Assembly (NCBI GenBank): GCA_020638555.1 | Contig: JACKII010000003.1 | Coordinates: 112,610 to 176,609 of the forward strand | Direction of reading: 5' to 3' | Length of the DNA: 64,000 bases | From: Alphaproteobacteria bacterium | Lineage (GTDB): Bacteria > Pseudomonadota > Alphaproteobacteria > Bin95 | Shown: in pieces, positions 1-64,000 of the stretch | Layout of the letters: each line of letters begins with the position of its first letter | Numbering within the stretch: position 1 is the stretch's first letter | Made by a program: the position numbers and the translations under genes | Notes under the pieces: generated by a model | What the model was told of the DNA's origin: nothing | The model's input: only the letters and a program-made list of their open reading frames with translations | Database searches by the model: none

Positions 1-210
1 GCCCTGGCCGGCCGGGACTGGCTGGTCGGCGACCGGTTCACCGTGGCCGACCTTAACGTCGCCAGCGTCCTGCATTGGGGACAGATGGCCAGGCTGGACT
101 GGGCACCGCATCAGAATGTGGCCGCCTGGCTCGACCGCTGTTTTGGCCGGCCGGCGTTCAAGAAGGTCGGGCAACTGGCCAAGGCCGACATGGCAAAGAT
201 GAACGGATGA
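1..210 (+). CDS. glutathione S-transferase, C-terminal fragment (5' end lies outside window)
   Basis: Open from window edge in frame 1; translation ALAGRDWLVGDRFTVADLNVASVLHWGQMARLDWAPHQNVAAWLDRCFGRPAF resembles GST C-terminal domain; TGA 208-210 overlaps next ATG (ATGA). Confidence 0.55.
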   Translation, partial: ALAGRDWLVGDRFTVADLNVASVLHWGQMARLDWAPHQNVAAWLDRCFGRPAFKKVGQLAKADMAKMNG

Positions 211-1346
211 GCCGAACCGCCGACATCGTCATCATCGGCGGCGGCATGGCCGGCGCCTCGGCCGGGTATTTCCTGGCCGGCCGAGGTCGGAGGGTCGTGC
301 TGCTGGAGCGCGAGGAGCGGTGTGGCTATCACACCACCGGCCGCTCCGCCGCGCTCTACAGCCAGGCCTACGGCAACCCGGCCATCTGCGCGCTCACAAT
401 CGCCGGCGAGGCGTTCTACGACAACCCGCCGGCAGGCTTTGCCGACCACCCGCTGCTCTCGCCCCGCGGCGCCCTGTTCGTCGGCCGGGCCGACCAGAGC
501 GCGGCGGTGGAAGCCGCGGTGAAGGAAGGCCAGGCGCTGGTGCCGTCGGTGCGCCTGCTGGACGCGGCCGAGGCGCGGGCGATCTCCCCTGCCCTGCGCC
601 CGGACTATGTCGCCTGCGCCGGCTGGGAGCCGAACGCACGCGACATCGACGTGGACGCGCTACACCAGGGCTTCCTGCGCGGTCTGCGCGCGCAGGGGGG
701 CGAGGTGGTGGTCAATGCCGAGGTGCAGGCGCTGGAGCGCTCGGGCGGTCAGTGGCGCGTGCGCACCGGTGCGGGCGAGTTCTCGGCGCCGATCGTTGTG
801 AACGCCGCCGGCGCCTGGGCCGATACCATCGGGCGAATGGCGGGTTGCCGGCCGGTCGGCTGCGTGCCGAAGCGGCGCACGGCGTTTCTGTTCGAACCGC
901 CGGCCTCCATGGACAGCAGAAACTGGCCGCTGACCGTCGACGTGGACGAGCAGTGGTATTTCAAGCCCGACGCCGGCCTGTTGCTGGGCTCCCCCGCCGA
1001 CGAGACGCCGGTGGAGCCGCACGACGCCTATCCGGAGGAGATGGACATCGCGCTGGGCGCCGACCGCATCCAGGCCGCGAGCACGCTGGAAATCCGGGCG
1101 ATCAAGCACAGTTGGGCCGGCCTGCGCAGCTTCGTCGCCGACAAGACGCCGGTCGCGGGCTATGCCCCCGCCCAAGAGGGCTTTTTCTGGCTTTGCGGCC
1201 AGGGCGGCTACGGCATCCAGACCGCGCCGGGGCTCGGCGCCGCGGCGGCGGCCCTGGTCGAGGGCGAGGACCTGCCCGAAGCGGTGCGCGGCCTCGGCCT
1301 GACCGCCGCCGCGCTGGCACCGGAGCGGCTGTTCGCCAAGGGGTGA
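207..1346 (+). CDS. FAD-dependent oxidoreductase (DAO family; DadA/ThiO-like)
   Basis: ATG at 207 in frame with track ORF 75..1346; N-terminal dinucleotide-binding motif IVIIGGGMAGASAGYFL; DAO-family architecture. Confidence 0.8.
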   Translation: MSRTADIVIIGGGMAGASAGYFLAGRGRRVVLLEREERCGYHTTGRSAALYSQAYGNPAICALTIAGEAFYDNPPAGFADHPLLSPRGALFVGRADQSAAVEAAVKEGQALVPSVRLLDAAEARAISPALRPDYVACAGWEPNARDIDVDALHQGFLRGLRAQGGEVVVNAEVQALERSGGQWRVRTGAGEFSAPIVVNAAGAWADTIGRMAGCRPVGCVPKRRTAFLFEPPASMDSRNWPLTVDVDEQWYFKPDAGLLLGSPADETPVEPHDAYPEEMDIALGADRIQAASTLEIRAIKHSWAGLRSFVADKTPVAGYAPAQEGFFWLCGQGGYGIQTAPGLGAAAAALVEGEDLPEAVRGLGLTAAALAPERLFAKG

Positions 1347-1371
1347 GCGCGGGCGCGCACGCCAAGCGAAA

Positions 1372-1500
1372 GCGCCCCCATTCGACCTTTCCCGGAACTG
1401 GCGAAGCCGGTATCCGGGACCTCCGGCCGGGCCACGCTCCAGCGGTTGCGCCCCTCCCCGGCGGGAGATCCCGGCCCTGCGGCCGGGAAAGCGATGAAGA
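1372..1500. repeat. MITE/REP-like intergenic element, copy 1 of a tandem pair
   Basis: About 130 bp unit bounded by inverted ends (ctttcccgg ... ccgggaaag) with internal GC hairpins; near-identical second copy about 165 bp downstream. Confidence 0.6.
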
Positions 1501-1539
1501 GGGGGTAGCGCAAACGCAGACGCAACCTTGCGAACCGCA

Positions 1540-1690
1540 GCTCAAAACCAGCATGACCCCGCCCCATTCGAGCTCTCCCGGAACCGGCGGAGCCGGTATC
1601 CGGGACCTCCGGCCGGGGCACGCTCCAGCGGTTGCGCCCCTCCCCGGCGAGAGATCCCGGCCCTGCGGCCGGGAAAGCGAAGAAAAGGGG
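1540..1690. repeat. MITE/REP-like intergenic element, copy 2
   Basis: Near-identical to 1372-1500 (ccggtatccgggacctccggccggg...cagcggttgcgcccctccccggcg(g/a)gagatcccggccctgcggccgggaaagcg). Confidence 0.6.
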
Positions 1691-1814
1691 AAAGCGACGA
1701 CGGCAGATGGCCGAGACGGAGAACGGCAGCCTTGACTCGCGTGCGGTGTTTCCATCCGGCGGCCGATGCCACTACGCTTGCCGGCAACCGATCCTCCTAT
1801 CTGGAAACGCCCTC

Positions 1815-3386
1815 ATGTCCCCAACGCCCCCGACCGCGCGCGACCGCGCCGCCGGCATCGCCGCCGCCAAGGCCACCACCCTCGACAAGCAGCGCCCGGA
1901 GGCGATGGCGAAACGCACGCGCGACGGCAAGCTCTCCGCCCGGCAGCGGATCGACGGCCTGCTGGACGCCGGCAGCTTTCTGGAGACCGGCGGCCTCGCC
2001 GCGCCGCATCACGACAACCCCTGGAACCAGGGGCTGACGGCACCGGCGGACGGCATTGTCACTGGCGCGGGCCGGGTCGGCGGGCGGCCGGTCGTGGTTG
2101 TCGCCCACGATTTCACGGTGCATGGCGGCTCGGTCGGCGTGGCCGGCAGTGCCAAGAACAACCGCGCCATCGAGCGCGCGACCGAGGCCGGCCTGCCGCT
2201 GGTCATGCTGGTCGAAGGCGGCGGCCATCGCATCCAGGACGGTCAGAACTCCCGCCATTTCGCGGCCGGCAGCCGGGTATTTCACCTGCTGGGCATGAAT
2301 TCCGGCTGGACGCCGATGGCGGTGGCCGTGATGGGCGCGGGCTTTGCCGGCCCCTCCAACTATGCGAGCCTTGCCGATTTCGTCGTCATGGTGCGCGGCG
2401 GCTCGCAGATGGGCATGGCCGGGCCGGCCCTGGTCAAGGCCGGCATCGGCGAGACCATCGACAAGGAGGCGCTGGGCGGCGCCAAGCTCCAGGCCGACAA
2501 GTACGGCATTGCCGACCTGGCGGTGGAAACGGAAGCCGAAGTGCTGGACGCGGTGCGCCGCTTCCTCTCCTACCTGCCGTCGAACTCCGCCGAGCCGCCG
2601 CCGCTGGCCGAAGCGGTCGAACCGCCGAACGCGCCGGACGCGCTCTACGACCTGGTACCGGCGGACCAGCGCCAGACCTATGACGTGCGCAAGGTCATCG
2701 ACGGCCTGGTCGACGGCGGCAGCCGTTTCGAACTGAAGCCGACCTATGCGCGCAACATCGTCACTGGCTTCGCGCGGCTGGCAGGCCGGCCGGTGGCGAT
2801 CGTGGCGAACAATCCGCGCCATCTGGGCGGCATGCTCGATGCCAAGGCCTGCGAGAAGGCGGCGCGCTTCGTGGCGCTGGCCGATGCCTATGGCCTGCCG
2901 CTCATCACCCTGATCGACATTCCGGGCTTCGCCATCGGCTCGGCGGCGGAAGCGACGGGAATGGCCCGGCGCAGCGGCCGGCTGCTGTTCGAGATGGCGC
3001 ATGTGACGGTGCCGCGCCTGTCGCTGTCGCTGCGCAAGGGCTATGGCGCCGGCTATATCGCCATGGGCGGCGGCCGCAGCTTCGACGCCGACTACGCCTT
3101 CGCCTGGCCGACGGCGGAAATCTGCGCCATGTCGGTGGAAGGCGCGGTGGATGTCGCCTTCCGCCGCGACTACGAGACCGCGCCGGACCCGATGGCGCGG
3201 CGGCAGGAACTGATCGACGAGACCCGCGCCCGCATCGGCGCCCGCCACGCCGCCGAGGGGTTCGGCATCGACGACATCATCGACCCGGCGGAAACGCGGG
3301 AGGTGTTCATCCGCGCGCTGGCCTCCCTGCCGGCCCGGCGGCCGTTCAAGGGGCCGCCGAAACGCCGGTCGATCTCGCCGATCTGA
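1815..3386 (+). CDS. acyl-CoA carboxylase carboxyltransferase subunit (PccB/AccD-like)
   Basis: ATG 1815 in frame with track ORF 1632..3386; carboxyl-transferase domain hallmarks (GGARIQDG-like GGGHRIQDG, PLITLIDIPGF, two CT half-domains). Confidence 0.85.
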   Translation: MSPTPPTARDRAAGIAAAKATTLDKQRPEAMAKRTRDGKLSARQRIDGLLDAGSFLETGGLAAPHHDNPWNQGLTAPADGIVTGAGRVGGRPVVVVAHDFTVHGGSVGVAGSAKNNRAIERATEAGLPLVMLVEGGGHRIQDGQNSRHFAAGSRVFHLLGMNSGWTPMAVAVMGAGFAGPSNYASLADFVVMVRGGSQMGMAGPALVKAGIGETIDKEALGGAKLQADKYGIADLAVETEAEVLDAVRRFLSYLPSNSAEPPPLAEAVEPPNAPDALYDLVPADQRQTYDVRKVIDGLVDGGSRFELKPTYARNIVTGFARLAGRPVAIVANNPRHLGGMLDAKACEKAARFVALADAYGLPLITLIDIPGFAIGSAAEATGMARRSGRLLFEMAHVTVPRLSLSLRKGYGAGYIAMGGGRSFDADYAFAWPTAEICAMSVEGAVDVAFRRDYETAPDPMARRQELIDETRARIGARHAAEGFGIDDIIDPAETREVFIRALASLPARRPFKGPPKRRSISPI

Positions 3387-3404
3387 GGAGGTGCGGGTTT
3401 TCGT

Positions 3405-3515
3405 CCAATCGCCATTGCGAGCCGCAGGCGAAGCAATCCAGCCAGGCGGCAGAGCGAAAGGCGGCGTTGCCTGGATTGCTTCGTTGCCCTACGGGCGCCT
3501 CGCAATGACGCCGTC
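3405..3515. repeat. palindromic intergenic repeat, family B copy 1
   Basis: Long imperfect palindrome cgccattgcgagccgcaggcgaagcaatccag...cctggattgcttcg...cgcctcgcaatgacg between convergent genes; a second copy at 48880-48980. Confidence 0.55.
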
Positions 3516-3568
3516 GTGGAAGGCAGCGCCTCGCAAGGATGCCGGTCGGCGGGGCAGTCGAAGGCCCC

Positions 3569-4507
3569 TCAGAGCTTCGGCACGATGGCGTCGGCGAAGC
3601 GGTCCATCTGCTCCATCTGTGCGGCGGCGCTGTCGCCGCGATAGCGGACGATGATCTTCTGGAAGCCGGCATCCAGGATGGCTTTCAGGTCGTCGACGAT
3701 CTGGGCCTCGGAGCCGCTGCCCATGTCGCGCGTGCCGAATGGGCCGACCTTCGGCTCGCCGGGGGCGATGAAGATTTTGTAGACCCGTTGCAGATCGTCG
3801 AAACGCCGCCCCTGCTCCGCGCAGATGCGCTGCAACGCCGCCAGCCGCTCCGGCATTTCGTTGCGGCCGAGGGCGACGGCGAGCCAGCCGTCATTGCGGG
3901 CGACCCGGCGCAGCGCCGGGTTGGAGACGCCGCCGATCAGCACCGGCGGATGCGGTCGCTGCACCGAGCCCGGCACCGAATGCACCGGCGGGAAGCGGTA
4001 GGTCTCGCCCTCATAGGCAACGGCGCCGCCGGCACTCATGGCCTTGAAGATTTCCAGATACTCGTCCGTCGCCTTGCCGCGCAGTGCGAAGTCGGCGGTA
4101 TCCAGCACCTCGAACTCCTCGCGCAGCCAGCCGACGCCGGCGCCCAGGATCACCCGGCCGCCGGAGAACTGGTCGATGGTGATGAGCATGCGCGCCAGCA
4201 GCACCGGGTTGCGATACGGAATGATGAGGACCGCCGTGCCGATCTTCACGCGGCTGGTCGCGCCCGCCAGCACGCCCATGGCCGCGATCGGCTCCAGCAA
4301 CGGGTCGGCGGTGGGGGCGGGAAAGCGGCCGTCGGCGCTGAACGGGTATTGCGAGGCGAACGCCGTCGGGAACACCACATGGTCGGCGAGCCAGATCGAC
4401 TCGAATCCGGCGCTCTCGGCGAATTGCGCGAGCGTGGTGATGGTCTCCGGCTGGGCGAGCGGCCCGTAAATGCCGACATCGAGGCCGAACTGCTCCAGGC
4501 TGGCCAT
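3569..4507 (-). CDS. LLM-class flavin-dependent oxidoreductase (luciferase-like monooxygenase family)
   Basis: 312-aa ORF; luciferase-like TIM-barrel family features (SIWLADHV, GGRVILGAGVGW). Confidence 0.8.
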   Translation of the reverse strand: MASLEQFGLDVGIYGPLAQPETITTLAQFAESAGFESIWLADHVVFPTAFASQYPFSADGRFPAPTADPLLEPIAAMGVLAGATSRVKIGTAVLIIPYRNPVLLARMLITIDQFSGGRVILGAGVGWLREEFEVLDTADFALRGKATDEYLEIFKAMSAGGAVAYEGETYRFPPVHSVPGSVQRPHPPVLIGGVSNPALRRVARNDGWLAVALGRNEMPERLAALQRICAEQGRRFDDLQRVYKIFIAPGEPKVGPFGTRDMGSGSEAQIVDDLKAILDAGFQKIIVRYRGDSAAAQMEQMDRFADAIVPKL

Positions 4508-4565
4508 GGGCGGTTTCCTTCCGTTGGTTGGTGGGCGACGCCGGTCAGCGCCCCTTCTCTAGCCC

Positions 4566-4660
4566 GCTTCATCCCGAGTGGCGCCGCAGGCGCGTATCGA
4601 GGGACACGCAGGCGCCCGCCCCTCGATACGGCGCGTTGCGCCCACTCGGGGTGAAACGAG
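4566..4660. repeat. palindromic REP-like repeat, family C copy 1
   Basis: cttcatcccgagtggcgccgcaggcgcgtatcgaggg ... cccctcgatacggcgcgttgcgcccactcggggtgaaac forms an about 95-bp imperfect palindrome; half-copy at 8270-8312. Confidence 0.55.
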
Positions 4661-4690
4661 AGGCGGGCGACCGAAGGGCCCGCGTCGGCC

Positions 4691-5266
4691 TTACACCGTG
4701 TAGTCGATGATCCTGACATCGCCGGCGGCCAAGTCCAGCACCGCGCACGACAATTGGCGGCCGTTGCGGGTGTCGCGGGCGTCGCCGGCGGAGCCGGGGT
4801 TGACCACCAGCACGTCGCCGAAACGCTCCGCCACCTGCTGGTGGGTGTGGCCGTAGAGGACGATGTCAGCACCGGCCTCGCCGAAGCGCCGCAGGTCGCG
4901 GGAGCCGGGCAGGACATAGTCGCCATAGGGCTCCCACGGCGTCGAATGTACCATGAGGATGCGCTGGCCGCAGCGCTCCAACTCCATCCGGTAGGGCTGC
5001 GCTTCCAGCCAGGCCACCAGATCCTGGTCGACCCAGGCCGCGGCCCGCGCCCGCTCGCCCTGGGGGCCGAGAAACCCCCATTCGTGGTTGCCGAGAATGG
5101 TCGGAATCTCGTGCTCGCGCAGCCAGCCGATCACCTCGTTGGAAAAGCGATAGTCGTAGATGCTGTCGCCGAGGCACAACAACTCGTCCACCGCGCCCAT
5201 CAGGTCGACGGCCTTTTGCAGCCCCGCCATATTGCCGTGGATGTCGGAGACAATGCCGATTTTCAC
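4691..5266 (-). CDS. metallophosphoesterase (YfcE-like phosphodiesterase)
   Basis: GTG start at 5266 (VKIGIVSDIHGN), 191 aa; motifs DIHG, GD, GNHE, GHTH; stop 4 nt from purD stop side. Confidence 0.8.
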   Translation of the reverse strand: MKIGIVSDIHGNMAGLQKAVDLMGAVDELLCLGDSIYDYRFSNEVIGWLREHEIPTILGNHEWGFLGPQGERARAAAWVDQDLVAWLEAQPYRMELERCGQRILMVHSTPWEPYGDYVLPGSRDLRRFGEAGADIVLYGHTHQQVAERFGDVLVVNPGSAGDARDTRNGRQLSCAVLDLAAGDVRIIDYTV

Positions 5267-6582
5267 CCGGCCTTCTCCGGGGTGTCGGCCTCCGGGGTGC
5301 CGGCCTCCGGGGTGCCGGTCTCGCGGCCGGCGATGTCGCGGCGGCAGAACCCGTCCGGCCAGTCGATCCGGTCGATGGCGCTGTAGGCGCGGGCGGCCGC
5401 CTCTGGGATCGAGGGCCCGAGGCCGGTCACGCCCAGCACCCGGCCGCCGGTCGCCAGCACCCGGCCCTCGTCCATGGCCGTGCCGGCGTGGAAGACGATC
5501 ACGTCCCACACCTCCGACAGAATGCCGAGGCCGCGGATTTCCGTGCCCTTCCGATAGGCGCCGGGATAGCCGTTCGCGGCCATGACCACGCACACCGCGG
5601 CCTCGTCGTACCAGCGCAGGTCGAACTGGTCGAGCACACCGTCGCGGGCGGCGAACATGGCCGGGATCAGGTCCGATTGCAGGCGCGGCAGCAGCACCTG
5701 CGCCTCCGGATCGCCCAGGCGGCAGTTGAACTCGATCACCTTCGGCCCGTCGGCGGTCAGCATCAGGCCGGCATAGAGCACACCCTTATACGGGGCGCCT
5801 TCCTTGGCCATCCCCTCCACCACCGGGTTGATGATCTCGCGCATGACGCGCTCGCTCATGGCCTCGTCGACCATGGGGGCGGGAGAATAGGCGCCCATGC
5901 CGCCGGTGTTCGGCCCGGTGTCGCCGTCGCCGACCCGCTTGTGGTCGCGGGCGGTGCCGAAGGGCACGGCGGTCGTGCCGTCCACCAGGGCAAAGAAGCT
6001 GGCCTCCTCGCCTTCCATGAACTCCTCGACCACCACTTCCTGGCCGGCGGTGCCGAACTCGCCCTTGATCATGGCGAGGTCGATGGCGGCCACCGCCTCG
6101 GCCCGGGTTTCCGGCAGCAGCACGCCCTTGCCGGCGGCCAGCCCGTCGGCCTTGACGACGACACGGCCCGGCTGCTGCGCCACATAGGCCTTGGCCATGA
6201 CGGGATCGCGGAAGCGGCGGTATTTGGCGGTCGGCACGCCGTATTTGGCGCAAAGGTCTTTCATGAAGCCCTTGGAGCCCTCGATCTGCGCCGCGGCGGC
6301 GCTGGGGCCGAACGCCTTGACGCCGGCGGCCTCCAGCCGGTCCACCAGGCCGGCGCAGAGCGGCGCTTCCGGGCCGACCACGACCAGATCGACGGCGTTG
6401 GCCTTGGCAAAGGCGAGAATGCCGTCCAGGTCGTCGGCGGCCAGGTCCGGCAGGCAGCTAGCCTCGCGGGCGATGCCGGCATTGCCGGGGGCGCACCAGA
6501 GCCCATCGCAGAGGGGAGAGGCCGCGATGGCCCAGCAAAGCGCGTGCTCGCGGCCGCCGCTGCCGATCACTAGAAACTTCAC
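5263..6582 (-). CDS. purD: phosphoribosylamine--glycine ligase
   Basis: 439-aa segment from GTG (VKFLVIGSGGREHAL) of track ORF 5263..8088; ATP-grasp PurD motifs (GGREHAL, GPNTGGMGAYSP); upstream part of the 941-aa track ORF is non-coding read-through. Confidence 0.9.
   Translation of the reverse strand: MKFLVIGSGGREHALCWAIAASPLCDGLWCAPGNAGIAREASCLPDLAADDLDGILAFAKANAVDLVVVGPEAPLCAGLVDRLEAAGVKAFGPSAAAAQIEGSKGFMKDLCAKYGVPTAKYRRFRDPVMAKAYVAQQPGRVVVKADGLAAGKGVLLPETRAEAVAAIDLAMIKGEFGTAGQEVVVEEFMEGEEASFFALVDGTTAVPFGTARDHKRVGDGDTGPNTGGMGAYSPAPMVDEAMSERVMREIINPVVEGMAKEGAPYKGVLYAGLMLTADGPKVIEFNCRLGDPEAQVLLPRLQSDLIPAMFAARDGVLDQFDLRWYDEAAVCVVMAANGYPGAYRKGTEIRGLGILSEVWDVIVFHAGTAMDEGRVLATGGRVLGVTGLGPSIPEAAARAYSAIDRIDWPDGFCRRDIAGRETGTPEAGTPEADTPEKAG
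5276..5322. repeat. in-frame 15-bp tandem repeat (x3) in purD 3' end
   Basis: tccggggtg(c/t)cggcc x3 encodes C-terminal TPEAG/TPEAD repeats of PurD. Confidence 0.6.
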
Positions 6583-6642
6583 GCCGGAATTCTCCGCTTG
6601 GCATCTGTCACAATCGAGGCGGGTCTTGTAGCATCCGCCGCG

Positions 6643-8223
6643 ATGACGACCAACCATACACCACCGCCCGCTGAACCGGGCCTCGACTTTTCGGCACCCT
6701 CCCGGCCGCCGGAGCCCCCTGCTGCGCCCTCGAACCAGCCGGAATTCTCGGTTGGGGAGCTGGCGCGGGCCATTCGCGGCCTGCTGGAGGGCGAGTTCGG
6801 CCGTGTGCGCGTGCGCGGCGAGATCACCGGCTTCAAACGCGCCGGCTCCGGCCATCTGTATTTCCGGCTGAAAGACGAAGACGCCGTGCTGGACGCGGTC
6901 TGCTGGCGCGGTGCGGCCGGCCGGCTGGGCGTGGCGCCGCAAGACGGGCTGGAGGTGATCGCCACCGGCAAGATCACCGGCTATCCCGGCCGCTCCACCT
7001 ACCAGATCGTGGTGGAGCAGATGGAGTTGGCGGGCGAAGGCGCGCTGCTGAAACTGCTGGAGGACCGGCGCCGGGCGCTGGCGGCGGAAGGCCTGTTCGC
7101 GGCCGAGCGCAAACGGCCCCTGCCCTTCCTGCCCGGCGTGATCGGCGTCGTCACCTCGCCCACCGGCGCGGTGATTCGCGACATCCTGCACCGGCTGCGC
7201 GACCGCTTCCCGCGCCGGGTGCTGCTCTGGCCGGTGGCGGTGCAGGGCGAGGCGGCGGCGGCGCAGGTGGCGGCGGCGATCCGCGGCTTCAACGCGCTCG
7301 CGCCCGGCGACGCGGCGCTGCCACGGCCGGACGTGCTGATCGTGGCGCGCGGCGGCGGCTCGCTGGAGGACCTCTGGGCCTTCAACGAGGAAATCGTCGT
7401 GCGCGCGGCCGCGGATTCGGCGATCCCGCTGATTTCCGCCGTCGGGCACGAGACCGACACGACGCTGATCGACCACGCCGCCGACCGGCGCGCCCCCACC
7501 CCCACCGCCGCCGCCGAGCACGCGGTGCCGGTGCTGAGCGACCTGCTGTTGCGGATCGGCGACCTCGACCGCCGCCTGACCGGCAGCGCGCTGCGGGGGC
7601 TGGAGGAGCGCGGCCTGCGGCTGCAAGGCGCGGCCCGCGGCCTGCCGGCGCCGGGCGATCTGGTGGAACAGGCGGCGCAACGGGTCGACGACCAGGCGGA
7701 GCGCCTGGCGCTGGCGTTGCGCGGACAGTTGGTCGGGGCGGCGCAGACGCTCCGCGCCACGGCGGCCCGGCTGCGGCATCCGCGGGAAATCCTGGCGCTG
7801 CACGCCCAGTCGCTGACAGCGCAGGGCCGGGCGCTGGACCGGGCGGCGGAACAGGCGGTGCGCGGCGCGGACCATGCCCTGGCGCGCGTCGACGCCGCCC
7901 GGCGGCTGCCGCGGGCGACCGCCCGCGCGCTGGACGATGCGGAGCGGCGGCTGGTCCATGCGGGCGCGCTGCTGGAGTCCTATTCCTACGAGCGGGTGCT
8001 GGACCGGGGCTTCGTGCTGGTGCGCGGACCGGAGGGTCCGATCACCGACGCCGCCGACGCGACGCCCGGCCTCGCCGTGACGCTGCAATTCCGCGAGAAC
8101 CAGACACGCGCGGCGGTGATCCAGGGCGACGCGCCCACCGCCGAGCCGGAGCCGAAACCGGCCAAACGCAAGTCAAAGCGACCGCCCCAGCCGGGAGACA
8201 CCCGCCAGGGCAATCTGCTCTGA
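6643..8223 (+). CDS. xseA: exodeoxyribonuclease VII large subunit
   Basis: ATG at 6643 (MTTNHTPP) within track ORF 6598..8223 (TTG at 6598 alternative); OB-fold N-terminus plus long coiled-coil C-terminus typical of XseA; divergent from purD. Confidence 0.9.
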   Translation: MTTNHTPPPAEPGLDFSAPSRPPEPPAAPSNQPEFSVGELARAIRGLLEGEFGRVRVRGEITGFKRAGSGHLYFRLKDEDAVLDAVCWRGAAGRLGVAPQDGLEVIATGKITGYPGRSTYQIVVEQMELAGEGALLKLLEDRRRALAAEGLFAAERKRPLPFLPGVIGVVTSPTGAVIRDILHRLRDRFPRRVLLWPVAVQGEAAAAQVAAAIRGFNALAPGDAALPRPDVLIVARGGGSLEDLWAFNEEIVVRAAADSAIPLISAVGHETDTTLIDHAADRRAPTPTAAAEHAVPVLSDLLLRIGDLDRRLTGSALRGLEERGLRLQGAARGLPAPGDLVEQAAQRVDDQAERLALALRGQLVGAAQTLRATAARLRHPREILALHAQSLTAQGRALDRAAEQAVRGADHALARVDAARRLPRATARALDDAERRLVHAGALLESYSYERVLDRGFVLVRGPEGPITDAADATPGLAVTLQFRENQTRAAVIQGDAPTAEPEPKPAKRKSKRPPQPGDTRQGNLL

Positions 8224-8269
8224 GACCGAGACCGGGTGGCTGCGCCCCACACCCCTGCCCCACCCATCG

Positions 8270-8312
8270 CCGCCACCCTCGATACGGCGTTATGCGCCTA
8301 CTCGGGATGAAA
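8270..8312. repeat. family C repeat, half-copy
   Basis: ccaccctcgatacggcgttatgcgcctactcgggatgaaagg matches right arm of 4566-4660 element. Confidence 0.45.
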
Positions 8313-8378
8313 GGTCAGGGGGAAGGCGTCCTGCGGTGAAGCGGGCGGTGGGTGCGGAGCTTGCACGACCGCCGAGGA

Positions 8379-8870
8379 TCAGCGCGGTACGCGCTGCATG
8401 AAGTAGCGGCGGAGATTGATGCCCTCGGGAAGCGGCAGGCTTTCCCAACCTTCGCCGTCGATCGGCTGGTCGGAGACGATGACGGCGCCCGGCGCCGTCA
8501 GCGTCGCCAGCGTCTCCGCCAGGAACTGCGCCATGGCGGCGATACTGGCGGCACCGCCCTGGCCGAAATCGGCGTGCACCAGCGCCGCCTTCGCGCCGAT
8601 GCGCGCGGCCGCGGTCGGCAGCGTCTCGCGGAAATCGCCGAGGAACAGGTCATCGTCCGGCGGGATGCAGGAGGGGTGGGCCTGCACCAGCCGCTCGAAC
8701 ACGAAAATGCGCCGGTCGGGCAGGATCTCGCGCAGATGGTCGTAGGTGCGTCCGTTGCCAAGGCCGAGTTCCAGCACCGGGCCGGGAACATCCGCAATCA
8801 GCGCCGCGGCCCGGTCGAGACAGGCGCGCTGGGCTTGCATGCGGCGGATAAAGCTGTCGAGCCGGCTCAT
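8379..8870 (-). CDS. putative class I SAM-dependent methyltransferase (TylF/CmcI-like)
   Basis: 163 aa; glycine-rich VLELGLGNGRTYDHL motif resembling SAM-binding motif I; start overlaps upstream gene stop (ATGA). Confidence 0.5.
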   Translation of the reverse strand: MSRLDSFIRRMQAQRACLDRAAALIADVPGPVLELGLGNGRTYDHLREILPDRRIFVFERLVQAHPSCIPPDDDLFLGDFRETLPTAAARIGAKAALVHADFGQGGAASIAAMAQFLAETLATLTAPGAVIVSDQPIDGEGWESLPLPEGINLRRYFMQRVPR

Positions 8871-9313
8871 GCCGCCCGCGCTTCGCGCAGGTCGGCGGTG
8901 GTTTTCTCCAGCCGGCGGGCCAGTTCTTTCATGATTTCAATTCCCATTTCCGGCACTTCGGTCACCAGCCGGAAAAAATGCTCCTTGGAAATGCGCAGCG
9001 TGGTGAGATCGCTTGCGGCCCGCACGGTCGCGGTGCGCGGGATGTCGATCAGGATCGCGATTTCACCGATAATGTCATTGCAGCCGAGTGTCGCCACCTT
9101 CAGCTCGCCACTGGCGGAGGCGACGAACACGTCGGCCTCGCCCGCCAATACGATATAGGCGGAATCCCCCGGGTCCCCCTGCCGGACAATGTCCTCGCCG
9201 GCCGGGAACACCATGCGCTCACTGGTGAAGGCCAGCAGTTTCAGCCGGCGCGGCTCGATCCGCTGGAACAGCGGGAGACGGCGCAACGCATCGACTTCCT
9301 GGTTCAGCGACAT
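8867..9313 (-). CDS. stand-alone cyclic nucleotide-binding (CAP-effector) domain protein
   Basis: 148 aa; cNMP-binding beta-barrel motifs (FPAGEDIVRQGDPGDSAYIVLAGEADVF, GEIAIL, RTATVRA); no HTH domain. Confidence 0.7.
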   Translation of the reverse strand: MSLNQEVDALRRLPLFQRIEPRRLKLLAFTSERMVFPAGEDIVRQGDPGDSAYIVLAGEADVFVASASGELKVATLGCNDIIGEIAILIDIPRTATVRAASDLTTLRISKEHFFRLVTEVPEMGIEIMKELARRLEKTTADLREARAA

Positions 9314-9333
9314 GGGATTCTCCCGACTTCCCG

Positions 9334-11958
9334 CTATTCCGCGGCCTTGGTGATTGGAGCGGCCCCCGCCGATTCGGCTTCGACCCGGCCGCCCTCGATG
9401 GTGAAGATGCGTTGCATGGCCTGTGCCTGGTCCGGCTGATCCAGCACGGCGACCACGCCGCGCGGCGCCTGGGCTTCCAGGATACTGGCAAACACCTTGC
9501 CGCGCATCGACTCGTCGAACACGGACAGCGCCTGGTTGACCACCAGCAGGTCCGGTTGCTTGGCCAGCGCGCGGGCAAAGGCGAGTTTCTGCCGCTGCAC
9601 GGCCGACAGCCGGCCGCCGGCGACGCCGACATGATATTCGAGCCCGACATCCAGGATCGAATCGTGCAGGCCGGACTCGTTCAAGACCTCACCGACCAGA
9701 GCCCGCACCTTCGCCGCTCCCTGAGGTTGTCCATAAGCGACCTTTCCGAACAGAATATTGTCCTGAATCGAAGCCGCGCTATTGTACCGTTCCGGATCGA
9801 AGAAGGCCACGGCCCCTTTCAGATCTTCCGGCAGGTGTTCGGCGAAGGAGTGGCGGGCTTCCAGAAGGCGTTCTTCCAGCGAGTCGTCGAGCAGGTCCAG
9901 ACGGTGGCGCGCGGGGATCAGGCGGAACGGCAGCGACATCAGCCGGCTGCGGTCTTCCTCGCCCAACCCGGCAAGGCCCCGGCCACCGCGGTCGATCCGT
10001 CCCAGCAGCGCCTGAAATTCCGGCAGGTCCTCTGCGGCGATGAAGCTGAACTGCTCCATCAATTCGTGTCCCGGTTCGATGTCGGCGAACAGTTCCACCA
10101 TGGTTTCCGCCACCTTGCGGCCGATCCGGACGACATCGTCGGTCAATCCGACCCGGTCCAGCGTCTCTCGCACATAGGGATGTTCGCCCAGATTCTCCAG
10201 GTCGAACGTGGTTCCGACCGGGGTGCCGAACAGCAGGTTTTCGGCAAAGGTGGCGTTCCGGTTGTACCGCTCGGGATCGAAGGGTTCGATCAGGGCGCCG
10301 GCCCCGCTGGCGGCCACCCGTTCGCGGAAGGCGGCCCGCACCTCGAGCAGGGATTCCACCAGATGCGGATGGGCGTCACCGTCGATGCGGCCGCGCAGGC
10401 CGAACTCGTAAATGTCGTCGGCCAGCAGGGCGTCCTTGACCGACTGGCGCAGGCGCCGTTGCAGGTCGTCGGCACTGCCGTCGAGGCCGGCGCCTTCGTA
10501 ATGGATCCAGTCGCCGCTCAGATTGAAGATGCTGTTGCCGGCCGTCTCCGCCTCGGCGATCCAGGCGCGGCGGCTCTCGTCGACCTCCGCCGGCGGGTGC
10601 GTGCGCAGCGCCAGCAGCAGGTTTTCGCGGATGCTGGCGGAAAACAGATAGGGCTGGGCCGAAACATAGCCGATGCGCCGGCCGAGCCGCGCCTCCGGTA
10701 TCGTTCCCAGGTCGTCGTCGCCATACTGGATGCGGCCCGATGTCGGCGCGATCAGACGCACCAGCAGCGGCGCGATCTCCTCCTTGCCGCCGCCGCTGGG
10801 GCCGACAAAGGCGACCCGCTGGTCCAGGCCGAAGGCCAGATTGACATTGTGCAGGTAGACCGTGCCGTCGTCGTCGGCGAGCCCGACATGGCGCAGGGCG
10901 ATCTGCGCCTCGCCCGGAAACGGCGACGGCGGAATGTCGTCCGTGGCATGCAGATCCGGCTCCATCATGCCCGGTGGGTCGAACTGCTGGATGACGGTAT
11001 CGTATTTGATCCGGGCGTCGGCCAGCTGCTGGTAATAGGCCAGCAATTCCTTCCAGGGCGCGTTCATGTCCTTGTGGGCACTGATGACGGCGATCAGCGC
11101 ACCGACGCTCAGATTGCCCGTGATCGCCAGATACCCGCCCAGCGAATAGAATAGGAACGGCGTGAATTGCGCCAAGAAATTGTTGAAAAATTTAATAAAA
11201 AATTTTCTCCGGAAAATTTCGTACCGGATTTCATAGATAATTCCCAGGCGATGGGAAAATCGCGACAACTGATACTGGCTGCTGTCATTGGTGTGAATTT
11301 CGGATATGCCGCTGATGCTTTCCCCCAACTGGTCCGAGAGGATGCGGATGTTCTGCACCCGCTGCTTGGCCAGCTGGTTGACCTTTTTCTGGAGCCTGGG
11401 CACCAGCACGCCCTGGATGGGGAACAGCGCCACCGCCGCCAGACCGAGCCAAGGGTCCTGCATCAGGATGAACACCAGCAGGGTCACCAGGATGCCGCCC
11501 TGGTAGAGCGGCAGCGCCAGCGCATCGCCGAAAAAGCCGCCCAGCGGCTCCACCTCCTGCGTCACCATGGGGATCAACTCGCCCTGGCTGACCCGGCGGA
11601 AGTGCGGCAGGGGAAAGCGCAGAATGCGCTCGTACAGGATATAGCGCAGCCGGCGCAGCATGCGCTCGCCCAACCGCCCTTTCATCACATTGAGAACGTA
11701 TTTGAAGCCGCCATTGATGAGGACAAGCAGGAGAAACAGGCCGCACAAAACGAACAGATACGGCAAGTGCTCGAACTCGTAGCCATAGAATTCCTTTGGA
11801 AAATCGGCGGGCCGCCCCTGAATGGCCCCGTTGACGATGCGCTTCGGCAACTCCGCCTGAAAGTAAATGAACGGAAATGCGGCAAATGTCAGCACGATCA
11901 AAATGATCTGCTGGCGCTTACTGTAGGCAAAGATATAGCCGAACAGGGTTTGCTTCAT
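9334..11958 (-). CDS. ABC transporter, fused permease/ATP-binding protein with degenerate, internally repeated ATP-binding domain
   Basis: ATG at 11958 with AAGAG RBS (TTG at 11976 alternative); N-terminal 6-TM type-I exporter domain. The ATP-binding domain has an atypical Walker A (GPSGGGKE) and a Q-loop (VSAQ). The post-Q-loop segment is present three times (SIRENLLL / FDPERYNRNATFAENLLFG / FDPERYNSAASIQDNILFG). The signature is degenerate (LSAVQ), Walker B reads LLVVNQ, and the H-loop is not recognisable. Confidence 0.8.
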   Translation of the reverse strand: MKQTLFGYIFAYSKRQQIILIVLTFAAFPFIYFQAELPKRIVNGAIQGRPADFPKEFYGYEFEHLPYLFVLCGLFLLLVLINGGFKYVLNVMKGRLGERMLRRLRYILYERILRFPLPHFRRVSQGELIPMVTQEVEPLGGFFGDALALPLYQGGILVTLLVFILMQDPWLGLAAVALFPIQGVLVPRLQKKVNQLAKQRVQNIRILSDQLGESISGISEIHTNDSSQYQLSRFSHRLGIIYEIRYEIFRRKFFIKFFNNFLAQFTPFLFYSLGGYLAITGNLSVGALIAVISAHKDMNAPWKELLAYYQQLADARIKYDTVIQQFDPPGMMEPDLHATDDIPPSPFPGEAQIALRHVGLADDDGTVYLHNVNLAFGLDQRVAFVGPSGGGKEEIAPLLVRLIAPTSGRIQYGDDDLGTIPEARLGRRIGYVSAQPYLFSASIRENLLLALRTHPPAEVDESRRAWIAEAETAGNSIFNLSGDWIHYEGAGLDGSADDLQRRLRQSVKDALLADDIYEFGLRGRIDGDAHPHLVESLLEVRAAFRERVAASGAGALIEPFDPERYNRNATFAENLLFGTPVGTTFDLENLGEHPYVRETLDRVGLTDDVVRIGRKVAETMVELFADIEPGHELMEQFSFIAAEDLPEFQALLGRIDRGGRGLAGLGEEDRSRLMSLPFRLIPARHRLDLLDDSLEERLLEARHSFAEHLPEDLKGAVAFFDPERYNSAASIQDNILFGKVAYGQPQGAAKVRALVGEVLNESGLHDSILDVGLEYHVGVAGGRLSAVQRQKLAFARALAKQPDLLVVNQALSVFDESMRGKVFASILEAQAPRGVVAVLDQPDQAQAMQRIFTIEGGRVEAESAGAAPITKAAE

Positions 11959-12166
11959 CGGTAACTCTTGGCACAAAGGCGCGGCCGGGAGCCAATCTCG
12001 AACTTACCCGAAATCCCCGCGACTAACAATCACTTGGCCGAACTCCGCCTTTAGCCCATGTTTAAGATGTGATGCGTGCGTGGTAGCGTGCCGCTCGGTA
12101 CGGAGTGAAGGGCTCGGAAGATTGCCCCCAAAGGGTCCGGCCGAAAGTTGCAAATGGGAGCGGTCA
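11959..12166. promoter_or_regulatory. divergent intergenic control region between ABC exporter operon and glycosyltransferase operon
   Basis: 208-bp gap between divergently oriented first genes; GGGAG RBS 8 nt before ATG 12167. Confidence 0.3.
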
Positions 12167-13402
12167 ATGCGAGAAGCGCTGACTGGTGTGTCGGGAAGCA
12201 GGCGGATCCTGATCTACAGCCATGACAGTTTCGGCCTCGGCCATCTGCGCCGTTGCCGCGAGATCGCCAATGCACTGGTGGAGACCTACGATCATCTGTC
12301 GGTGCTGATCCTTTCGGGCTCGCCGATCATCGGCAGTTTCGACTTCCGTCCGCGGGTCGATTTCGTGCGCATTCCGGGCATGATCAAGCTGTCGAACGGC
12401 GAGTACACCTCGCACGCGCTCGACATCGCCCCGGAAAAGACGCTGGAATTGCGGGCGGCGGTGATCGGCGAGACCGCGCGGATTTTCGATCCCGACGTGT
12501 TCCTGGTCGACAAGGAACCGCTGGGCCTGCGCGGCGAGGTGCGCGCCACCCTGGAAATGCTGCGCGAACACGGCACCCGCATCGTGCTGGGCCTGCGCGA
12601 CGTGATGGACGATCCGGACGCGCTGGAGCCGGAATGGAAGCGCAAAAAGGCCCATTCCGCGCTGCGCGATCTCTATGACGACATCTGGGTTTATGGCCTG
12701 CCGCAAATCTGCGACCCGCTGGAAGGGGTCGACCTGCCGGATTCCGTGCGGCGCAAAATGGTCTATACCGGCTATCTGCGCCGGCGGGTGAGCCCGCGGC
12801 CCGATGCGGCGGTGAACCTGGTCGGCACCGAGCCCTATATCCTGGTGACGCCCGGCGGCGGCGGCGACGGCGATGCGCTGGTGGACTGGGTGGTCCGCGC
12901 TTACGAGCAGGACCCCGACCAGCCCTATCGCGCCCTGGTCGTGTTCGGCCCGTTCATGCAGGGCGAGCAGCAACAGGCCTTCCGCCAGCGCATCGAGGCG
13001 CTGGCCAATGTCGAGGCGATCACCTTCTACAACCAGATGGAAACGCTGATCGCCGGCGCCACTGGCGTCATCGCCATGGGCGGCTACAACACGTTCTGCG
13101 AGATCCTGTCGTTCGACAAGCCGGCCATCATCGTCCCCCGCACCCGGCCCCGCATGGAACAGTCGATCCGCGCCGCGCGGGCGCAGGAGCTGGGGCTGGT
13201 GCGCATGCTCGACCCGGACGACGGCCGCCCGGCGCGCGTCATGGCGACGGCGATCCGGCAATTGCCGCAGCAGGGCCGGCCGTCGGACGTGGTGGTGCCG
13301 GGCCTGCTGGACGGACTGGACAACGTCAATCGCCTGGTCGGTCGCGCATTGGACCAGGCGCGCCTGCCGCCGCTGCGCTTTGCCGAGGCGGGCGGTGACT
13401 GA
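12167..13402 (+). CDS. GT-B fold glycosyltransferase (PseG/MurG-like N-terminus)
   Basis: ATG 12167 within track ORF 12080..13402; N-terminal ILIYSHDSFGLGHLRR motif typical of PseG/MurG-like GT-B enzymes; C-terminal GGYNT motif. Confidence 0.75.
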   Translation: MREALTGVSGSRRILIYSHDSFGLGHLRRCREIANALVETYDHLSVLILSGSPIIGSFDFRPRVDFVRIPGMIKLSNGEYTSHALDIAPEKTLELRAAVIGETARIFDPDVFLVDKEPLGLRGEVRATLEMLREHGTRIVLGLRDVMDDPDALEPEWKRKKAHSALRDLYDDIWVYGLPQICDPLEGVDLPDSVRRKMVYTGYLRRRVSPRPDAAVNLVGTEPYILVTPGGGGDGDALVDWVVRAYEQDPDQPYRALVVFGPFMQGEQQQAFRQRIEALANVEAITFYNQMETLIAGATGVIAMGGYNTFCEILSFDKPAIIVPRTRPRMEQSIRAARAQELGLVRMLDPDDGRPARVMATAIRQLPQQGRPSDVVVPGLLDGLDNVNRLVGRALDQARLPPLRFAEAGGD

Positions 13403-14678
13403 CCGCAACGGTTCCGCGCCCGGGCGGACGGCGGTTGCGGTCGTTCTGAAAGGCTATCCACGGCTCTCCGAGACCTTCATCGCCCAGGAAATCCTGGCGT
13501 TGCAGCAGCGCGGGCTCTACCAGCACATCGTCTCGCTGCGCCATCCGACCGACCGGAAGCGTCACCCGATGCACGACGCGATCCGGGCGCCGGTGCTCTA
13601 TCTGCCGGAATACCTGTATCAGGAGCCGCTCCGGGTGCTGCGGGCCTGGTGGCGGGTGCGGCGGCGGCCGGCCTATCGGGCGGTGCGGCGGCAATGGCTC
13701 CGCGACTGGCGGCGCGACCGCACGCCGAACCGCGGCCGACGGTTCGGCCAGGCGCTGGTGCTGGCTGCTGAACTTCCGGCGGACATCGGCCATCTGCACG
13801 CGCATTTCCTGCACACCCCGGCCTCGGTGACGCGCTATGCGGCGGCGCTCAGCGGCCTCTCGTGGAGCGTCTCCGCCCATGCCAAGGACATCTGGACCTC
13901 GCCCGAATGGGAAAAGCGCGAGAAGCTGGCGGATTGCGCCTGGGCGGTGACCTGCACCGCCTTCGGCGCCGCGCACCTCCAGGCGCTGGCACCCGCGCCG
14001 GAACGGGTAGAGTTGCTGTATCACGGCCTGGACCTCGGCCGATTTCCGCCGCCGCTGGCCGAGCGCGGGGCACGTGACGGCAGCGATCCCGGCGCGCCGG
14101 CGCGGCTGCTCTCGGTCGGCCGGGCCGTGCCGAAAAAGGGCTATGACGACCTGCTCGACGCCCTCGCCCGCTTGCCGGCGGACCTGGCCTGGCATTTGAC
14201 CCATATCGGCGGCGGCAAGCTTGCCAGGCCCCTGCAACAGCGGGCCGAGCGCCTGGGCATCGCCCACCGCATCACCTGGCAGGGTTCGCAGGCGCAGGAG
14301 GCGGTGGTCGCGGCCTATCGCGAGGCGGACCTGTTCGTGCTCGCCAGCAAGGTGGCGGATGACGGCGACCGCGACGGCCTGCCGAACGTGCTGATGGAGG
14401 CGCAGAGCCAGGGCCTGGCCTGCCTGGCAACGACGGCGGCGGGCATCCCGGAACTGATCCGCGACGGCGAGACCGGGCGTTTGGTGCCGCCGGGCGATCC
14501 GGCCGCGCTGGCCGACGCCCTGGCGGCACTGATCCGGGCGCCGCAGGAGCGCGCGCGCCTCGGCCTGGCCGGCGCGGCGGCGTTGCGCCAGCGGTTCTCG
14601 TGCGAGACCGGCGTGGACCGACTGGCGCGGCGCTTCGGCCTCGCCGCCGGTGCGCCGTCAGCGCGCGCCGCGGAATAA
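13395..14678 (+). CDS. glycosyltransferase family 4
   Basis: GTG 13395 overlaps previous stop (GTGA); GT4 C-terminal domain with E-x7-E region (PNVLMEAQSQGLACLATTAAGIPE). Confidence 0.8.
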   Translation: MTDRNGSAPGRTAVAVVLKGYPRLSETFIAQEILALQQRGLYQHIVSLRHPTDRKRHPMHDAIRAPVLYLPEYLYQEPLRVLRAWWRVRRRPAYRAVRRQWLRDWRRDRTPNRGRRFGQALVLAAELPADIGHLHAHFLHTPASVTRYAAALSGLSWSVSAHAKDIWTSPEWEKREKLADCAWAVTCTAFGAAHLQALAPAPERVELLYHGLDLGRFPPPLAERGARDGSDPGAPARLLSVGRAVPKKGYDDLLDALARLPADLAWHLTHIGGGKLARPLQQRAERLGIAHRITWQGSQAQEAVVAAYREADLFVLASKVADDGDRDGLPNVLMEAQSQGLACLATTAAGIPELIRDGETGRLVPPGDPAALADALAALIRAPQERARLGLAGAAALRQRFSCETGVDRLARRFGLAAGAPSARAAE

Positions 14679-14693
14679 GGGCGTCCTCCCCGC

Positions 14694-15821
14694 ATGCGCG
14701 TTGCCTTTTATGCGCCGCTGAAGCCGCCGGACCACCCCACCCCGTCCGGCGACCGCCGCATCGCCCGGCTGCTGCTGGAGGCGTTGCGGCTCGCCGGCCA
14801 TGACGTGCATCTGGCATCCCGGCTGCGGTCGCGCGATGCGGTCGGCGACCGGCTGCGGCAGGCGCGGCTGGCCGACCTCGGCCAGCGCGTGGCAGCGCGG
14901 CTGCTGCGGCGGTATGCGGGCGCGGACGCCCGGCCCGACGCGTGGATCACCTATCACCTCTATTACAAGGCACCGGACTGGATCGGCCCGCACGTGGCGG
15001 CGGCGCTGGGCATCCCCTATATCGCGATCGAGGCCAGCCATGCGCCGAAACGCGCCGGCGGCCCCTGGGATCTGAGCCATCGCGCCGTCGCGCATGCGGT
15101 GCGCCAGGCGGCCCGCATCGTCTGCCTGAACCCGAACGACCGCGCCTGCCTGGAGCCGCTCGCCCCCGGCCGCATCGCCCTGTTGCCACCGTTTCTCGAC
15201 CCGACCCCGTACGCGCCGGCGGCAGGCGCCCGCGCGGCCCTGGCGGCGCGATACGGCCTGCCGATGGGGGAGCCCTGGCTGCTGGCCGTGGGCATGATGC
15301 GGCCCGGCGACAAGCTCGCCTCCTACCGCCAGCTGGCCGCGGCCCTGACGCGCCTCACCGACCGCCCCTGGCGCCTGCTGGTGGCGGGCGACGGCCCGGC
15401 GGCGGCGGCGGTGCACGCCGCCTTCGCACCGCTGGCGGACCGTGTGCACTGGCTCGGCGCGCTGGACGAGGCGGCCCTCGCCCGCGTCTATCCGGCCGCC
15501 GACCTGCTGGTCTGGCCCGCGGTGCGCGAGGCGTTCGGCATGGCCTTGCTGGAAGCGCAGGCCGGCGGGCTGCCCGTGGTGGCCGGCCGCACCGACGGCG
15601 TGCCCGCGGTGGTCGCGGCCGACACGACCGGCCTGCTGCCGCCGCCGGACGACATCGCCGCCTTCGCCGCCGCCGTCGCCACCCTGCTCGACGACCCCGC
15701 CCGGCGTGAGGCGATGGGACAGGCTGCGCGGGCGCGGGTTTTGCGGCATCATTCGCTCCAAACCGCAGCCATCGCACTCGACCGCATTCTGACGGAGGCC
15801 CTATGCCACTCCTCAGCCTGA
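14694..15821 (+). CDS. glycosyltransferase family 4 (MshA-like N-terminus)
   Basis: 375 aa; N-terminus MRVAFYAPLKPPDHPTPSGDRRIA resembles MshA-type GT4 enzymes; C-terminal GT4 motif (ALLEAQAGGLPVVAGRTDGVPAVV). Confidence 0.8.
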   Translation: MRVAFYAPLKPPDHPTPSGDRRIARLLLEALRLAGHDVHLASRLRSRDAVGDRLRQARLADLGQRVAARLLRRYAGADARPDAWITYHLYYKAPDWIGPHVAAALGIPYIAIEASHAPKRAGGPWDLSHRAVAHAVRQAARIVCLNPNDRACLEPLAPGRIALLPPFLDPTPYAPAAGARAALAARYGLPMGEPWLLAVGMMRPGDKLASYRQLAAALTRLTDRPWRLLVAGDGPAAAAVHAAFAPLADRVHWLGALDEAALARVYPAADLLVWPAVREAFGMALLEAQAGGLPVVAGRTDGVPAVVAADTTGLLPPPDDIAAFAAAVATLLDDPARREAMGQAARARVLRHHSLQTAAIALDRILTEALCHSSA

Positions 15822-16399
15822 TCCGGCACGCGCCCACCACCTGGAACGAGGCCGGACGCATCCAGGGCCAGACCGACACGCCGCTGAGCGAGGCCGGGCG
15901 CGCAGCCCTGCTGACCTGGGAGCCGCCGGCGCCGCTGCTGGCCGCCGACTGGTGGACCAGCCCCCTGCAACGCTGCCGCGACACCGCCCGGCACCTGGCC
16001 GGCCGCACCGTCGCCGTGGACGAGCGCTTGCAGGAAACGAACTGGGGCGACTGGCAGGGCAAGCGCCTCACCGACCTGCGCGAGAGCCTGGGCGAGGAAA
16101 TGGCCGAAATGGAAGGCCGCGGCTGGGATTTCCAGCCGCCGGGCGGCGAAAGCCCGCGCCAGGTCTCGGCGCGGTTTCAGGACTTTGTGCGCGCGGTGGC
16201 GGAGCGCGACCGGCCGACCGTCGCCGTCACCCACCGGGGCGTGATCCGGGTCGCGATGGCGCTGGCGACCGGCTGGGATTTCCTCGGCAAGTCGCCGGTG
16301 AAACTGCGCCGCCCGGCCGCCCACGTGTTCTGGGTGACGGCCGAGGGCACGCTGGAATTGCGCGACGCCAATGTGCCGCTGGGCGAGCCGGTGCCATGA
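15803..16399 (+). CDS. histidine phosphatase family protein (phosphoglycerate mutase-like)
   Basis: 198 aa; catalytic RHG motif (LIRHAPTTWNEAGRIQGQTD); overlaps upstream gene by 19 nt and downstream start by ATGA. Confidence 0.8.
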   Translation: MPLLSLIRHAPTTWNEAGRIQGQTDTPLSEAGRAALLTWEPPAPLLAADWWTSPLQRCRDTARHLAGRTVAVDERLQETNWGDWQGKRLTDLRESLGEEMAEMEGRGWDFQPPGGESPRQVSARFQDFVRAVAERDRPTVAVTHRGVIRVAMALATGWDFLGKSPVKLRRPAAHVFWVTAEGTLELRDANVPLGEPVP

Positions 16400-17571
16400 G
16401 CGACACCATGGCAGAGCGCGCCGGGGACGCCCCGAAAATCCTGTTCTGGGTCCAGCACCTGCTGGGCATCGGCCATCTGAAGCGCACGGCGACGCTGGCC
16501 CGCGCCCTGGCCCGGTCCGGGTTCGCTGTCACCGTGGTCTCCGGCGGTTTCCCGGTGCCGGGGCTGCGGCTCGACGGTGCCGGGTTCATGCAATTGCCGC
16601 CGGTGCGCGCGGTGGATGTGTATTTCAAGGACCTGCGCACCGAAGGCGACCGGCCCATCGACGACGCCTGGCGCGAGACGCGCCGCACCGCGCTGATGGC
16701 CGCCGCCGAGACGATCCGGCCCGACATCGTGCTGACCGAACTGTTTCCGTTCGGCCGCCGGCAACTGGCGTTCGAACTGGAGCCGTTCCTGACCGAAATG
16801 CGTGCCAGGGGCGTGCTGGTCGCCTGCTCCGTTCGCGATATCCTGGTGGAGCCGCCCAAACCCGAACGCCTGCTGGAAATGCTGGAGCGGACCGAGCGGC
16901 TGTTCGACCTGGTGCTGGTCCACGGCGACCCGGATCTGGTGCCGTTCGAAGAGACCTTTCCGCACAAGGAGCGCATCGGCGACCGCCTCGCCTATACCGG
17001 CTATGTGGTGGAAGAGCCGATCGCGGCGGCGGGCCGGGATGGCGAGGGCGAGGTCATCGTCTCCGCCGGCGGCGGTGCCGTCAGCGAACCGCTGCTGCGC
17101 GCGGCCCTGGCCGCGAAGCCGCTCAGCCGGGCGCGCGACCTGCCCTGGCGGCTGCTCTGCGGCGCCGGGATCGGCGAGGCGGCGGTGCGGGACCTGCAAC
17201 GGCTGGCCGACGCGGACACGGTGGTCGAACCGGCCCGGCCGGACTTTCCCGGCCTGCTCGCCCGCGGGCGGCTGTCTGTGAGCCAGGCCGGCTACAACAC
17301 CATCATGGACGTGCTGGCGGCGGGCATTCCCGGCGTCGTCGTCCCCTATGCGGGCGGGCTGGAGAGCGAGCAGACGCTGCGGGCGCGGCGGCTGGCGGAG
17401 CGCGGCGTGCTGCATGTGGTGAACGAGGCGGACCTGACGCCGGAGCGCCTGGCCGCCGGCATCGACCGGGCGCTGGCGGCCCCGCCCGGCTCGCTCGACC
17501 GGCTGGCCACCGACGGGTCTGCCGAGACCGTGCGCCTGTTGCGGGCGGCGCTGGCCCGGCGGCGCGCGTGA
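16396..17571 (+). CDS. GT-B fold glycosyltransferase, paralog of 12167..13402
   Basis: ATG 16396 (MSDTMAERAG) within track ORF 15952..17571; N-terminal ILFWVQHLLGIGHLKR and C-terminal AGYNT motifs parallel the first GT. Confidence 0.75.
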   Translation: MSDTMAERAGDAPKILFWVQHLLGIGHLKRTATLARALARSGFAVTVVSGGFPVPGLRLDGAGFMQLPPVRAVDVYFKDLRTEGDRPIDDAWRETRRTALMAAAETIRPDIVLTELFPFGRRQLAFELEPFLTEMRARGVLVACSVRDILVEPPKPERLLEMLERTERLFDLVLVHGDPDLVPFEETFPHKERIGDRLAYTGYVVEEPIAAAGRDGEGEVIVSAGGGAVSEPLLRAALAAKPLSRARDLPWRLLCGAGIGEAAVRDLQRLADADTVVEPARPDFPGLLARGRLSVSQAGYNTIMDVLAAGIPGVVVPYAGGLESEQTLRARRLAERGVLHVVNEADLTPERLAAGIDRALAAPPGSLDRLATDGSAETVRLLRAALARRRA

Positions 17572-18335
17572 GCGCGTTCGCGCCGCTGCTGGCCGAACTC
17601 GACGCCTGGAGCGAGGCCGGGCGGGTGGCGCAATTCTGGTGGCGCGACGACGACGCCGCCGACGCCGCTCCGGCCCTGGCAACCATGCTGGCGCTGCGGC
17701 GCGCGGCGGAGGTGCCGTTGGCGCTGGCGGCGATCCCGCTGGCGGCGACGGACGCGCTGGCGGACGCTGTGGCGGCGGAGTCGGGCGTTCAGGTCTGGCA
17801 GCACGGCATCCGCCACGCCAACCGCGCCGCACCGCCGGCGAAAAAGCAGGAACTGGTGAGCGCGGCGCCGGATATCCGCGCCGGCCTGGAGGAAGGCCGG
17901 CGGCAACTGGCGCGGCGGTTCGGCGCTCGGGCGCGGCCGGTGCTGGTGCCGCCCTGGAACCGCATCGCGCCGGACCTGCTGCCGCTGCTGCCCGGCCTGG
18001 GGTTTTGCGGCCTTTCCACCTTCAAGCCGCGCTCGAAGCCCTTTGCCGCGCCGGGGCTCGGCCGGATCAACACGCATGTGGACCTACTGGATTGGCGGGC
18101 GGGGGCAAGTTTCCGCGGCGCCGAGGCCTGCGTCCGCGACCTGACCGCCCATCTGTCCGCCAAGCGCAACGGCCGGGCCGACGCCGACGAACCGACGGGC
18201 GTGCTCGGCCATCATCGGGTGATGCAGGCCGACGCCTGGGCCTTTCTTGGCGCGCTGTTCGCCGCTACAACAGAAAAATCGTGCTGCGTCTGGACGCTGC
18301 CCGCCTTCCCTGACCCGGCGTCGGAGCCCGAATGA
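17568..18335 (+). CDS. polysaccharide deacetylase-like protein (divergent CE4)
   Basis: GTG 17568 overlapping prior stop (GTGA); CE4-like motifs WWRDDDA (Asp pair), QHGIRH (His-x3-His), VPPWNRI. Confidence 0.65.
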   Translation: MSAFAPLLAELDAWSEAGRVAQFWWRDDDAADAAPALATMLALRRAAEVPLALAAIPLAATDALADAVAAESGVQVWQHGIRHANRAAPPAKKQELVSAAPDIRAGLEEGRRQLARRFGARARPVLVPPWNRIAPDLLPLLPGLGFCGLSTFKPRSKPFAAPGLGRINTHVDLLDWRAGASFRGAEACVRDLTAHLSAKRNGRADADEPTGVLGHHRVMQADAWAFLGALFAATTEKSCCVWTLPAFPDPASEPE

Positions 18336-18844
18336 CCACCGCAGAGGCCCGTTTTCACTATCCGCTCGGCAATCTGGTGCCAGACTATCTGCGCGCCGGC
18401 GCCGGCTTCGGCCTGTCCATGGTGCCGCTGCCGGCGGCTTTGGGCGCGCATCCCCTGGTGCTGTTGATCGTCCTGGGGTTTGCCGGCCTGTTCGGCTCGT
18501 TCGGCGTGACGACCTTCATGCGCCAGAAATCGACGGTCATCGCCTCCGACGCGGGAATCCGGATCGAAGGCTTACGCAGCAAGGCGATTCGCTGGGAGGA
18601 CGTGCAGGGGGTCGACCTGCGCTATTTTTCCACCCGCAAGGAAAAAGACAAGGGCTGGCTGCAACTGAAAGTGATCGGACCAAACGGAACCGTTAAGGTG
18701 GACTCGAACCTGGACGATTTCGACGGCCTGCTGCGTTGGGTGGTGACCGCTATCACTCGACACGATTTGTCGGTTACGCTTATTGGACGAGAAAACTTTG
18801 CATCCAAGGGCCAACCATTGCCCACCAGGGAGGATACCGCGTGA
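18332..18844 (+). CDS. hypothetical small membrane protein (2 predicted TM helices plus PH-like soluble domain)
   Basis: ATG 18332 overlapping prior stop (ATGA); hydrophobic stretches GFGLSMVPLPAALGAHPLVLLIVLGFAGLFGSF; stop overlaps next GTG. Confidence 0.5.
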   Translation: MTTAEARFHYPLGNLVPDYLRAGAGFGLSMVPLPAALGAHPLVLLIVLGFAGLFGSFGVTTFMRQKSTVIASDAGIRIEGLRSKAIRWEDVQGVDLRYFSTRKEKDKGWLQLKVIGPNGTVKVDSNLDDFDGLLRWVVTAITRHDLSVTLIGRENFASKGQPLPTREDTA

Positions 18845-20706
18845 CGCCGCTGCTTGAGGTCGAGAACCTCTGCATCGACTTCAGCCTGCCGAGCGGGCCG
18901 ATGCGGGCGGTCGATGGGCTGAGCTTTCGCGTGCCGGCGGGCCGGACGGTCGCCCTGGTCGGCGAGAGCGGTTCGGGCAAATCGGTCACCGCCCAGGCGA
19001 TCATGGGCATCCTGCCAAGGGTGGCCAAAATCACCGGGGGCGCCATCCGCTTTCGCGATCCCGCGGCCAATGGCGCCGTGGTCGACATCGCCCAACTGGC
19101 GCCGGACGGCGGCGCCTTCCGCAATCTGCGCGGCGGGCGCATCGCCATCATTTTCCAGGAGCCGATGACATCGCTCTCGCCGGTGCACACCATCGGCAAC
19201 CAGATCGGCGAGGCGCTGGAACTCCACCGCGGCGTCGGCAAGACAGAGGCGCGCGCCGAAACCATCGAGATGCTGGACCTGGTCGGCTTCCCCGATCCGG
19301 AGCGCACCATCGACAGCTATCCGTTCGAACTCTCCGGCGGGCTGCGCCAGCGGGCGATGATCGCCATGGCGCTGGTCTGCCGCCCGGCGCTGCTGATCGC
19401 CGACGAGCCGACCACGGCGCTGGACGTGACGATCCAGGCGCAAATCCTCAAGCTTCTGAAGGATTTGCAGGCCCGTTTTCAGATGGCCGTGCTGATCATC
19501 ACCCACGACCTGGGCGTGGTCGCCAATGTCGCCGACGAGGTGGTGGTGCTCTATCACGGTCGGCTGATGGAATCCGGTGCGGTCGAGGATATTTTCCGCG
19601 ATCCGGGCCACCCCTACCTGAAAGCGCTGCTGCACGCGGTGCCACGCTTTCACATGGAAGTGGGCGAGCGGCTGGTGCCGCTGCGCGAGGTGGAAGCCGC
19701 CAGCGGCACGCTGCTGACGCCGCGCCCGCCCCTGGAAGGCCACGACCCGATTCTGACGGTCGCGGGGCTGACCAAATCCTTCGGCCAGCGCAAGCGCGGC
19801 CTGTTCGCGGGCAGCCATGCCGGCGGGCGGACACTGGCAGTGCGCGACGTCTCGTTCGCCATCGCTCCCGGCGAGTGCCTGGGTCTGGTCGGCGAGAGTG
19901 GCTGCGGCAAGTCCACGACCTCGAAAATCATCATGCAGGCGCTGGCCCCGGACAGCGGCAGCGTCACGCTGCGCACCGAGAACGGACCAGTCGACGTGTT
20001 GCATGCCGAAGGGGCGCAACTGATGCAGTTGCGCCGCCGGATGCAGTACATTTTCCAGGACCCGTTCAGCGCCCTGAACCCGCGCATGACCGTGTTCGAC
20101 ATCGTCAGCGAGCCGCTGGTGATCCATGGCATCGGCACGGCGGCGGAGCGGCGCGCCTTCGTCATCGAACTGATGCAGCGCGTCGGCCTGGACCCGCGCT
20201 ATCTGAACCGCTACCCGCACAGCTTTTCCGGCGGCCAGCGCCAGCGCATCGGCATCGCGCGTGCCCTGGCGCTGCGGCCGCAAGTGCTGATCTGCGACGA
20301 GCCCGTCTCGGCGCTCGACGTGTCGGTGCAGGCGCAGATCCTGAACCTGCTGAAGGATTTGCAGCGGGAGTTGGGGCTGACCTACCTGTTCATTTCCCAC
20401 AATCTGGCGGTGGTGGACTATATGGCGGACCGGATCGCGGTGATGTGCGCCGGGCGGCTGGTGGAACTGGCGCCGCGCGCCGCACTGTTCCGGGGCCCGC
20501 GCCATCCCTACACCCAGGCGCTGGTGAGCGCGGTGCCGGAGCCGAGCCTGGATCATCCGCTGGATTTCCGCCGGGTGATGGACGAACGCGCGTCCGACCC
20601 CGCGGCCTGGCCGCCCCCCTATGCCGACGCCGACGGCGCCGCGCGGCTGGTGGAGGTGGAGCCGGGCCACTATGTGCGCCAGCGCGCCGAAGCGGCGGCG
20701 GCGTGA
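18841..20706 (+). CDS. ABC transporter ATP-binding protein with two ATP-binding domains (YejF/DppDF-like)
   Basis: GTG 18841 ([14 protein letters not shown]) within track ORF 18736..20706; two Walker A boxes ([16 protein letters not shown]), two LSGG signatures. Confidence 0.85.
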
Positions 20707-20720
20707 GGGGCGGACCGACC

Positions 20721-22604
20721 ATGCGCATTCTGGCATTGCTGTTGCTTTGGCTGTCGCTGAGTGCGGCCAACTACCTAGAAACGCCGTATTTCGCCGACAA
20801 GGTGAAGGCCGGCGACCTGCCGCCGGTGGCGGACCGCCTGCCCGAGACACCCGATGTCGAGCCCTTCGCCGACGCCTTTGCCGAGCCGGGCCGGGAGGGC
20901 GGCTCGATCAACATCCTAATGGCCAGCGCCAAGGACGTGCGCCAGATGGTGGTGTACGGCTATGCCCGGCTGGTCGGCTACAATCACCGGCTGGAACTGG
21001 AGCCGGACATTCTGGAGCGCTACACCGTCGAGGACGGGCGGATTTTCACGCTCTATCTGCGCAAGGGCCACAAATGGTCCGACGGCAAGCCCTTCACCTC
21101 CGACGATTTCCGCTATTGGTGGGAGGATATGGCGAACAATCCGGAATTGTCGCCCTCCGGCCCGCCGATCGAGATGCTGGTGGATGGCGAACCGCCGGTG
21201 GTGGAATATCCGGACGACACCACGGTGCGCTACACATGGCCGAAGCCGAACCCCACCTTCCTGCCGGCGCTGGCCGGCGCGCGGCCGCTCTATATCTATG
21301 CGCCCAAGCACTACCTGAAAAAATACCATCCGCGCTATGCCGACCCGGCCAAGCTGGAAGAGCGAGTGAAGAAGTCGAAGCGGCGCAACTGGGCCTCGCT
21401 GCACAACCGCAAGGACAATGCCTACAAGAACGACAATCCGGACCTGCCGACGCTGGAGCCCTGGCGCAACACCACCAAGGCGCCGGCCGAACGCTTCGTC
21501 TTCGAGCGCAACCCGTTCTATCACCGGGTCGATCCGCAAGGCCGGCAACTGCCTTATATCGACCAGGTGATCATGGGCATCGCCTCGTCCGGCCTGATCC
21601 CGGCCAAGGCCGGCAGCGGCGAAAGCGACCTGCAGGCCCGCTATCTGCGCTTCGACAATATCTCGTTCCTGAAGCAGAACGAGGACAACCACAAATTTCA
21701 CACGCTGCTGTGGCGCACCGGCAAGGGCGCGGAACTGGCGCTTTATCCGAACCTCAACATCGAGGACCCGGTCTGGCGCGCCCTGTTCCGGGACGTGCGC
21801 TTCCGGCGGGCGTTGTCGCTGGCGGTGAACCGGCACGAGATCAACCAGGTGATCTTTTACGGCCGCGCCGTGAAAGCCGGCCCCGCGAACACCGTCCTGC
21901 CGGCAAGTCCGTTGTACGACACGATGCGGGATACCCGCTGGACCCAGTTCGACCTGAAGCGGGCGAATGCGCTGCTGGACGAAATCGGCCTGAAGCGAGG
22001 CCCGGGCGGCATCCGGCGCCTGCCGGACGGACGGCCGCTGGAAATCATCGTCGAAACCGCGGGCGAGAGCACCGAGCAGGTGGATGCCTTGCAACTGGTG
22101 CACGATTCCTGGCTGGACGCGGGCATCAAGATTTTCACCAAACCGCTGCAACGCGAGGTGCTGCGGAACCGGATCTTTGCGGGCCAGACGCAGATGGCGA
22201 TCTGGTTCGGCCTGGAAAACGGCCTCGCCACCGCCGAAATGTCGCCCGCCGAACTGGCGCCGACCACGCAGCAGCAATTGCAGTGGCCGCGCTGGGGCCA
22301 ATACTACGAGACCAAGGGCCAATCCGGCGCGCCCATCGACATGCCGGAGCCGCAACTCCTGTTCGACCTCTACCGGGATTGGCGCGAGGCTCGGACCGAC
22401 GACGCCCGCCGCGCCATCTGGCGCGATATGCTGGACATCTGGACCGACCAGGTGTTCACGATCGGGCTGGCCGCAGGCGCCGAACAGCCGGTGGTCGTAT
22501 CGAACCGCCTGCACAACATTCCCGCCAACGGCTTCTACAACTGGGATCCGGGGGCGCATTTCGGCTGCTACCGGCCGGACCGGTTCTGGCTGACACCGGA
22601 GTGA
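20721..22604 (+). CDS. ABC transporter substrate-binding protein, family 5 (YejA/OppA-like)
   Basis: ATG 20721 (MRILALLLLWLSLSAA signal peptide) within track ORF 19875..22604; about 627 aa periplasmic binding protein architecture. Confidence 0.85.
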   Translation: MRILALLLLWLSLSAANYLETPYFADKVKAGDLPPVADRLPETPDVEPFADAFAEPGREGGSINILMASAKDVRQMVVYGYARLVGYNHRLELEPDILERYTVEDGRIFTLYLRKGHKWSDGKPFTSDDFRYWWEDMANNPELSPSGPPIEMLVDGEPPVVEYPDDTTVRYTWPKPNPTFLPALAGARPLYIYAPKHYLKKYHPRYADPAKLEERVKKSKRRNWASLHNRKDNAYKNDNPDLPTLEPWRNTTKAPAERFVFERNPFYHRVDPQGRQLPYIDQVIMGIASSGLIPAKAGSGESDLQARYLRFDNISFLKQNEDNHKFHTLLWRTGKGAELALYPNLNIEDPVWRALFRDVRFRRALSLAVNRHEINQVIFYGRAVKAGPANTVLPASPLYDTMRDTRWTQFDLKRANALLDEIGLKRGPGGIRRLPDGRPLEIIVETAGESTEQVDALQLVHDSWLDAGIKIFTKPLQREVLRNRIFAGQTQMAIWFGLENGLATAEMSPAELAPTTQQQLQWPRWGQYYETKGQSGAPIDMPEPQLLFDLYRDWREARTDDARRAIWRDMLDIWTDQVFTIGLAAGAEQPVVVSNRLHNIPANGFYNWDPGAHFGCYRPDRFWLTPE

Positions 22605-22665
22605 GGGTCCGCGCCATGCACACGCCGCAAGCAACGCACGACCCGAGGGACAGGCAGGCCGCCCG

Positions 22666-23664
22666 ATGCTGAACTACACGGCCCAGCGCATCCTGATGAT
22701 GGTTCCGACCCTGCTGGCGATCAGCGTGTTGGTGTTCGTCATCATCCAACTGCCGCCCGGCGACTATCTCACCACCTACATGGCCGAATTGCAGTCCCAG
22801 GGCGAGGCGGTCGACCAGAGCAAGATCGAGTTCCTGCGCCAGCAATACGGCCTCGACAAGCCCTATTGGGAGCAATACCTGCTCTGGCTCGGCGGCATGC
22901 TGACCGGCGATTTCGGCTATTCCTTCGCCTACGACCTGCCCGTGAGCGAGGTGGTGGGAGACCGGCTCTATCTCAGTTTCCTGTTATCGTTCTCCACCAT
23001 CATCTTCACCTGGATCGTCGCCTTTCCCATCGGCATTTATTCGGCGACGAACCAGTATAGCTGGGGCGATCACGGCCTGACGCTGGTCGGCTTCCTGGGG
23101 CTGGCGACGCCGAACTTCCTGCTGGCGCTGGTGCTGCTCTATTTCGGCAAGGTCTGGTTCGGCACCTCCATCGGCGGCCTGATGGCGCCGGAATTCCTGG
23201 ACCAGCCCATGTCCTGGGCCAAATTCCTGAGCGTGCTGGAGCATTTGTGGGTGCCGGTCGTGGTGATCGGCACGTCCGGCACGGCCGGCATGATCCGCCG
23301 CCTGCGCGCCAACCTGCTGGACGAACTGCAGAAACAATATGTGACCACGGCCCGAGCCAAAGGCCTCAGTCCCTTGAAAGTCTTGACGAAATACCCGCTG
23401 CGCATGGCGCTGAACCCGTTCATCGCCGACATCGGCAACCTGTTGCCGCAGGTGGTCTCCGGTGCCGCCATCGTCTCGCTGGTGCTGTCGCTGCCGACCA
23501 CCGGGCCGATGCTGATCGAGGCACTCAGGGCGCAGGACATGTATCTGGCGGGCTCGTTCCTGATGTTCCTGGCCTCGCTGACGGTCATCGGCGTCCTGAT
23601 CTCCGATCTGGCCCTGGCCGCGCTCGACCCGCGCATCCGCCTGGGCGGAGGCAATGGCGAATGA
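22666..23664 (+). CDS. ABC transporter permease (YejB/DppB-like)
   Basis: 332 aa polytopic; binding-protein-dependent permease EAA-like region (ARAKGLSPLKVLTKYPLRMALNP). Confidence 0.85.
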   Translation: MLNYTAQRILMMVPTLLAISVLVFVIIQLPPGDYLTTYMAELQSQGEAVDQSKIEFLRQQYGLDKPYWEQYLLWLGGMLTGDFGYSFAYDLPVSEVVGDRLYLSFLLSFSTIIFTWIVAFPIGIYSATNQYSWGDHGLTLVGFLGLATPNFLLALVLLYFGKVWFGTSIGGLMAPEFLDQPMSWAKFLSVLEHLWVPVVVIGTSGTAGMIRRLRANLLDELQKQYVTTARAKGLSPLKVLTKYPLRMALNPFIADIGNLLPQVVSGAAIVSLVLSLPTTGPMLIEALRAQDMYLAGSFLMFLASLTVIGVLISDLALAALDPRIRLGGGNGE

Positions 23665-24845
23665 CCGCCCCGCCCCGCCGCCCCGACCTGGACCCCCTGC
23701 CGCACACCGTTTCCAAGGCGCCGTTCGACCCCTATTCGGTCGAGGCCGTGACGGCCGAGCAGGAACGCTATTACCTGGCCACCCAGTGGCAGTTGATGTG
23801 GTGGAAGCTGAAACGCCACCGGCTGGCGGTCTGGTCCGGCCTGTTCCTGATCGCGCTCTACGCCTCGATCCTGGTCAGCGAAATCCTGGCACCCTACGCG
23901 CTGCAAACGCGGAACACCGACTTCCTCTACCATCCGCCGCAGGAGGTGCACTGGTTCCACGACGGCGCCTTCGTCGGCCCGTTCGTCTACAAGAGCGTCG
24001 GGGAGTTCGACCTCAAGGATTTCCAGTGGCGCTATACGGAAGACACGACCCTGCCGCAGCCGCTGCGCTTTTTCTGCCTGGGCGATTCCTACCGCTATTT
24101 CGGCATGATCGAGGGGCGGTTCCACCTGGTCTGCCCGGCCGAAGGCGGCCAGTTGTTCCTGCTCGGCACCGACCGGCTGGGGCGGGACGTGCTGTCGCGC
24201 ATCATCTATGGCGCGCGCATCTCGCTGACGGTCGGCCTGTTCGGCATCACGATCTCGTTCGCCATCGGCATCCTCCTGGGCGGGCTGGCCGGCTATTACG
24301 GCGGCTGGGTCGACAATACGGTGCAGCGCGCGATCGAGGTGGTGCGCTCGTTTCCGGAACTGCCGTTGTGGATGGCCCTGTCCGCCGCCCTGCCGGTGAC
24401 GTGGAGCCCGATCCTGGTCTATTTCGGCATCACCATCATCCTGGGCATGTTGGACTGGACCGGGCTCGCGCGCGCCGTGCGCTCGAAGCTGCTGGCTCTG
24501 CGCGAGGAGGATTTCACCACCGCCGCGGTGCTGATGGGCGCCAAGCCGGCGCGGGTGATCGGCCGCCACCTGATCCCCAACTTCATGAGCCATCTGATCG
24601 CATCGGCCACGCTTTCCATCCCCAGCATGATTCTGGGCGAGACCGCGCTCAGCTTTCTCGGCCTGGGCCTGCGCCCGCCGATCACCAGCTGGGGCGTGCT
24701 GCTGGTGGAGGCGCAGAACATCAACGTGGTCGCGCTCTATCCCTGGCTGATGCTGCCGGTGGTGCCGGTGATTCTGACCATCCTGGCCTTCAACTTCCTG
24801 GGCGACGGACTGCGCGACGCGGCAGACCCATACAAGAGCGGCTGA
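23661..24845 (+). CDS. ABC transporter permease (YejE/DppC-like)
   Basis: ATG 23661 overlaps previous stop (ATGA); within track ORF 23247..24845; permease signature (GAKPARVIGRHLIPN). Confidence 0.85.
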   Translation: MTAPPRRPDLDPLPHTVSKAPFDPYSVEAVTAEQERYYLATQWQLMWWKLKRHRLAVWSGLFLIALYASILVSEILAPYALQTRNTDFLYHPPQEVHWFHDGAFVGPFVYKSVGEFDLKDFQWRYTEDTTLPQPLRFFCLGDSYRYFGMIEGRFHLVCPAEGGQLFLLGTDRLGRDVLSRIIYGARISLTVGLFGITISFAIGILLGGLAGYYGGWVDNTVQRAIEVVRSFPELPLWMALSAALPVTWSPILVYFGITIILGMLDWTGLARAVRSKLLALREEDFTTAAVLMGAKPARVIGRHLIPNFMSHLIASATLSIPSMILGETALSFLGLGLRPPITSWGVLLVEAQNINVVALYPWLMLPVVPVILTILAFNFLGDGLRDAADPYKSG

Positions 24846-24984
24846 TCACAAACCTTTGTTAACGCGTGCCGGCGCGGTGCAATTGCATCGTGCCGGGTCC
24901 GGGCGTAGGGTCTGCCGCTGGCGCTTATCCCCCTCCTGCGCCGCCCCCACTCAACCCCCGTCGCTTTGACGAAGGAGAGTTTTC

Positions 24985-25467
24985 ATGCGGTTTCTTTTGG
25001 CGTTGGCCTTGGGCCTGTTCCTGGCGGCCTGTAGCACCAGCCAGCAGGCTGGCACCGATGCCAGCGGCACCGGCGGCACCGGCACCACCACCCAGCCGGC
25101 CGGCCCTGCCCCCAACACCCAGGCCTATTTGAACCAGACCATCGGCGATCGGGTCTTCTTTGATTTCGACCGTTACACCGTTCGCCCGGACATGCAGGGC
25201 ACCGTGGCGGCCTGGGCCAAATGGATGCAGGAAAACCCGTCCGTTCGCGTGCTGATCGAAGGCCATGCCGACGAGCGCGGCACCCGCGACTACAACTACG
25301 CGCTGGGCGCCCGTCGCTCGCACGAGGTCAAGGTGGCGTTGATGGCCATGGGCGTCGCGGAAAACCGGATCGAGACCACGACCTTCGGCAAGGACCGTCC
25401 GGCCGTGCTCGGCTCGAACGAGGCCGCGTGGGCGAAGAACCGCCGCGCCGTCGTCGTGGTGCAATAA
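24985..25467 (+). CDS. pal: peptidoglycan-associated lipoprotein
   Basis: Lipobox LAAC, low-complexity linker, OmpA-like C-terminal domain (NYALGARRSHEV...NRRAVVVV); AAGGAG RBS. Confidence 0.9.
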   Translation: MRFLLALALGLFLAACSTSQQAGTDASGTGGTGTTTQPAGPAPNTQAYLNQTIGDRVFFDFDRYTVRPDMQGTVAAWAKWMQENPSVRVLIEGHADERGTRDYNYALGARRSHEVKVALMAMGVAENRIETTTFGKDRPAVLGSNEAAWAKNRRAVVVVQ

Positions 25468-25482
25468 GAGACGGAGGGCGCC

Positions 25483-25926
25483 ATGCGCTGGCAAACGACA
25501 GCCCTGCGCCTCCTCCTTCTCGGCCTGCTGCTGCCGACGGCAGCGGCAGGCGCCGACGACAGGGCGGCGCTGCGTGCGCCGCTGCTGCGCGGCGATTTCC
25601 AGGCCGCGGCCCAGCCGCGGCCGGCGGATGCGGCGGCATTGCCGCCCGCTCTGGCGGACGAGGCGGACTATTATCGCGGCCTCGCCGCCTTCGCCTTGCA
25701 GGACTACCCGACCGCCATCGCCACCCTCGGCCCGGTTGCGGAGAAGCACGGCGCACAGCCGCTGGGCCTGCGTGCGGCGGTGGTCGCAACGCTGGCGCTT
25801 TCGCGCAACGGCGACCGCGACAATGCCTGCCGCTATGCGGGCATCGTGCTGCCGCTGACCGACAAAATGGCGCCGATCTGGCGGGTCTGGGTCGAAGAGG
25901 CAAAACGCAGCAGCGGATGCGAATAG
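25483..25926 (+). CDS. short secreted TPR-like protein, possible YbgF/CpoB-like
   Basis: Signal peptide (LLLLGLLLPTAAAGA); single TPR-like stretch; position immediately after pal as cpoB is in many genomes; shorter than typical CpoB. Confidence 0.45.
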   Translation: MRWQTTALRLLLLGLLLPTAAAGADDRAALRAPLLRGDFQAAAQPRPADAAALPPALADEADYYRGLAAFALQDYPTAIATLGPVAEKHGAQPLGLRAAVVATLALSRNGDRDNACRYAGIVLPLTDKMAPIWRVWVEEAKRSSGCE

Positions 25927-25989
25927 CCCGGCAAACCGGCCGTTAGGGCCGCGCCCCCTGCCGCCCGACTTTGCCGCAACAATCGGTGG

Positions 25990-27302
25990 ATGGCCTGCGC
26001 GATGGGCAGTGCGGCGGATTTTCCCGGTCAACACGATTTTCCCCCTCCCGAGAGGACGGACCGTCCGCTCGGAGCGACCCTGGCGGTTGCGGTGTCCGGC
26101 GGTGCCGACAGCACCGCCTTGCTGCTGCATGCTGCGGCGACGCATACGCCGTCCGCGCTGGTCGCGCTCGCCATCGATCACGGCACCCGTGTCGCCACCG
26201 CAGCCGAGCGCGCCCGGATCGCCGGACTGGCGCAGCGCCTCGGCATCGCCTTCCGCACCCTGACCGTGCAGCCGAAGGGCCATGGCCACGCCCATTGGCG
26301 CGCGGCACGCCTGGAGGCTCTGGTCGGTTTCTGTCGCGACCACGGCCTTGCCCGGCTCTGGCTCGGCCAGCATGGCGACGACGCCATCGAGACCGCCGCC
26401 ATCCGCCTGCTGGCCGGTGGCCCGCTGGAAGGGCTGGCCGGCATCAGCGCCGCCCGGAGCGTGGACGGCGTGCGGATCGAACGGCCCCTGCTCGACCGCT
26501 CGGCCCGCGACCTGCGCCGCGGCCTGATGGCCGCCGGCGTCGGCTGGGCGGAGGACCCGTCGAACCGCAACCCTGCCTACAAGCGCTCCGCTGTCCGCCG
26601 GGTGCTGAACGCCCCCCTCCCGGACCGGGTCGGAACGCAGGCACAAGCCCGGGACGCAGAGCGGGTGCGCCGCATCGCCCGCTGGCGCATGGCACGCGAG
26701 CGCCTGGAGGCGGAGGCCTGGGCGCTGGCGGCGACGGTCTCGCCGCTGGGCGCGGTGGCCTTCGATGCCGCGATGCTGCGCGCGCTTTCGCCCGGTCTCG
26801 CCGAACGTCTGCTGCGGCGCGCGGCCCGGCTGGCGGTCGGCCCGGCGACGGGGCGGCCGACCGGTTGCGCCAGGCCGACTTCGCGGCCGCCCTGCACCAT
26901 GGCCCGCCCGCCACGCTGGGCGGCGCGCGGCTGGCGGCAGACGGCGGCCGTTGGTGGGTGGCGCGGCGGGCGGAAAGCATCGTCGCGGCCCTGCCTCTTA
27001 GCGGCGGCGCGGTATGCGAAGACACGGTCTGGGACGGGCGCTGCCGGGTGACCCTGCGCGCGGCACCGCCGGCCGGCGCCTGGACGGTCGAAGCCCTGGC
27101 GGGGCGGCGCGTCGGCGCCCTGGAGCGGCTGGCGCCGGCCACCGTGCTGGACGGCCTGCCGGCGCTTTTCGGCGACGGCCGCCTTGCGGCTATTCCGCAC
27201 CTGGGCCTCTGGCGCGGGCCGCACGGCCCGTTCTGGGCGTCCAATCTGGCTTGCGCCTGGCTTACACCCGACGAGGCCGCGAATTTTCGGCTTGTGCCCT
27301 AG
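25990..27302 (+). CDS. tilS: tRNA(Ile)-lysidine synthetase, reading frame interrupted near 26840-26890
   Basis: PP-loop SGGADS motif (LAVAVSGGADSTALLL) in frame of track ORF 25990..27051; plausible C-terminal domain (ATLGGARLAADGGRWWV...) continues in +1 frame to 27302 (track ORF 25971..27302). Confidence 0.6.
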
Positions 27303-27392
27303 CCATCGCGTCTTATCTTCTTCATACATCCATAATGTCTGGAAGTCCGCATCGAGCGCGGGCCGCTTGGCGTCGCCAACCTGGGATACCTA

Positions 27393-29294
<1,902 letters not shown>

Positions 29295-29593
29295 TCAAGA
29301 CCCTATCGCCGCCCCGGCTCTATCTGGAGCCCCTCGACCTGCTGCCCCGTCCCAGCCGCCCGCACGCCGACAGCGTGCCGGCGCTGGGCGGTGCCGTTTC
29401 GGCACTGAGCATCGGCATCTGGCGGCCGGACACCCCCAAACCGCGCACGGTACTGGCCGCCGGCGAACTGCCCGCGTGGCTCGACACCCTGGACGCGGGC
29501 GAGCGCGAGCAGGCCCGGCGCGTCGTCGACCACTGGCGACGCCCACCGGGGTTTTGCGGCGTGCCGGACGGCCATGATGCACGGCCCTCGCTG

Positions 29594-30355
29594 ATGGGGG
29601 TAGTCAATCTGACCCCCGACAGCTTCTATGCCCATTCCCGCAAGCCGGACATCGCCGCCGCCATCGCCCATGGCCGGCAACTGGCGGCGGAGGGGGCCGC
29701 GATCCTCGATATCGGCAGCCAGTCGACCCGGCCCGGCAGCGACCTGGTCGCCGCCACCGAGCGGGAGTGCGCGGCGGCCCTGCCGGTGATCCGCACGCTG
29801 GCGGCGGAAGGCGCCGTGGTCTCGACCGACACGCTGCGCCCGTCGGTGGCCGAAGCGGCGATTGCGGCGGGCGCCCGCATCGTCAACGACGTCTCCGGCC
29901 TGATGCCGGCGGCGGCGCTGACGGACGGCGCCGCGGTCGTCATCGGCCATATGCGGGGCAATCCCACCACCATGCAGCGCTGGCCGCGCTCGGCCCGCGG
30001 CATTTTCAGCCTCTATGACTGGTTCGACGCCCGGATCGCCGCGCTGACCGCCACCGGGGTGGCGCGGCACCGCATCGCCATCGACCCGGGTTTCGGCTTC
30101 GGCAAAGGGGTGCACCACAACCAGGCCATCTTGCAGCATCTGCCCCTGCTCTCCGGCCTGGGCGTGGCGATTGTCATCGGTGTCTCGCGCAAGGCCTCGC
30201 TGGGCTTCATCGCCGGCGCGCCGGCCGCCGCGGACCGCCTGCCCGCCTCGCTGGCGGCCGCCCTGGTCGCGGAACAGGGCGGGGCAGCCATTCTGCGCGT
30301 CCACGATGTCGCCGCCACGCGACAGGCGCTGCAAATCGCCCGATTCTTCCGCTAA
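29594..30355 (+). CDS. folP: dihydropteroate synthase
   Basis: ATG 29594 (MGVVNLTPDSFY) within track ORF 29291..30355; pterin-binding motifs (ILDIGSQSTRPG, IDPGFGFGK); order ftsH-folP-glmM as in many bacteria; in-frame upstream extension possible. Confidence 0.8.
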   Translation: MGVVNLTPDSFYAHSRKPDIAAAIAHGRQLAAEGAAILDIGSQSTRPGSDLVAATERECAAALPVIRTLAAEGAVVSTDTLRPSVAEAAIAAGARIVNDVSGLMPAAALTDGAAVVIGHMRGNPTTMQRWPRSARGIFSLYDWFDARIAALTATGVARHRIAIDPGFGFGKGVHHNQAILQHLPLLSGLGVAIVIGVSRKASLGFIAGAPAAADRLPASLAAALVAEQGGAAILRVHDVAATRQALQIARFFR

Positions 30356-30391
30356 AAGGGTATGAACCGAAACACGTAGGGCTGGCACAGC

Positions 30392-31737
<1,346 letters not shown>

Positions 31738-31741
<4 letters not shown>

Positions 31742-32553
31742 GCCGGCCGCCACGGGTATTGGTCGTCGCGGGGTCGGATTCCGGCGGTGGCGCCGGCATC
31801 CAGGCCGATATCAAGACGCTGTCGGCGCTGGGCGCCTATGCCATGACCGCGGTGACCGCGATCACGGTACAGAACTCGCAGGGCGTCAGCGACGTGCACG
31901 CCATCCCGCCAGAGGTGGTGGCGGCCCAGATGCGCGCCTGCCTGGACGATATCGGCGCCGACGCCATCAAGCTCGGCATGTTGCATTCGGCGCCCCTGAT
32001 CCAGGCGGTAGCCGAAGTGCTGGCGGACCATGCCGCCATCCCGGTGATTGCCGATCCTGTGATGGTCGCCAAGGGCGGCGCGGCCCTGCTGCAATCGGAA
32101 GCGGTGGGCGCGCTGGCGGAGCACATCCTGCCCCGCGCGCATGTGATGACCCCCAACACCGAGGAGGCGGCCGTGCTGATCGGCGCCGCCGTCGCCGATA
32201 GGGCCGACCAGGAGCGGGCGGCCCGGGCGATGGTCGAGCGGTTCGGCGCCGCCGTCCTGCTGAAGGGCGGGCATCTGAGCGGAGCCGGCGTGCTCAACCT
32301 TTTGCTGCAACCGGGCGGCGCGGCGGAACGCTTCGTCTCGCCGCGGCTGGAGACCCGCCACACCCATGGCACCGGCTGCACGCTGGCCTCCGCCATCGCC
32401 GGCGGCGTCGCCCATGGCCTGTCGCTCGCCGATGCGGTCGGGCATGCCTGCCGCTTCGTCCATGCCGGCATCGCCAATGCTCCGGGTTTCGGGCAAGGTC
32501 ACGGGCCGATCGACCACCTTTCGACTCGATTCCGGCTGGAGTCGCGCGGTTGA
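31738..32553 (+). CDS. thiD: hydroxymethylpyrimidine/phosphomethylpyrimidine kinase
   Basis: 271 aa; ribokinase-like PfkB fold motifs ([32 protein letters not shown]); ATGA overlap with glmM. Confidence 0.9.
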
Positions 32554-32792
32554 ATCGGCGATAAGGAAATGAGGTAACAGGGAATGCACTCCCCCACGGC
32601 CACGCGATTTCCCATCGGGCACCAAGGACGGATGTTGAATTGTTTCCCGGTCAGACCCTTGCCGATTGTGACCGCCCGTGCTTTCCGGCGGCGCTCGCCG
32701 CTGCGCCTCGGGCGCACCCAATCGCCCCTCGGGCGCACGCCGCTGCCCCTGGGGCGTGTGCCATCGCGCCTTGTACCGTGCCGGACTGACCC

Positions 32793-33914
32793 GTGACGTC
32801 CGCTCCCAAAGCCGAGTGGAGCGCCGAGGGCGGCGCGCTGGCGGTGATCCTCTCGGGCGCGTGGACGACCGAGGCATTGGATCAAACCGGCTGGCCGGGA
32901 CCGGTGCCGGCAGAGGCCGCCGGCCAGACCGTCCGGGTCGATTTTCACGCCGTCGAGCCGCTGGACAGCAATGCGGCCCTGGCACTGTATCGCTGGATCG
33001 AACGCATCCGGCAGGTCGCCGCATCGGTCGACGTGCAGGGCGCACCCGAATTCTACGACCGGATTGCCGAGGCCTATCGCCTGCCCTCGGACGCAGCGCC
33101 GCCGCCGCGGCGCCGGTGGGGCGACTGGCTCGTCGATCTCGGCAAGCAGGCGGAAGCCGCGGTCGCCATCGTCCTGAACATGGTCGCGTTTCAGGGCCAG
33201 GTGACCGTCAGCCTGGTGCGGGCGCTGTTGCGGCCGCGGGATTTGCGCGGACGCTCCATCGTCTACCATATGCAGGCCGCGGGCGTTTCGGCGCTGCCGA
33301 TCGTCGGCCTGCTCAGCTTCCTGCTGGGCGTGGTCACCGCCTATCAGGGAGCCGACCAGCTCTCGCGCTTCGGCGCGCAGATCTACACGGTCAACGTGGT
33401 CGGCGTCGGCGTGCTGCGCGAGATGGGGGCATTGATCACGGCCATCGTCGTCGCCGGCCGCTCCGCCAGCGCGTTCGCGGCCCAGATCGGTACCATGAAG
33501 ATCAACGAGGAAATCGACGCCATGCGCGTGATCGGCCTCGACCCGATCATGCTGCTGGTGATCCCGCGCGTGCTGGCGCTGATGCTGATCTTCCCGTTCC
33601 TGGTGATCTTTGCCGATGCCGTGGGCGTGCTGGGCGGCGCCATCATGGCCACCTTCTCGCTCGACATCTCCTTCAGCCAGTTTACCCGCCAGTTCCATGC
33701 GGAGGTGTCGCTCTATCACTTTTGGGTCGGCATGGTGAAAGCGCCCCTGTTCGCCACCGCCATCGCCGCCATCGGCTGTCAACAGGGCCTGGAAGTCGGC
33801 CAGGGCGCGGCCTCCGTCGGCATTCGCACCACCGCGGCCGTGGTGCAGGCGCTGTTTTTCGTCATCGTGATCGACGCTATCATGTCGATTGTCTTCTCGG
33901 TCTTGGGAGTGTGA
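32793..33914 (+). CDS. mlaE: MlaE-family ABC permease with N-terminal STAS (MlaB-like) domain fusion
   Basis: GTG 32793; N-terminal about 110 aa soluble domain followed by MlaE/YrbE permease core (EIDAMRVIGLDP...). Confidence 0.8.
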   Translation: MTSAPKAEWSAEGGALAVILSGAWTTEALDQTGWPGPVPAEAAGQTVRVDFHAVEPLDSNAALALYRWIERIRQVAASVDVQGAPEFYDRIAEAYRLPSDAAPPPRRRWGDWLVDLGKQAEAAVAIVLNMVAFQGQVTVSLVRALLRPRDLRGRSIVYHMQAAGVSALPIVGLLSFLLGVVTAYQGADQLSRFGAQIYTVNVVGVGVLREMGALITAIVVAGRSASAFAAQIGTMKINEEIDAMRVIGLDPIMLLVIPRVLALMLIFPFLVIFADAVGVLGGAIMATFSLDISFSQFTRQFHAEVSLYHFWVGMVKAPLFATAIAAIGCQQGLEVGQGAASVGIRTTAAVVQALFFVIVIDAIMSIVFSVLGV

Positions 33915-33920
33915 GCGACC

Positions 33921-34733
33921 ATGGACCCGATTGAGCCCGCCTGGCAGGCGCAGACCGGCACCAACGAACCCGAGCCGCCGGCCGTGGAGGTGCGGGGCTT
34001 GCGCACCCAGTTCGGCACGCAGGTCATCCACGACAATCTCGACCTCGCCATCCGGCGCGGCGAGGTGTTCGGGCTGGTTGGCGGTTCCGGCACCGGCAAG
34101 TCGGTGCTGGTGCGCACCATTATCGGCCTGATCCGGCCGCGAGCCGGCGAAATCCGCGTGTTCGGCCAGGACACCCAGTCCGCCGGCGCCGCGGCCCAGG
34201 CCCTGCGCCGGCGCTGGGGCGTGATGTTCCAGGACGGCGCCCTGTTCAGCTCGCTGACCGTGGGCGAAAACATCGATGTGCCGCTGAAGGAGCACACCCG
34301 GCTCAAGGCCGCCGACCGACGGGAAATCGTCGCGCTGAAGCTGCGCCTCTCGGGCCTCGACCCGTCGGTGGAAAGCAAATACCCGTCGGAGCTTTCCGGC
34401 GGCATGCGCAAGCGGGCCGGTCTGGCGCGGGCATTGGCGCTCGACCCGCAGATCGTCTTTCTGGACGAGCCGACCGCCGGCCTCGACCCGATCGGCGCCG
34501 CCCATTTCGACGAACTGGTGCTGGAACTGCAATCGGCGCTGGGGCTGACCGTGGTGATGATCACCCACGACCTGGACAGCCTCTACACCGCCTGCAACCG
34601 CATCGGCGTGTTGCTGAACAAGCAGGCGATCTGCGGCACGATCCAGGAAATCCGGGCGCGGCCGGAACCCTGGATCCACGATTATTTCAACGGCCCGCGC
34701 GGCCGGGCGGCAGCCTATGCGGGAGCGGCATGA
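33921..34733 (+). CDS. mlaF: ABC transporter ATP-binding protein, MlaF-like
   Basis: 270 aa; Walker A GGSGTGKS, signature LSGGMRKR, Walker B IVFLDEPTAGLDP. Confidence 0.85.
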   Translation: MDPIEPAWQAQTGTNEPEPPAVEVRGLRTQFGTQVIHDNLDLAIRRGEVFGLVGGSGTGKSVLVRTIIGLIRPRAGEIRVFGQDTQSAGAAAQALRRRWGVMFQDGALFSSLTVGENIDVPLKEHTRLKAADRREIVALKLRLSGLDPSVESKYPSELSGGMRKRAGLARALALDPQIVFLDEPTAGLDPIGAAHFDELVLELQSALGLTVVMITHDLDSLYTACNRIGVLLNKQAICGTIQEIRARPEPWIHDYFNGPRGRAAAYAGAA

Positions 34734-35707
34734 TGGAAACGAGGGCAGGCTATCTTGCGGTCGGCAGCGCCGTCTTGATCTTGCTGGCGGCGGCCATCGG
34801 CTTCGTGCTGTGGATGGCGAAATACGACGGCAATGTGCAATACGACCGCTACTGGCTGTTCTTCACCGATTCGGTCGTCGGCCTGAAAACCGGCAGCACG
34901 GTGTCCTATCGCGGCATCGCGGTCGGCCAGGTGATCGACCTGCGCATCGACCCGCACAATGCGGAACAGGTCCGCGCCACCATCGAGGTGCTGAACTCGA
35001 CGCCGGTGAAGTCCAGCACCGTTGCGAGCCTGGAATTGCAGGGGCTGACCGGTGGCTCGATGATCCTGCTTTCGGGGGGCTCCAAGAGCGACCCGCCGCT
35101 GAAGACGGCCCCCGACGACGACTATCCGGTGATCGGCACCAAGCCCTCGCAACTCGAACGCCTGTTCGAGGGGGCGCCGGCTCTGGTCGAACGGGTGGAT
35201 ACGCTGGTGAGCCGGGCCTCCCTGTTGCTGAGCGACGACAACCGGCGCGCCGTGTCCACCATTCTGGCCAATATGGCGGCGCTCTCCGACGACCTGAAAG
35301 CGGCGGGGCCGGGCGTGCGCGAGCTGATCGCCCGGACCACCACCACGGTCGCGGACGTGGATCGGATCGTCACCGAATCGGAAGACGATATCAAAACCGC
35401 CCTCGCCGCCACCGCCAAGACCATGCAGGCGGCCGAGCCCGTACTGGCGGAGGCGGAAAAAACCTTTGCGGCGTTCAAGGATGCCGGCACGAGCGTCAGC
35501 ACCACCACGAACACGCTGAACGCGATGCTTCAGGAAAACCGCCGGCCGATACGGGATTTCACCCATGTCACTCTGTACGATATGAATGCCTTTATCGCCG
35601 ACCTTCGCGAACTGGTGGGGTCGTTGCGACGCGTCGCCAACGAGCTGGGTCGCGACCCGGCCGGCTTCCTCTTCGGAAATCAGCAGAAGGGCTATGAAGC
35701 AAGATAA
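34730..35707 (+). CDS. mlaD: MCE-family substrate-binding protein, MlaD-like
   Basis: 325 aa; N-terminal TM anchor then MCE domain (TGSTVSYRGIAVGQVIDL); ATGA overlap. Confidence 0.8.
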   Translation: MMETRAGYLAVGSAVLILLAAAIGFVLWMAKYDGNVQYDRYWLFFTDSVVGLKTGSTVSYRGIAVGQVIDLRIDPHNAEQVRATIEVLNSTPVKSSTVASLELQGLTGGSMILLSGGSKSDPPLKTAPDDDYPVIGTKPSQLERLFEGAPALVERVDTLVSRASLLLSDDNRRAVSTILANMAALSDDLKAAGPGVRELIARTTTTVADVDRIVTESEDDIKTALAATAKTMQAAEPVLAEAEKTFAAFKDAGTSVSTTTNTLNAMLQENRRPIRDFTHVTLYDMNAFIADLRELVGSLRRVANELGRDPAGFLFGNQQKGYEAR

Positions 35708-36440
35708 CCCCCTCTTCCGCCGCCGCGCGCTTCTGGCCACCGGCCTGGGCGCGCTGGCGCTCGCCGGCTGCGAATCGCTCCTGCCCGGTCAGGGGCCGCC
35801 GCCGCGGCTCTATCGCCTGACGCCGAAAACCACCTATCCGGACCTGCCCCGGGTTGCCTGGCAGCTGGTGGTGGAACCGCCGGCGGCCCAGGCGAGCATC
35901 GACACGCCGCGCATCGGCCTGATGCTGTCGCCGGTGCGGTTCGACTACTACGCCCAGGCCAACTGGGTCGACCGGGCGCCGCTGATGGTGCAGTCGCTGA
36001 TCATCGAATCCTTCGACAACAGCCATGCCATCGTCGCCGTCGGCCGCGAATCCATCGGTCTGCGCCCGGACTATGTGCTGAAAAGCGAACTCCGGGAATT
36101 CCAGGCGGAATCCCTGGACGACCGGCACATCGTCAACGTGGCGCTGCACTTCAAGCTGGTGCAGATGCCCGAACGGGTGATCGTCGCCTCGGCTGCGTTC
36201 GGCAAGGTCGTGGAGGCGCCGCTCGACCAGATGGGGCCGGTGATCGAAGCCTTCGACGAGGCCTTGGGCAAGGTGCTGAAGGACGTGGTGGTCTGGACCC
36301 TGACCGAAGGGCAGAAGGCCGAAGCCCTGCGCCGCAAGGGCCTGCAACGGCCGGACTCGACCGGCGCATCCCTCAGCCGCCCGCCCCTCAGCCGCTCGAC
36401 CGGCACGGCACGGCCGATCCAGCGGCTAGCGCGGCCGTAG
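35694..36440 (+). CDS. ABC-type transport auxiliary lipoprotein (DUF330/YmbA-like)
   Basis: ATG 35694 within track ORF 35586..36440; lipobox LAGC; typical position after MCE gene. Confidence 0.6.
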   Translation: MKQDNPLFRRRALLATGLGALALAGCESLLPGQGPPPRLYRLTPKTTYPDLPRVAWQLVVEPPAAQASIDTPRIGLMLSPVRFDYYAQANWVDRAPLMVQSLIIESFDNSHAIVAVGRESIGLRPDYVLKSELREFQAESLDDRHIVNVALHFKLVQMPERVIVASAAFGKVVEAPLDQMGPVIEAFDEALGKVLKDVVVWTLTEGQKAEALRRKGLQRPDSTGASLSRPPLSRSTGTARPIQRLARP

Positions 36441-37142
36441 GCGCGCCAGGTCGGCCAGCACCGGCATGGCGGTCAGGGCATCGGCGGGCAGAGCGGCCCA
36501 GTCGATGCCGGACGGCGGCGGCAGCGGCTCGGCCACGGCGATCAGCCGGGTCGGCGTCGCGATCAGCGAGACCGGCTGGTCGTGGCCAGCGATGGGGAAA
36601 TCCTCGACCACCTGCACGTCGTGCACCGTCGTCGCGACGGCCGCCGGCGCATGGCCGAGTTCGCGCAGAATCGCAAACTCCAGATCGCTGTACCCGGCCC
36701 CCTTGCCGGCACGCTTGCCCGCCGGCGTGACCGCGACGCAGCCGGTCACGATGGCATCGAACCGCGGCAGGTCCCCCAGCGCCATCGGCGTCGCGAACCG
36801 CTCCCACGCCGCGCGTGCGGCGGCCTGCCAGGCCAGTTCCGCGGGGATGGTCGCCGGATCCAGGAGCATGAAACCGCCGGCGAGCCGCGGCGTCGGCACA
36901 TAGACCTCGATGCCCCGGCGCAGCGCCTCGGCCCGCACATGCCGTTGCGGGCTGTCGGGGTTGACCTTGATGCGGCGGGCCCCTGCCAGCAAGGGCGACC
37001 GGAACAGCATGGCGGCCGCCTCGCGCGCGCCCTTGAAGTTCGGGATGCGGCCGCGGGGTGGAAACGGATAGGCGGCCAACCCCTCGGATTCCAGCCGAGT
37101 CCACACATGGTCGCGGGCGCTGGCCTTGCTGTCGAAGCGCAT
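36426..37142 (-). CDS. 5-formyltetrahydrofolate cyclo-ligase family protein
   Basis: 238 aa; family motifs (GKGAGYSD near C-terminal half, NFKGA region). Confidence 0.7.
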   Translation of the reverse strand: MRFDSKASARDHVWTRLESEGLAAYPFPPRGRIPNFKGAREAAAMLFRSPLLAGARRIKVNPDSPQRHVRAEALRRGIEVYVPTPRLAGGFMLLDPATIPAELAWQAAARAAWERFATPMALGDLPRFDAIVTGCVAVTPAGKRAGKGAGYSDLEFAILRELGHAPAAVATTVHDVQVVEDFPIAGHDQPVSLIATPTRLIAVAEPLPPPSGIDWAALPADALTAMPVLADLARLRPR

Positions 37143-37199
37143 GGAGACGCCTTCCGGCTGCGATAAAATGGCCTTTCTTTCTGAGGCGTCTGCAAGGCG

Positions 37200-37228
37200 T
37201 TGACAAGGTGCGATCAGACCTTTAACAA
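37200..37228 (+). promoter_or_regulatory. candidate sigma70-like promoter for tRNA-Leu
   Basis: TTGACA at about 37200-37205 followed after 15-17 nt by TTTAAC/TAACAA; about 60 nt upstream of tRNA. Confidence 0.2.
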
Positions 37229-37287
37229 CGCGCTCCTACCCCGCACTGCAGCGGTCGCCGACGGCGCCGCAGCGGTTCAGCCCAAAT

Positions 37288-37374
37288 GCCCAGGTGGCGG
37301 AATTGGTAGACGCGCAGGTTTCAGGTACCTGTGGCCGCAAGGCCGTGGAAGTTCGAGTCTTCTCCTGGGCACCA
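37288..37374 (+). tRNA. tRNA-Leu (anticodon CAG)
   Basis: GCCCAGG...CCTGGGCACCA acceptor stem, long variable arm, anticodon loop TTCAGGT, encoded CCA. Confidence 0.9.
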
Positions 37375-37609
37375 AGCTTCGGCTAAGCCGTTGATCCACA
37401 ACAAATCCAGCCCGATCAAGGGCCTGTGCCTCACCAACTGGTACACATTGGTGGGACGCAAACGATTCTGTTGCGGGTTGTTCGTCCGATGAAGCGACGC
37501 GAGGGCGCTGTCACGTTAACGACGGCAAGCCCAGAGGAAGACCCATTCCCAACTGCTCAGGCCATGACGGCGTCCCGCCAGCCGGCATGCGCTACGACGC
37601 GGACCGACT

Positions 37610-37933
37610 TCAGGGTTCGGCGGGAAATCCGCGAAATCTGACGGCGTTGCTGGTTGAACAGGTTGTAGACGGCGGGATGGATCGAGAGGAATTGTTGCGC
37701 CGGGCCGGGCGATCGAAATCCTCGTCGTTGCCGCTCCCGCTCTCGTGTCGGTCGATGCGAGACCTCAGCCCGGTTGTTGGAACGGCTGCCCGTGACGTGG
37801 CGGTCGCTGGGTCGCTGAGGCCCAGGTCGCCCAGCGCGGCGCCATTGGATCGAAGCCGGTCAGTCACGATTTCGTCTGAGACACAGCCCTGCCGCTTCAG
37901 CGGTATCCGCAACAGCTTGAGCGCGGCTTTCAT
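37610..37933 (-). pseudogene. IS6-family transposase internal fragment (degenerate)
   Basis: Translation MKAALKLLRIPLKRQGCVSDEIVTDRLRSNGAALGDLGL aligns by eye with the IS6/IS26 Tnp region AAKRFLGKALRGLKHWEKPATLNTDKAPSYGAAITELK; no intact N- or C-terminus, neighbouring frames broken. Confidence 0.5.
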
Positions 37934-38002
37934 GGCGCGGCGCGACTGGATGATGATGGCGGCTAATTGGAGTTGGAAATCAGCGATATCGCATCAAAAT
38001 AC

Positions 38003-38091
38003 TGGCGGAGAGGGAGGATTCGAACCCTCGAAGGACTTGCGCCCTTAACGGTTTTCGAGACCGCCCCGTTCAACCACTCCGGCACCTCTCC
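38003..38091 (-). tRNA. tRNA-Ser (anticodon CGA)
   Basis: Minus-strand GGAGAGGTGCCGGAGTGGTTGAACGGGGCGGTCTCGAAAACCGTTAAGGGCGCAAGTCCTTCGAGGGTTCGAATCCTCCCTCTCCGCCA; 7-bp acceptor stem, long variable arm, anticodon loop CTCGAAA. Confidence 0.85.
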
Positions 38092-38122
38092 GCGCCCCAA
38101 CGGCCGGGCCTTATAGCCTCGG

Positions 38123-38365
38123 GTGGGCGTCGAGGAAAGCAAAAAATTCGGGCGCCGGTCGCACTTCCTCCGACGCAGGAGTCGCATGCGAATATTCCAT
38201 GCGGATTTGCAGGGTGAGGCGGTGCCCGAAAACCTCGCCACACTCCGCGGCATCACCCTCAATCTCCTCCAAACCGCAAGGCCAAAGCTCCCCATCAGCC
38301 GAAAGCGAAAACGCGCAGGATGGTCCGACGACTTCGCCAAATCCATCATCGGCCAAATGCGATAG
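38123..38365 (+). pseudogene. ISAs1-family (H-repeat/YhhI-type) transposase C-terminal fragment
   Basis: Translation ...EAVPENLATLRGITLNLLQTARPKLPISRKRKRAGWSDDFAKSIIGQMR matches the conserved C-terminus of ISAs1 transposases (NAAELF..IRH.AINIL....[22 protein letters not shown]); stop immediately upstream, overlaps tRNA-Ser 5' side. Confidence 0.55.
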
Positions 38366-38543
38366 CCCTGACGGCCCCTGCTGCAGGGGTTGACAGAAAC
38401 GGCACATTCATTATTGTCCTCGCTTCGCTTTCAGGGCGAGCTCTCTGACGAAACCCGCAGGTTAACCGAACCGCGCCCGGGTTGGCGGCCAAGTCCAGTA
38501 CGATGGCGGCTCCAGGCGCGAAGCGGAACGGAATTGTTCGAAC

Positions 38544-38855
38544 ATGTACGCAGTCATTCGCACGGGCGGCAAACAGTATCGCGTCGCCAAAGACGATGTC
38601 ATCACGGTTGAGCGCCTGCCGGGCGATGCCGGCAACGAGGTGACGCTCGATCAGGTCCTCATGCTCTCCGGCGATGCCGGGGTGCGCGTCGGCGCACCCA
38701 CGGTCGACGGCGCCAGCGTCAAGGCCGAGATCGTCGAGCAGAGCCGCGGCGACAAGGTCATCATCTTCAAAAAGCGCCGGCGGCAGAAGTCGCGCACGAA
38801 GAACGGCCACCGCCAGTTGCACTCGGTCCTCAAAATCACGGCGATCGACGGCTAG
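38544..38855 (+). CDS. rplU: 50S ribosomal protein L21
   Basis: [14 protein letters not shown]... canonical L21. Confidence 0.95.
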
Positions 38856-38893
38856 TCGCATCCCCGGTCAGTCTTTCCTCAGGAGACAGAGCC

Positions 38894-39184
38894 ATGGCTC
38901 ATAAAAAGGCAGGCGGCTCCTCGCGCAACGGCCGCGACAGCGAAGGCCGGCGCCTGGGCGTCAAGAAGTTCGGCGGCGAACTGGTCATTCCGGGCAATAT
39001 CCTGGTCCGCCAGCGCGGCACGAAATTCCATGCGGGCGACAATGTCGGCATGGGCAAGGATCACACCCTGTTCGCCAAGACCGAAGGCCATGTGTCGTTT
39101 GTGCGCAAGCGCGGCGACCGGGCGTTCGTCAGCGTTCTGCCCATTGGCGCGGCCCAGGCCGCCGCCGTGGACGGCGACGACTAA
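38894..39184 (+). CDS. rpmA: 50S ribosomal protein L27
   Basis: [28 protein letters not shown] canonical L27; short C-terminal extension. Confidence 0.95.
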
Positions 39185-39228
39185 CGGCAAACGGTCTCGG
39201 GGCCGCCCGGCGGCCCCCGCTCCTGTAG

Positions 39229-41476
<2,248 letters not shown>

Positions 41477-41480
<4 letters not shown>

Positions 41481-42775
41481 CCCAACAGACTGCCAGCGGC
41501 CAGACCGGCATGAGCGAGACCGACGCCGACGCACTGCTCGCCGGGATCGGCGCCAGGGCCCGCGCCGCCACGGCCGCACTCGGCAAGGCCAGCGCTGCGG
41601 CCAAGGCTCAAGGCCTGCACGAAGCGGCCGAACGGGTGCGCAGCGCTGGCAACGCCCTGCTCGACGCCAATGCCGGCGACTGCGCCCTGGCCGAGAAGAA
41701 CGGCATTTCTGCCGCCTTCCTCGACCGGCTGCGCCTGACGCCGGACCGGATCGAAGGCATTGCCGGCGGGCTGGACGCCGTCGCGGACCGGCCCGACCCG
41801 GTGGGCATGGTCGACCAGGCCTGGACGCCGGCGAACGGCCTCAATATCAGCCGCGTGCGGGTGCCGCTGGGCGTGATCGGCGTCATTTACGAGAGCCGGC
41901 CGAACGTCACGGCGGACGCCGGCGGCCTCTGCGTCAAGGCCGGCAATGCGGCGGTGCTGCGCGGCGGCTCCGACAGTTTTGCCACCTCCGGCCTGCTGGT
42001 GGATTGCCTTCAGGACGGGTTCGCCGCCGCCGGCCTGCCCCGCGACGCAGTGCAGCGCGTGCCCACCAAGGACCGGGCCGCCGTCGGCGCCATGCTGCGC
42101 GCCCGCGGCCTGATCGACGTGATCGTGCCCCGCGGCGGCGCCAGCCTGACCGAACGCGTGTTCCGCGAGGCGCGCATGCCGGTGATCGGCCATCTGGAAG
42201 GGCTCTGCCACCTTTATATCGACGCCGCGGCCGACCTGGGCATGGCGCGCGCCATCACCGTCAACGCCAAGATGCGCCGCACCGGCATTTGCGGCGCGGC
42301 CGAGACGCTGCTGGTCGACCGGCGTGCGGCCAGCACCCATCTACAACCATTGATTGCCGACCTGCTCGCGGCCGGTTGCGCCGTGCGCGGCGACGAGAGC
42401 GCCCAGGCCGCCGACCCGCGGGTGACGCCGGCGGTGGAAAGCGACTGGCGCACGGAATATCTGGACGCGATCATCGCGGTCCGCATCGTCGACGGCGTCG
42501 ACGGGGCGATGGAGCACATCAACACCTACGGCTCGCACCACACCGATTCGATCGTCACCGGCGACCCGGCCACGGCGGAGCGCTTCCTGGCCGAGGTGGA
42601 CAGCGCCATCGTGCTGCACAACGCCTCGACCCAGTTCGCCGACGGCGGCGAGTTCGGGTTCGGCGCCGAGATCGGCATTTCCACCGACCGCTTCCACGCC
42701 CGCGGCCCGGTCGGCGCCGACCAGCTCACCAGCTACAAATACGTGGTGCGCGGCCACGGCGAAACCCGGCCGTGA
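41477..42775 (+). CDS. proA: gamma-glutamyl phosphate reductase
   Basis: 432 aa aldehyde dehydrogenase-like; ATGA overlap with proB. Confidence 0.95.
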
Positions 42776-42794
42776 AGCCGACCATGAAGAAGGA

Positions 42795-43451
42795 ATGGGG
42801 GTGAGCCTTTCCACCGCCACACCGCCCCTGCTCTATGGCCTGGGCCGCGCCAATGGCGGCCGCATCGGCCTGCTTGGCGGCTCGTTCAACCCGGCGCACG
42901 AGGGGCATTTGCACATTTCGCGCCTGGCGCTGCAATACCTGCGGCTGGACGCGGTCTGGTGGCTGGTCTCGCCGCAGAATCCGCTGAAATCCGCGGCGGA
43001 CATGGCCCCGTTCGCTGCCCGGTTCGCCTCGGCGAAGGCCATGGCCCGGCATCCGCGCATCGCCCCCACCGACCTGGAAACCCGGTTCGGCACACGCTAC
43101 ACCGCCGACACGCTGGCCGCACTTCGCCGGGCCTTTCCGGGCACCCGCTTCGTCTGGCTGATGGGGGCGGACAATCTGATCCAGCTGCCGCGCTGGGCCC
43201 GGTGGCAGACCATCGCCGCGACGGTTCCCATTGCAGTCTGGGGCCGGCCCACCTATTCTATGCGGGCGATGCTAGGCAAAGCCGCACAGCGCTATGCGCG
43301 CAACCGTGTTCCCCTGGAGGCGGCGGGCCAATTGGCCCTGAGTGAGCCGCCTGCCTGGACGTTTTTACCCATCCGGCTGCATTCCGCTTCCGCCACGGCG
43401 CTTCGCCGGGCCGGACGGTCGCCAGCCCTCAGCGGAGGACCCAACCGATAA
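42795..43451 (+). CDS. nadD: nicotinate-nucleotide adenylyltransferase
   Basis: GGSFNPAHEGHL (H/T-x-G-H nucleotidyltransferase motif). Confidence 0.9.
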   Translation: MGVSLSTATPPLLYGLGRANGGRIGLLGGSFNPAHEGHLHISRLALQYLRLDAVWWLVSPQNPLKSAADMAPFAARFASAKAMARHPRIAPTDLETRFGTRYTADTLAALRRAFPGTRFVWLMGADNLIQLPRWARWQTIAATVPIAVWGRPTYSMRAMLGKAAQRYARNRVPLEAAGQLALSEPPAWTFLPIRLHSASATALRRAGRSPALSGGPNR

Positions 43452-43579
43452 TCCCCGACCCCGAACCTCCCAGTCGCCCGACTGCGAGTCCCGCCGTCGA
43501 CTTCCTGCCCGCCCAACGCGCGCGGAAGCCCAAGGCAAAGCAAGCGGCCGCCGACCGGCTGCGCGACCTGATCCTGCAC

Positions 43580-43900
43580 GTGCTGGACGAGCACAAGGCA
43601 GAGGACGTCGTCACCGTCGACCTGGCCGGCAAGAGCCCGATGGCCGACTATATGATCGTCGCCAACGGCCGCTCCCAACGCCAGGTCCAGGCCCTGGCCG
43701 ACTATGTCGCCCGTGCGGTGAAGGAAAGCGCCGGCGCGCCCAAGGTGGAAGGCCTCGCCCAGGGCGACTGGGTGCTGATCGACACCGGCGACGTGCTCGT
43801 GCACCTGTTCCGCCCGGAAGTGCGCGAGTTCTACAACATCGAAGCCATGTGGACCGCATCGCCGGCCGGCGCCCGGACAGCAGGCTCCTCCGTCTCCTGA
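43580..43900 (+). CDS. rsfS: ribosomal silencing factor RsfS (Iojap)
   Basis: GTG 43580; ...LILHVLDEHKAEDVVTVDLAGKSPMADYMIVANGRSQRQVQALAD; open in-frame upstream to stop at about 43343 without a canonical start, so true N-terminus may be longer. Confidence 0.85.
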   Translation: MLDEHKAEDVVTVDLAGKSPMADYMIVANGRSQRQVQALADYVARAVKESAGAPKVEGLAQGDWVLIDTGDVLVHLFRPEVREFYNIEAMWTASPAGARTAGSSVS

Positions 43901-43943
43901 TCGCGAGCCGCCGGGGCCCGCGCACCCGAAAAGGGCCGGTGCC

Positions 43944-44405
43944 ATGCGCATCGTCATCGCCGCTGTCGGGCGGATGCGTGCCGGCCCGGCGCGCGGGCTG
44001 CTCGATACCTATCGCAACCGCATGACCACCCTGCCGCTCGACGTGCGCGAGGTGCAGGCGCGCGCCAGCCTGCCCGTGCCGAAAAGGATGGTCGCAGAGG
44101 CGGAATTGCTTTTGCAAGCGCTGCCCGAATCTGGTCCGATCATCGCGATGGACGAACGTGGCGACGATCTTTCGAGCCAAGCCCTTGCCGATCTGCTGGG
44201 CGGATGGCGGGACCAGGGCCATGCGGCCTGCGGCTTCGCCATCGGCGGAGCCGACGGCCTGGACGAAAGCGTGCGCCGGCGGGCGTCCAAAACCCTCCGC
44301 TTCGGCCGGGCGACCTGGCCGCACATGATGGTTCGAGCGATGTTGGCCGAGCAACTCTATCGCGCCCAGCAGATCCTGGCGGGCCACCCCTATCACCGGG
44401 ATTGA
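43944..44405 (+). CDS. rlmH: 23S rRNA (pseudouridine1915-N3)-methyltransferase
   Basis: 153 aa SPOUT family; MRIVIAAVGRMR..., position after rsfS as is typical. Confidence 0.9.
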   Translation: MRIVIAAVGRMRAGPARGLLDTYRNRMTTLPLDVREVQARASLPVPKRMVAEAELLLQALPESGPIIAMDERGDDLSSQALADLLGGWRDQGHAACGFAIGGADGLDESVRRRASKTLRFGRATWPHMMVRAMLAEQLYRAQQILAGHPYHRD

Positions 44406-44411
44406 GGCCGC

Positions 44412-45632
44412 ATGGCGCCCCTTCTTCGTCTGGCCGCCCTGGCATTGGCCCTGGCGCTGGCCGTCGGCCCCGCCCGCGCGGCCGCCCCCGACCCGGAACG
44501 CGCCGCGGCCGAGCGCCATCTGGAGCAGGCGCAGCAGCAATTGCGCGCCGCCGAAGCGGCCAAGACGGCCTCGGCCGCCGCCGCCGATGCCATGCGCGCC
44601 GAAGTGGCGGCCTTGCAGACCGCCGTTCAGTCCGCCGCCGACGATTTGCGCAGCCATGAGCAGGTGATCCGGCAGCGCGCCGCCGAACTGCACGCCCTGC
44701 AACGCAAGCAGGCGGATACGCTCGCCGCCTGGCACGCCCGCCGGGCCGAGGTCGGCACGGCGATCTCCGCCCTCACCCGCCTTGCCACCGTGCCGCCCGC
44801 CGCCACCCTGTTGCAGGGCACCGATACCACCAGCCGCCTGCGCAGCGCCTTCGTCCTGCGCGCCCTGGTTCCGCGCCTGCAACACCGCGCCGATCGGGTG
44901 CGCCAGGACCTGGCCGATATCCGCCGGGCGGCCAAAGACGTGGCCGCCGCCAGGATCGACCTGGTGCAGGCCAAGGCCGGGCTGGAACGCCGTCTCGCCG
45001 AGGTGCAGAAACTGGTGCGGCGCAAGAACGCCGTGCTGGCGGTGCGGCAGAACGAGGCCGACCTCGCCATCGCCGCCGCCCACCGCCAGGCCAAGAGCGC
45101 CGACGACGTGCGCGAACTGATCGCCCGCCTCGACGACGCCCGCAGCGCCCGCAACGCCGCCATGGCGGCCGAGCGAGCGCGCCGCGCCATCATCGCCCAA
45201 CGGGCCGGCACCGCCCCGCCGCCGGACCCGGGCCCGCCGCTGCGTCTGGTCGGTCTCGAATCGCGACGCGGCGGCCTGTTGCTGCCGGTCACCGGCTCCG
45301 TCACCCGGCGCTTTGGCGAGGGCAAGGACGCCTTCAGCGAGGGTATCAGCGTATCCGCCACGCCCGACGCCCCGGTCCTGGCCCCGGCAGACGGCCGCAT
45401 TCGTTATGCTGGCGAGTTCCAGAAGTATGGCCTAGTGTTGATCATCGATCACGGCGGCGGCTTCCATTCGGTGTTGACCGGGTTTTCCAGGCTGAACGTC
45501 GCGACCGATCAATGGGTTTTGGCAGGCGAACCGGTCGGGCGCGTGGCAGCGCATGGTTCGCTCTATATCGAAATCCGGCGGAACGGCCGGCCGGTCGATC
45601 CGTTGCAATGGTTTACCGCTGGGCGCAGCTAG
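44412..45632 (+). CDS. M23/LytM-family peptidase with N-terminal coiled coil (EnvC-like murein hydrolase activator)
   Basis: Signal peptide, long Ala/Gln/Arg-rich coiled coil, C-terminal LytM domain (GLVLIIDHGGGFHSVLTG). Confidence 0.8.
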   Translation: MAPLLRLAALALALALAVGPARAAAPDPERAAAERHLEQAQQQLRAAEAAKTASAAAADAMRAEVAALQTAVQSAADDLRSHEQVIRQRAAELHALQRKQADTLAAWHARRAEVGTAISALTRLATVPPAATLLQGTDTTSRLRSAFVLRALVPRLQHRADRVRQDLADIRRAAKDVAAARIDLVQAKAGLERRLAEVQKLVRRKNAVLAVRQNEADLAIAAAHRQAKSADDVRELIARLDDARSARNAAMAAERARRAIIAQRAGTAPPPDPGPPLRLVGLESRRGGLLLPVTGSVTRRFGEGKDAFSEGISVSATPDAPVLAPADGRIRYAGEFQKYGLVLIIDHGGGFHSVLTGFSRLNVATDQWVLAGEPVGRVAAHGSLYIEIRRNGRPVDPLQWFTAGRS

Positions 45633-45655
45633 ACGCGCGTTAGGAGTTGGAACAC

Positions 45656-47056
45656 ATGCGGCGCAACGCCTGCTGCAAGCTCGGTCTGATCGGGGCCGGT
45701 TTTGCCCTTGCTCTCGTCACCACCCCCCTTCTCGACCCACCGCCGGCGCAGGCGGCTTCCAACTCGTCCGAAACCTACCGGGCGCTGAACCTGTTCGGGG
45801 ATGTGTTCGAGCGGGTGCGCTCGGAATATGTCGAGGAAGTCTCCGACGAAAAGCTGGTCGAAGCCGCCATCAACGGCATGTTGTCCTCGCTGGACCCGCA
45901 TTCCAGCTATCTGAATCCGAAGAATTTCAAGGATATGCAGGTTCAGACCAAGGGCGAGTTCGGCGGGCTCGGCATCGAGGTCACCATGGAGAACGGCCTG
46001 GTCAAGGTGGTCTCCCCCATCGACGACACGCCCGCCTACCGCGCGGGCATCCAGTCCGGCGACCTGGTCACCCATCTGGATGGCGAGCCGGTGCTGGGCC
46101 TGACCCTGGAGCAGGCCGTCGAGAAAATGCGCGGCAAGCCGGACACCGACATCAAGCTGACCGTGCGGCGCGGCGACCAACCGCCCTTCGAAGTCTCCAT
46201 CACCCGCGCCGTGATCAAGATCCAGTCCGTGCGCTCCCGGCTGGAAGGCGATATCGGCTATGTGCGCATCACCAGCTTCAGCCAGCAGACCGAAAGCGGC
46301 CTGACGAAGGCGGTCAAGAAGCTGGAGAAAGAGGCGCCGAACGGCAAGCTGATCGGCCTGGTGCTGGACCTGCGCAACAATCCGGGCGGCCTGCTCGACC
46401 AGGCCATAGCCGTCTCCGACGCCTTCCTGGAGCGGGGTGAGATCGTCTCGACCCGCGGCCGCGACAAGGACAACGCGCAGCGCTTCAACGCCAGCCCGGG
46501 CGACATCACCGACAACCTGCCCATGGTCGTGCTGATCAACGGCGGCTCGGCCTCCGCCTCGGAGATTGTCGCCGGCGCGTTGCAGGATCACCGTCGCGCG
46601 CTGCTCATGGGCACCACCTCCTTCGGCAAGGGCTCGGTCCAGACCATCCAGCCCATCCCCGGCCATGGCGCGATCCGCCTGACCACCGCACGCTATTACA
46701 CCCCGTCCGGCCGCTCGATCCAGGCGACCGGCATCGTACCGGATATCGAGGTCCAGCCGGCCAAGGTCGAGGCCATCGACGTCTCCGCCCGCCGGCGCGA
46801 GGCCGACCTGCCGGGCGCGCTCGCCAATCCCAACGGCACGTCGGACGGCACGCCGGCGAAGAAGGACGCGGCCCCCGCGGCCAAGCCGAAGCCGGACAGC
46901 ATGGACAAGGACGAAGGCGCACCCGAGGCACCGGAGGACAAGACCGGCGACAAGGCAGAGGCCAAGCCGGCAACGGCGCCGGTCGACTACCAGTTGTCGC
47001 GGGCCATCGACCTGCTGCGCGGCCTCGCCCTCTTCAACAGCCGCAAGGACGGGTAA
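45656..47056 (+). CDS. ctpA: carboxy-terminal processing protease (S41)
   Basis: ATG 45656 within track ORF 45647..47056 (TTG); PDZ plus S41 catalytic domain (GGSASASEIVAGAL, TTSFGKGSVQ). Confidence 0.9.
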   Translation: MRRNACCKLGLIGAGFALALVTTPLLDPPPAQAASNSSETYRALNLFGDVFERVRSEYVEEVSDEKLVEAAINGMLSSLDPHSSYLNPKNFKDMQVQTKGEFGGLGIEVTMENGLVKVVSPIDDTPAYRAGIQSGDLVTHLDGEPVLGLTLEQAVEKMRGKPDTDIKLTVRRGDQPPFEVSITRAVIKIQSVRSRLEGDIGYVRITSFSQQTESGLTKAVKKLEKEAPNGKLIGLVLDLRNNPGGLLDQAIAVSDAFLERGEIVSTRGRDKDNAQRFNASPGDITDNLPMVVLINGGSASASEIVAGALQDHRRALLMGTTSFGKGSVQTIQPIPGHGAIRLTTARYYTPSGRSIQATGIVPDIEVQPAKVEAIDVSARRREADLPGALANPNGTSDGTPAKKDAAPAAKPKPDSMDKDEGAPEAPEDKTGDKAEAKPATAPVDYQLSRAIDLLRGLALFNSRKDG

Positions 47057-47550
47057 TGGCCGCGGCGCGCAACCCGGAGGGCATGCCTTACCGTCCCTGC
47101 GTCGGCATCGCGCTGGCCAATGCCGAGGGACTGCTGTTCCTCGGCCGGCGGGTCGGCACCGAGGACAGTTGGCAGATGCCGCAGGGCGGCATCGACCCCG
47201 GCGAGTCCCCCCGGGCGGCCGCCATGCGCGAACTGCGCGAGGAAACCGGCATTGCCCAGGCCGATCTGGTGTTCGAAAGTGCGCACTGGTACCGCTATGA
47301 CCTGCCGCCTGCGGTGGCCGGTCGGGCGTTGCGCGGCCGCTATCGCGGCCAGGAGCAACGCTGGTTCCTGCTGCGCTTCACCGGCCGGGAACGCGAGATC
47401 GACCTGCGCACCCATCACCAGGAATTCTCCGCCTGGCGCTGGGCCGAGCCGGACGAGGTGCTGGCCTGCATCGTCGATTTCAAGCGCCCGGTCTACGAAC
47501 AGGTGCTGGCCGAGTTCGCCTCGCACCTGGCTGCCCTCCGCAGCCGCTGA
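47056..47550 (+). CDS. rppH: RNA pyrophosphohydrolase (NUDIX)
   Basis: Nudix box GGIDPGESPRAAAMRELREETGI. Confidence 0.9.
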   Translation: MAAARNPEGMPYRPCVGIALANAEGLLFLGRRVGTEDSWQMPQGGIDPGESPRAAAMRELREETGIAQADLVFESAHWYRYDLPPAVAGRALRGRYRGQEQRWFLLRFTGREREIDLRTHHQEFSAWRWAEPDEVLACIVDFKRPVYEQVLAEFASHLAALRSR

Positions 47551-47586
47551 CCGCCCCTTTCCGGACCCAAGCCGAAGCGCCCCGCG

Positions 47587-48783
47587 ATGACCGACTCCGC
47601 CCCCCTCCCCCTTGCCGGCATCCGTGTGCTGGAATTCTGCCACACCATCATGGGGCCGACCGCAGGCGTGATTCTGGCCGACCTCGGCGCCGACGTCATC
47701 AAGGTCGAGCCGGCGCCCGCCGGCGACAAGACCCGCCGCCTGCCGGGGTTCGCCGCCGGGTTCTTCGTCAGTTTCAACCGCAACAAGCGCGGCATCGCCC
47801 TCGACCTGAAGAGCGAGGCCGGCCGGGCCGTCGCCCACAGGCTGATCGGCCAGGCCGACATGCTGTTCGAGAATTACGGCCCCGGCACGATGGAGCGGCT
47901 CGGCTGCGGCTATGACCAGGTCAAGCACCTGAACGAGCGCCTGATCTATGGCGCGCTGAAGGGCTTTCTCTCCGGCCCCTACGAGCACCGGCCGGCGCTG
48001 GACGAGGTGGTGCAGTTCATGGGCGGCCTCGCCTACATGACCGGCCCGCCCGGCCGCCCGCTGCGCGCCGGCGCCAGCGTGATCGACATGATGGGCGGCA
48101 CCATGGCCGTGGTCGCGGCCCTCGCCGCGCTGGAGGAGCGCAAGCGCACCGGCAAGGGCCAGTATCTGAAAAGCGCGCTGTTCGAGAGCACGGCCTGGCT
48201 CATGACCCAGCACATGGCCGGCCAGGCGATCACCGGCCGACCGGTGCCGCCAATGCCGGCGCGCGAGGGCGCCTGGGCGGTCTACGAACCGTTCGAGACC
48301 GCCGACGGCGACCAGATTTTCATCGGCCTCACCTCCGACAATCACTGGCGCCGCTTCTGCGAGGAATTCGGCCGCCACGACCTGCTGGCCGACGCGCGCT
48401 ATGCCTCGAACGAGGCCCGCGTCGCCGAGCGCCCGACCCTGCTGCCGCTGGTGGCCGATTTGGTGAAGCGGCATACCACTGCCGAGATCGTCGCCATTGC
48501 CGAGCGCATCGGCATCCCGTTCGCCCCGGTCGCCACCGCTGCCGACCTGTTCGACGATCCGCAACTGGCCGCGGCCGGCGGTGGCCTGCTTCCGATCCAA
48601 CTGCCGAACGGCGACTGGACCAAACTGCCCCGCCTGCCGATCGAGATGGGCGATCACGATCTGGGCCTGCACTGCCAGGCGCCGCAAGTCGGCGAACACA
48701 CGGCCGAGGTGATGCGGGAAGCCGGCTACAGCGAGGCCGAGATCGCCGCGCTGGCCGAGCAGAAGGCCGTGGTGCTGGGGTAA
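47587..48783 (+). CDS. CaiB/BaiF family III CoA-transferase
   Basis: 398 aa; family III CoA-transferase N-terminus (LAGIRVLEFCHTIMGPTAGVILADLGADVIKVE) and catalytic Asp region. Confidence 0.85.
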   Translation: MTDSAPLPLAGIRVLEFCHTIMGPTAGVILADLGADVIKVEPAPAGDKTRRLPGFAAGFFVSFNRNKRGIALDLKSEAGRAVAHRLIGQADMLFENYGPGTMERLGCGYDQVKHLNERLIYGALKGFLSGPYEHRPALDEVVQFMGGLAYMTGPPGRPLRAGASVIDMMGGTMAVVAALAALEERKRTGKGQYLKSALFESTAWLMTQHMAGQAITGRPVPPMPAREGAWAVYEPFETADGDQIFIGLTSDNHWRRFCEEFGRHDLLADARYASNEARVAERPTLLPLVADLVKRHTTAEIVAIAERIGIPFAPVATAADLFDDPQLAAAGGGLLPIQLPNGDWTKLPRLPIEMGDHDLGLHCQAPQVGEHTAEVMREAGYSEAEIAALAEQKAVVLG

Positions 48784-48879
48784 GGCGGCGGCCGACACCG
48801 GCCCCGGACGGCGGCTCCGTCCGCTTCGGGGAACGCCAATGGCCCGCGGGGGATCGCCGACCGAGACGCCTCCGAAACC

Positions 48880-48980
48880 CGCAATTCCGTCATGGCGAGG
48901 CGCGGAGCGACGAAGCCATCCAGGGGGTTTTCAACATGTCAAACCCTGGATTGCTTCGCCTTCGGCTCGCAATGACGGTT
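48880..48980. repeat. palindromic intergenic repeat, family B copy 2
   Basis: ccgtcatggcgagg...gcgacgaagccatccaggg...ccctggattgcttcgcc...ctcgcaatgacgg; imperfect palindrome between convergent genes, related to 3405-3515. Confidence 0.55.
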
Positions 48981-49120
48981 TCCGGAGGTATCCAGGAGAT
49001 TGCCTCCCCGTGGCGGGCGGTTGCGAGAAGCGCTGAGGCATGGCCTACCGCCTGCGCGGGAGAGGGGAGGGAGTGGAGACCATCCGGATTCGCCGCCACG
49101 CCTCCCCAAAAAAACGGCCT

Positions 49121-50710
49121 TCAAACGAAATCCCATTCCGGCCTTGTCATGCCGACAAAGGTCTCGCCGATCCCGCCGGGGGTGTTTCGGGCCAGCAGGT
49201 CGCGCAGCGAGACCGTGTTCTGGATCGCATCCCACCCCGGCGCGCTGAACGTCTCCGGCTTGAACACGTGCTCCGAGAGCAGCGGGTTGGTCAGCGCCTG
49301 GCTGAAGGCGTCGATGGCGACGAAGCGCAGAATCAGCGGCGGCAGCGAGGAATTGACCGTCCGGTCCTCCGCGAACAGGCCGACGAAAAACTCGATCCGG
49401 TCGACACTGCCATAGGCCCGGCGCAGCATCTCGGCCGCTTGCGGATCGCTGGTCACGTCCTCGAAACGCTGCGGCCGGTCGAGGCCCACATAGGCGCGGT
49501 AGTCGCTGTAACTGGCCAGCTGGCAGGCCCGCCCCTGGCGGATCGAGCGTTCCTCCACATGCAACAGCCGCTTGGTGGTGTTGAACAGGCCGAGCCGCGT
49601 CGCCGGCGTGGCGCTGATATCCCGGAACGCCGCCAGCAGGCCGCCGCGCAACAGCACGCCGTGGTCGAGGAAGGTGCGCGCCACCGGCACCGGCTCGCCA
49701 CCGCCCCAGGGGATCGCGTCCGGGATCAGGGCGTGCCAGCGATAGAGCAGGCTGAACTCGGTCGTGATCCAGTTCGGCTTGTTCCAGGCCGCCCGCCAGG
49801 CCGCGCGCGGGTCGGCGCGGATGGAAAAATTCTTCGGCGAGATATGGTTGATGTATTCCTCGACCACGATCTTGATGAAGAGGACGATCACCACATTGCG
49901 CGCCGTCTCGAACACGCGGGTATCGTCCCAATCCGGGTGGCGCTGCGCGATCTCGCCGGCCAGCCGGTTGTGCTCGCGCAGGAACAGCGTGTTCAGCATC
50001 GCCACCTGCGGCACCGAGTTGGCGCGGTCGCCGCCGAACGCGAACAGGGTGGCGCGCTTCTCTGCCGCCAGGCCGTCACCGTCGCCCAGCACCGGGTCCA
50101 GCACCGCGAATTGCGGGTCGAGTTCGCCGTCGCGGTAGAGAAACGGCGCATACTCCTCGCCGTCGATCGTCTGCGACTTCAGGCGGCCGCGTTCGCCCGG
50201 CGTCTCGCTGTTCTGCCGCAGCGCCGCGGTTTGCGCCGGGGTGCGGCCATAGAGCGGGCAGAGGTCGATCTGGTGGTTGGAGGTGGTGCGCCGGAACAAC
50301 TCGTCGTCCGAAAGACCCGACAAGCCGATACGGTCGGCCAGCGGCTCGGTCAGGGTGCGGATGAAGCCGTCGGTCAGGTATTGCGCGAAGGCCGGGAACA
50401 GACAGGTGGACTTGCCGTCCGGGTCCGCCGGCCGATCCTCCGGCCGGGCGAACAGCCGGGTCAGCGTCTCGACCGGCGGCAGGTCGGCGACCGGCTTGGG
50501 CGGCAGGTGGCGGCCGCTCCAACTCCGGTCCGACAGCGCGGTCCAACTGGTATAGGGCTGGGCCGTGCTCCAGGGATGCGGCCGGGTGCGGGCCCGCCCC
50601 ACCGCCCGGTTGATCAGGATGCGGTTGGCGTGCACGGCCAGGACGGGCACGGCTTCGACCACGTCGAACAGGCGACGCTCCAACCAACGCAGAGCGGATG
50701 AACTGGCCAT
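49121..50710 (-). CDS. animal-type heme peroxidase family protein, cyclooxygenase/alpha-dioxygenase-like fatty acid oxygenase
   Basis: ATG 50710 (MASSSALRWL) with AAGGA RBS, within track ORF 49121..50836; stretches resembling COX/PIOX: FAQYLTDGFIRT (distal His region), TLFLREHNRLAGEIAQRHPDWDDTRVFETARNVVIVLFIKIVVEEYINHIS (compare COX TIWLREHNRVCDLL...IKIVIEEYVQ), LLYRWHALIPD (Tyr/proximal His). Confidence 0.8.
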   Translation of the reverse strand: MASSSALRWLERRLFDVVEAVPVLAVHANRILINRAVGRARTRPHPWSTAQPYTSWTALSDRSWSGRHLPPKPVADLPPVETLTRLFARPEDRPADPDGKSTCLFPAFAQYLTDGFIRTLTEPLADRIGLSGLSDDELFRRTTSNHQIDLCPLYGRTPAQTAALRQNSETPGERGRLKSQTIDGEEYAPFLYRDGELDPQFAVLDPVLGDGDGLAAEKRATLFAFGGDRANSVPQVAMLNTLFLREHNRLAGEIAQRHPDWDDTRVFETARNVVIVLFIKIVVEEYINHISPKNFSIRADPRAAWRAAWNKPNWITTEFSLLYRWHALIPDAIPWGGGEPVPVARTFLDHGVLLRGGLLAAFRDISATPATRLGLFNTTKRLLHVEERSIRQGRACQLASYSDYRAYVGLDRPQRFEDVTSDPQAAEMLRRAYGSVDRIEFFVGLFAEDRTVNSSLPPLILRFVAIDAFSQALTNPLLSEHVFKPETFSAPGWDAIQNTVSLRDLLARNTPGGIGETFVGMTRPEWDFV

Positions 50711-50896
50711 GGTGGGATCGTCCTTGCTGTCGCCGCGTGTCATTGCCGTCCTGGTAACACGATTCAACCGCAACGGCTGTGATTTCGGCCACTTCCCACA
50801 CCCGGCACAGGGCACCGGCATTGTTCCAAAGACCAATGCGTGTAGACTTTTCCGCCAACGCCATCCGTATCTTCCCCATCAAGGAACCGCCTCCCC

Positions 50897-52087
50897 ATGT
50901 CCTCCCCTTCCGCGCCGCCGCTCGACGGCTTGCTGGTGCTCGACTTCACCCGGGTGATTGCCGGCCCCTATCTGACCCAGATGCTGGGCGATCTGGGCGC
51001 CGAGATTGTCAAGATCGAGGACCCGCGCGGCGGCGACGACTTCCGCCACTACCGGCCCGCCGGCTGGCAGGGCGATGCCCCCTATTTCCTGGGCCTGAAC
51101 CGCAACAAGAAAAGCGTGCTGGTCGACCTCGCCAGCGAGGCCGGGCGCCGGGCCTGCCGCGAACTGGCGGCCAAGGCCGATATCCTGGTGGAGAATTTCC
51201 GCCCCGACGTCATGGCGAAATACGGCCTCGCCTATGACGATCTCAAGGAGCTGAACCCGCGCCTGGTCTACTGTTCCATTTCCGGCTACGGCCATTCCTC
51301 CCCCTTCCGCCTGGTGGCCGGCTACGACCCGATTGCCCAGGCGGAAACCGGCCTGATGTACCTGACCGGGCCGGAGGAGATCGAGCCGCAAAAGGCCGGC
51401 GGCTCCGTCGCGGACACCTTCACCAGCCTGCATGCGGGCATGGGGTTGATGGCGGCGCTGGAGGCGCGCCACCGCACCGGCCGGGGCCAGCACGTGGACG
51501 TGTCGCTGTTCGATTCCATGTTCGCCGCCACCGGCTATGCCGCCATGTATCCGCTGATGCTGGGCGAGGACATGCCGCGCCTCGGCAACGGTTCGCTGGT
51601 GCTGACCCCGCTCGGCACCTATGACTGCGCCGACGGCCAGATCATGATCGTGGTCGGCAACGACCGGCAATACGCCCGCTTCTGCGAGGCGCTGGAGCGG
51701 CCGGACATGGCGGACGACCCGCGCTATGCCAGCATCGCCTCGCGCCTGGAACACCGCGCGGCGCTGGAGGCCGAAGTGGTGGCGGCCCTCAAGACCCGCC
51801 CGCGCGCCGAATGGGTCGACCGGCTGCGCGCCGCCGGCGTGCCCGCCGGCGCGGTGCGTACGCCGAAAGAGGCCGTCGCCTCACCGGAGGCCACCGGCCG
51901 CGACATGCTGCAACCGGCCCGCTATGCGGAGACGACCCAGGACGTGGTCTGGTCGCCGCTCCGCCTCTCCGACACGCCGCCGCGCAAGCCGGGCCGGGTG
52001 CCGCTGCACGGCGAGCACACCGACGAGGTGCTGGCCGAGATGCTGGGCTACTCCGCCACCCAGATCGCCGCAGTGAAAGGCGGCTAG
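50897..52087 (+). CDS. CaiB/BaiF family III CoA-transferase (paralog)
   Basis: 396 aa; LDGLLVLDFTRVIAGPYLTQMLGDLGAEIVKIE N-terminus. Confidence 0.85.
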   Translation: MSSPSAPPLDGLLVLDFTRVIAGPYLTQMLGDLGAEIVKIEDPRGGDDFRHYRPAGWQGDAPYFLGLNRNKKSVLVDLASEAGRRACRELAAKADILVENFRPDVMAKYGLAYDDLKELNPRLVYCSISGYGHSSPFRLVAGYDPIAQAETGLMYLTGPEEIEPQKAGGSVADTFTSLHAGMGLMAALEARHRTGRGQHVDVSLFDSMFAATGYAAMYPLMLGEDMPRLGNGSLVLTPLGTYDCADGQIMIVVGNDRQYARFCEALERPDMADDPRYASIASRLEHRAALEAEVVAALKTRPRAEWVDRLRAAGVPAGAVRTPKEAVASPEATGRDMLQPARYAETTQDVVWSPLRLSDTPPRKPGRVPLHGEHTDEVLAEMLGYSATQIAAVKGG

Positions 52088-52248
52088 GCAAGGAGGAAAG
52101 GGCCGGCACCGCCCCTCCTGCCCCCGGTCGCGCCACGCCCGTTCATGCTTGGCGCAACCGGGGGGCCGTGTGCGCTGTTGTCAGACGGGAACCATTGGCG
52201 ATACACTCGGTCCATGGTTGAATTGTGCCACGGCGCGGGGGCGAGCGA

Positions 52249-52773
52249 ATGGCAGATGCGGGCATTCCGGGGCAAGAGCCGAACCAACAAGCAACCGAAG
52301 AACCTGTCCAGCGGCATCCACTTTGGCGCTGGCTTCGCGGTTTCACCGAGCATGTGCTGCTGACGCCCTGGTCGCTGGTTCTGGTGATCTGGGCGTCTTG
52401 CCTGGGGAGCGGCATCGGCACTGTGGATGCGGATTGGTCCACCGCCGCCACCCTCATCCAGGGTCGCCATGTGTTCACCAACCTGGACTGGGATTGGCCT
52501 TCAGCTACGAGCGCTTTTTGGCGCCATACCGGCGGATTCCTCATCCTGTTCATCGGCTTTACGGCGATTAGCGCAGTATTTTATTGCGCATTTCTAAGAA
52601 TTACAAAGAACTCGCAGCGTCCGATTTGGATCATAATCCAACTCTCCTGGCTATGGGTCTTTACCAATATTCGGGTTCGCTGCGATTTTGACCTGCACGG
52701 AGACGCAAAGGCTTGGGAGAAGGCCGCAAACAACCCTGCCGATGATGCGACCCTAGAGCGGTTTCGCTTCTGA
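52249..52773 (+). CDS. hypothetical membrane protein
   Basis: ATG 52249 within track ORF 52225..52773; about 4 hydrophobic helices; 3' half visibly lower in GC than surroundings. Confidence 0.4.
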   Translation: MADAGIPGQEPNQQATEEPVQRHPLWRWLRGFTEHVLLTPWSLVLVIWASCLGSGIGTVDADWSTAATLIQGRHVFTNLDWDWPSATSAFWRHTGGFLILFIGFTAISAVFYCAFLRITKNSQRPIWIIIQLSWLWVFTNIRVRCDFDLHGDAKAWEKAANNPADDATLERFRF

Positions 52774-52814
52774 AAGAGTCGTTGGGGGATTCCCGTGGGA
52801 CCGAATTTCTGATT

Positions 52815-53835
52815 CAGAGTAAGGGCTGGTGAGGGAGGCCAGCCGCGATGGCGACAGCTCTTTCCGTTGATCTTCGTTCCCGTGTGATTGCTGCCGTTGA
52901 TGACGGCATGAGCCGTCGTCGGGCCGCGACGCGGTTTGGTGTCAGCTACTCTTCTGCGATCCGCTGGGTTCGGCAGGCGCGGGAGACGGGCAATCTCGCG
53001 CCAAAGCCGCAAGGCGGTGCACGGCGGGAGAGCATCATCGACCGGCATGCGGCTCTGGTCATGGGCTGGATCGATGCCGAGCCGGACCTGACGCTCCCGG
53101 AGATCGCGATGCGGTTGGACGATGCGGTCGGCTACCGCCCGCCACCGAGTGTGGTGCACGCTTTCTTCAAGCGCCACGGCGTGACGCGCAAAAAAAGACG
53201 GCGCATGCGGCCGAGCAAGACCGGCCGGACGTAGCGCAGCGACGGCACGCCTGGTTCGACGCCCAGCCGGACCTCGATCCGGAGCGTCTGGTCTTCATCG
53301 ACGAGAGTGGAACCTCGACCAAGATGGCGCGGATGTATGGCCGTGCGCGCAAGGGCGAGCGCTGCCGGGCGCCGGTTCCGCACGGGCATTGGAAGACAAC
53401 GACGTTCGTCGGCGGCCTGACGCTTGCGGGCGTGGTCGCGCCGATGACGCTCGACGGTGCCATGAGCGGAGCGGCTTTCCTCGCCTATGTCAGCCAAGTC
53501 CTGGCGCCGACGCTGCGCCGCGGCGATGTCGTGGTGATGGACAACCTGCCGGCCCACAAATCCATCGCCGTCCGAGAGACCATCGAGGCTGCCGGCGCCG
53601 TCCTGCTGTTCCTTCCGCCCTACAGCCCCGACTTCAATCCGATCGAGCTTGCCTTTGCCAAGATCAAGGCGCTGCTCAAAAAGGCCGCCGCCCGCACACT
53701 TCCCGCACTCTGGGACGCCATCCGCGACGCCATCGACGCCGTCACTCCGAACGACGCCCGCAGCTTCTTCACCGCATGCGGTTACGAACCAGAATGAAAC
53801 GATTCCGCTCTAGCCCGTTTCTACTGGTTTCCGCT
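52815..53835 (+). mobile_element. IS630-family insertion sequence (boundaries approximate)
   Basis: Contains orfA/orfB transposase with A7 slippery site; weak imperfect terminal inverted repeats (CAGAGTAAGGGCT ... AGCCCGTTTCTACTG); target TA duplication not clearly seen. Confidence 0.65.
52848..53797 (+). CDS. IS630-family transposase OrfAB (programmed -1 frameshift at A7, 53190-53196)
   Basis: OrfA (track 52848..53234) has HTH N-terminus; -1 reading of the A7 run joins to the DDE domain (track ORF 53324..53797: [22 protein letters not shown]). Confidence 0.75.
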
Positions 53836-53938
53836 TTATGGCGGCATCGCCATTTGGCTGGGAGGGCTGGTCACCGTCAGCGCGCTCTGCGTCGATGGAA
53901 TTTTCAACATCCGCTCGCTGCCCATCCACGAAACCAGC

Positions 53939-55120
53939 TTGCGACTGGTAACGACGATTGTCATTTACACCACGATATTATTGGTGATTTCCCTTTTATT
54001 CATAGCGAATTTGCGCGCCACACTCTGCAAAGATAAGGAAAAAAACGACGAAAAAGAAAAATATAAGAAATTAAGATTGACAATTATCCGCAATATGTGG
54101 TCAACCGATAAAATAAACACCTCCTTCTTGTTAAGATATCTTTATGATATACTTAATACCAATAAAACTAAACAAGATATAAATTTTAAATACCTTATTT
54201 TATCTTCAATATTAATCAATATAGTAAAAATTATTCTCTTCACAATGACCATTGAACTGGTTTTCCAGACCTTCGCGATCGACCGCCTGTACGAACTGAC
54301 TTACGGCCTGAACCCCAACGAAAATTTCCGTGGCTTGGTGCTGATGCTGGTGATCATTGTTGTGTTCACCAACAACATGCCGTTGCTGTTTTCGCTGGCC
54401 TGGACCGTGAATGTTGTCGCGCCCATTCTCATCAATCTCGGCTACGACCCCGTTCTCTCCGTCAGCGCCGCAGCCCTGTTTTGCGGCGCCAATTTCGCGA
54501 CACCCACCGGTTCCGAAGTGGTCGCGATGTTGGATCGACGACTGGACTCAAAAACAGTCCGGAAAATCATTGCCGACTTCTACAATGAAATCAAAAATCA
54601 TCTCGGCATAGGATCGTTTGGGTTAATAAAATCGACCCTCGGATTTTTTGCCTTCTTGATATGGCATTATTTTTGCTATTGGAAACTGCATACGCGCTAT
54701 GTCTGGACATATTTTGCGCTGATCCTGATCCCGTTTGCGATGCCCCCCCGGGATTGGGCCCCCTTGGCCTGGGATGGACGGTTCGGGAACATATGGCCAT
54801 TTCACCTGCAAGTCTTGCTTGGCATGGTGTTGATTCTGATCGCCATGAAATACTTCCGCACGGGCCCCTTCTTTCCCGGCCGGCCCGTCTGGCAGATGGT
54901 GCGGCTTTGCCTGATGCTCTCGGGCTCGGCGTTACTCTTGGACCAAACCCACGTGTTCCGACTCAGCCAGCATTTCTTGCTGACCGCCGGCGTCGTGTTG
55001 GCGGTTTTGCCCTTCCTGGTCTGGTGGTTTCTCAGCAAAACGACCGATTACGGTCGTCAGAACACCAAACGAACGGCGCCCGCCGCCCCACCCAAGCCCT
55101 TGCCAACGCCGCCGATATGA
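53939..55120 (+). CDS. hypothetical polytopic membrane protein, compositionally chimeric (possible ion-transporter-superfamily remnant)
   Basis: TTG 53939 (first ATG at codon 53); frame is open back to the IS630 transposase stop codon. A very AT-rich segment of about 250 nt (KDKEKNDEKEKYKK...) is embedded in otherwise GC-rich coding sequence. It has multiple TM helices and a motif (GANFATPTGSEV) reminiscent of IT-superfamily hairpin loops. Confidence 0.5.
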   Translation: MRLVTTIVIYTTILLVISLLFIANLRATLCKDKEKNDEKEKYKKLRLTIIRNMWSTDKINTSFLLRYLYDILNTNKTKQDINFKYLILSSILINIVKIILFTMTIELVFQTFAIDRLYELTYGLNPNENFRGLVLMLVIIVVFTNNMPLLFSLAWTVNVVAPILINLGYDPVLSVSAAALFCGANFATPTGSEVVAMLDRRLDSKTVRKIIADFYNEIKNHLGIGSFGLIKSTLGFFAFLIWHYFCYWKLHTRYVWTYFALILIPFAMPPRDWAPLAWDGRFGNIWPFHLQVLLGMVLILIAMKYFRTGPFFPGRPVWQMVRLCLMLSGSALLLDQTHVFRLSQHFLLTAGVVLAVLPFLVWWFLSKTTDYGRQNTKRTAPAAPPKPLPTPPI

Positions 55121-55503
55121 CGGCATGGTACGCGCCCCTTTGGTCCGGATCGAGCCCCATGCCGCCGAAACACAACCCGCTGAAACTGAACGCCTTGCAG
55201 CTGAAGACTCTGACCGTGTTGCAGCAGCTGGCGCGCTTCCCGCAATACAGCAACCGCGACGCCGAAACGGGCGAGGCGGTGATCATGCGCTTCCCGCATG
55301 CCCATGGCGATCATTTCCACTGCGGCGATGCGGTCGTGCTGAGCCGCGATGCCACCGGCCTGCAGAACGAAAAGGTCTGGCGCGCGCTGGAGCGCAAGGG
55401 GCTGGCCCGCCCCGTCTCCGCCACCGCGCTCGCGCTGTCGGCGGCAGGCGAGGCCTACGACACCGGCCTTTCCGACCGGATTCTGCACCGCGCCGACCAC
55501 TGA
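55117..55503 (+). CDS. hypothetical His-rich small protein
   Basis: ATG 55117 overlapping previous stop (ATGA), in frame with track ORF 54661..55503; HAHGDHFHCGD motif suggests metal binding. Confidence 0.5.
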   Translation: MTAWYAPLWSGSSPMPPKHNPLKLNALQLKTLTVLQQLARFPQYSNRDAETGEAVIMRFPHAHGDHFHCGDAVVLSRDATGLQNEKVWRALERKGLARPVSATALALSAAGEAYDTGLSDRILHRADH

Positions 55504-55713
55504 TCCCGACGATCCAGCGTCCGGACCGGCGCGCCCCGGCCTGAAGACCGCAGGCGCCGGAGACGCCAATGTTTCCCGGCCGCGCCGGAGGCGTAGGGCC
55601 GGGACCGGTGTCCTCCTTCGAACACCGTCCCTGCCCGTGTTCGCAGGCCCCGGCCGGCCCCGGATCGGCGCTCCGCACCCTCCGGGGAACAAGAGCGGTG
55701 TGATCGGCCCGTC

Positions 55714-55803
55714 GGCGTCTTCCCCGGCGGGGATCAGCCCGCCGGCGTCGGCCCAGGCGGGGGTCAGCCCGCCACCGTCTTCCCCGGCGGGGATCAGCCC
55801 GCC
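55714..55803 (-). terminator. array of three GC-rich hairpins at typA 3' end
   Basis: Three tandem units each with 6-bp stem ggcggg-(g/a)(a/g)tcag-cccgcc; typA stop codon lies in the last unit. Confidence 0.35.
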
Positions 55804-57611
55804 ACTTTGCGCGCGGCTTTCTTGCGCTCGTGGATGTCCAGATAGCGCTTGCGCAGGCGCACGCTCACCGGCGTCACCTCGACCAGTTCGTCGTCGTCGA
55901 TATAGGCCAGCGCCTTTTCCAGCGTCATCTTGATGGGCGGCGTCAGGTCCAGCGCGTCGTCCTTGCCGGCGGCGCGGAAATTGGTGAGCTGTTTTGCCTT
56001 CAGCGGGTTCACGTCCAGGTCCTGGCCCTTGGCGTGCTCGCCCAGGATCATGCCCTGGTAGACCGGCTCGCCGGGCGAGACGAACAGGAAGCCGCGCTCC
56101 TCCAGATTGTAAAGCGCATAGGCCACCGCCTTGCCCTGCTCCAGGCTGATGAGCACGCCCGTCCGCCGCGTCTCGATCGGCCCCTTGTAGGGCGCGTAGT
56201 GGCTGAACAGCCGGTTCATGACGCCGGTGCCGCGGGTATCGGTCAGGAACTCGCCGTGATAGCCGATCAGGCCGCGCGACGGCGCGTGGAACACCAGCCG
56301 CGTCTTGCCGGCGCCGGCCGGCCGCATTTCCTGCATCTCGCCACGACGCTGGCCCAGTTTTTCCACCACCGAGCCGGCATAGTCCTCGTCGACGTCGATG
56401 ACGACTTCCTCGATCGGCTCCTCGCGCTGGCCCTGTTCGTTGGCGCGGAACAGCACCCGCGGACGGCTGACCGAAAGCTCGAAGCCCTCGCGGCGCATGG
56501 TTTCGATCAGCACCGCCAGTTGCAACTCGCCCCGGCCGGAGACTTCGAACGCATCCTTTTCCTCGGTCTCGCGCACCTGGATCGCGACATTGCCTTCGGC
56601 CTCGCGCAGCAGGCGGTCGCGGATCAGGCGGCTGGTGACCTTGTCGCCTTCCAGGCCCGCCAGCGGCGAATCGTTGATCGAGAAGGTCATGGCCAGGGTC
56701 GAGGGGTCGATGGGCTGGGCCGGCAGCGGTGCCTCGACTTCCGGGGTGGCGATGGTGTCGGCCACCGTCGCCTCCGACAGGCCGGCAATGGTGACGATGT
56801 CGCCGGCCTGCGCTTCCTCCAGCGGCTCGCGCGCCAGGCCGCGGAACGCCAGGAGCTTGGAAATGCGGCCAACCTCGACCACGCTGCCGTCGCGGCGCAG
56901 CGCCCGCACCGGCATGTTCGCCCGCGCCTTGCCGCTCTGGATGCGCCCGGTCAGCAGCCGGCCCAGATAGGGGTCGCGCTCCACCGTGGTCGCCAGCATG
57001 GCGAACGGCGCGTCGGCATCGACGGTGGGCGGCGGCACATGGGCGACGATGGTGTCGAACAGCGCATCCATATTGCCCGGCCGCTCGTCCGGATCGGCCG
57101 CGGCCCAGCCCTGCTTGGCGCTGGAGAACAGGGTCGGGAAGTCCAGTTGCGCCTCGTTGGCGTCGAGCGCGGCGAACAGGTCGAAGGTTTCGTCCTGCAC
57201 CTCGAAGGCGCGCTGTTCCGGCTTGTCGACCTTGTTGATCAGCACGATCGGGTTCAGACCCAGGCGCAGCGCCTTGCCGACCACGAACTTGGTCTGCGGC
57301 ATCGGCCCTTCGGCGGCGTCCACCAGCACGACGACGCCGTCGACCATGCTGAGAATGCGCTCCACCTCGCCACCGAAATCGGCGTGGCCGGGGGTGTCGA
57401 CGATGTTGATGCGCGTGTTCTTCCAGACGACGCTGGTGCATTTCGCCAGGATGGTGATGCCGCGCTCGCGCTCCTGGTCGTTCGAGTCCATGGCGCGCTC
57501 GGCCACTTTCTGGTGGGCGCGGAAGGTGCCGGACTGGTGCAGCAGGCAATCGACCAGGGTCGTCTTGCCATGGTCGACGTGCGCGATGATCGCGATGTTG
57601 CGGATATCCAT
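55794..57611 (-). CDS. typA: translational GTPase TypA/BipA
   Basis: ATG 57611 ([19 protein letters not shown]) within track ORF 55794..57890; EF-G-like G domain motifs. Confidence 0.95.
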
Positions 57612-57814
57612 GCGGGCGGAGACTTTCCGTGTGCGGCTGGCCGCCGGACGCGAATTGCGGCGGCCGGCACAGCGGTCAAATTGGGGAAGTGTGCCGGGGA
57701 GATAGGCGTCTTCGCACCCGCACACAAGCCGGTGACTTGTCGCGGCTGCGTTTGCCGCCATCGGGCCTTTCCCGGCCAAGCCGATGGCGCGAGCCGGGAC
57801 CTCCTGCGGACCTG

Positions 57815-57950
57815 CCGCGGCGGGAGATCCCGGACCGCCGCTCCGCGCCGTCCGGGAAAGCGGAGAAGGCGCCATCCGGGGAAGCGGCAACGGCGCCGTC
57901 CGGGGAGGCGGTCGCCGTTGCGGCCGCCTCCGGGGAATTCCCCTCGCAAC
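57815..57950. repeat. typA leader repeats: partial family-A MITE end plus about 23-bp tandem repeats
   Basis: ggcgggagatcccggacc...ccgggaaagcgg resembles right end of 1372-1690 element; followed by three units of (a)ggcgcc(g/a)tccgggga(a/g)gcgg. Confidence 0.45.
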
Positions 57951-57959
57951 CGGCTCGGT

Positions 57960-59558
57960 TCAGCCCTCCTCGAACAATTCCCAGAGGCGGTTGCGCTGCA
58001 ATTTGCCGGTGGCGGTGAGCGGCAGCCGGTCGGCAGCGGTGAAACACCAGCGCCGCGGCAGCTTGAATGGCGCCAGGCGCTGGCGGCAATAGGCCTGCAA
58101 TGCCTCGCCGTCGACCGTCGCGCCGGGCTCCAGCAGCACCACGGCGGCCACGGTCTCGTCCAGCTTCGCATCCCTCAGGCCGGTGACGAAGCACGAGGCG
58201 ACGGCGGGATGGGCCAGCAGCACCTCCTCCACCTCCGCCGGCGAGACGTTGATGCCGCCCGTCTTGATCAACTCCTTCAGCCGGCCGCGAAACCGCACCC
58301 AGCCCTGGTCGTCCAACAGGCCCAGGTCGCCGGTGCGGAACCAGCCGTCCGCGCTCAGGCTGGCCGCGGTCAGGTCCGGCGCCTGCCAGTAGCCCGGCGT
58401 GAAGCGGCCGCCGACCTGGATTTCGCCGATGGCGCCCGGCCCCAGCACCGCGCCGCTATCGCCGTCGACGATTCGGATTGCCACCCCGTCCAGCGGCGCG
58501 CCGGAGGCGTGCAGGCGCCGGGCCAGCGGTGCCTTGCAGTCCGCCACCGCCGAGTTGCCATAGCCCTCGGTCAGGCCGTAGACATTGCAGACCTCGGTCG
58601 CTCCCAGATCGACAATGCGCTGGATCTGCTCCGGCGTGCCGATGGTCGCCCCGGTGCGCAGGGACGAGAGATCGCGAGCCCGCCGGTCCGGGTGCGTTTC
58701 CAGGGCGATGGCCATGTTCGGCATGCCATAGAACACGCTGCACCGCTCCCGTTCGATCAGGCGCAACGCCTCGCCCGGCTCGAAATGGTGTTGCAGCACC
58801 AGCGTGCCACCATGGCTCATCACCGCAAACAGGGCGTTGACGCAGCCGAACGACCAGAACAGCGAGACGCCGAACCACAGCCGGTCCGCCGGAGCCAGGT
58901 GCATGCGCTCGCCGATGGACCACATATTGTCGACCACGCCGCCGTGCAGCAGCGGCACGCCTTTTGGCGCCGCGGTCGAGCCGGACGTGTAGAGAATGCA
59001 GCACACATCCTCCGGCTCGGCCCGATCCCAGGCATCGGCCCGCGGCGCGGCCGCACGCAACTCGGCATAGGGGCGGGTGTCGCGAAAGCCCTGCCCGTCC
59101 AGCACCACCACCTCGCGCAGGCCCGGCACCTGACCCTCGGCTCGCAGCGCCTGGATTTCGCAGGCGAAACTGCGGCCGCGGAAGTCCGGCTCCACCACCA
59201 GCACCGCGGCGCCGGCGTGCGCCAACTGCCAGGCGATCTCCGCCGGCGTCAGCCAGGTGTTGAGTGCCACGGTGATCGCGCCCAGCCCCTGGGCCGCGAA
59301 ATAGGTCGCCACCCACTCCGCCCGGTTGCCGGCCAGGATCGCCACCCGGTCGCCATGGCCGACGCCCAGCGCCGCCAGCCCCGCCGCGACGGCCCGCGCC
59401 TCCCGCAGCAGGTCGGCATAGGTCCAGCGGATCGCGCCGTCGACGACGGCCTCGTGGTCCGGCCGGGTCGCCGCGAGCCCGTCCAGCAGGCGCGGGCCGG
59501 TGCGCGGCACGGGCGCGCGGTAGGGCTCGCTCACGGGCGAGACGGCACGCAGGGTCAT
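57960..59558 (-). CDS. AMP-dependent acyl-CoA synthetase/ligase
   Basis: ATG 59558 (MTLRAVSPVS) within track ORF 57960..59816; AMP-binding motifs (YTSGSTAAPKG, GYGLTE, TGDLG, GRLKELIKTGG). Confidence 0.85.
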   Translation of the reverse strand: MTLRAVSPVSEPYRAPVPRTGPRLLDGLAATRPDHEAVVDGAIRWTYADLLREARAVAAGLAALGVGHGDRVAILAGNRAEWVATYFAAQGLGAITVALNTWLTPAEIAWQLAHAGAAVLVVEPDFRGRSFACEIQALRAEGQVPGLREVVVLDGQGFRDTRPYAELRAAAPRADAWDRAEPEDVCCILYTSGSTAAPKGVPLLHGGVVDNMWSIGERMHLAPADRLWFGVSLFWSFGCVNALFAVMSHGGTLVLQHHFEPGEALRLIERERCSVFYGMPNMAIALETHPDRRARDLSSLRTGATIGTPEQIQRIVDLGATEVCNVYGLTEGYGNSAVADCKAPLARRLHASGAPLDGVAIRIVDGDSGAVLGPGAIGEIQVGGRFTPGYWQAPDLTAASLSADGWFRTGDLGLLDDQGWVRFRGRLKELIKTGGINVSPAEVEEVLLAHPAVASCFVTGLRDAKLDETVAAVVLLEPGATVDGEALQAYCRQRLAPFKLPRRWCFTAADRLPLTATGKLQRNRLWELFEEG

Positions 59559-60529
59559 GCGCCGCGGTTCATCCAGTTTTCCTGCAATGGCGTTCCCGGC
59601 TGGGCCTGGCCGGTGGAGCGGCGGCGCAGCACGCCGCGGAAGCGCTCGTCCAGCCCCGCCACCGGCTCGGCCGACGCGCGATAGACCGGCGTGTCGCCGA
59701 TGATCGTCACCCGCTCCGCGACCCGCGTGTGCGGCCAGTAGTCGGAGACCGCATAATGCTGACAGGCGCGATTGTCCCAGAACGCGATGGAATTCGCCTT
59801 CCAGCGGAAGCGGCACTGGTATTCGGGGTACAGCGCCTGGGCGTAGAGGATTTCCAGCAGCGTCGCGCTTTCCTCGGCACTCACGCCCAGAATTTCCCGG
59901 GTGAAGGCGCGGTTGACATAGATCGCCTGCTCGCCGGTGTCGGGATGGGTGCGGATCACGGGGTGTTCCGGGTGCGGGTAGAGCCGGTCGAACTCGGCCA
60001 ATTCCGCCTCGGAGGCGCCCTTCTCTTTCAGCCGGGCGCGGAAGGGCGCGAAGTCGTGGCGGGCATAGAGGCCCGTCACCCGCTCGCGAATCGCTTCCGG
60101 CAGGCCGCGATAGGCGGCGCCCATGTCGGCAAACACCGTATCGCCGCCCACCGGCGGCGCCTCGCGCGAGCGCAGCACCGAGCCGAGCGAGGGTTGCAGA
60201 CGCCAGGTCACGTCCGAATGCCAGATATTCTCGGTGCCCGGATGCTCGGCATTGTGATGCAGCCGCAGCATCTCGGGATGGTCGCGGTCGGAGGCGGCGA
60301 ACGGGTGGACTTCCAGCTCGCCGAACGCGCCGGCGAAGGCCAGATGCTGTTCCTTGGTCAGGTCCTGGTCGCGGAAGAACAACACCTTCCAGTCCAGCAG
60401 CGCCTGGTAAAGCCCGTCGCGGGCGGCGGCGGACAGCGGCTCGCGCAGATCGATGCCGCCGATCTCCGCCCCGATACCGGGAGAAACGGGCTCCAGCGTG
60501 AAGGCGGCGGCGGTGGCGACGTGGTTCAT
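59555..60529 (-). CDS. TauD/TfdA-family Fe(II)/2-oxoglutarate-dependent dioxygenase
   Basis: ATG 60529 (MNHVATAAAFTLEPV) within track ORF 59555..60586; HxD...H facial triad context (WHSDVTW, later H); stop overlaps ligase start (ATGA). Confidence 0.85.
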   Translation of the reverse strand: MNHVATAAAFTLEPVSPGIGAEIGGIDLREPLSAAARDGLYQALLDWKVLFFRDQDLTKEQHLAFAGAFGELEVHPFAASDRDHPEMLRLHHNAEHPGTENIWHSDVTWRLQPSLGSVLRSREAPPVGGDTVFADMGAAYRGLPEAIRERVTGLYARHDFAPFRARLKEKGASEAELAEFDRLYPHPEHPVIRTHPDTGEQAIYVNRAFTREILGVSAEESATLLEILYAQALYPEYQCRFRWKANSIAFWDNRACQHYAVSDYWPHTRVAERVTIIGDTPVYRASAEPVAGLDERFRGVLRRRSTGQAQPGTPLQENWMNRGA

Positions 60530-60805
60530 CGGAGGCGTTCCTTCGTTATGGCTTTGGCGGGCAGTCTGGCATGGCGCCCGTCGCACCGCCAGAGCGGGTT
60601 CTTTTCCCGCCGGCTCACCAGCCCATTTTCCCTGTCCTCGCGGAAGCGGGGACCCATGCCGGGGAGACCAATACAGGGTCCGTATCCTGTGAGAAGCTCT
60701 CAGGCATGGGCTCCCGCTTACGCGGGAGATGGGTCAGGAGAGGGAGTCCACCAGTGCCGAAAGCACCGCCAGACCAAACCCTCCGCCCCGCGGCCCCGGC
60801 CCGGA

Positions 60806-61753
60806 TCAGGTGCCGGCGTACAACCGCTCCCGCAGGAAGCCGCAGATGCGGTCGTATTCGGCGCGGGCGGCCGCGCCCAGGAAACGGGCGCGCATGAAGC
60901 CGTGCACCATCCCCTTGGCCTCGCGATAGCTGACGTCGACGCCCGCCTGGGCCAGCCGCGCCGCGAACTCCCGCCCATCGTCGCGGATCGGGTCGATCTG
61001 GGCCGAATGCACCCAGAACGGCGGCAGACCGGAGAAATCCCTGGCCATGATCGGCCGGGCATAGGGGTCGTCCGTGTCCCGGTTGCCGGGCAGATACATG
61101 TCGCGATAGGCGCGGGTGCCCGCCGTGGTCAGGCCCGTGCCGGCGGAGAATTCCCGGTAGCTGGGATAATCCTGGTCCAGCCCCGTGCCCGGATAAATCA
61201 ACGCCGCGCAGGCGATGGCCGGGCCGCCCCGGTCGCGGGCCTTCAGGCACAGCGCCGCGCTGAGATTGCCGCCGGCGCTGTCGCCGGCCACGCCGATCCG
61301 GGCCGGGTCCAGGCCCAGCCGCCCGGCCTGCTCGTGCAGCCAGACAAGGCAGTTCCAGGCATCGTTGAACGCGGCCGGATAAGGATGTTCCGGCGCCAGG
61401 CGATAGTCGACGGACACCACCACCGCCCCGGCTTGCTCGGCAAAGCCCCAGGCCACGGAATCGGAGCTGTCGAGGTCGCCCTTCATGAAGCCGCCGCCAT
61501 GCAGGTAGAGCACCGCCGGCGCCCCGCTCTCCGATGCCGCCGCCGGGCGGTAAAGCCGGACCGCCACGGCGTGCTCCGGCGCCGGCACCGTCTCGTCCCA
61601 CACGCGCATCGTCGCCGGCGGCGGCCGGTTCAGGGTGTTCGTATAGTGGGTCCAGGCCTTGCGCTGCTCCGCAATCGTATCCCCGAACTGCCCGGCGGGC
61701 GCACGCGCCGCCGCCAGGCACTCCATATCCGGGTGAACCGCGGGTTTGGTCAT
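60806..61753 (-). CDS. alpha/beta hydrolase (esterase/lipase, HGGG type)
   Basis: 315 aa; oxyanion HGGGF, nucleophile elbow GDSAGG. Confidence 0.8.
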   Translation of the reverse strand: MTKPAVHPDMECLAAARAPAGQFGDTIAEQRKAWTHYTNTLNRPPPATMRVWDETVPAPEHAVAVRLYRPAAASESGAPAVLYLHGGGFMKGDLDSSDSVAWGFAEQAGAVVVSVDYRLAPEHPYPAAFNDAWNCLVWLHEQAGRLGLDPARIGVAGDSAGGNLSAALCLKARDRGGPAIACAALIYPGTGLDQDYPSYREFSAGTGLTTAGTRAYRDMYLPGNRDTDDPYARPIMARDFSGLPPFWVHSAQIDPIRDDGREFAARLAQAGVDVSYREAKGMVHGFMRARFLGAAARAEYDRICGFLRERLYAGT

Positions 61754-61868
61754 GGCCGAACCTCCTTCGCCAGCAAACGGCCTAGCCTAGGCTCGGTCAT
61801 CTGTACTAAAGAAGCAAGTTCAGTGCTGCCCCGCGGCACGCCCGCAGCCCCTGACCGAGACCGCTCCC

Positions 61869-63035
61869 ATGGATTTCCAGTTTACCGAACAGCAGCAAAG
61901 CATCCGCGCCGCCATCGAAAAGATCTGCGGCGACTATCCGCTGGACTACTGGTCCGAGTGCGACGACCAGCACCGCTTCCCGGAGGATTTCGTGCAGGCG
62001 CTGGCCAATGACGGCTGGCTCGGCATCGCCATGCCGGAGGAATACGGCGGCGCCGGCCTCGGCATTTCGGATGCCTGCGTCATGATGGAGACCATTGCCG
62101 GCTCCGGCGCCGGCATGTCCGGCGCCAGCGCGGTGCACATCAACGTGTTCGGCCCGCACCCGATCGTCGTCCACGGCACCGACGAGCAGAAGCAGCGCTG
62201 GCTCGTGCCGATGATCCAGGGCAAGGAAAAGTGCTGCTTCGGCGTGACCGAGCCCGATGCCGGCCTCAACACCGCCGCCATCAAGACCCGGGCGGAGCGC
62301 GACGGCCAGAACTACAAGATCTACGGCCAGAAAATGTGGACCTCCACGGCGCAGGAGGCGAACAAGGTGCTGCTGCTGGCCCGCACCACGCCGCGCGAGC
62401 AGGTCTCGAAGCCGTTCGAGGGCATCAGCCTGTTCTACACCGACCTCGACCGCAAATATGTCGAGATCCGCGAGATCCCGAAAATGGGCCGCATGGCGGT
62501 GGACACCAATTTCGTTTTCTACGACGGCCTGCCGGTGCCGAAGGAAGACCTGATCGGCGAGGAAGGCCGCGGCTTCTATTACCTGCTGGACGGCATCAAC
62601 CCCGAACGCTGCCTGGTGGCGTCGGAGGCCATCGGCATCGGCCAGTTTTCGCTGGACCGTGCCGCGGAATACGCCCGCGAACGGGTCGTGTTCGGCCGGC
62701 CCATCGGCCAGAACCAGGGCATTCAGCACCCGCTGGCGGAAAGCTGGGCCAAGCTCACTGCCGCCCGCCTGCTGACCTACAAGGCCGCCTGGCTCTATGA
62801 CAACGGCCTGCCCTGCGGGTCGGAGGCGAACGGCGCCAAATATCTCTGCGCCGAAGTCGGCTTCGAGGCCTGCGAGCGCGCCATGCTCACCCACGGCGGC
62901 ATGGGCTATGCCAAGGAATATCACGTGGAGCGCATGCTGCGCGAGGTGATGATCTCGCGCCTGGCGCCGGTCGGCCAGCAACTGGCCCTCTCCTACATCG
63001 CCGAACGCCAGCTCGGCCTGCCGAAGAGCTATTGA
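61869..63035 (+). CDS. acyl-CoA dehydrogenase
   Basis: 388 aa; three-domain ACAD architecture (CFGVTEPDAGLN, YKIYGQKMWTS). Confidence 0.9.
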   Translation: MDFQFTEQQQSIRAAIEKICGDYPLDYWSECDDQHRFPEDFVQALANDGWLGIAMPEEYGGAGLGISDACVMMETIAGSGAGMSGASAVHINVFGPHPIVVHGTDEQKQRWLVPMIQGKEKCCFGVTEPDAGLNTAAIKTRAERDGQNYKIYGQKMWTSTAQEANKVLLLARTTPREQVSKPFEGISLFYTDLDRKYVEIREIPKMGRMAVDTNFVFYDGLPVPKEDLIGEEGRGFYYLLDGINPERCLVASEAIGIGQFSLDRAAEYARERVVFGRPIGQNQGIQHPLAESWAKLTAARLLTYKAAWLYDNGLPCGSEANGAKYLCAEVGFEACERAMLTHGGMGYAKEYHVERMLREVMISRLAPVGQQLALSYIAERQLGLPKSY

Positions 63036-63062
63036 GGCGCTCGCGGTTGGGGCACTCGGCCG

Positions 63063-63353
63063 GTGGCGGGCGATCAAGACGTCGAGTTCGACGCCGAGAA
63101 GAGCGAACGGAACCGGCGATTGCGCGGCTTTAGCTTCCGCCATGCGGCCCGCGTTTTCGAGTCCGACCATGTGGAATGGCTCGATGACCGGCTCGACTAC
63201 GGCGAGCAACGCTACATCGTCCTTGGCAGGATCGAGGGCCGCCATCATATTGTTGTTTATGTTTGGCGTGGCGGCCGGCGCCGCATCATCAGCGCGCGCC
63301 GCGCCAACGCCCGGGAGATCAAACGGTATGAGCGGGAAACGAAGAGCGACTGA
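63063..63353 (+). CDS. brnT: BrnT-family toxin (DUF497)
   Basis: GTG 63063; 96 aa; FEWD-like N-terminus, RIISARRANAREIKRYE C-terminal motif typical of BrnT. Confidence 0.75.
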   Translation: MAGDQDVEFDAEKSERNRRLRGFSFRHAARVFESDHVEWLDDRLDYGEQRYIVLGRIEGRHHIVVYVWRGGRRRIISARRANAREIKRYERETKSD

Positions 63354-63618
63354 GGATGTCGATCTCGACATGCTCGATGCCACCACGGACGGCGATGTCG
63401 CTCGCCAGATTGCGGAAGACCAGGACACGGCGCCGGACATGGCGGACTGGGACCGGACGCCTGCGCGGGTCGTCCGAGTCCGAACGGCAGTCAAACCGAA
63501 GCCGGAACGGACGAAGCCGAGCAACACCGGCGCCAGCCGATCCGCCAATTTCGGCCGCCGGGGCACGAACGCCCCTGCCGGCCGGCGGCAGACTCCACCG
63601 AAGAGCAGTAGCGCCTGA
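63328..63618 (+). CDS. BrnA-like antitoxin (DUF4415-like N-terminal region; C-terminal RHH region not recognisable)
   Basis: ATG 63328 overlapping brnT 3' end by 26 nt; MLDATTDGDVARQIAEDQDTAPDMADWDRT matches DUF4415 pattern; remainder Lys/Arg/Pro-rich. Confidence 0.5.
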   Translation: MSGKRRATEDVDLDMLDATTDGDVARQIAEDQDTAPDMADWDRTPARVVRVRTAVKPKPERTKPSNTGASRSANFGRRGTNAPAGRRQTPPKSSSA

Positions 63619-63622
63619 CCCC

Positions 63623-64000
63623 ATGTCCGACGTCGGCTTTCGCAAATGGCTTGGCCTCACCTACGAGGTCATGGCGGACGACCATGCGGTCGTCTCGCTG
63701 GAACTGGACGAGGACAAGCGCAATGTCCGCGATGTCGCCCATGGCGGCATCGTGGCCTCGCTGGTCGACGTCGCCATGGGCACGGCGGCGGCGGGCGGCA
63801 ATTACGCCACGCGCCAGCGCTATGTCGTCACCCTGGAATTGAAGGTGAATTATCTGGCGCCGGCGCGCGGCACCAAGCTGACCGCCACCGCGCGGGTGAT
63901 CCGCGGCGGCGCCCGCACCTTCGTGGTCGAATGCCGGGTCGTCACCGACCTGGGCGAGGAGTGCGCCATGGCGCTCGGCACCTTCATCACCCGCCGCCGC
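63623..64000 (+). CDS. PaaI/hotdog-fold thioesterase, 3' end outside window
   Basis: ATG about 63623; MSDVGFRKWLGLTYEVMADDHAVVSLELDEDKRNVRDVAHGGIVASLVDVAMG... (HGG motif of PaaI family); open to window edge. Confidence 0.7.
   Translation, partial: MSDVGFRKWLGLTYEVMADDHAVVSLELDEDKRNVRDVAHGGIVASLVDVAMGTAAAGGNYATRQRYVVTLELKVNYLAPARGTKLTATARVIRGGARTFVVECRVVTDLGEECAMALGTFITRRR

What the first reader, a model, noticed from the sequence alone, without database searches (positions are those of the whole stretch)
8379..11958. Atypical 874-aa ABC exporter with a catalytically degenerate, internally triplicated ATP-binding domain, co-oriented with a stand-alone cNMP-binding protein and a methyltransferase
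The permease and ATP-binding domains are fused, with a normal 6-TM exporter core. The ATP-binding domain has a Walker A ending in KE and a Q-loop. The segment that normally follows the Q-loop is present three times: SIRENLLL, FDPERYNRNATFAENLLFG and FDPERYNSAASIQDNILFG. The signature reads LSAVQ, the Walker B acid pair is replaced by NQ (LLVVNQ), and no H-loop His is evident. A homodimer of this protein would be predicted unable to hydrolyse ATP by the canonical mechanism. Immediately downstream, with ATGA overlap between them, are a 148-aa cNMP-binding domain protein with no DNA-binding domain and a small methyltransferase. The set is transcribed divergently from the glycosyltransferase operon. 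This may be a nucleotide-gated or regulatory ABC protein serving the glycoconjugate locus.
Basis: partly seen in the sequence, partly recalled or inferred. Interest (0 to 1): 0.65.

Follow-up and report, generated by a model that had tools for sequence, protein, structure and literature searches.

The report
ATPase-dead ABC exporter with cyclic-nucleotide partner
This gene belongs to a widespread, undescribed alphaproteobacterial family of ABC-exporter-shaped membrane proteins that have lost their ATP-splitting residues, gained a triplicated piece in the ATP-binding domain, always travel with (or are fused to) a cyclic-nucleotide sensor, and sit in a conserved sugar-transferase locus, which suggests a transporter fold controlled by second messengers rather than driven by ATP hydrolysis.

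Summary
Window 9334-11958 (-) encodes an 874-aa ABCB-type half transporter. Its ATP-binding domain is split by a ~290-aa insert (residues 451-740). Its motifs read GPSGGGKE, LSAVQ and LLVVNQ, and it has no H-loop His.

The insert is a real internal triplication of the segment after the Q-loop (profile-profile E = 5e-11 and 1.7e-5). It folds confidently and resembles only ABC helical subdomains.

None of this is private decay. In 310 full-length relatives, none has a canonical catalytic set, and Walker B Asp is Asn in 258. The membrane domain and the insert are the most conserved parts.

At least 597 species genomes encode a relative, and the named ones among the 80 kept are almost all Alphaproteobacteria. 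In 77 of 80 loci the 148-aa cNMP-binding gene follows directly. In sister clades the same domain is fused to the C-terminus, often with a receptor-type degenerate GGDEF domain. Some loci add a class III cyclase.

The five-gene glycosyltransferase operon and an Opp-type importer are syntenic throughout.

Best reading: a non-hydrolytic ABC-fold translocator or gate for the locus's glycoconjugate, regulated by second messengers. Substrate and mechanism remain inferred. No literature on the family was found.

The parts
9334..11958 (-). 874-aa ABCB-type (type IV exporter fold) half transporter with a degenerate, expanded ATP-binding domain
   Evidence: Pfam ABC_membrane 1.4e-22 and ABC_tran 6.9e-15. 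Best PDB sequence and fold matches are ABCB1, TmrAB, ABCB8 and MsbA. AF2 model mean pLDDT 81.7. A 100% identical protein, P0001, comes from an Alphaproteobacteria MAG.
10969..11958 (-). Transmembrane domain (residues 1-330, six long helices); the most conserved part of the protein
   Evidence: Helices in the AF2 model. 117 of 330 columns are at least 95% conserved, and mean entropy is 0.91 bits against 1.56-1.68 bits for the RecA-like core.
10609..10908 (-). N-terminal part of the ATP-binding domain (residues 351-450): Walker A GPSGGGKE (10780-10803), Q-loop strand VSAQ, and repeat copy 1, SIRENLLLA (10609-10665)
   Evidence: In 120 close relatives, Walker A Lys is present in 87, the following residue is Glu or Asp in 113, and the Q-loop Gln is present in 20.
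9739..10608 (-). About 290-aa insert in the helical subdomain (residues 451-740). It includes repeat copy 2 (IEPFDPERYNRNATFAENLLFGTP, 10219-10290) and repeat copy 3 (VAFFDPERYNSAASIQDNILFGKV, 9739-9810)
9334..9738 (-). C-terminal part of the ATP-binding domain (residues 741-874): signature LSAVQ (9595-9609), Walker B LLVVNQ (9532-9549), D-loop ALSVFD (9514-9531), H-loop position VAVLDQPD (9430-9453)
   Evidence: Alignment to ABCB1. Coordinates checked. Across the family, Walker B Asp is Asn in 258 of 310 and no member is fully canonical.
8867..9313 (-). 148-aa stand-alone cyclic-nucleotide-binding (CNB) domain protein, the probable regulatory subunit of the ABC protein
   Evidence: PF00027 at 9.3e-21, the only domain. 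Best PDB matches are the CNB domains of PKG and the PKA regulatory subunit. The phosphate-binding cassette GEIAILxDxPRTAT is conserved in 78 orthologs: Gly 77, Glu 75, Arg 78, Ala 78. The gene follows the ABC gene directly in 77 of 80 loci. It is orthologous to the fused C-terminal domain of sister proteins at 42-47% identity, E about 1e-40.
8379..8870 (-). 163-aa Methyltransf_17 SAM-dependent methyltransferase, overlapping the CNB gene by ATGA; a frequent accessory gene
   Evidence: PF12692 at 5e-59. PDB 3IHT at 3e-41. Overlap read. Present downstream in 57 of 80 loci. Replaced by a class III cyclase or by unrelated genes in the others.
12167..17571 (+). Divergent five-gene operon: GT28-like glycosyltransferase, GT4, GT4, histidine phosphatase, GT28-like glycosyltransferase
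   Evidence: Pfam and NCBIfam. Each gene is conserved in 60-68 of 80 loci at 46-65% identity. The same five genes lie beside the fused forms in L087, L088 and L089 and in Thalassobaculum salexigens, L081.
17559..20706 (+). Conserved downstream genes: a ~250-aa protein with a faint DUF2334 (deacetylase-like) match, a small ORF, and the fused double ATPase of an Opp/Dpp-type ABC importer (18736-20706). A permease follows at 22666-23664
   Evidence: tblastn finds the ~250-aa protein in 57 loci and the window. The ATPase matches ABC_tran at 3.2e-58 plus oligo_HPY and is found in 55 of 80 loci. The gene order is the same in L081 and L087-L089. The permease is seen.

Best explanation
The gene encodes a member of a large, uncharacterised family of ABCB-type half transporters, mainly alphaproteobacterial, that has given up ATP hydrolysis. 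The ATP-binding domain keeps its fold and its dimer-contact elements: the signature Ser and Gln, and the D-loop Asp. Family-wide it lacks the residues that bind Mg-ATP and catalyse hydrolysis. The Walker A Ser/Thr is Glu or Asp, the Walker B Asp is Asn, the Q-loop Gln and H-loop His are not conserved, and the A-loop aromatic is Leu.

The helical subdomain, which normally couples the ATP-binding domain to the membrane domain, has been enlarged by two further tandem copies of its first segment plus extra helices. This gives a conserved ~290-aa module.

The protein most likely works as a homodimer in complex with the adjacent cyclic-nucleotide-binding protein. In this reading, cAMP or cGMP occupancy of that subunit, rather than ATP turnover, sets whether the two ATP-binding domains close and so which state the membrane domain adopts. 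In sister clades c-di-GMP, acting on a fused receptor-type GGDEF domain, would play the same part.

The membrane domain is the most conserved part, and the gene is embedded in a conserved glycosyltransferase, phosphatase, deacetylase-like and importer locus. The most likely job is therefore gated, energy-independent or proton-motive-force-dependent translocation of that locus's glycoconjugate across the inner membrane.

Shown: the motif loss, the triplication, the conservation pattern, the synteny, the gene fusions and the intact cNMP-binding cassette. Inferred: the homodimer, the physical complex, cNMP gating, the absence of ATPase activity, transport itself and the substrate.
For: 1. Degeneracy is family-wide and patterned, not random. 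0 of 120 close relatives and 0 of 310 full-length relatives in three architectures have canonical K-[ST]...D-E...H. Walker B is Asn in 258 of 310, and the Walker A +1 residue is Glu or Asp in 113 of 120 close relatives.

2. The usual conservation pattern is inverted. The membrane domain has 117 of 330 columns at least 95% conserved, insert part B has 36 of 160, and the RecA-like core has only 13 of 100 and 8 of 82. Signature Ser and Gln and the D-loop Asp are retained.

3. The insert is a folded, duplicated helical-subdomain module.

4. Partnership with the CNB protein. The gene is adjacent in 77 of 80 species loci. The orthologous domain is fused to the C-terminus in 137 of the 310 full-length proteins collected. 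The phosphate-binding cassette is conserved.

5. Second-messenger context. A class III cyclase gene lies directly after the CNB gene (L045, L060, L071) or after the fused gene (L082), and a CHASE2-cyclase is convergent in L086. The fused GGDEF-like domain has lost GGDEF but keeps the RxxD I-site in 75 of 77.

6. Link to the glycosyltransferase locus. The operon is divergent from the ABC gene in about 66 of 80 loci. In all three long contigs of the GGDEF-fused clade, the ABC gene sits co-directionally between the glycosyltransferase genes and the Opp-type importer.

7. Precedents from established knowledge and a paper. SbmA/BacA use an ABC-exporter-type membrane domain without any ATP-binding domain. 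The ABC exporter HetC needs its fused cNMP-type domain for function (PMC10986499).
Against: No biochemical data exist for any member, and none was found in six literature searches.

The Walker A Lys is kept in about 70% of members. The position of the catalytic Glu is acidic in many: Asp or Glu in 74 of 120 close relatives, and Glu in most fused forms. The conserved Glu/Asp after the Walker A Lys could in principle ligate Mg2+ directly. Nucleotide binding, or a slow non-canonical hydrolysis, is therefore not excluded.

A canonical partner half transporter encoded elsewhere in the genome could not be searched for.

The product of the glycosyltransferase operon is unknown, so no substrate can be named.

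Where the insert sits relative to the dimer interface, the coupling helices or the C-terminus is therefore unknown.

CNB-fused forms also occur away from any glycosyltransferase operon (L082, L086, L090), so the family's role may be broader than glycoconjugate export.
Confidence: 0.5

Rival explanations
1. It is a membrane-anchored signalling or scaffolding protein, not a translocator. The ABC-fold membrane domain would sense a lipid, glycolipid or periplasmic cue, or would tether the glycosyltransferases. The dead ATP-binding domain plus its insert would relay conformational state to or from the CNB subunit, and in sister clades to the GGDEF-like domain.
For: Fusions to signalling domains (CNB, GGDEF-like) and neighbourhoods rich in cyclases and response regulators. 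CNB-fused members occur without any glycosyltransferase operon. The strongly conserved insert could be a protein-docking surface.
Against: The GGDEF-like domain is a receptor type (RxxD kept, GGDEF lost), so it is an input, not an output. No output domain is present in the window protein. The full type IV exporter membrane domain is the most conserved region, as expected if a translocation pathway is maintained. The gene is positioned inside a biosynthetic operon in L087-L089.
Confidence: 0.22
2. It is still an ATP-powered ABC exporter. Either it uses non-canonical chemistry, with the Walker A Glu/Asp ligating Mg2+ in place of Ser/Thr and the Walker B Asp, or it is the degenerate half of a heterodimer whose canonical partner is encoded elsewhere. 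The CNB protein would merely modulate it.
For: The P-loop glycines are invariant, and the Lys is kept in the window protein and in most relatives. The conserved acidic residue after the Lys, together with the conserved Asn at Walker B, looks like a co-ordinated swap rather than decay. Heterodimeric exporters with one degenerate site (TmrAB, TM287/288, BmrCD) are well known, and they appear among the fold matches.
Against: In known heterodimers the degenerate chain keeps a consensus signature and the partner gene is adjacent. Here Walker A, Walker B, the Q-loop, the H-loop and the signature of the same chain all deviate, so both composite sites would be impaired. No second exporter gene is adjacent in any of the 80 loci. 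The Walker A Lys is absent in about 30% of members, and the window protein has Gln at the catalytic-base position, the classic hydrolysis-dead substitution. The RecA-like core is the least constrained region.
Confidence: 0.18
3. It is the effector of a Pycsar-like anti-phage system: a cyclase makes a cyclic nucleotide on infection, and the CNB-linked membrane protein then disrupts the membrane.
For: PADLOC models for PycTIR and PycC hit the CNB protein (8e-18) and the cyclases of L082 and L045 (8e-24, 3e-28). Cyclase plus CNB plus membrane protein is the Pycsar logic.
Against: The hits are at domain level only. No cyclase lies in the window or in most loci. The gene is syntenic with housekeeping-type biosynthetic genes across many alphaproteobacterial families, at identities that track its neighbours. 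That pattern is vertical inheritance in a core locus, not a defence island.
Confidence: 0.03
4. It is a decaying or misassembled gene whose odd motifs and repeats are artefacts.
For: None beyond the unusual motifs. The GC content of 10001-12000 is lower (0.62) than that of its neighbours.
Against: The ORF is intact. A 100% identical protein occurs in an independent record. Hundreds of full-length orthologs carry the same architecture, and the repeats are nearly invariant. AF2 models are confident.
Confidence: 0.01

Closest known systems
Type IV (ABCB-like) homodimeric or heterodimeric ABC exporters such as MsbA, Sav1866, TmrAB, ABCB1 halves and NdvA
   Same: Same domain order (a 6-helix ABC_membrane domain followed by an ATP-binding domain). 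They are the best sequence and fold matches. Signature Ser and Gln, the D-loop Asp and the P-loop glycines are retained.
   Different: Every catalytic or Mg-ATP-ligating residue is replaced family-wide. A ~290-aa triplication sits in the helical subdomain. The membrane domain is more conserved than the ATP-binding domain. All NCBIfam equivalog scores are far below cut-off, for example MsbA 159 against 602 bits.
Heterodimeric ABC exporters with one degenerate site (TmrAB, TM287/288, BmrCD, CydDC), and CFTR/SUR
   Same: They show that non-hydrolytic nucleotide sites can serve regulatory or gating roles in an exporter fold.
   Different: Those keep one consensus site and an adjacent or fused partner. 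Here a single gene carries deviations in Walker A, Walker B, the Q-loop, the H-loop, the A-loop and the signature, with no partner gene nearby.
SbmA/BacA (an ABC-exporter-type membrane domain without an ATP-binding domain, proton-driven)
   Same: A precedent from established knowledge that this membrane fold can translocate substrates without ATP hydrolysis.
   Different: SbmA/BacA lack the ATP-binding domain altogether. This family retains and enlarges it, and couples it to a sensor domain.
HetC of Nostoc (a peptidase-containing ABC exporter with an N-terminal cNMP-type domain), and the TIGR03896 cyclic-nucleotide proteins next to bacteriocin ABC exporters
   Same: A cNMP-binding-type domain is functionally tied to an ABC exporter. 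In HetC the domain is essential in vivo (PMC10986499). TIGR03896 gives a weak hit to the window CNB protein.
   Different: HetC's ATPase catalytic Glu is essential, and its domain bound ppGpp but not cAMP. There the domain is N-terminal and lacks the canonical cassette behaviour. Here the ATPase is dead and the CNB cassette is canonical.
Exopolysaccharide secretion proteins controlled by c-di-GMP through degenerate GGDEF or PilZ receptors (PelD, Alg44, BcsA)
   Same: The sister clade carries a GGDEF-like domain with the active-site motif lost and the RxxD I-site kept, as in PelD. It sits inside the same glycosyltransferase operon.
   Different: The receptor is attached to an ABC-fold protein rather than to a synthase or co-polymerase. 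The window protein itself has no GGDEF-like domain.
ABC importers with regulatory domains on the ATP-binding subunit (MalK, MetN, ModC; OpuA/OpuC CBS domains that bind c-di-AMP)
   Same: A C-terminal ligand-binding module on the ATP-binding domain sets transporter activity. The fused relatives place the CNB domain at the same end.
   Different: Those are active ATPases of importers. Here the regulated domain has no catalytic residues.

Membership tests
ABC exporter, type IV fold (Pfam ABC_membrane + ABC_tran) | Six-helix ABC_membrane domain N-terminal to the ATP-binding domain | tested here: met
   PF00664 at 81.2 bits (cut-off 28), residues 40-293. Helices in the AF2 model. Fold matches to ABCB1, TmrAB and MsbA.
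ABC exporter, type IV fold (Pfam ABC_membrane + ABC_tran) | ABC_tran domain above the gathering score | tested here: met
   PF00005 at 56.3 bits (cut-off 25), but in two pieces separated by about 265 residues.
Catalytically competent ABC ATPase | Walker A GxxGxGK[ST] | tested here: not met
   GPSGGGKE. Ser/Thr is replaced by Glu or Asp in 113 of 120 relatives, and the Lys is absent in 33 of 120.
Catalytically competent ABC ATPase | Walker B hhhhD followed by the catalytic Glu | tested here: not met
   LLVVNQ. Asn is found at the Asp position in 258 of 310 relatives.
Catalytically competent ABC ATPase | Q-loop Gln, H-loop His and A-loop aromatic | tested here: not met
   The window has a Gln at residue 435, but that position is Gln in only 20 of 120 relatives. 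The H-loop position is Asp840. The A-loop Tyr of ABCB1 aligns with Leu.
Catalytically competent ABC ATPase | Signature LSGGQ | tested here: inconclusive
   LSAVQ. Ser (98 of 120) and Gln (114 of 120) are kept, but the two Gly are lost.
Catalytically competent ABC ATPase | Measured ATP hydrolysis | not testable with these tools
   Needs purified protein.
Named exporter equivalogs (MsbA, HepA, CydDC, NdvA/ChvA, PglK, type I secretion) | NCBIfam score above the curated cut-off | tested here: not met
   Best is MsbA at 159 bits against 602. All others are further below cut-off.
Heterodimeric ABC exporter with one degenerate site | Adjacent partner half-transporter gene, and a consensus signature in the degenerate chain | tested here: not met
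   No second ABC_membrane gene is adjacent in the window, L081 or the 80 loci. The signature is non-consensus. A distant partner elsewhere in the genome could not be searched for.
Cyclic-nucleotide-binding domain proteins (PF00027), for the 148-aa partner | Domain match plus the phosphate-binding cassette G-E-x-A-x(5)-P-R-[ST]-A | tested here: met
   74 bits (cut-off 27.5). GEIAILIDIPRTAT aligns with the PKG and PKA cassettes and is conserved in 78 orthologs. Actual cAMP or cGMP binding is not testable here.
CRP/FNR transcription factors, for the 148-aa partner | C-terminal helix-turn-helix DNA-binding domain | tested here: not met
   The protein ends about 30 residues after the CNB domain. 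There is no HTH Pfam hit, and matches to CRP models cover only their N-terminal halves.
Pycsar anti-phage systems | A PycC cyclase gene adjacent to a CNB-effector fusion, in a variable defence context | tested here: not met
   No cyclase lies in the window. PADLOC hits are at domain level only. The locus is syntenic across many lineages.
Methyltransf_17 (PF12692), for the 163-aa protein | Full-length profile match and a SAM-binding GxGxG motif | tested here: met
   199 bits over profile positions 1-159 of 160. 3IHT at 3e-41. The ELGLGNG motif is present. The substrate is unknown.

The most novel reading that the evidence does not exclude
The family is a new class of ABC-fold membrane machine in which second-messenger binding replaces the ATP power stroke. 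The messenger would be cAMP or cGMP acting through the CNB subunit, or c-di-GMP acting through the fused receptor-type GGDEF domain. Closure of the dead ATP-binding domains would be driven by ligand-induced association of the sensor domains with the triplicated helical-subdomain module. This would turn the exporter fold into a ligand-gated conduit or facilitator for a cytoplasmically made glycoconjugate, which the co-encoded Opp-type importer may take up again.
Probability: 0.25. Interest if true: 0.85.

Novelty: new variant of a known kind. Interest (0 to 1): 0.66.

Why it matters
ABC transporters are defined by ATP-driven closure of two conserved ATP-binding domains. Known degenerate sites are always paired with a working site. 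This family differs on every count:
- At least 597 species genomes encode a relative, and a profile of the insert finds 444 clusters (50% identity) at E up to 1e-30.
- The whole catalytic set is gone.
- The membrane domain is under stronger constraint than the ATP-binding domain.
- The coupling subdomain is triplicated.
- A cyclic-nucleotide sensor is an obligate partner or a fused domain.

Such a family would be a natural experiment on what the ABC fold can do without hydrolysis. It would also extend cAMP/cGMP and c-di-GMP control to a new kind of membrane effector in Alphaproteobacteria. In addition, it flags a conserved 11-12-gene glycoconjugate locus of unknown product, and it gives the structural-genomics orphan Methyltransf_17 (3IHT) a genomic context. 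Several cultured carriers exist, so the hypothesis can be tested directly.

Tried and rejected
- **Literature.** Six full-text searches found nothing on this family. They covered the ABC + cNMP + glycosyltransferase combination, Methyltransf_17, fully degenerate ABC proteins, CNB + ABC exporter, Pfam domain names and COG4671. Only the HetC precedent turned up.
- **Naming the glycosyltransferase product.** NCBIfam and PDB gave only generic GT4 and GT28 similarities, all below cut-off. No product can be assigned.
- **Pycsar or another defence system.** PADLOC gave domain-level hits only. Rejected because of the conserved core-genome synteny.
- **CRP-type regulator.** Rejected for the 148-aa protein, which has no DNA-binding domain.
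- **Active diguanylate cyclase in fused relatives.** Rejected: 75 of 77 lack any GG[DE]EF-like motif.
- **Magnetospira sp. QH-2 context (P0350).** The lookup failed because the exact product is not on record.
- **Model geometry.** AF2 coordinates are not exposed to scripts, so the position of the insert relative to the dimer interface and coupling helices could not be analysed.
- **ORF 20621-22672.** No Pfam hit, although an SBP_bac_5 gene is expected there by synteny. The true frame or start was not resolved.

Full report
**1. What is in the window**

Three co-oriented genes lie on the minus strand:
- an 874-aa ORF at 9334-11958
- a 148-aa ORF at 8867-9313, starting 20 nt after the first gene's stop
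- a 163-aa ORF at 8379-8870, overlapping the second by ATGA

Pfam assigns ABC_membrane (residues 40-293) and ABC_tran to the first, cNMP_binding alone to the second, and Methyltransf_17 (5e-59) to the third. A 100% identical ABC protein is on record from an Alphaproteobacteria MAG. The window's GC content (65-75%) fits that origin.

**2. The ATP-binding domain**

The ABC_tran match is split. Residues 369-462 cover profile positions 1-80, and the remainder resumes near residue 728. phmmer alignments to ABCB1 show the same break. They also place the motifs:

| Motif | Window sequence | Canonical form |
|---|---|---|
| Walker A | GPSGGGKE | GxxGxGK[ST] |
| Signature | LSAVQ | LSGGQ |
| Walker B + catalytic base | LLVVNQ | hhhhDE |
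| H-loop | Asp840 | His |
| A-loop | Leu | Tyr |

Coordinates were re-derived and checked by translation.

**3. The triplication**

I cut a 120-sequence family alignment at the three copies and compared the pieces as profiles:
- Copy 2 (from residue 556) vs copy 3 (from residue 716): probability 97%, E = 5e-11 over 57 columns.
- Copy 1 (from residue 428) vs copy 3: probability 79%, E = 1.7e-5 over 69 columns.
- Copy 1 vs copy 2: only 22 columns, E = 4e-4.

Each copy comprises a short strand, the FDxxxYN/QPxLF loop, the [ST]hx[ED]N[LI]LFG helix, and the first helices that normally open the helical subdomain. Copy 1 is continuous with the RecA-like core. Copy 3 is continuous with the X-loop and signature.

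**4. It is a family trait**

The best 120 database relatives are 45-82% identical and 863-939 aa long. In them:
- Walker A Lys occurs in 87.
- The next residue is Glu or Asp in 113.
- The Q-loop Gln occurs in 20.
- The Walker B Asp position is Asn in 108.
- The catalytic position is Asp in 44, Glu in 30, Gln in 17, Asn in 11 and Gly in 10.
- The H-loop position is Gln, Asp or His.

Copies 2 and 3 are almost invariant in these relatives.

In 310 full-length relatives of all architectures, none is fully canonical and Asn replaces the Walker B Asp in 258.

Conservation is inverted relative to ordinary ABC proteins:

| Region | Columns at least 95% conserved |
|---|---|
| Membrane domain | 117 of 330 |
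| Insert, residues 557-716 | 36 of 160 |
| RecA-like core, first piece | 13 of 100 |
| RecA-like core, second piece | 8 of 82 |

Signature Ser and Gln and the D-loop Asp persist. Selection thus maintains the membrane domain, the insert and the dimer-contact elements, but not catalysis.

**5. Distribution and synteny**

The best 80 come from Thalassobaculum, Nisaea, Stellaceae, Azospirillaceae, Geminicoccaceae, Sneathiella, Oceanibacterium and many alphaproteobacterial MAGs. tblastn with the window's proteins gives:
- the cNMP gene directly downstream in 77 of 80 loci
- Methyltransf_17 in 57 of 80
- the divergent GT28-like glycosyltransferase in about 66 of 80, at about 60-77% identity
- each of the five operon genes (GT28-like, GT4, GT4, histidine phosphatase, GT28-like) in 60-68 of 80

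Thalassobaculum salexigens shows the identical layout with called genes. A ~250-aa deacetylase-like gene (faint DUF2334 match) and an Opp/Dpp-type importer follow the operon in the window and in most loci.

**6. Gene fusions and cyclases**

A profile of the insert was searched against 1.84 billion representatives. It found 444 clusters at E up to 1e-30. About a quarter of the full-length hits are 1010-1206 aa. Pfam shows that these carry a C-terminal cNMP_binding domain, and the longest also carry a GGDEF domain.

A second homology search shows these are abundant in Rhodospirillales. Among the 386 proteins collected there are 173 ABC-only, 60 ABC+CNB, 77 ABC+CNB+GGDEF-like and 76 fragments.

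The window's stand-alone CNB protein aligns end to end with the fused domain at 42-47% identity, E about 1e-40. This is similar to the divergence of the ABC parts. It is a classic fusion/fission signal for two subunits of one complex.

The GGDEF-like domain has no GG[DE]EF motif in 75 of 77 cases but keeps the RxxD I-site (Arg in 75 of 77, Asp in 75 of 77). That is the pattern of c-di-GMP receptors.

Contexts of the different forms:
- All three GGDEF-fused genes on long contigs (L087, L088, L089) lie co-directionally between the same five-gene glycosyltransferase operon and the deacetylase-like and Opp-type genes.
- CNB-fused genes lie next to class III cyclases in L082 (overlapping downstream gene) and L086 (convergent CHASE2-cyclase).
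- In the unfused loci L045, L060 and L071, a class III cyclase replaces the methyltransferase directly after the CNB gene.
- No cyclase lies in this window.

**7. The partner proteins**

The CNB protein's best solved relatives are the CNB domains of PKG and the PKA regulatory subunit. Its cassette GEIAILIDIPRTATVRA carries the Gly, Glu, Arg and Thr-Ala that bind the cyclic phosphate. These are conserved in 78 orthologs. It has no DNA-binding domain.

The methyltransferase is a close relative of the structural-genomics protein 3IHT. Its role is unknown, and it is dispensable for the module.

**8. Interpretation**

The data fit a non-hydrolytic ABC-fold protein that forms a complex with a cyclic-nucleotide sensor and belongs functionally to a glycoconjugate locus. 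I consider gated translocation of the locus's product the most likely job. The reasons are that the exporter-type membrane domain is the most constrained part, and that the gene sits inside the biosynthetic operon in a sister clade.

Precedents exist for each element:
- translocation by this membrane fold without ATP (SbmA/BacA; established knowledge)
- a cNMP-type domain required by an ABC exporter (HetC; PMC10986499)
- receptor-type GGDEF control of polysaccharide export (PelD; established knowledge)

Rivals are a pure signalling or scaffold role, residual or partner-supplied ATP dependence, and a Pycsar-like effector. The last is supported only by domain-level PADLOC hits and is contradicted by the conserved core-genome synteny.

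**9. Limits**

- No biochemical evidence exists.
- The glycosyltransferase product is unnamed.
- Whole genomes could not be scanned for a canonical partner.
- Model coordinates could not be inspected.
- Literature searches found nothing on the family. Subscription literature is not covered by those searches.

**10. Verdict**

The finding is a new variant of a known kind: an ABC exporter fold with a dead, triplicated ATP-binding domain and an obligate second-messenger sensor. It is widespread, uncharacterised and experimentally tractable. Interest is 0.66.

Noticed in passing
P0129, P0145, P0175, P0191, P0229, P0254 and P0168 (ABC+CNB); P0207, P0215 and P0275-P0385 (ABC+CNB+GGDEF-like): Sister clades fuse the cNMP-binding domain to the C-terminus of the degenerate ABC protein, and often a GGDEF-like domain as well. 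That domain has lost the GGDEF motif but keeps the RxxD I-site (75 of 77), which is the pattern of a c-di-GMP receptor.
   Followed up: yes
L082:13171-14451; L045:11114-12352; L060:11136-12353; L071:4310-5086; L086:13048-14994: Class III nucleotidyl cyclase genes lie directly after the CNB gene or the fused ABC-CNB gene, or convergent to it. In three unfused loci (L045, L060, L071) they take the place of the methyltransferase. The Lys in the KFIGD motif and the Asp in the RLDFT motif look adenylate-type by eye; this was not tested.
   Followed up: partly
window 12167-24862: A conserved 11-12-gene neighbourhood: two GT28-like and two GT4 glycosyltransferases, a histidine phosphatase, a ~250-aa protein with a faint DUF2334 (deacetylase-like) match, and an Opp/Dpp-type importer with a fused double ATPase. 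It accompanies the ABC gene in both divergent and co-directional arrangements. Its product is unknown.
   Followed up: partly
window 20621-22672: By synteny an SBP_bac_5 binding-protein gene is expected here (L081, L087-L089), but the listed ORF gave no Pfam hit. The true frame or start was not resolved.
   Followed up: no
L064:11203-12516; L076; L077 (Sneathiella): In Sneathiella the gene after the CNB gene is an AmpG/acetyl-CoA-transporter-like MFS permease instead of the methyltransferase. These loci also lack a close homolog of the GT28-like gene in the usual position.
   Followed up: no
L084:3792-5696: One CNB-fused family member is followed by a 634-aa Sulfatase-family (PF00884) gene. 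This superfamily includes the LtaS, OpgB and EptA type of membrane transferases. This is a single short contig.
   Followed up: no
window 52001-56000: GC content drops to 0.58-0.62 against about 0.69 in the surrounding sequence. The ABC gene region (10001-12000) is also lower, at 0.62. The 52-56 kb dip was not examined.
   Followed up: no
window 5263-8223: The module is flanked on its left by purD-like (minus strand) and xseA-like (plus strand) ORFs, named by reading the translations only. tblastn found neither gene in any of the 80 related loci, so the left boundary of the conserved module is the methyltransferase gene.
   Followed up: partly

Follow-up and report, generated by a model that had tools for sequence, protein, structure and literature searches.

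The closest described relative of the locus analyzed here is the phazolicin-protecting polysaccharide (PPP) cluster of S. meliloti 1021, which comprises smb21252-smb21271 on pSymB and includes redA/redB (Travin et al. 2023, PMC10128002). According to the Tn-seq gene lists of that study, glycosyltransferase, deacetylase, exporter and methyltransferase genes protect S. meliloti from the antibiotic phazolicin, with log2 depletion values of -3.5 to -5.4 for SMb21252, 53, 56, 59, 64, 65, 66, 69 and 71; depletion extends to cyaA and a gene for a putative cNMP phosphodiesterase, and insertions in smb21252 and smb21265 lower the phazolicin MIC 8-fold (PMC10128002). The importer genes SMb21260-63 are not among the phazolicin-affected genes covered by our comparison, as would be expected if synthesis does not need the importer. 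The term "polysaccharide" is a speculation of the S. meliloti authors (PMC10128002), and the product is not known to have been isolated from any organism. A symbiosis Tn-seq gene list contains the importer genes SM_b21260 and SM_b21262 together with SM_b21252, 56, 65, 66 and 69 (PMC7268258 Dataset EV3); co-membership in this list, which is a long one, is weak evidence.

Using tblastn, we compared the proteins encoded in the window (the whole 64,000-nucleotide stretch of alphaproteobacterial DNA under analysis) with pSymB 818-850 kb. This revealed counterparts at 35-69% identity for both COG4671-type glycosyltransferases (g1, g5), both GT4 glycosyltransferases (g2, g3), the CE4-fold deacetylase (g6), the four importer genes (g8-g11), the exporter and the cyclic-nucleotide-binding protein, and the ortholog coordinates coincide with SMb21252, 53, 60-66, 69 and 70. 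The order ATPase, binding protein, permease, permease is the same in both importers, and a SAM-dependent methyltransferase gene adjoins the cNMP gene in S. meliloti as well. Judged by these alignments, the window locus is homologous to the PPP cluster. An undescribed system for glycoconjugate synthesis and uptake or recycling had been proposed for it in the original prediction; the association of sugar enzymes with an importer stands, but this kind of locus has already been named and is not wholly undescribed, and the exporter operon had been missed. The two clusters also differ. S. meliloti has neither the histidine phosphatase g4 nor the membrane protein g7, its importer lies between two biosynthetic blocks, and its cluster additionally encodes a polysaccharide lyase (PF14099), a UDP-sugar dehydrogenase (COG0677), a hydrolase of the MBL fold, a DUF3095 protein, a cyclase and an MscS-type channel; the lyase, dehydrogenase, hydrolase, DUF3095 protein and cyclase of the rhizobial variants are absent from the window locus. 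As gene content differs in both directions, the products may differ.

The locus consists of 14 genes, 11 on the plus strand (g1-g11, 12167-24845) and three divergent genes on the minus strand (8379-11958), flanked by xseA (6598-8223) and an OmpA/Pal-type gene (24985-25467). All 11 plus-strand open reading frames could be confirmed exactly as predicted, each with one terminal stop and with GC3 values of 0.75-0.91, the window averaging about 68% GC. The predicted position between xseA and pal is right for both flanks but overlooked the three minus-strand genes of the same locus between xseA and g1. It had also been argued that a conserved neighbourhood would not predict the locus at this site, and we agree: pal, tilS and ftsH, the genes tested from the downstream part of the window, are all absent from related loci, which supports a locus that is independent of the xseA/pal neighbourhood. 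The 208-bp divergent intergenic region (11959-12166) presumably holds the promoters of both operons, as suggested by its position; a scan of this region gave neither a sigma-70-like site nor an Rfam element.

Start and stop codons overlap at seven junctions of g1-g11, and the other three are gaps of 15 bp (g2/g3), 14 bp (g8/g9) and 61 bp (g9/g10). Overlaps of 4 bp were read from the sequence at 16396 (ATGA), 17568 (GTGA), 18332 (ATGA), 18841 (GTGA) and 23661 (ATGA), and the g3/g4 overlap measures 19 bp, with the g4 ATG at 15803. The tight coupling had been recognized before, although two junctions were misdescribed, and the alleged 4-bp GTGA overlap at 13395 is in fact an 8-bp overlap of g1 and g2 with the g1 stop TGA at 13400-13402. 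A scan for terminator-like sites returned 11 sites versus 10.5 expected by chance, none of them in an intergenic gap. This is in line with the predicted single transcription unit and supports g1-g11 as one tightly coupled gene string in which internal terminators are not indicated.

The prediction of four glycosyltransferases and a histidine phosphatase was borne out by domain searches. The first gene, g1 (12167-13402), encodes a GT-B glycosyltransferase of the GT28_C-like COG4671 type (Pfam PF04101, 2.8e-09) and is the ortholog of S. meliloti redA (SMb21264), with 53% identity to pSymB 837168-838316 in tblastn. Its full-length paralog g5 (16396-17571; PF04101, 3.8e-14; 25% identity to g1) is the ortholog of SMb21266 (43% identity). 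This pair had been called PseG-like, an identity that we reject (15.6 bits versus a cutoff of 153); the S. meliloti orthologs are labeled COG4671 in Data Set S1 of the PPP study (PMC10128002). The two GT4 enzymes are g2 (13395-14678; Pfam Glycos_transf_1, 1.6e-32), which is WcaL/EpsE-like, matches NCBIfam EpsE over its full length at 1e-45 but under the cutoff, and is the ortholog of redB (SMb21265, 57% identity), and g3 (14694-15821; Glycos_transf_1, 2.5e-27), the ortholog of SMb21252 (45% identity), whose closest PDB chains are MshA, the sucrose-phosphate synthase Tll1590, PimB' and BshA. No signal peptide or transmembrane segment is visible in any of g1-g6.

The phosphatase g4 (15803-16399) belongs to branch 1 of the histidine phosphatases (Pfam His_Phos_1, 4.2e-40), and its top PDB match is the glucosyl-3-phosphoglycerate phosphatase GpgP (4PZ9, 7.6e-15), with alpha-ribazole phosphatase marginally behind. 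It was found in 32 of the 42 fully flanked genome loci, a set collected through the deacetylase g6, and tblastn detected no ortholog at the S. meliloti locus. For g6 (17568-18335), a divergent cytoplasmic protein and the ortholog of SMb21253, the predicted CE4 deacetylase assignment holds only at the level of the modeled fold: searches of Pfam, NCBIfam and PDB sequences gave no match, but the AF2 model (pLDDT 96) has exclusively CE4 deacetylases as top Foldseek matches, with TM scores of 0.5-0.6 at 12-18% identity, and a resemblance to CE4/NodB deacetylases is therefore suggested by the model. Residues D27-D29, H79, H83, R132, H215 and H216 are invariant in 20 homologs, and the protein database holds more than 1600 homologs. 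The predicted small membrane protein was confirmed as g7 (18332-18844), which has 170 residues, a hydrophobic N-terminal segment and a weak bPH-like domain (bPH_6 4e-4, STM3941_fam 1e-4, both under cutoff). The gene sits at the junction of glycosyltransferase and transporter genes and was found in 22 of the 42 loci, mostly at 27-38% identity and at up to 78% in the closest relatives; the S. meliloti locus has no counterpart.

The divergent minus-strand operon lies between xseA and g1 and is part of the same conserved locus. Its last gene (8379-8870) encodes a small SAM-dependent methyltransferase of the Methyltransf_17 family (Pfam PF12692, 7.9e-59; PDB 3IHT, 3.3e-41) whose ATG overlaps the upstream stop codon (ATGA) and which adjoins the exporter in 21 of the 42 fully flanked loci. 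The S. meliloti methyltransferase, in contrast, is a COG0500 protein of about 250 aa, and the Methyltransf_17 type was not detected there. The middle gene (8867-9313) encodes a 148-aa protein that consists of a cyclic-nucleotide-binding domain alone (Pfam cNMP_binding, 9.3e-21); tblastn identified orthologs with 30-81% identity in 42 related alpha-, beta- and gammaproteobacterial loci, and at least 13 related loci contain an orthologous class III cyclase. The first gene (9334-11958) encodes an 874-aa ABC exporter with transmembrane and nucleotide-binding domains (Pfam ABC_membrane and a split ABC_tran; AF2 pLDDT 82), which is present in 29 of the 42 loci and shares 37% identity over about 85% of its length with the region of SMb21269, the "PPP ABC exporter". 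It resembles the type IV exporters of glycans and glycolipids in its half-transporter fold, and for these a glycan-cluster context has precedent; the NCBIfam matches are MsbA and HepA, more weakly PglK, and also NdvA/ChvA, and the PDB matches are ABCB1, MsbA and PCAT1. It reaches no family cutoff, including those for MsbA and HepA, and differs from all of them by a helical insertion of about 270 residues inside the nucleotide-binding domain, in which the motif that follows the Q-loop is repeated. ABC exporters are paired with a cyclic-nucleotide-binding domain in the NHLP bacteriocin exporters TIGR03796/7, but there (TIGR03797) the domain is fused, whereas it is a separate protein in the window. 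With this operon included, export joins the synthesis and uptake of the earlier picture.

The importer had been classified as YejF-A-B-E type. Like YejABEF, an importer of microcin C, peptides and muropeptides, and GsiABCD, it appears to be a type I ABC importer of the Opp/Dpp family with a fused two-domain ATPase, a family-5 binding protein and a long OppC-type permease, so fused ATPase and F-A-B-E gene order were seen correctly, although this order itself departs from yejABEF. The Yej and Gsi models, however, all score far under their NCBIfam cutoffs, and we reject a Yej-type importer in favor of Opp/Dpp-family membership on the profile scores: the ATPase g8 (18841-20706; two ABC_tran and oligo_HPY domains; ortholog of SMb21260, 61% identity to pSymB 831120-832961) reaches 610 bits for GsiA (cutoff 1077) and 541 for YejF (834), the OppB/DppB-like permease g10 (22666-23664; BPD_transp_1 and BPD_transp_1_N; ortholog of SMb21262, 69% identity) 245 bits for Opp4B (450) and 110 for YejB (445), and the OppC/DppC-like permease g11 with its long N-terminal region (23661-24845; BPD_transp_1; ortholog of SMb21263, 69% identity) 267 bits for Opp4C (350) and 120 for the YejE-type model (439). 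The 627-aa binding protein g9 (20721-22604; SBP_bac_5, 7e-57; ortholog of SMb21261) has a signal-peptide-like N-terminus and is predicted to be periplasmic. It falls into a long oligosaccharide-binding subgroup, with T. maritima 5IPW (3e-77), the pectin-binding protein SPH1118 (2e-63) and an alpha-galactoside-binding protein (4e-32) as PDB matches, and groups with these and with AgpA/MelB-type binders, not with YejA, OppA or MppA. By sequence, its nearest solved relatives are oligosaccharide binders or proteins without a known ligand, not peptide binders; SPH1118 binds pectin oligosaccharides and gave no response to peptide mixtures (PMC9314435).

A search for co-occurrence had been suggested, and it revealed the GT28 pair together with both permeases in 31 of the 42 fully flanked genome loci; colinearity through the g6-g7-g8 junction was seen in 30 loci. 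In the reverse direction, starting from the binding protein, each of the 14 metagenome loci that extend at least 5 kb upstream had the glycosyltransferase genes. As the linkage is reciprocal, the possibility that transporter and glycosyltransferase genes are never co-located is clearly refuted. Alpha-, beta- and gammaproteobacteria keep the modules together, in four or more different gene orders, loci of the Reyranella and Pelagibius types have no binding protein gene, and MscS-type channel genes occur in Sulfitobacter, Rhodobacterales and Sinorhizobium variants. These comparisons argue for a real, widely conserved proteobacterial gene cluster and support a non-accidental association of the sugar-building genes with a binding-protein-dependent importer.

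We see about an even chance that the locus makes a de-N-acetylated, probably methylated glycan that is assembled in the cytoplasm, exported by the ABC transporter under the influence of a cyclic nucleotide and partly recovered as derived oligosaccharides by the importer. The four soluble GT-B enzymes would build the glycan from nucleotide sugars, in the cytoplasm because g1-g6 lack a visible signal peptide or transmembrane segment; their families are clear from the domain matches, and substrates and order of action can be proposed only tentatively. The phosphatase g4, translationally coupled to g3, might take the phosphate off a phosphorylated intermediate, by analogy to the synthase/phosphatase pairs GpgS/GpgP or SPS/SPP. 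The CE4-fold enzyme would then de-N-acetylate an amino sugar and the methyltransferase would methylate the product, a chemistry suggested by fold and family. The MsbA/HepA-type exporter, genetically required in S. meliloti, would carry the product over the inner membrane; it is probably modulated by the dedicated cNMP-binding protein, as the gene linkage suggests and as the depletion of cyaA and the putative cNMP phosphodiesterase gene in S. meliloti would fit, and in many genomes a class III cyclase is encoded at the locus too. In the envelope the product could form a protective barrier, extrapolating from the S. meliloti phenotype to the window organism. The Opp-family importer, presumably not needed to make the product, may return fragments or surplus for recycling or feedback. 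Both transport directions are predictions.

Domain searches found no priming phosphoglycosyltransferase, Wzx/Wzy, Wzm/Wzt, PCP or OPX genes in the locus, and therefore a classical surface polymer is not obviously encoded. The GT-B enzymes number only four, all of them single, and genes for a polymerase, for chain-length control or for export through the outer membrane are lacking. The product might instead be a small, defined and soluble glycoside or an oligosaccharide with about 3-5 sugars, made on a small phosphorylated acceptor, which the cell would export and deliberately re-import and which might serve as periplasmic protectant, osmolyte, signal or carrier molecule; we regard this as possible but unlikely. 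GT4 enzymes accompany a phosphatase or deacetylase in the GpgS/GpgP glucosylglycerate, SPS/SPP sucrose, MshA/MshA2/MshB mycothiol and BshA/BshB bacillithiol systems, g3 and g4 are joined by their 19-bp overlap, the best solved relative of g4 is GpgP and those of g3 (MshA, SPS, BshA, GlgM) use small soluble acceptors. All window scores are nevertheless far under the equivalog cutoffs, the MshA and SPS matches of g3 span only the donor-binding C-terminal half, and GpgP is only marginally better than alpha-ribazole phosphatase. The window moreover has a CE4-fold instead of an LmbE deacetylase, no GT81, no Cys ligase, three extra glycosyltransferases and two ABC transporters. Biosynthesis genes with an exporter and an Opp-family importer are a layout typical for secreted, re-imported metabolites, as in the staphylopine locus cntKLM-cntABCDF-cntE with its Opp/Nik-family importer; the CntA, CntC, CntD and CntF models give family-level matches in the window locus. 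A Cnt-like cycle of making, exporting and recapturing a sugar would also agree with the soluble glycan export known for type IV exporters (the NdvA/ChvA matches) and with the MscS-type channels of the variants. This resemblance is architectural only: staphylopine is an opine metallophore, its exporter is of the MFS type, and the window locus has no metal-related gene. Furthermore, g4 is missing at the S. meliloti locus, and the phenotype depends on a polysaccharide lyase encoded there; this points to a polymer in S. meliloti, and an envelope-associated polymer explains the phazolicin barrier more easily.

The barrier-forming glycan is also preferred over a role in modifying LPS core or lipid A, a glycolipid or an Und-PP-linked oligosaccharide, which an MsbA/PglK-like exporter would flip while the importer merely salvages released sugars. 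We consider this improbable, even though MsbA and HepA, followed by PglK, are the best NCBIfam matches of the exporter, g1 and g5 carry a MurG/GT28 C-terminal domain (redA is annotated as "slightly similar to MurG") and the whole of g2 can be aligned with GT4s of the WcaL/EpsE type, which use lipid-linked intermediates. All of these matches are far under their cutoffs, the locus has no priming transferase or lipid-handling enzyme, none of the glycosyltransferases has a predicted membrane anchor, and a soluble histidine phosphatase and a cytoplasmic CE4 enzyme suit soluble intermediates better. Membership in the Opp/Dpp/Nik family, the S. meliloti annotation "murein peptide/oligopeptide ABC transporter" and the import of peptides and muropeptides by Yej-type relatives (PMC10128002, PMC9790009) might finally suggest that a peptide or muropeptide transporter of unrelated function lies beside a glycan operon by chance, or that the transporter supplies a precursor or acceptor needed by the glycosyltransferases. 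This seems very improbable to us, as precursor supply predicts phazolicin-sensitive importer mutants and none is among the Tn-seq genes covered by our comparison (PMC10128002), the reciprocal linkage has been kept through at least four rearrangements in three classes, and the closest characterized relatives of g9 bind oligosaccharides, with SPH1118 unresponsive to peptides (PMC9314435).

The eleven plus-strand open reading frames g1 to g11 (12167-24845) have a codon-position GC content typical of genuine genes, with GC3 values of 0.75-0.91 in a window that averages about 68% GC. According to Pfam and NCBIfam, g1 and g5 encode GT28_C-like GT-B transferases, which are paralogs with 25% identity over their full length, g2 and g3 encode GT4 transferases, g4 a branch-1 histidine phosphatase and g7 a small membrane protein whose similarity to bPH-like domains is weak. 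The genes g8 to g11 encode an importer of the Opp/Dpp family, with g8 as a fused double ATPase, g9 as a family-5 binding protein of 627 aa that starts with a signal-peptide-like segment, and g10 and g11 as the two permeases. The predicted 4-bp start/stop overlaps were recovered at five junctions, but not at g1/g2, where the overlap is 8 bp and not GTGA; g3 and g4 overlap by 19 bp and the three intergenic gaps measure 14-61 bp. Terminator-like sites occur at chance frequency, all of them inside genes and none between genes, which argues against a split of the operon by internal terminators. A sigma-70 scan for promoters is uninformative for a high-GC alphaproteobacterial host. We also considered a riboswitch or another known RNA in the leader or the junctions and rejected it, as Rfam matches at E<=1 were noise only; at the gathering threshold, the scan of the window returned two tRNAs only, both located outside the locus.

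The original prediction was essentially right about these eleven genes and incomplete in extent, as it left out a second tightly packed operon located on the minus strand upstream of g1. This divergent operon encodes an MsbA/HepA-type ABC exporter of 874 aa (9334-11958), a 148-aa protein consisting only of a cyclic-nucleotide-binding domain (cNMP-binding protein, 8867-9313) and a Methyltransf_17 SAM methyltransferase (8379-8870), whose own ATG overlaps the stop codon of the preceding gene. As xseA ends at 8223, the island spans 8379-24845. The xseA gene (6598-8223, plus strand) is divergent from purD (TIGR00877, 1.8e-156; 5263-6560, minus strand), and a mechanically called minus-strand ORF that reaches far upstream of purD across xseA is an artefact of the high GC content.

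The deacetylase g6, which is 100% identical to KDC18_17065 from a MAG annotated as "Alphaproteobacteria bacterium", was recognized by fold search alone. Sequence searches were without result, with no Pfam or NCBIfam match at E<=0.01, including Polysacc_deac_1, and no match to PDB sequences, even using a profile of 20 sequences. The AlphaFold (AF2) model of g6 has a pLDDT of 96, and the best 25 Foldseek matches in the PDB are CE4 deacetylases/esterases or CE4-like domains (TM 0.5-0.6, probability 1.00). On the basis of this model, g6 is predicted to have a NodB-type (CE4) fold. In an alignment of 20 sequences D27-D29, H79-x3-H83, R132 and H215/H216 are invariant, and their spacing in this alignment is CE4-like, which makes them candidates for the Asp-His-His metal triad with a catalytic Asp and His.

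A genome scan with a g6 profile identified at least 589 species, and together with the rhizobial and roseobacter plasmids this distribution over three proteobacterial classes marks a widespread family. The best 80 loci were retained and all window proteins were mapped onto them. In the 42 loci flanked by at least 9 kb on each side, the GT28 pair and both permeases were linked in 31, the exporter in 29, the cNMP-binding protein in 28 and the binding protein in 26, and the apparent exceptions are mostly loci with the transporter at the extreme edge of the fetched flank. The g6-(g7)-g8 junction is colinear in 30 loci. In other lineages the modules are rearranged yet kept together: g1-g4 are inverted in Azospirillum, the gamma- and betaproteobacterial layout has g1-g5-g6 facing inverted g4/g3/g2 in addition to exporter and importer, the importer is placed upstream in Rhodobacterales, and it lies between two biosynthetic blocks in the Sinorhizobium locus. 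The reciprocal search from the binding protein recovered 25 loci on metagenome contigs, and all 14 that extend at least 5 kb upstream contain the GT genes in identical order. Co-location of GT genes and transporter, on which the original prediction depended, was thus found from both directions and in several gene orders, and these reciprocal linkages from deacetylase and binding protein indicate that the association of GT genes and importer is a property of the system. The downstream window genes pal, tilS and ftsH are absent from every related locus.

Two variations of the gene content were observed in this set. Loci of the Reyranella and Pelagibius type (numbered L010, L019, L020, L024, L026, L037, L042, L054 and L078 among the related loci) encode an importer in the order ATPase-permease-permease without a binding-protein gene, and no g9 homolog was detected within 10 kb. 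A binding-protein gene at another site may serve these loci; alternatively, the transporter may function without a binding protein. Gamma- and betaproteobacterial loci carry a conserved protein of about 219 aa after the cNMP-binding gene (L045, 5399-6055; also L017, L033, L048, L053, L076, L079 and L080). It occupies the same position as the Methyltransf_17 gene of the alphaproteobacterial loci, and it has neither a Pfam match nor detectable similarity to this methyltransferase.

Using tblastn with g6 against plasmids, we found matches on replicons of Rhizobium, Sinorhizobium, Azospirillum and Sulfitobacter. One of them is located at 822.5-845 kb of pSymB of S. meliloti (L083/L085), where orthologs of g3, g6, g8-g11, g1, g2, g5, the exporter and the cNMP-binding protein coincide with SMb21252, SMb21253, SMb21260-63, redA (SMb21264), redB (SMb21265), SMb21266, SMb21269 and SMb21270, as assigned via the supplementary coordinates of published papers. 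This is the cluster named "phazolicin-protecting polysaccharide" (PPP). The COG4671/GT28_C-like pair is mutually best matched within the region (g1 53% to redA, g5 43% to SMb21266), and g3 (45% to SMb21252), g2 (57% to redB) and g6 (35% to SMb21253) also fit the coordinates of the published genes. Identity is 37% for the exporter, across 85% of its length, and 52% for the cNMP-binding protein, and the importer has the same order of ATPase, binding protein and two permeases with 61, 52, 69 and 69% identity. Both loci contain a methyltransferase, which is of the Methyltransf_17 type in the window whereas SMb21271 of S. meliloti belongs to COG0500. The window locus is a further member of the already named PPP-type family. 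One difference is that the polysaccharide lyase and the UDP-sugar dehydrogenase, both needed for the phenotype in S. meliloti, are absent from the 64-kb window, as tblastn searches with the proteins from S. meliloti and Sulfitobacter gave no match there; these genes could be located elsewhere in the genome. The Sulfitobacter plasmid (L082) has the complete set together with a UDP-sugar dehydrogenase, an MscS channel and a GNAT protein, and R. leguminosarum pRL11 (L081) is reduced to GT4 and deacetylase, accompanied by a cyclase, methyltransferases and an ABC exporter of shorter length. Overall, the rhizobial and roseobacter variants (L081, L082, L083/L085) add DUF3095, UDP-sugar dehydrogenase, PF14099 polysaccharide lyase, FkbM/GNAT enzymes and MscS-type channels.

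Genetic data from S. meliloti show that its orthologs of the GTs, the deacetylase, the exporter and the methyltransferase are needed for a protective function of the envelope. In Tn-seq under phazolicin, mutants with insertions in genes for GTs, deacetylase, dehydrogenase, lyase, exporter and methyltransferase were depleted 10- to 40-fold; cyaA on the chromosome and a gene for a putative cNMP phosphodiesterase were affected as well (Travin et al., PMC10128002). Two insertion mutants had an 8-fold lower phazolicin MIC, and the phenotype of protection against phazolicin or pyocyanin, with a putative envelope glycan, comes from S. meliloti only, with A. tumefaciens included by citation (PMC10128002). 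The symbiosis genes identified by Tn-seq include two genes of the importer, SM_b21260 and SM_b21262, together with SM_b21252, 56, 65, 66 and 69 (Flores-Tinoco et al. 2020, PMC7268258), and predation by Myxococcus induces seven of the nine PPP genes (PMC10315480). The literature searched yielded no report of the product structure and nothing on the domain combination, COG4671 or redA/redB.

The importer had been described as Yej-type, an assignment that was rejected. All NCBIfam scores stay below the equivalog cutoffs (GsiA 610 vs 1077, YejF 541 vs 834, YejB-type 110 vs 445, YejE-type 120 vs 439), and the relatives of the binding protein also speak against a Yej identity. The top solved relatives of g9 are T. 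maritima 5IPW, which is without known ligand, SPH1118, which binds pectin oligosaccharides, and an alpha-galactoside binder (PMC9314435); the peptide-type proteins OppA, DppA and MppA match short N-terminal stretches only. Judged from these sequence relationships, the importer may retrieve oligosaccharides derived from the product. The importer genes and the cNMP-protein gene are absent among the matches listed for phazolicin in the accessible part of the S. meliloti data (PMC10128002). If importer mutants are truly unaffected by phazolicin, this fits recapture rather than precursor supply.

The nucleotide-binding domain (NBD) of the exporter (9334-11958, minus strand; protein residues ~455-730) is interrupted by a confidently modelled helical insertion of about 270 residues, which is kept in all homologs of ~870-885 aa. 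A motif following the Q-loop is present three times ('YLFSASIRENLLL', 'YNRNATFAENLLFG' and 'YNSAASIQDNILFG'). The fold search with the exporter model returned generic ABCB-type exporters only and no solved ABC structure matching the insertion. The cNMP-binding-only protein (8867-9313, minus strand) is conserved in 42 related loci, and in many genomes an orthologous class III cyclase of ~450 aa and an MBL-fold hydrolase, possibly a phosphodiesterase, adjoin its gene (L045, 4932-7437; L037, 15691-16896; L081, 11000-12718). The window contains the cNMP-binding protein without cyclase and hydrolase. This gene neighbourhood suggests that the locus type carries its own cyclic-nucleotide module. Regulation of the CRP/Clr type was rejected, as the cNMP-binding protein is without a DNA-binding domain and cyaF2 is chromosomal; the study of the Clr regulon in S. 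meliloti deals with the neighbouring nodP2-smb21248 cluster and not with the PPP cluster (PMC5498481).

With respect to the product, the enzyme families of the biosynthetic proteins are established, and all of these proteins look cytoplasmic. The label of a PseG-like GT pair turned out to be wrong (g1 15.6 bits vs the TIGR03590 cutoff of 153.55, g5 no match). The hallmark genes of the classical surface-polysaccharide pathways (Wzx/Wzy, Wzm/Wzt ABC-2, synthase) are missing in the window locus: none of the 14 genes encodes a priming phosphoglycosyltransferase, flippase/polymerase, ABC-2 exporter or PCP/OPX protein, and none of these recurs in the 80 related loci. The lack of a priming transferase, polymerase, ABC-2 exporter and outer-membrane export protein argues against a classical polysaccharide, whereas the lyase requirement argues for a polymer in S. 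meliloti. A mycothiol- or bacillithiol-type pathway was rejected, as the scores are far too low (MshA 82 bits vs 462, BshA 80 vs 274), the deacetylase is CE4-fold instead of LmbE-type and a gene for a Cys ligase is missing. MscS genes as a clue to an osmolyte were also discarded; their linkage is restricted to the Rhodobacterales and Sinorhizobium variants and is thus not a general feature of the system. The original idea of a glycoconjugate synthesis and uptake system outside the textbook pathways holds in spirit, with the Yej and PseG labels removed and its incomplete picture extended.

The pair g3 and g4 may act as a synthase/phosphatase couple, as among solved structures g3 is closest to MshA, sucrose-phosphate synthase and BshA and g4 to glucosyl-3-phosphoglycerate phosphatase, both weak links. 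Furthermore, g6 may remove the N-acetyl group of an amino sugar, and the product may be modified by the methyltransferase and then translocated by the exporter under the influence of the cNMP-binding protein; the importer may take back product-derived oligosaccharides. We tentatively propose, as a speculation that is rather unlikely to hold, a cycle of "make, export, recapture" that is gated by cyclic nucleotides and handles a defined oligosaccharide, partly de-N-acetylated and methylated, instead of a conventional polysaccharide. The oligosaccharide would be assembled on a phosphorylated small acceptor, delivered to the periplasm by the unusual ABC exporter with its enlarged NBD under control of the stand-alone cNMP-binding protein, and retrieved by the dedicated Opp-family oligosaccharide importer. 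If true, such a cycle would represent a new type of glycan system for envelope conditioning or signalling, shared by hundreds of species of the alpha-, beta- and gammaproteobacteria.

The locus is of interest for the breadth of the family and the known phenotypes, and for three features, namely an importer of its own, the cNMP module and the enlarged NBD of the exporter. S. meliloti is the sole organism with genetic data and shows strong phenotypes, namely protection from a ribosome-targeting peptide antibiotic, listing among symbiosis genes and induction by predation. Four hypotheses are new and not raised in the S. meliloti papers: the importer may be part of the system, the cNMP module may belong to the locus, the exporter NBD appears unusual, and most non-rhizobial versions may include a synthase/phosphatase step. 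The comparison indicates S. meliloti, Azospirillum brasilense, Marinobacterium and Sulfitobacter as tractable carriers.

Elsewhere in the window, the GC content dips to 0.58-0.62 between 52800 and 55200 compared with the average of ~0.68. This region contains an IS630-like transposase made up of two ORFs (52848-53797) and an ORF of low GC content for a 393-aa multi-pass membrane protein (53939-55120), and is probably a small insertion.

Follow-up and report, generated by a model that had tools for sequence, protein, structure and literature searches.

The locus of interest, at positions 13395–18335 of a 64,000-nucleotide stretch of alphaproteobacterial DNA (hereafter, the window), encodes glycosyltransferases, a histidine phosphatase and a deacetylase-like protein in series. 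An earlier note on this DNA read the series as the logic of known small-glycoside pathways—glycosylate a phosphorylated acceptor, dephosphorylate it, then de-N-acetylate—and took mycothiol, bacillithiol and compatible-solute biosynthesis as its models. Do these genes belong to one pathway, and if so, what do they make? The analysis presented below places them in a larger cluster whose probable product is a small glycoside or oligosaccharide containing an amino sugar.

The flagged genes are part of a 14-gene cluster

The five flagged genes (G2–G6) are real: all are backed by GC3 frame analysis. They form the middle of a larger operon that the earlier note missed, in which they are accompanied by a third extra GT-B glycosyltransferase (G1), a small membrane protein (G7) and an ABC importer (G8–G11). 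Both of the further GT-B enzymes that had been mentioned are present (G2 and G5), but the third, G1 (12167–13402), lies outside the stretch then considered. Three more genes, in a divergent arm, code for a methyltransferase, a cyclic-nucleotide-binding protein and a protein that resembles ABC exporters but has degenerate ATPase motifs, which brings the cluster to 14 genes:

8379–8870, minus strand: SAM methyltransferase (Pfam Methyltransf_17, PF12692, 199 bits); last gene of the divergent arm
8867–9313, minus strand: stand-alone cyclic-nucleotide-binding protein, 148 aa (PF00027, 74 bits)
9334–11976, minus strand: ABC880, ABC-exporter-like, 880 aa, with a degenerate, split nucleotide-binding domain; divergent from G1
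12167–13402, plus strand: G1, soluble GT-B glycosyltransferase, GT28C/GT1-like (Glyco_tran_28_C, 37.7 bits); first gene of the operon
13395–14678, plus strand: G2, GT4 glycosyltransferase, EpsE/WcaL-like over its full length (Glycos_transf_1, PF00534, 112.8 bits)
14694–15821, plus strand: G3, retaining GT4 glycosyltransferase, core enzyme (PF00534, 95.9 bits)
15803–16399, plus strand: G4, histidine phosphatase of branch 1, small phosphatase type, accessory (His_Phos_1, PF00300, 137.9 bits)
16396–17571, plus strand: G5, soluble GT-B glycosyltransferase, GT28C/GT1-like (Glyco_tran_28_C, 53.5 bits)
17568–18335, plus strand: G6, cytoplasmic CE4/NodB-fold de-N-acetylase-like protein, 255 aa, core enzyme (from its fold model)
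18332–18844, plus strand: G7, small membrane protein with an N-terminal hydrophobic hairpin and a PH-like domain (bPH_6, 20.8 bits, weak)
18841–20706, plus strand: G8, fused double ATPase of an Opp/Gsi-type ABC importer (two ABC_tran domains and oligo_HPY)
20721–22604, plus strand: G9, periplasmic family-5 solute-binding protein with a signal peptide (SBP_bac_5, 193.6 bits)
22666–23664, plus strand: G10, ABC importer permease (BPD_transp_1, 106 bits)
23661–24845, plus strand: G11, ABC importer permease, OppC type (OppC_N and BPD_transp_1; Opp4C, 267 bits)

The operon G1–G11 is translationally coupled, with start/stop overlaps of 4–19 nt at G1/G2, G3/G4, G4/G5 and G5/G6, and further overlaps within that range at G6/G7, G7/G8 and G10/G11. 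No transmembrane segment or signal peptide is predicted for any of G1–G6. An open reading frame at 16371–18335, taken as one gene, is a frame chimera; codon-position GC places G5 in the frame of 15952–17571 and G6 in another. A PADLOC search for anti-phage defence returned generic cyclic-nucleotide-binding-domain matches and one weak ABC match, with no system protein.

The cluster is conserved in hundreds of proteobacterial species

Synteny was counted in 66 related loci among those fetched from other species, covering Alpha-, Beta- and Gammaproteobacteria. The cluster arrangement is syntenic across these loci, and hence lies far beyond chance: G1 occurs in 64/66, G2 in 61/66, G4 in 54/66, G7 in 43/66 and G8 in 59/66. 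The divergent arm is represented by ABC880 in 44/66 and by the cyclic-nucleotide-binding protein in 42/66, the latter gene always adjoining the ABC-like gene in the loci examined. The methyltransferase adjoins the cluster in 26/66, a count limited by locus edges. The G6 family alone has 2,303 representatives (E ≤ 1e-10, 50%-identity library) and is found in at least 590 species genomes, including those of the model plant-associated bacteria Azospirillum brasilense, Sinorhizobium meliloti and Rhizobium etli/leguminosarum. No paper on the cluster or on the G6 family was found in the literature searched.

G3 is a GT4 enzyme structurally close to glycosyltransferases of small acceptors

G3 carries the Glycos_transf_1 domain, and its AF2 model (pLDDT 95.1) has the GT-B fold. 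Residues R203, K207, E279 and E287, which include the E-x7-E motif of GT4 enzymes, are invariant, and the donor-binding site is intact. The Foldseek search places MshA (E 4e-21) and GlgM (alpha-maltose-1-phosphate synthase; E 5e-21, TM 0.78–0.81) first among solved structures, followed by BshA and sucrose-phosphate synthase (SPS), both at E ~1e-17; the G3 family profile gives BshA 113 bits, SPS 108 and MshA 99. The likeness to MshA-, BshA- and sucrose-phosphate-type pathways that had been proposed is thereby supported for G3 at the level of fold. All four neighbours are GT4 enzymes that use small soluble acceptors, three of which are phosphorylated.

This likeness does not extend to the "MshA-like N-terminus" that the note had claimed for G3. 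At the sequence level, the HMM alignments to MshA, BshA and SPS all start at residue ~134–157, that is, in the donor-binding domain, and only full-length fold comparison ranks MshA and GlgM first. G3 scores far below the equivalog cut-offs for both MshA (TIGR03449, 81.8 versus 462.5) and BshA (TIGR03999, 80.5 versus 273.7), with alignments that span only residues ~157 to 370. Since MshA is also the best PDB sequence match of G2, an unrelated GT4, the sequence resemblance to MshA is generic.

G6 is a divergent member of the CE4 fold

G6 has no Pfam or NCBIfam match at E ≤ 0.01, and no PDB sequence match even when the family profile is used; Pfam Polysacc_deac_1, the sequence model of the CE4/NodB family, does not recognise it. 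Its AF2 model (pLDDT 96.3) nevertheless shows the distorted (beta/alpha) barrel of CE4 enzymes, and the top 25 Foldseek matches in the PDB are all of this fold (3rxz, 5lgc, 2c71, SpPgdA, ArnD and others; TM 0.5–0.6). Across 33 homologues there is little or no variation in the five ordered motifs of the CE4 family, among which are the catalytic Asp and His as well as the Asp-His-His metal triad: D27-D28-D29, H79-x3-H83, P128-P129-W130-N131-R132 (W130 being kept in at least 90%), H170-x-D172-x3-W176 and H215-H216. Individual catalytic roles can be assigned putatively to these residues from motif order. The description of a divergent CE4-like deacetylase two genes past the phosphatase, with Asp-Asp, H-x3-H and PPW motifs, was thus correct, and the concern that catalytic residues might be lacking on alignment is answered by the retention of every catalytic motif. 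G6 is a separate divergent family within the CE4 fold, and has no signal peptide.

G3 and G6 form a minimal pair

On Rhizobiaceae plasmids, a G3 orthologue lies immediately upstream of a G6 homologue. Some 255 Rhizobium/Sinorhizobium plasmids carry the G3–G6 pair alone: 253 plasmid records match G3 (E ≤ 1e-30) and 258 match G6 (E ≤ 1e-5); the two sets are distributed almost identically over taxa, and their coordinates adjoin. On R. etli pA the genes share 4 bp, and on S. meliloti pSymB they are adjacent; the rhizobial proteins are 45–46% (G3) and 35–51% (G6) identical to those of the window. Neighbouring genes encode cyclases, an MBL-fold hydrolase, an MscS-like channel and DUF3095; the importer is absent. 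The persistence of this pair upholds the placing of the GT4 and the CE4-like deacetylase in one pathway. Gene fusions also involve G6. A 642-aa G5–G6 fusion occurs in an isolate genome and a second, independent assembly (GCA_014636935.1 carries the fusion), and one homologue is a fusion of G6 with a methyltransferase.

The phosphatase is the weakest link

G4 is a branch 1 histidine phosphatase, with R8, H9, R57, E78 and H144 invariant in 24 homologues. As was noted earlier, its gene overlaps that of G3 (by 19 nt). The best NCBIfam match is the alpha-ribazole phosphatase CobC (TIGR03162), at 106.7 bits versus a cut-off of 162.9, and dPGM models give 16–40 bits against cut-offs of 82–421; likewise, in the PDB the family profile scores solved dPGMs at ~49 bits and small phosphatases at 82–86. 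The possibility that G4 is CobC or a true phosphoglycerate mutase, which would have undermined the proposed series, thus finds it below both sets of cut-offs and conserved beside the GT4. The family profile is equidistant from phosphatases of unrelated substrates (PspA, PhoE, alpha-ribazole phosphatase and GpgP, the last being the best single-sequence PDB match, at 58 bits), so a phospho-glycoside can be put forward only as a putative substrate.

G4 is missing from 12/66 loci and from all rhizobial G3–G6 pairs, and the conserved polar residues of the G3 N-domain are identical in loci with and without it; the acceptor, therefore, need not be phosphorylated. Of the GT4–phosphatase–deacetylase series, and of the order of chemistry borrowed from known pathways, the tight coupling of GT4 and deacetylase stands, but the phosphatase step, dispensable in cis, is weakened. 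Could G4 then be unrelated to the glycosyltransferases, a CobC-type or housekeeping enzyme that simply lies within the operon? Its best match, its absences and a profile that points to no single substrate are consistent with this. We consider it improbable, given that G4 scores under the CobC cut-off, that its reading frame overlaps both neighbours, that it occupies the position between G3 and G5 of the canonical order in 54 loci across classes, and that no cobalamin (cob) genes occur in the 64-kb window.

The remaining glycosyltransferases, the importer and the divergent arm

G1 matches the MJ1255/VC2487 family (42.9 bits) and is 25% identical to G5, whose best PDB matches are EspG2, MurG and CalG4. 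G2 scores 156.7 bits against the EpsE model NF041876, under its cut-off of 400. G7, with a hydrophobic stretch at aa 28–63, weakly matches the STM3941 family (22.3 bits). Among the importer components, G8 scores 610 bits against GsiA, below the GsiA cut-off. The closest solved proteins of known ligand to the binding protein G9 are SPH1118, a pectin-oligosaccharide binder (218 bits), and, at 114 bits, a binder of alpha-galactosides, as against at most 50 bits for peptide binders; G9 thus resembles sugar rather than peptide binders (PMC9314435).

ABC880 consists of an ABC_membrane domain (aa 46–299), half an ABC_tran domain (aa 375–468) and the remaining part of the nucleotide-binding domain (aa 734–866), the latter two separated by an insert of ~290 aa. 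The ATP-hydrolysis motifs canonical for an MsbA-like type I ABC exporter are degenerate (Walker A GPSGGGKEE, signature LSAVQ, Walker B LLVVNQ), a property common to 37 homologues: none of them keeps the Walker A Ser/Thr, most have Asn or Ser in place of the Walker B Asp, and the H-loop is variable. Active export by ABC880 is therefore doubtful.

A proposed pathway

The reading that we tentatively favour, at slightly less than an even chance, is that G1–G11 is a single operon and that its soluble enzymes, working in the cytoplasm, put together a short oligosaccharide or small glycoside bearing a de-N-acetylated amino sugar. Gene structure, folds, intact catalytic residues, synteny, the G3–G6 pairing and the G5–G6 fusion are observed directly; the donor sugar, the acceptor, the sequence of reactions, and what is transported in which direction are inferred, as follows. 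In the core step, G3 would transfer an N-acetylhexosamine from a nucleotide sugar to a small soluble acceptor; G6, metal-dependent, would then remove the N-acetyl group to leave a free amine. Any phosphate carried by the acceptor would be stripped by G4 where present; in loci that lack G4, a phosphatase from elsewhere in the genome would be needed. The second GT4, G2, and the GT1/GT28-like paralogues G1 and G5 could extend the product, and the methyltransferase possibly modifies it. The co-translated ABC system, with its sugar-type binding protein, may take up or recapture the product or its acceptor, and the divergent ABC-exporter-like and cyclic-nucleotide-binding proteins hint at release, or at regulation through cAMP or cGMP.

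A bolder version, and a rather doubtful one, is that a hitherto unrecognised, cyclic-nucleotide-linked pathway in at least 590 proteobacterial species makes, releases and re-imports a glycoside or oligosaccharide that contains glucosamine, may be N-methylated and would represent a new class of osmoadaptive or signalling compound, with ABC880, its canonical ATPase motifs lost, as a cyclic-nucleotide-controlled conduit or sensor. Were a new amino-sugar glycoside indeed made, proteobacterial physiology would gain a class of metabolite that might serve in stress response, signalling or interaction with plants; the logic of "glycosylate, dephosphorylate, deacetylate" would then have arisen independently with different enzyme folds.

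Comparison with known systems and alternative explanations

Mycothiol biosynthesis begins with MshA (GT4), MshA2 (phosphatase) and MshB (deacetylase) (PMC4360819), the same order as proposed here—retaining GT4, dephosphorylation, de-N-acetylation—and MshA heads the list of fold matches to G3. The mycothiol phosphatase is unlinked to the other pathway genes in many genomes, like the loci without G4. Bacillithiol biosynthesis pairs BshA (GT4, the best G3-family profile match) with the deacetylase BshB on a small soluble acceptor and, like the rhizobial minimal pair, is phosphatase-free. Despite these likenesses, and although GsiA, which imports glutathione, is the closest match of the importer ATPase G8, a low-molecular-weight thiol pathway of either type in Proteobacteria is very improbable. 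MshB and BshB are LmbE-fold enzymes (PMC4101496), whereas G6 has the CE4 fold; no homologue of LmbE, of a cysteine ligase (MshC/BshC) or of MshD is present among the 14 cluster proteins; and G3 falls far under the MshA and BshA equivalog cut-offs. The cluster further differs from the mycothiol system in its importer and in its three extra glycosyltransferases, which would have no role in such a pathway, and its hosts are Proteobacteria rather than Actinobacteria. It is the lack of a cysteine ligase in the cluster and the CE4-like, non-LmbE deacetylase that lead us to abandon mycothiol and bacillithiol as model pathways.

Two further systems share single steps with the cluster. Glucosylglycerate synthesis (GpgS, GpgP; the latter is M. 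tuberculosis Rv2419c) resembles it in that GpgP, of the histidine phosphatase superfamily, dephosphorylates a glycosyl-phospho-acceptor, as may G4; it differs in having no deacetylase, and GpgP is no closer to the G4 profile than are PspA, PhoE or alpha-ribazole phosphatase. GpgS, moreover, is a GT81 enzyme and not a GT4. SPS and GlgM are GT4s that glycosylate sugar phosphates, SPS being among the top sequence and fold matches of G3 and GlgM giving the best TM-score with it; their pathways involve neither an amino sugar nor a deacetylase, and the partner phosphatase of SPS is HAD-type.

Two explanations of the whole cluster compete with small-glycoside synthesis. One is that the genes make a polysaccharide, either lipid-linked or on the cell surface (EPS, capsule or LPS-like): the GT-B enzymes would act at the membrane on a polyprenyl-phosphate-linked acceptor, G6 would work on a lipid-linked sugar in the manner of ArnD, and the ABC-like protein would be a flippase. 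It would account for the full-length alignment of G2 with the exopolysaccharide GT4 models EpsE and WcaL, the weak likeness of G1 and G5 to MurG, ArnD among the fold matches of G6, and an ABC880 membrane domain like those of MsbA, PglK and ChvA. We nonetheless judge it unlikely: no priming phosphoglycosyl transferase, Wzx/Wzy, Wza or KpsMT is encoded in the window or in the three loci with gene lists, and no genes for polysaccharide polymerisation or export were identified beside the rhizobial G3–G6 pairs. The degenerate ATPase motifs of ABC880, the fusion of the operon to a binding-protein importer and the small-acceptor enzymes that neighbour G3 in structure argue in the same direction. That fusion is itself unusual for a Leloir-type biosynthetic operon, and could point instead to salvage or catabolism: the importer would take in an acetylated oligosaccharide or glycoside from outside, G6 would deacetylate it in the way of chitooligosaccharide deacetylases, the GT-B enzymes would either glycosylate it anew or work backwards, and G4 would have a sugar-phosphate intermediate as its substrate. 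Translational coupling of importer and enzyme genes fits such a scheme, as does the closeness of G9 to oligosaccharide binders; chitin use, too, pairs Dpp-type importers with CE4 deacetylases, and the Vibrio chitin-oligosaccharide binding protein and deacetylase are among the matches. Against this stand four Leloir-type GT-B enzymes (G3, the one examined, having an intact donor-binding site), a cluster devoid of glycoside hydrolase, sugar kinase and isomerase, and the retention of the G3–G6 pair in Rhizobiaceae without any importer. Salvage is thus, in our view, distinctly unlikely.

Synthesis of a small de-N-acetylated glycoside also finds a parallel in the Nod-factor core (NodC, NodB, NodS and NodIJ). 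The cluster differs from this system in having no acyltransferase, and G6 goes unrecognised by the NodB Pfam model; NodC, for its part, is a processive, membrane-bound GT2. In both systems, a cytoplasmic CE4-fold de-N-acetylase (NodB; here, putatively, G6) acts on the product of a glycosyltransferase, and the accompanying genes include one for a methyltransferase and one for a component of ABC-type export.

Organization of the gene cluster

The G+C content of the window is ~68%, which makes raw ORF lists unreliable; the gene calls presented here rest on codon-position GC and start-site inspection. A 654-aa ORF (16371–18335, +) was rejected as a single gene: it is a two-frame chimera in which codon-position GC changes frame near 17570, and the true genes are thus G5 and G6.

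Genes of the cluster and of the divergent flank (window coordinates)
8379–8870, divergent from G1: Methyltransf_17 gene
8867–9313, divergent from G1: cyclic-nucleotide-binding gene
9334–11976, −, divergent from G1: ABC-exporter-like gene (880 aa)
12167–13402, +: G1, Glyco_tran_28_C-type GT-B glycosyltransferase
13395–14678, +: G2, GT4 glycosyltransferase
14694–15821, +: G3, GT4 glycosyltransferase
15803–16399, +: G4, His_Phos_1 (histidine phosphatase)
16396–17571, +: G5, Glyco_tran_28_C-type GT-B glycosyltransferase
17568–18335, +: G6, CE4-like by fold
18332–18844, +: G7, small membrane protein
18841–20706, +: G8, importer ATPase
20721–22604, +: G9, binding protein
22666–23664, +: G10, permease
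23661–24845, +: G11, permease

Most junctions between G1 and G11 are overlaps of 4–19 nt, indicating translational coupling. Family searches bear out the GT4 class of G2 and G3 and the His_Phos_1 assignment of G4; G1 and G5 are paralogues (25% identity). Across the entire window, Rfam detects two tRNAs only, with no riboswitch upstream of G1. PADLOC detects no defence-system signature. Within the window, G+C peaks in the G3–G6 stretch (14001–18000), at 0.74–0.75 versus 0.62–0.67 on both flanks. On the 3' side of the importer (24970–31741, +) lie OmpA-family (Pal-like), unknown 152-aa, tilS, ftsH and phosphoglucosamine-mutase-type genes; the order OmpA, unknown, tilS, ftsH is also found downstream of the cluster in a related locus (L003).

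G6 is a putative divergent CE4-fold enzyme

G6 has no match in Pfam, NCBIfam or PDB sequences, whether searched as a single sequence or as a family profile, and was identified by fold comparison only. Its relatives are plentiful: over 1,600 90%-identity clusters match it, and a 50%-identity library has 2,303 representatives at E ≤ 1e-10. An alignment of 33 homologues reveals sets of invariant or nearly invariant residues—D27-D28-D29, H79-x3-H83, P128-P129-W-N131-R132, H170-x-D172-x3-W176 and H215-H216—whose order is that of the five CE4 motifs. AlphaFold models G6 with high confidence (pLDDT 96.3), and each of the 25 best matches in a PDB fold search has the CE4 fold, at modest TM-scores of 0.5–0.6. 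Together, motif order and fold matches point to a divergent CE4-fold enzyme whose catalytic set looks complete. The Asp-Asp, H-x3-H and PPW motifs that the earlier note had read as those of a CE4-like deacetylase are hence conserved, and the alignment does not depict an enzyme stripped of its catalytic residues. No signal peptide was found on G6.

Conservation of the cluster, and its core

With each species represented by one genome, a scan found at least 590 loci that encode G6 relatives; the best 80 of these include Azospirillum brasilense, Thalassospira, Reyranella, Inquilinus, Rhodoferax and Marinobacterium. Gene presence was counted across the 66 loci in which G3, G5 and G6 all occur, some counts being limited by locus edges.

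Gene presence in the 66 loci
G1: 64
G2: 61
G8, importer ATPase: 59
G4, phosphatase: 54
G10 and G11, permeases: 53–54
ABC-like gene: 44
G9, binding protein: 44
G7: 43
Cyclic-nucleotide-binding gene: 42

A G9-like gene was not detected in seven Reyranella/Enhydrobacter loci (L016, L021, L028, L032, L041, L060, L074), where the permease genes directly follow the ATPase gene.

On Rhizobium/Sinorhizobium plasmids the cluster is represented by just two genes: a G3 orthologue (45–46% identical to G3 over its full length) immediately upstream of a G6 homologue, with an overlap of 4 bp in R. etli. G3-like genes are found in 253 plasmid records and G6-like genes in 258, with near-identical taxon breakdowns and adjacent coordinates, giving a minimal GT4 plus CE4-like pair on ~255 Rhizobiaceae plasmids. 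The two pairs listed below have no phosphatase, other glycosyltransferases or importer; their flanks carry adenylate cyclase genes, an MBL-fold hydrolase, an MscS-like channel and DUF3095.

Minimal pairs and fusions in related loci
L085, 10895–12759: minimal pair, R. etli CIAT 652 pA (RHECIAT_PA0000054/55)
L086, 8679–10543: minimal pair, S. meliloti 1021 pSymB 822,580–824,444
L088, 6001–7929: G5 (GT28C-like)–G6 fusion, 642 aa, isolate genome GCA_014636935.1
L090, 2736–4217: G6 with a C-terminal methyltransferase domain fused, metagenome contig

The 642-aa G5–G6 fusion (P0396) occurs in the isolate genome, which has neither phosphatase nor G7, and in a second, independent assembly; it was accepted as real. 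Another G5–G6 fusion (P0372) lies on a contig at 2x coverage among fragmented neighbouring genes, and so was treated as a possible indel artefact. Gene-presence counts, rhizobial pairs and the accepted fusion together identify the core of the cluster as the GT4 G3 and the CE4-like G6, with G5 closely tied. Among the enzymes, the phosphatase is the least consistently present. In 12 of the 66 loci a histidine phosphatase is absent within 10 kb, and the conserved polar residues of the G3 N-domain are identical with or without the phosphatase gene.

G4 is a predicted small phosphatase

Residues R8, H9, R57, E78 and H144 of G4 are kept in 24 of 24 aligned homologues. No fusions occur among the top 120 G4 homologues. 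The top NCBIfam match, CobC, scores 106.7 and hence falls below its cut-off of 162.9, and all phosphoglycerate-mutase models lie far under their own; G4 is therefore recognized neither as CobC nor as a true mutase, the two identities that the earlier note had set against its proposal. With the single sequence, the best PDB match is the glucosyl-3-phosphoglycerate phosphatase (GpgP) of M. tuberculosis. That top rank is lost with the family profile, under which PspA, PhoE, Thermus alpha-ribazole phosphatase and GpgP each score 82–86 bits (true mutases ~49), and a GpgP-like assignment was rejected. G4 is thus predicted to be a small phosphatase with a sequence that is not diagnostic for its substrate.

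Replacement of G4 by another phosphatase in gammaproteobacterial loci was also considered and rejected: at that position L036 has a gene (10800–11471, −) that is Rossmann-type-methyltransferase-like by motifs, with no Pfam match. This 223-aa ORF lies just 3' of G6 on the opposite strand, and recurs in six beta/gammaproteobacterial loci (L036, L007, L030, L055, L062, L079). A Formyl_trans_N gene upstream of G2 (13899–14642, −) is a one-off, seen in L036 alone.

A proposed glycoside pathway and its alternatives

The earlier note gave G3 an MshA-like N-terminus. At the sequence level this does not hold: alignments to MshA, BshA and sucrose-phosphate synthase begin only at around residue 134–157, within the donor-binding domain, and since MshA is likewise the best PDB sequence match of G2, the likeness is generic. 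It is recovered in the full-length fold (model pLDDT 95.1), for which MshA (E 4e-21) and GlgM (E 5e-21, TM up to 0.81) rank at the top, followed by BshA and sucrose-phosphate synthase (~1e-17) and, behind these, by GT4 enzymes directed at lipids or polymers. The model lends modest support to a small, soluble, possibly phosphorylated acceptor. Residues K10, R21, R45, H88, K92 and K119 of G3 are invariant.

The cluster is best read as coding for cytoplasmic enzymes that jointly assemble a small glycoside or a short oligosaccharide: G3 would add an N-acetylhexosamine onto a soluble acceptor, G6 would take off the acetyl group, G4, where present, would remove an acceptor phosphate, and G1, G2 and G5 would extend the product, which a methyltransferase may modify. 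The sugar-type binding protein suggests that the importer either recaptures the product or supplies the acceptor. The proposed chemistry is that of MshA-MshA2-MshB (PMC4360819) and of BshA-BshB, in partial support of the earlier note. The cluster belongs to neither pathway: their deacetylase has an LmbE fold (PMC4101496), whereas G6 has a CE4 fold; the cluster contains no cysteine ligase; and G3 fails both equivalog tests (MshA and BshA), scoring far under the cut-offs.

Three other explanations are less well supported: the product may be a lipid-linked surface glycan, the operon may serve salvage, or G4 may be a housekeeping phosphatase unrelated to the glycosyltransferases.

The proposed small-glycoside logic is a familiar one carried out by enzymes of different folds, and its association with transport and cyclic-nucleotide functions is unusual. 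Literature searches for the combination of cluster genes, Methyltransf_17/PF12692, glucosaminyl-glycerate, and Clr/cAMP with glycosyltransferase plus deacetylase did not find the cluster, and nothing on it or its families was found in the literature searched. In excerpts of an account of the S. meliloti Clr regulon (PMC5498481), the deacetylase listed (SMb21247) is a different one, in another pSymB polysaccharide cluster, and the G3–G6 pair is not mentioned.

Transport and cyclic-nucleotide context

Together, G8–G11 make up an Opp/Gsi-type importer that depends on a binding protein. That protein, G9, carries a signal peptide. Of the solved proteins whose ligand is known (PMC9314435, PMC7055323), the nearest to G9 are SPH1118, which binds pectin oligosaccharides (218 bits), and a protein that binds alpha-galactosides (114 bits); no peptide binder exceeds 50 bits.

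The 880-aa ABC-like protein has an exporter-type membrane domain and a nucleotide-binding domain split by ~290 residues. Walker A, signature and Walker B are degenerate in this protein and in 37 homologues, and active export is doubtful. The insert contains two extra copies of a 'Q-loop ... ENxxFG' segment (YVSAQPYLFSASIRENLLLA at aa 437, FDPERYNRNATFAENLLFGT at aa 566, FDPERYNSAASIQDNILFGK at aa 726), by sequence an internal triplication. The ABC-like protein is accompanied by a stand-alone cyclic-nucleotide-binding protein. Class III cyclases are encoded in 20 of 84 loci, and adenylate cyclase genes adjoin the R. etli pair. The rhizobial pairs are also neighboured by a gene for an MBL-fold protein whose orthologues are found in 17 of the 84 loci.

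Elsewhere in the window, ORFs between 52000 and 56000 (such as 53939–55120 and 52225–52773) have no Pfam match; this stretch is low in G+C (0.58–0.62) and may be an acquired island. A 585-aa protein (49121–50878, −) contains a domain of the animal haem peroxidase family (PF03098, 155 bits), a family seldom seen in bacteria.

Follow-up and report, generated by a model that had tools for sequence, protein, structure and literature searches.

The window, by which we mean the whole 64,000-nucleotide stretch of an Alphaproteobacteria bacterium genome (GCA_020638555.1 JACKII010000003.1:112610-176609), contains a gene for a haem protein lying between two CoA-transferase genes, CaiB1 and CaiB2 (Table 1). 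All three ORFs proposed by the earlier note are genuine and lie where it placed them. CaiB1 and the haem gene are convergent, and the haem gene and CaiB2 are divergent. The start of the haem protein is the ATG of MASSS, where its homologs also begin, and a longer TTG-started ORF reaching 50836 was rejected for that reason. GC3 of the haem gene is 0.88, similar to the neighbouring genes, and its composition gave no sign of recent horizontal transfer, since both GC and GC3 match those of the neighbours.

Table 1. Features of the locus, in positions of the window.
Feature	Position	Strand	Description
CaiB1	47587-48783	+	398 aa; family-III (CaiB/BaiF) CoA-transferase; full-length PF02515 match, E 2e-111
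Imperfect palindromic repeat element (REP/MITE-like)	48887-48978	.	Basis: folding
COX-like haem protein, putative fatty-acid dioxygenase	49121-50710	-	529 aa; PF03098 match
Divergent spacer, COX-like start to CaiB2 start	50711-50896	.	186 bp
CaiB2	50897-52087	+	396 aa; second family-III CoA-transferase; full-length PF02515 match, E 3e-124

The convergent spacer between CaiB1 and the haem gene (337 bp) houses the palindromic element, which folds with -61.6 kcal/mol (z -4.55 against shuffles). An exact-seed inverted-repeat search of the spacers found nothing, and the element surfaced only on folding. The arm motif GAAGCAATCCAGGG occurs four times in the window, where 0.6 matches would be expected, with two copies at each of two sites. 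The divergent spacer between the haem gene and CaiB2 ranges from 145 to 186 bp over the window and the two near relatives with the same arrangement. It has a conserved block near 50835-50860, of which the core GTCTACAC and a CGTTGG upstream of it show no difference between the window, L081 and L084, with varied flanks. A consensus scan, which is uninformative at 69% G+C, detected neither a sigma-70-like promoter nor an intrinsic terminator.

The haem protein and its active site

As the earlier note had anticipated, the haem protein matched the An_peroxidase family PF03098 (155.4 bits, where the cut-off is 25; E 2.7e-45; positions 152-521 of the 530 in the profile); an NCBIfam scan matched no model. 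The top sequence matches in PDB were cyclooxygenases COX-2 and COX-1 (E 7e-45, query residues 40-512). The AlphaFold2 model (pLDDT 83.3, pTM 0.87) was closest to COX in Foldseek (TM 0.81-0.82 at 25-27% identity), compared with a TM near 0.65 for myeloperoxidase and other peroxidases. The model, Foldseek and the alignment agree on an alpha-helical fold of the haem peroxidase type, with His as the proximal ligand. The protein had been described as COX/PIOX-like; the COX part holds by these values, while the alpha-dioxygenase/PIOX part was rejected, because the matches were far weaker (E ~1e-17 to 7e-17) and covered only C-terminal residues 391-511, and the fold was more distant (TM 0.60-0.63, 17-19% identity). 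PIOX, comprising plant and bacterial fatty-acid alpha-dioxygenases, has the superfamily and the Tyr-radical dioxygenase logic in common with the window protein, which sits instead on the side of COX and the 10S-dioxygenase (10S-DOX) discussed below. Sequence and predicted fold support the window protein as a bacterial member of the cyclooxygenase branch in the haem peroxidase-cyclooxygenase superfamily.

The stretches singled out by the earlier note all pair with COX-2 in the alignment: LREHNRL with LREHNRV, IKIVVEEYINHIS with IKIVIEDYVQHLS, LLYRWHALIPD with LYHWHPLLPD, and FAQYLTDGF with FAQHFTHQF. The motifs LREHNR, IKIV-EEY and LY-WH are common to COX-1, COX-2 and the window protein. The radical Tyr and the proximal His are present in the LYxWH motif (LLYRWH against LYHWH) as Tyr323 and His326, the equivalents of Tyr385 and His388 in COX. 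The other equivalents are Gln110 for Gln203, Asp114 for His207, Arg229 for Val291, Tyr286 for Tyr348, Trp325 for Trp387, Val464 for Gly526, Ala468 for Ser530 and Gln471 for Gly533, and all these residues of the window protein are invariant in 81 sequences. Besides the radical Tyr and proximal His, it is Tyr348, Trp387 and Gln203 of COX that are conserved. On the other hand, the distal His207 is absent, with Asp at its position in all 81 homologs, and among the best 150 family representatives at 50% identity, the distal position is Asp or Glu and never His wherever it is covered. The COX channel residues Ser530, Gly526 and Gly533 are not kept either, and the position of Tyr355 is taken by Lys293, which is variable. 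A Pfam scan found no EGF domain in the window protein. The alignment to COX opens near position 91 of the COX chain and at residue 40 of the query, and the roughly 40 residues ahead of it form two helices in the model (residues 3-40), which are probably equivalent to a part of the four-helix membrane-binding domain that follows the EGF-like domain in COX. The protein would be cytoplasmic, because it has neither an EGF domain nor a hydrophobic, signal-like segment at the N-terminus.

The closest counterpart in biochemistry is the linoleate 10S-DOX of Nostoc punctiforme (UniProt B2J5P4, 542 aa; Brash et al., 2014, as summarised in PMC13049297), the sole characterised bacterial relative and, like the 529-aa window protein, a stand-alone COX relative of comparable size. 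According to the 2026 review (PMC13049297), F143-T-D-S-F of 10S-DOX replaces F205-T-H-Q-F of COX, a conserved Arg takes the position of Val291 in DOXs, and 10S-DOX has Ala487 at Ser530, Ile483 at Gly526 and the motif DAFxQA. The corresponding elements of the window protein are L112-T-D-G-F, Arg229, Ala468, Val464 and DAFSQA, within the motifs Y286-INHIS291P, F319SLLY323 and R462-F-V464-A-I-D-A468-F-S-Q471-A. The two proteins thus share an Asp that replaces the distal His in a T-D-x-F helix, Ala at Ser530, a branched aliphatic side chain where COX has Gly526, and the terminal DAFxQA motif. The equivalents of Tyr348, Tyr385 and His388 are kept in both, and the spacings Tyr286-Tyr323 (37) and Tyr323-Ala468 (145) are equal to those of Y305, Y342 and A487 in 10S-DOX (PMC13049297, Table 2). 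N-terminal helices matching the membrane-binding helices of COX are reported for the Nostoc enzyme as well (PMC13049297). In this motif-level comparison, the window protein has the acidic distal residue, the Arg at Val291, and the substrate-site motifs and spacing of a 10S-DOX-type enzyme. They differ in detail (YLTDGF in the window, FTDSF in Nostoc), and the host of the window protein is an alphaproteobacterium without an obvious supply of linoleate. A regular-expression search with the published 10S-DOX motifs gave no exact match over all proteins gathered. By this motif search the Nostoc cluster was not among the best 150 representatives, so that its identity to the window protein may be below about 40%. 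No match to a catalase-related hydroperoxide lyase partner was found by tblastn over the 64-kb window.

The earlier note regarded bacterial members of this family as rare. The family proved to be large and already recognised: homologs occur in 476 of 185,579 species genomes, at least 3596 proteins score at E<=1e-10 among 8000 candidates, and 301 clusters at 50% identity reach E<=1e-30. Members with a distal Asp or Glu occur mainly in marine Roseobacter-group bacteria, with others dispersed over phyla, including nitrifiers and Acidobacteriota. Bacterial COX homologs form a recognised clade of solely putative sequences in the review by Zamocky et al. (2015; PMC4420034), and the window gene belongs to this class, the 'bacterial cyclooxygenases' of Family 4 in the peroxidase-cyclooxygenase superfamily, with no substantive difference from it. 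The portions of the review consulted here do not discuss the replacement of His by Asp in this clade. Literature searches found no characterised COX-like enzyme from Roseobacter or other Alphaproteobacteria.

The CoA-transferase pair and its neighbourhood

The two transferases had been called paralogous. They do fall in the same Pfam family, both matching positions 1-366 of the 366 in PF02515, but at 35% identity they are distant paralogs and not closely related ones. No substrate-specific NCBIfam equivalog (carnitine, formyl/oxalate, succinate-glutarate or mesaconate) could be assigned to CaiB1 or CaiB2, whose best scores were 255 bits (succinate-glutarate CoA-transferase) and 323 bits, far under the cut-off of 750. 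The solved structures nearest to both are formyl-CoA transferase, the succinate-hydroxymethylglutarate enzyme and YfdE, which act on short (di)carboxylates; Frc/YfdW, YfdE and the succinate-hydroxymethylglutarate and succinate-glutarate CoA-transferases are their nearest characterised relatives. Rv3272 of M. tuberculosis, reportedly linked to lipid metabolism, is also among the solved relatives matched.

CaiB1 begins 36 bp downstream of a NUDIX gene at the end of a conserved housekeeping cluster, and its orthologs (82-92% identical) are found both in relatives that carry the haem gene and in relatives that do not. CaiB2 orthologs (76-87% identity) directly follow CaiB1 in five relatives without the haem gene (L085/L086, L089, L090, L091 and L092), where NUDIX, CaiB1 and CaiB2 are directly adjacent with spacers of 83-168 bp. 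Another CaiB2 ortholog (82%) lies in an unrelated context of TRAP-transporter, TauD and HpaB genes. The CaiB proteins of L085, which has no haem gene, are 92% and 86% identical to those of the window, as close as those of the haem-carrying relatives. The sandwich arrangement was seen only in the window and two near relatives (L081-L083 and L084), and the haem proteins of these three form one clade in a tree without support values, which fits shared descent. Because the five relatives keep NUDIX-CaiB1-CaiB2 without it, the haem gene appears to be an accessory insertion into a pre-existing tandem. It may instead have been lost from the five relatives rather than gained in one clade; whether by gain or by loss, the CaiB pair is independent of the haem gene.

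The flanking transferases had been taken by the earlier note to suggest an oxylipin or oxygenated fatty acid pathway. The haem gene lies on the strand opposite to both, however, which precludes co-transcription, and a search within 10 kb of the homologs turned up no family-III CoA-transferase at 76 of the 80 loci. In the remaining four, such a gene is more than 6 kb away and 31-44% identical, none being adjacent or orthologous; a frequency of four in 1.48 Mb resembles what background density would give. The earlier note had also held that CaiB genes with unrelated neighbours in all other genomes would speak for coincidence, and this is largely what the comparison of loci and relatives displays. 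True partners of the family are of other kinds. Homologs 46-54% identical are fused to cytochrome P450, catalase-related or patatin-phospholipase domains, and 8 of the 80 loci have a catalase-related gene at a distance of about 2 kb or less, homologous to the fused domains where compared; of these, six were compared with the fused domains (E 1e-41 to 1e-60 in five loci and about 5e-29 in L006). Together with RoxA-like di-haem proteins, these are the partners in fusions and neighbourhoods elsewhere, and CoA-transferases never are. None of the P450, patatin, catalase-related or RoxA-like partners was found in the 64-kb window. When all neighbouring ORFs of the 80 loci were clustered, no conserved operon partner of the haem gene emerged, no family being present in more than 18 loci; those met most often (ABC ATPase, LuxR-type and LysR-type regulators, RND efflux) are explained by lineage synteny.

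It is therefore unlikely that a newly assembled module exists here, in which an oxygenated fatty acid made by the dioxygenase is degraded after one or both CoA-transferases have converted it into its CoA thioester. Retention of the arrangement in three genomes, despite divergence of the haem protein to 68-83% identity, speaks for such a module, as do the short divergent spacer with its conserved block and the presence of Rv3272, with its reported lipid link, among the solved relatives; the retention and the conserved block leave room for some acquired co-regulation. Opposed to it are the strand of the haem gene, the unchanged CaiB pair in the five relatives, the distribution over the 80 loci and the different partners of the family, as well as the short (di)carboxylates used by the nearest characterised transferases. 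Moreover, activation of long-chain fatty acids is normally the task of AMP-forming ligases. A three-gene oxylipin/CoA pathway would have been new, and the comparison of neighbourhoods shows the adjacency to be an apparent accident of insertion.

Function of the haem protein

Taken together, we consider it likely that the window protein is a stand-alone haem b enzyme with an acidic distal residue, belonging to the 10S-DOX branch, and that its gene was inserted into an older CaiB tandem without being a partner of it. Its activity is most likely the haem-dependent oxygenation of fatty acids, and it is a relative of animal cyclooxygenase. A role with fatty acids is suggested by the P450, catalase-related and patatin fusions and by the catalase-related neighbours. 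Against it, Alphaproteobacteria make mainly monounsaturated fatty acids, and the 64-kb window has no catalase-related or P450 partner that would handle the hydroperoxide. The acidic-distal bacterial branch of the superfamily would take in the 10S-DOX of Nostoc punctiforme. On the genomic side, CaiB1 and CaiB2 would be an older tandem attached to the housekeeping cluster obg-proBA-nadD-rsfS-rlmH-M23-ctpA-NUDIX of this alphaproteobacterial lineage, and the haem gene would have entered the short spacer between them in reverse orientation in one sub-lineage.

We infer the mechanism from the chemistry of COX and 10S-DOX, and the substrate and product given here for the alphaproteobacterial subfamily enzyme are putative. 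Proximal His326 would hold the haem, which a trace hydroperoxide would oxidise with the aid of three distal residues, Gln110, Asp114 and Arg229. Of these, Asp and Arg may together substitute for the absent distal His, as in DyP-type peroxidases, where such a distal pair supports peroxidase chemistry. The oxidised haem would then generate a radical on Tyr323, which would remove hydrogen from an allylic position of the unsaturated fatty acid that is bound; O2 would be added and the fatty-acid hydroperoxide released. Prostaglandin endoperoxides would not be expected as products. The two N-terminal helices would tether the enzyme to the membrane.

A true peroxidase, engaged in H2O2 detoxification or one-electron oxidation of substrates, is an improbable alternative to a fatty-acid dioxygenase. 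The Pfam family is named haem peroxidase and homologs are annotated as 'heme peroxidase' or 'peroxidase family protein'; furthermore, the ancestral distal Gln110 and Arg229 are retained, and the Asp-Arg pair works in DyP enzymes. Nevertheless, the whole clade has no distal His, COX is structurally nearest (TM 0.82 against about 0.65 for myeloperoxidase and lactoperoxidase), the equivalents of the COX radical Tyr, Tyr348 and Trp387, none of which a plain peroxidase needs, are invariant, and the fusion partners are enzymes of oxylipin pathways. Judged by sequence against the motif descriptions for MPO and LPO in PMC4420034, the protein also appears to have neither the Asp/Glu that links haem covalently nor the Ca-binding motif. 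At the other extreme, a genuine prostaglandin endoperoxide synthase giving PGG2/PGH2-like products as in animals is highly improbable, even though COX-1 and COX-2 rank top by sequence and by fold and several homologs are labelled 'prostaglandin-endoperoxide synthase 2' by JGI. The identity to COX is low, the protein has no EGF domain, the alignment opens well into the COX chain, and the distal His, Ser530, Gly526 and Gly533 are all replaced, as is Tyr355, by a Lys at a variable position. C20 polyunsaturated substrates are atypical of Alphaproteobacteria. Moreover, the Nostoc enzyme gives a simple 10S-hydroperoxide of C18 acids (PMC13049297).

A joint reading, in which the haem gene is newly linked to CaiB2 and the Asp-distal clade oxygenates a substrate class undescribed for COX relatives, seems to us quite unlikely. 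In its first part, the divergent spacer common to the COX-like gene and CaiB2 may have brought the two into a functional link in this uncultured alphaproteobacterial lineage; if so, the compound processed as a CoA thioester would be an oxygenated lipid or else a carboxylate that is not a lipid. In its second part, the substrates of the very large Asp-distal clade, which is found in low-PUFA bacteria such as Roseobacter-group bacteria, nitrifiers and Acidobacteriota, may be, for instance, monounsaturated vaccenate, PUFA derived from hosts or algae, or acyl thioesters.

Finally, under the reading of a stand-alone 10S-DOX-branch enzyme, the window gene is one more uncharacterised member of the 'bacterial cyclooxygenase' clade, which has been known from sequence for more than a decade and has the cyanobacterial 10S-dioxygenase as its biochemical anchor. 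The remaining interest is at the level of the family, with its hundreds of clusters that carry Asp (or Glu) at the distal His of COX. This family may bear on the purpose of COX-type radical chemistry in bacteria with few polyunsaturated lipids.

Fold and key residues of the COX-like haem protein

The gene between the CoA-transferase genes CaiB1 and CaiB2 encodes a cyclooxygenase (COX)-like haem protein, and all three ORFs are intact; the G+C content of the window is about 69%. The COX-like ORF starts at the ATG of MASSS, the same place where its homologs begin in the alignment. The Pfam check proposed by the earlier note was run and gave An_peroxidase at 155 bits (cut-off 25), and the COX stretches quoted there align to COX-2 just as described. 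The Pfam families and this motif alignment thus confirm the observation of two CoA-transferase genes around a COX-like gene.

Features of the three-gene region and its surroundings in the window
Feature	Position	Strand	Description
Second copy of palindromic repeat	about 3400-3510		another intergenic spacer
NUDIX-CaiB1-CaiB2 string	47056-52087
CaiB1	47587-48783	+	398 aa; full-length CoA_transf_3 PF02515 (Pfam)
Palindromic repeat	48887-48978		imperfect, ~90 bp; CaiB1/COX-like spacer; arm motif GAAGCAATCCAGGG
COX-like haem protein	49121-50710	-	529 aa; An_peroxidase PF03098 (Pfam)
Conserved block	50835-50860		5' of CaiB2; core GTCTACAC and upstream CGTTGG
CaiB2	50897-52087	+	396 aa; full-length CoA_transf_3 PF02515 (Pfam)
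Low-G+C islet	52000-56000		G+C 0.58-0.62 vs ~0.69
IS630 transposase, HTH ORF	52848-53234		HTH_Tnp_IS630, E 1e-5
IS630 transposase, DDE_3 ORF	53324-53797		E 1.6e-28
Islet ORF	53939-55120	+	393 aa, AT-rich, apparently multi-pass membrane
Lipid/acyl-CoA-type gene run	57960-63035		AMP-binding acyl-CoA ligase-like (-), TauD-family dioxygenase (-), Abhydrolase_3 alpha/beta hydrolase (-), acyl-CoA dehydrogenase (+)

COX-2 and COX-1 were the top matches among all PDB sequences (E 7e-45, residues 40-512), whereas the fatty-acid alpha-dioxygenases (alpha-DOX/PIOX) matched only the C-terminal quarter (E ~1e-17). When superposed on structures of COX, the AlphaFold2 model (pLDDT 83.3, pTM 0.87) gave TM 0.81-0.82 and 25-27% identity, against TM 0.60-0.63 for alpha-DOX and ~0.65 for myeloperoxidase-type enzymes. 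Thus the cyclooxygenase-like assignment of the earlier note was upheld by family, sequence and fold, while its alternative PIOX label was rejected. None of the NCBIfam models named the protein.

By alignment to COX, in ovine COX-1 numbering, the key residues are Gln110 (COX Gln203), Asp114 (His207), Arg229 (Val291), Tyr286 (Tyr348), Tyr323 (Tyr385), Trp325 (Trp387), His326 (His388), Val464 (Gly526), Ala468 (Ser530) and Gln471 (Gly533). None of the ten varies among the window protein and 80 species-genome homologs. The radical Tyr and proximal His, correctly expected by the earlier note, are kept throughout the 150 best 50%-identity cluster representatives, in which the distal position, where covered, is Asp or Glu and never His. 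The distal His of COX is therefore systematically swapped for an acidic residue, a feature that the earlier note missed.

The sole characterised bacterial family member found in the literature is the linoleate 10S-dioxygenase (10S-DOX) of Nostoc punctiforme, and our search there for an assayed alphaproteobacterial member found none. The Nostoc enzyme has 542 aa, three N-terminal helices that align with the COX membrane-binding helices B-D, F143-T-D-S-F in place of COX F205-T-H-Q-F, Tyr305, Tyr342, Ile483 (at Gly526), Ala487 (at Ser530) and the motif DAFxQA, and the Val291 position is Arg in the DOXs (2026 JBC review, PMC13049297). The window protein correspondingly has L-T-D-G-F, Arg229, Tyr286, Tyr323, Val464, Ala468 and DAFSQA with equal residue spacings (37 and 145). 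A motif search with the published 10S-DOX motifs gave no exact match among the proteins retrieved. From these shared motifs and spacings, the window protein appears to belong with the 10S-DOX type and would work alike, rather than as a true prostaglandin synthase.

The CoA-transferase genes around the haem gene

The earlier note had taken the three genes to suggest an oxylipin or oxygenated fatty acid pathway. The CaiB1/COX-like pair is convergent and the COX-like/CaiB2 pair divergent, so that a single transcript of all three is impossible. CaiB1 and CaiB2 are only 35% identical to each other, neither reached any NCBIfam equivalog threshold, and their closest characterised relatives act on short (di)carboxylates. 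The haem protein's two nearest relatives, P0002 (82% identity, in a locus with complete housekeeping synteny) and P0003 (67%, on a 4.4-kb contig), keep the sandwich and form one clade with the window protein in the tree. On the other hand, a family-III CoA-transferase lies within 10 kb in only 4 of the 80 homolog loci, always more than 6 kb off and 31-44% identical; these 4 matches in 1.48 Mb of sequence are the expectation for so common a family. Co-occurrence of the three genes thus holds for the closest relatives but not for the family.

Upstream (5') of CaiB1 are obg, proB, proA, nadD, rsfS, rlmH, an M23 peptidase gene, ctpA and NUDIX, a cluster typical of Alphaproteobacteria, and the gap from NUDIX to CaiB1 is 36 bp. 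Five CaiB-bearing relatives (L085/L086, L089, L090, L091 and L092) have CaiB2 orthologs of 76-87% identity in the rlmH-M23-ctpA-NUDIX context, with CaiB1 directly beside CaiB2 across spacers of 83-168 bp that lack the haem gene. The CaiB proteins of L085 are 92% and 86% identical to those of the window, as close as in haem-gene carriers, and a further CaiB2 ortholog (82%) was found among unrelated neighbours (TRAP transporter, TauD, HpaB). On the simplest reading, the CaiB1-CaiB2 tandem is older, and the haem gene was inserted into its spacer in reverse orientation as an accessory. Alternatively, the haem gene may have been lost repeatedly rather than gained, in which case the CaiB pair would still be independent of it. 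With distant CaiB genes in 4 of 80 loci and the tandem without the haem gene in five relatives, the proposed CoA-transferase pathway was not borne out, and we prefer the insertion of the haem gene into an older tandem.

The NUDIX-CaiB1-CaiB2 string is appended to the obg-proBA-nadD-rsfS-rlmH-M23-ctpA cluster in the window and in L085 and L089-L092. NUDIX-CaiB1 gaps are very short across this uncultured alphaproteobacterial lineage (15-36 bp), which suggests a common transcript for ctpA, NUDIX and CaiB1. In L084, one of the loci with the sandwich, the COX-like protein (1411-3036) shares only 68-70% identity with its counterparts in the window and L081, which are 83% identical to each other. For the flanking CaiB1 and CaiB2, identity is 87-92%, just as it is when the window is compared with L081. 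Either the haem gene is evolving at a much higher rate than the genes beside it, or recombination at the site replaced it.

The palindromic repeat in the CaiB1/COX-like spacer (folding energy -61.6 kcal/mol, z -4.55) resembles the REP/MITE-like palindromes common in Alphaproteobacteria. An exact-seed repeat search in the spacers found nothing, and a promoter/terminator consensus scan gave no sites, being uninformative in a genome of 69% G+C. The block upstream of CaiB2 is conserved in the window, L081 and L084, which do not differ in its core or in the upstream CGTTGG, and may be a CaiB2 promoter or operator; the L085 spacer, without the haem gene, resembles it only loosely.

Synteny with the relatives ends somewhere past CaiB2, just downstream of which an IS630-family transposase is split in two ORFs; a programmed frameshift or decay may explain the split. 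The low-G+C islet adjoins this transposase, and its putative membrane ORF matched nothing in Pfam, even with the E-value limit at 0.1. Past the IS element and typA comes the run of lipid/acyl-CoA-type genes, 6-11 kb away from the haem gene.

Spread and partners of the COX-like family

Bacterial members, called rare in the earlier note, proved numerous: 3596 matches at E<=1e-10 among 8000 candidates scored, a homolog in 476 of 185,579 species genomes, and 301 representatives at E<=1e-30 (1314 at E<=1e-10) in a library of 1.84 billion proteins. They are concentrated in Rhodobacteraceae (e.g. Roseobacter, Tateyamaria, Ruegeria and Vannielia) and also occur in Nitrosospira, Paraglaciecola, Acidobacteriota, Chloroflexia, Acidimicrobiales and Planctomycetes. 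These lineages are intermixed in the tree, a sign of horizontal transfer.

When all neighbouring ORFs of the 80 homolog loci were clustered, none proved to be widely conserved. A catalase-related gene (~330 aa; weak Pfam Catalase match, E 0.002) lies within ~2 kb of the COX-like gene in 8 of them (L057, L075, L052, L059, L068, L074, L078 and L006; spanning L057:7044-11560 and L075:6999-11608), and in at least four of the eight it adjoins a RoxA-like di-haem cytochrome c gene (PF21419, E 6e-17; 461-507 aa). The three genes are co-directional in L057, an acidobacterial (Pyrinomonadaceae) locus. This set looks like a three-haem-protein oxylipin cluster common to Rhodobacteraceae and Acidobacteriota, of which we found no description in the literature.

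Moreover, more distant homologs (46-54% identity) carry the COX-like domain fused to catalase-related (P0251, P0267), cytochrome P450 (P0260, P0330) or patatin-phospholipase (P0263) domains. In the six loci compared, the stand-alone catalase-related neighbours show homology to these fused domains (E 1e-41 to 1e-60 for five loci, ~5e-29 for L006). Other long members (700-1300 aa) have extra regions without Pfam match, or with AAA_22 or ALTTAQ repeats. Catalase-related proteins, P450 and patatin are classical companions of fatty-acid hydroperoxide-forming dioxygenases, and such partners elsewhere in the family support, via guilt by association, a fatty-acid dioxygenase role; none of the three lies within the 64-kb window.

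A possible mechanism and its meaning

The analysis shows the family membership, the fold, the conserved Tyr and His, the acidic residue at the distal position and the partner domains of other family members. As to mechanism, His326 would ligate haem b, and a hydroperoxide would oxidise the haem with the aid of Gln110, Asp114 and Arg229; an Asp-Arg pair performs the haem-activation job in DyP peroxidases. The resulting Tyr323 radical would abstract hydrogen at an allylic position of an unsaturated fatty acid, followed by O2 addition and hydroperoxide release. Oleate, vaccenate and exogenous polyunsaturated acids are candidate substrates. Residues 3-40, which form the N-terminal helices of the AlphaFold2 model, probably give monotopic membrane association.

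Finally, the COX-like protein adds to a known, mostly uncharacterised kind of enzyme. The interest lies with the family, namely its haem site with the acidic distal residue, its natural substrate and its real partners, and not with the sandwich.
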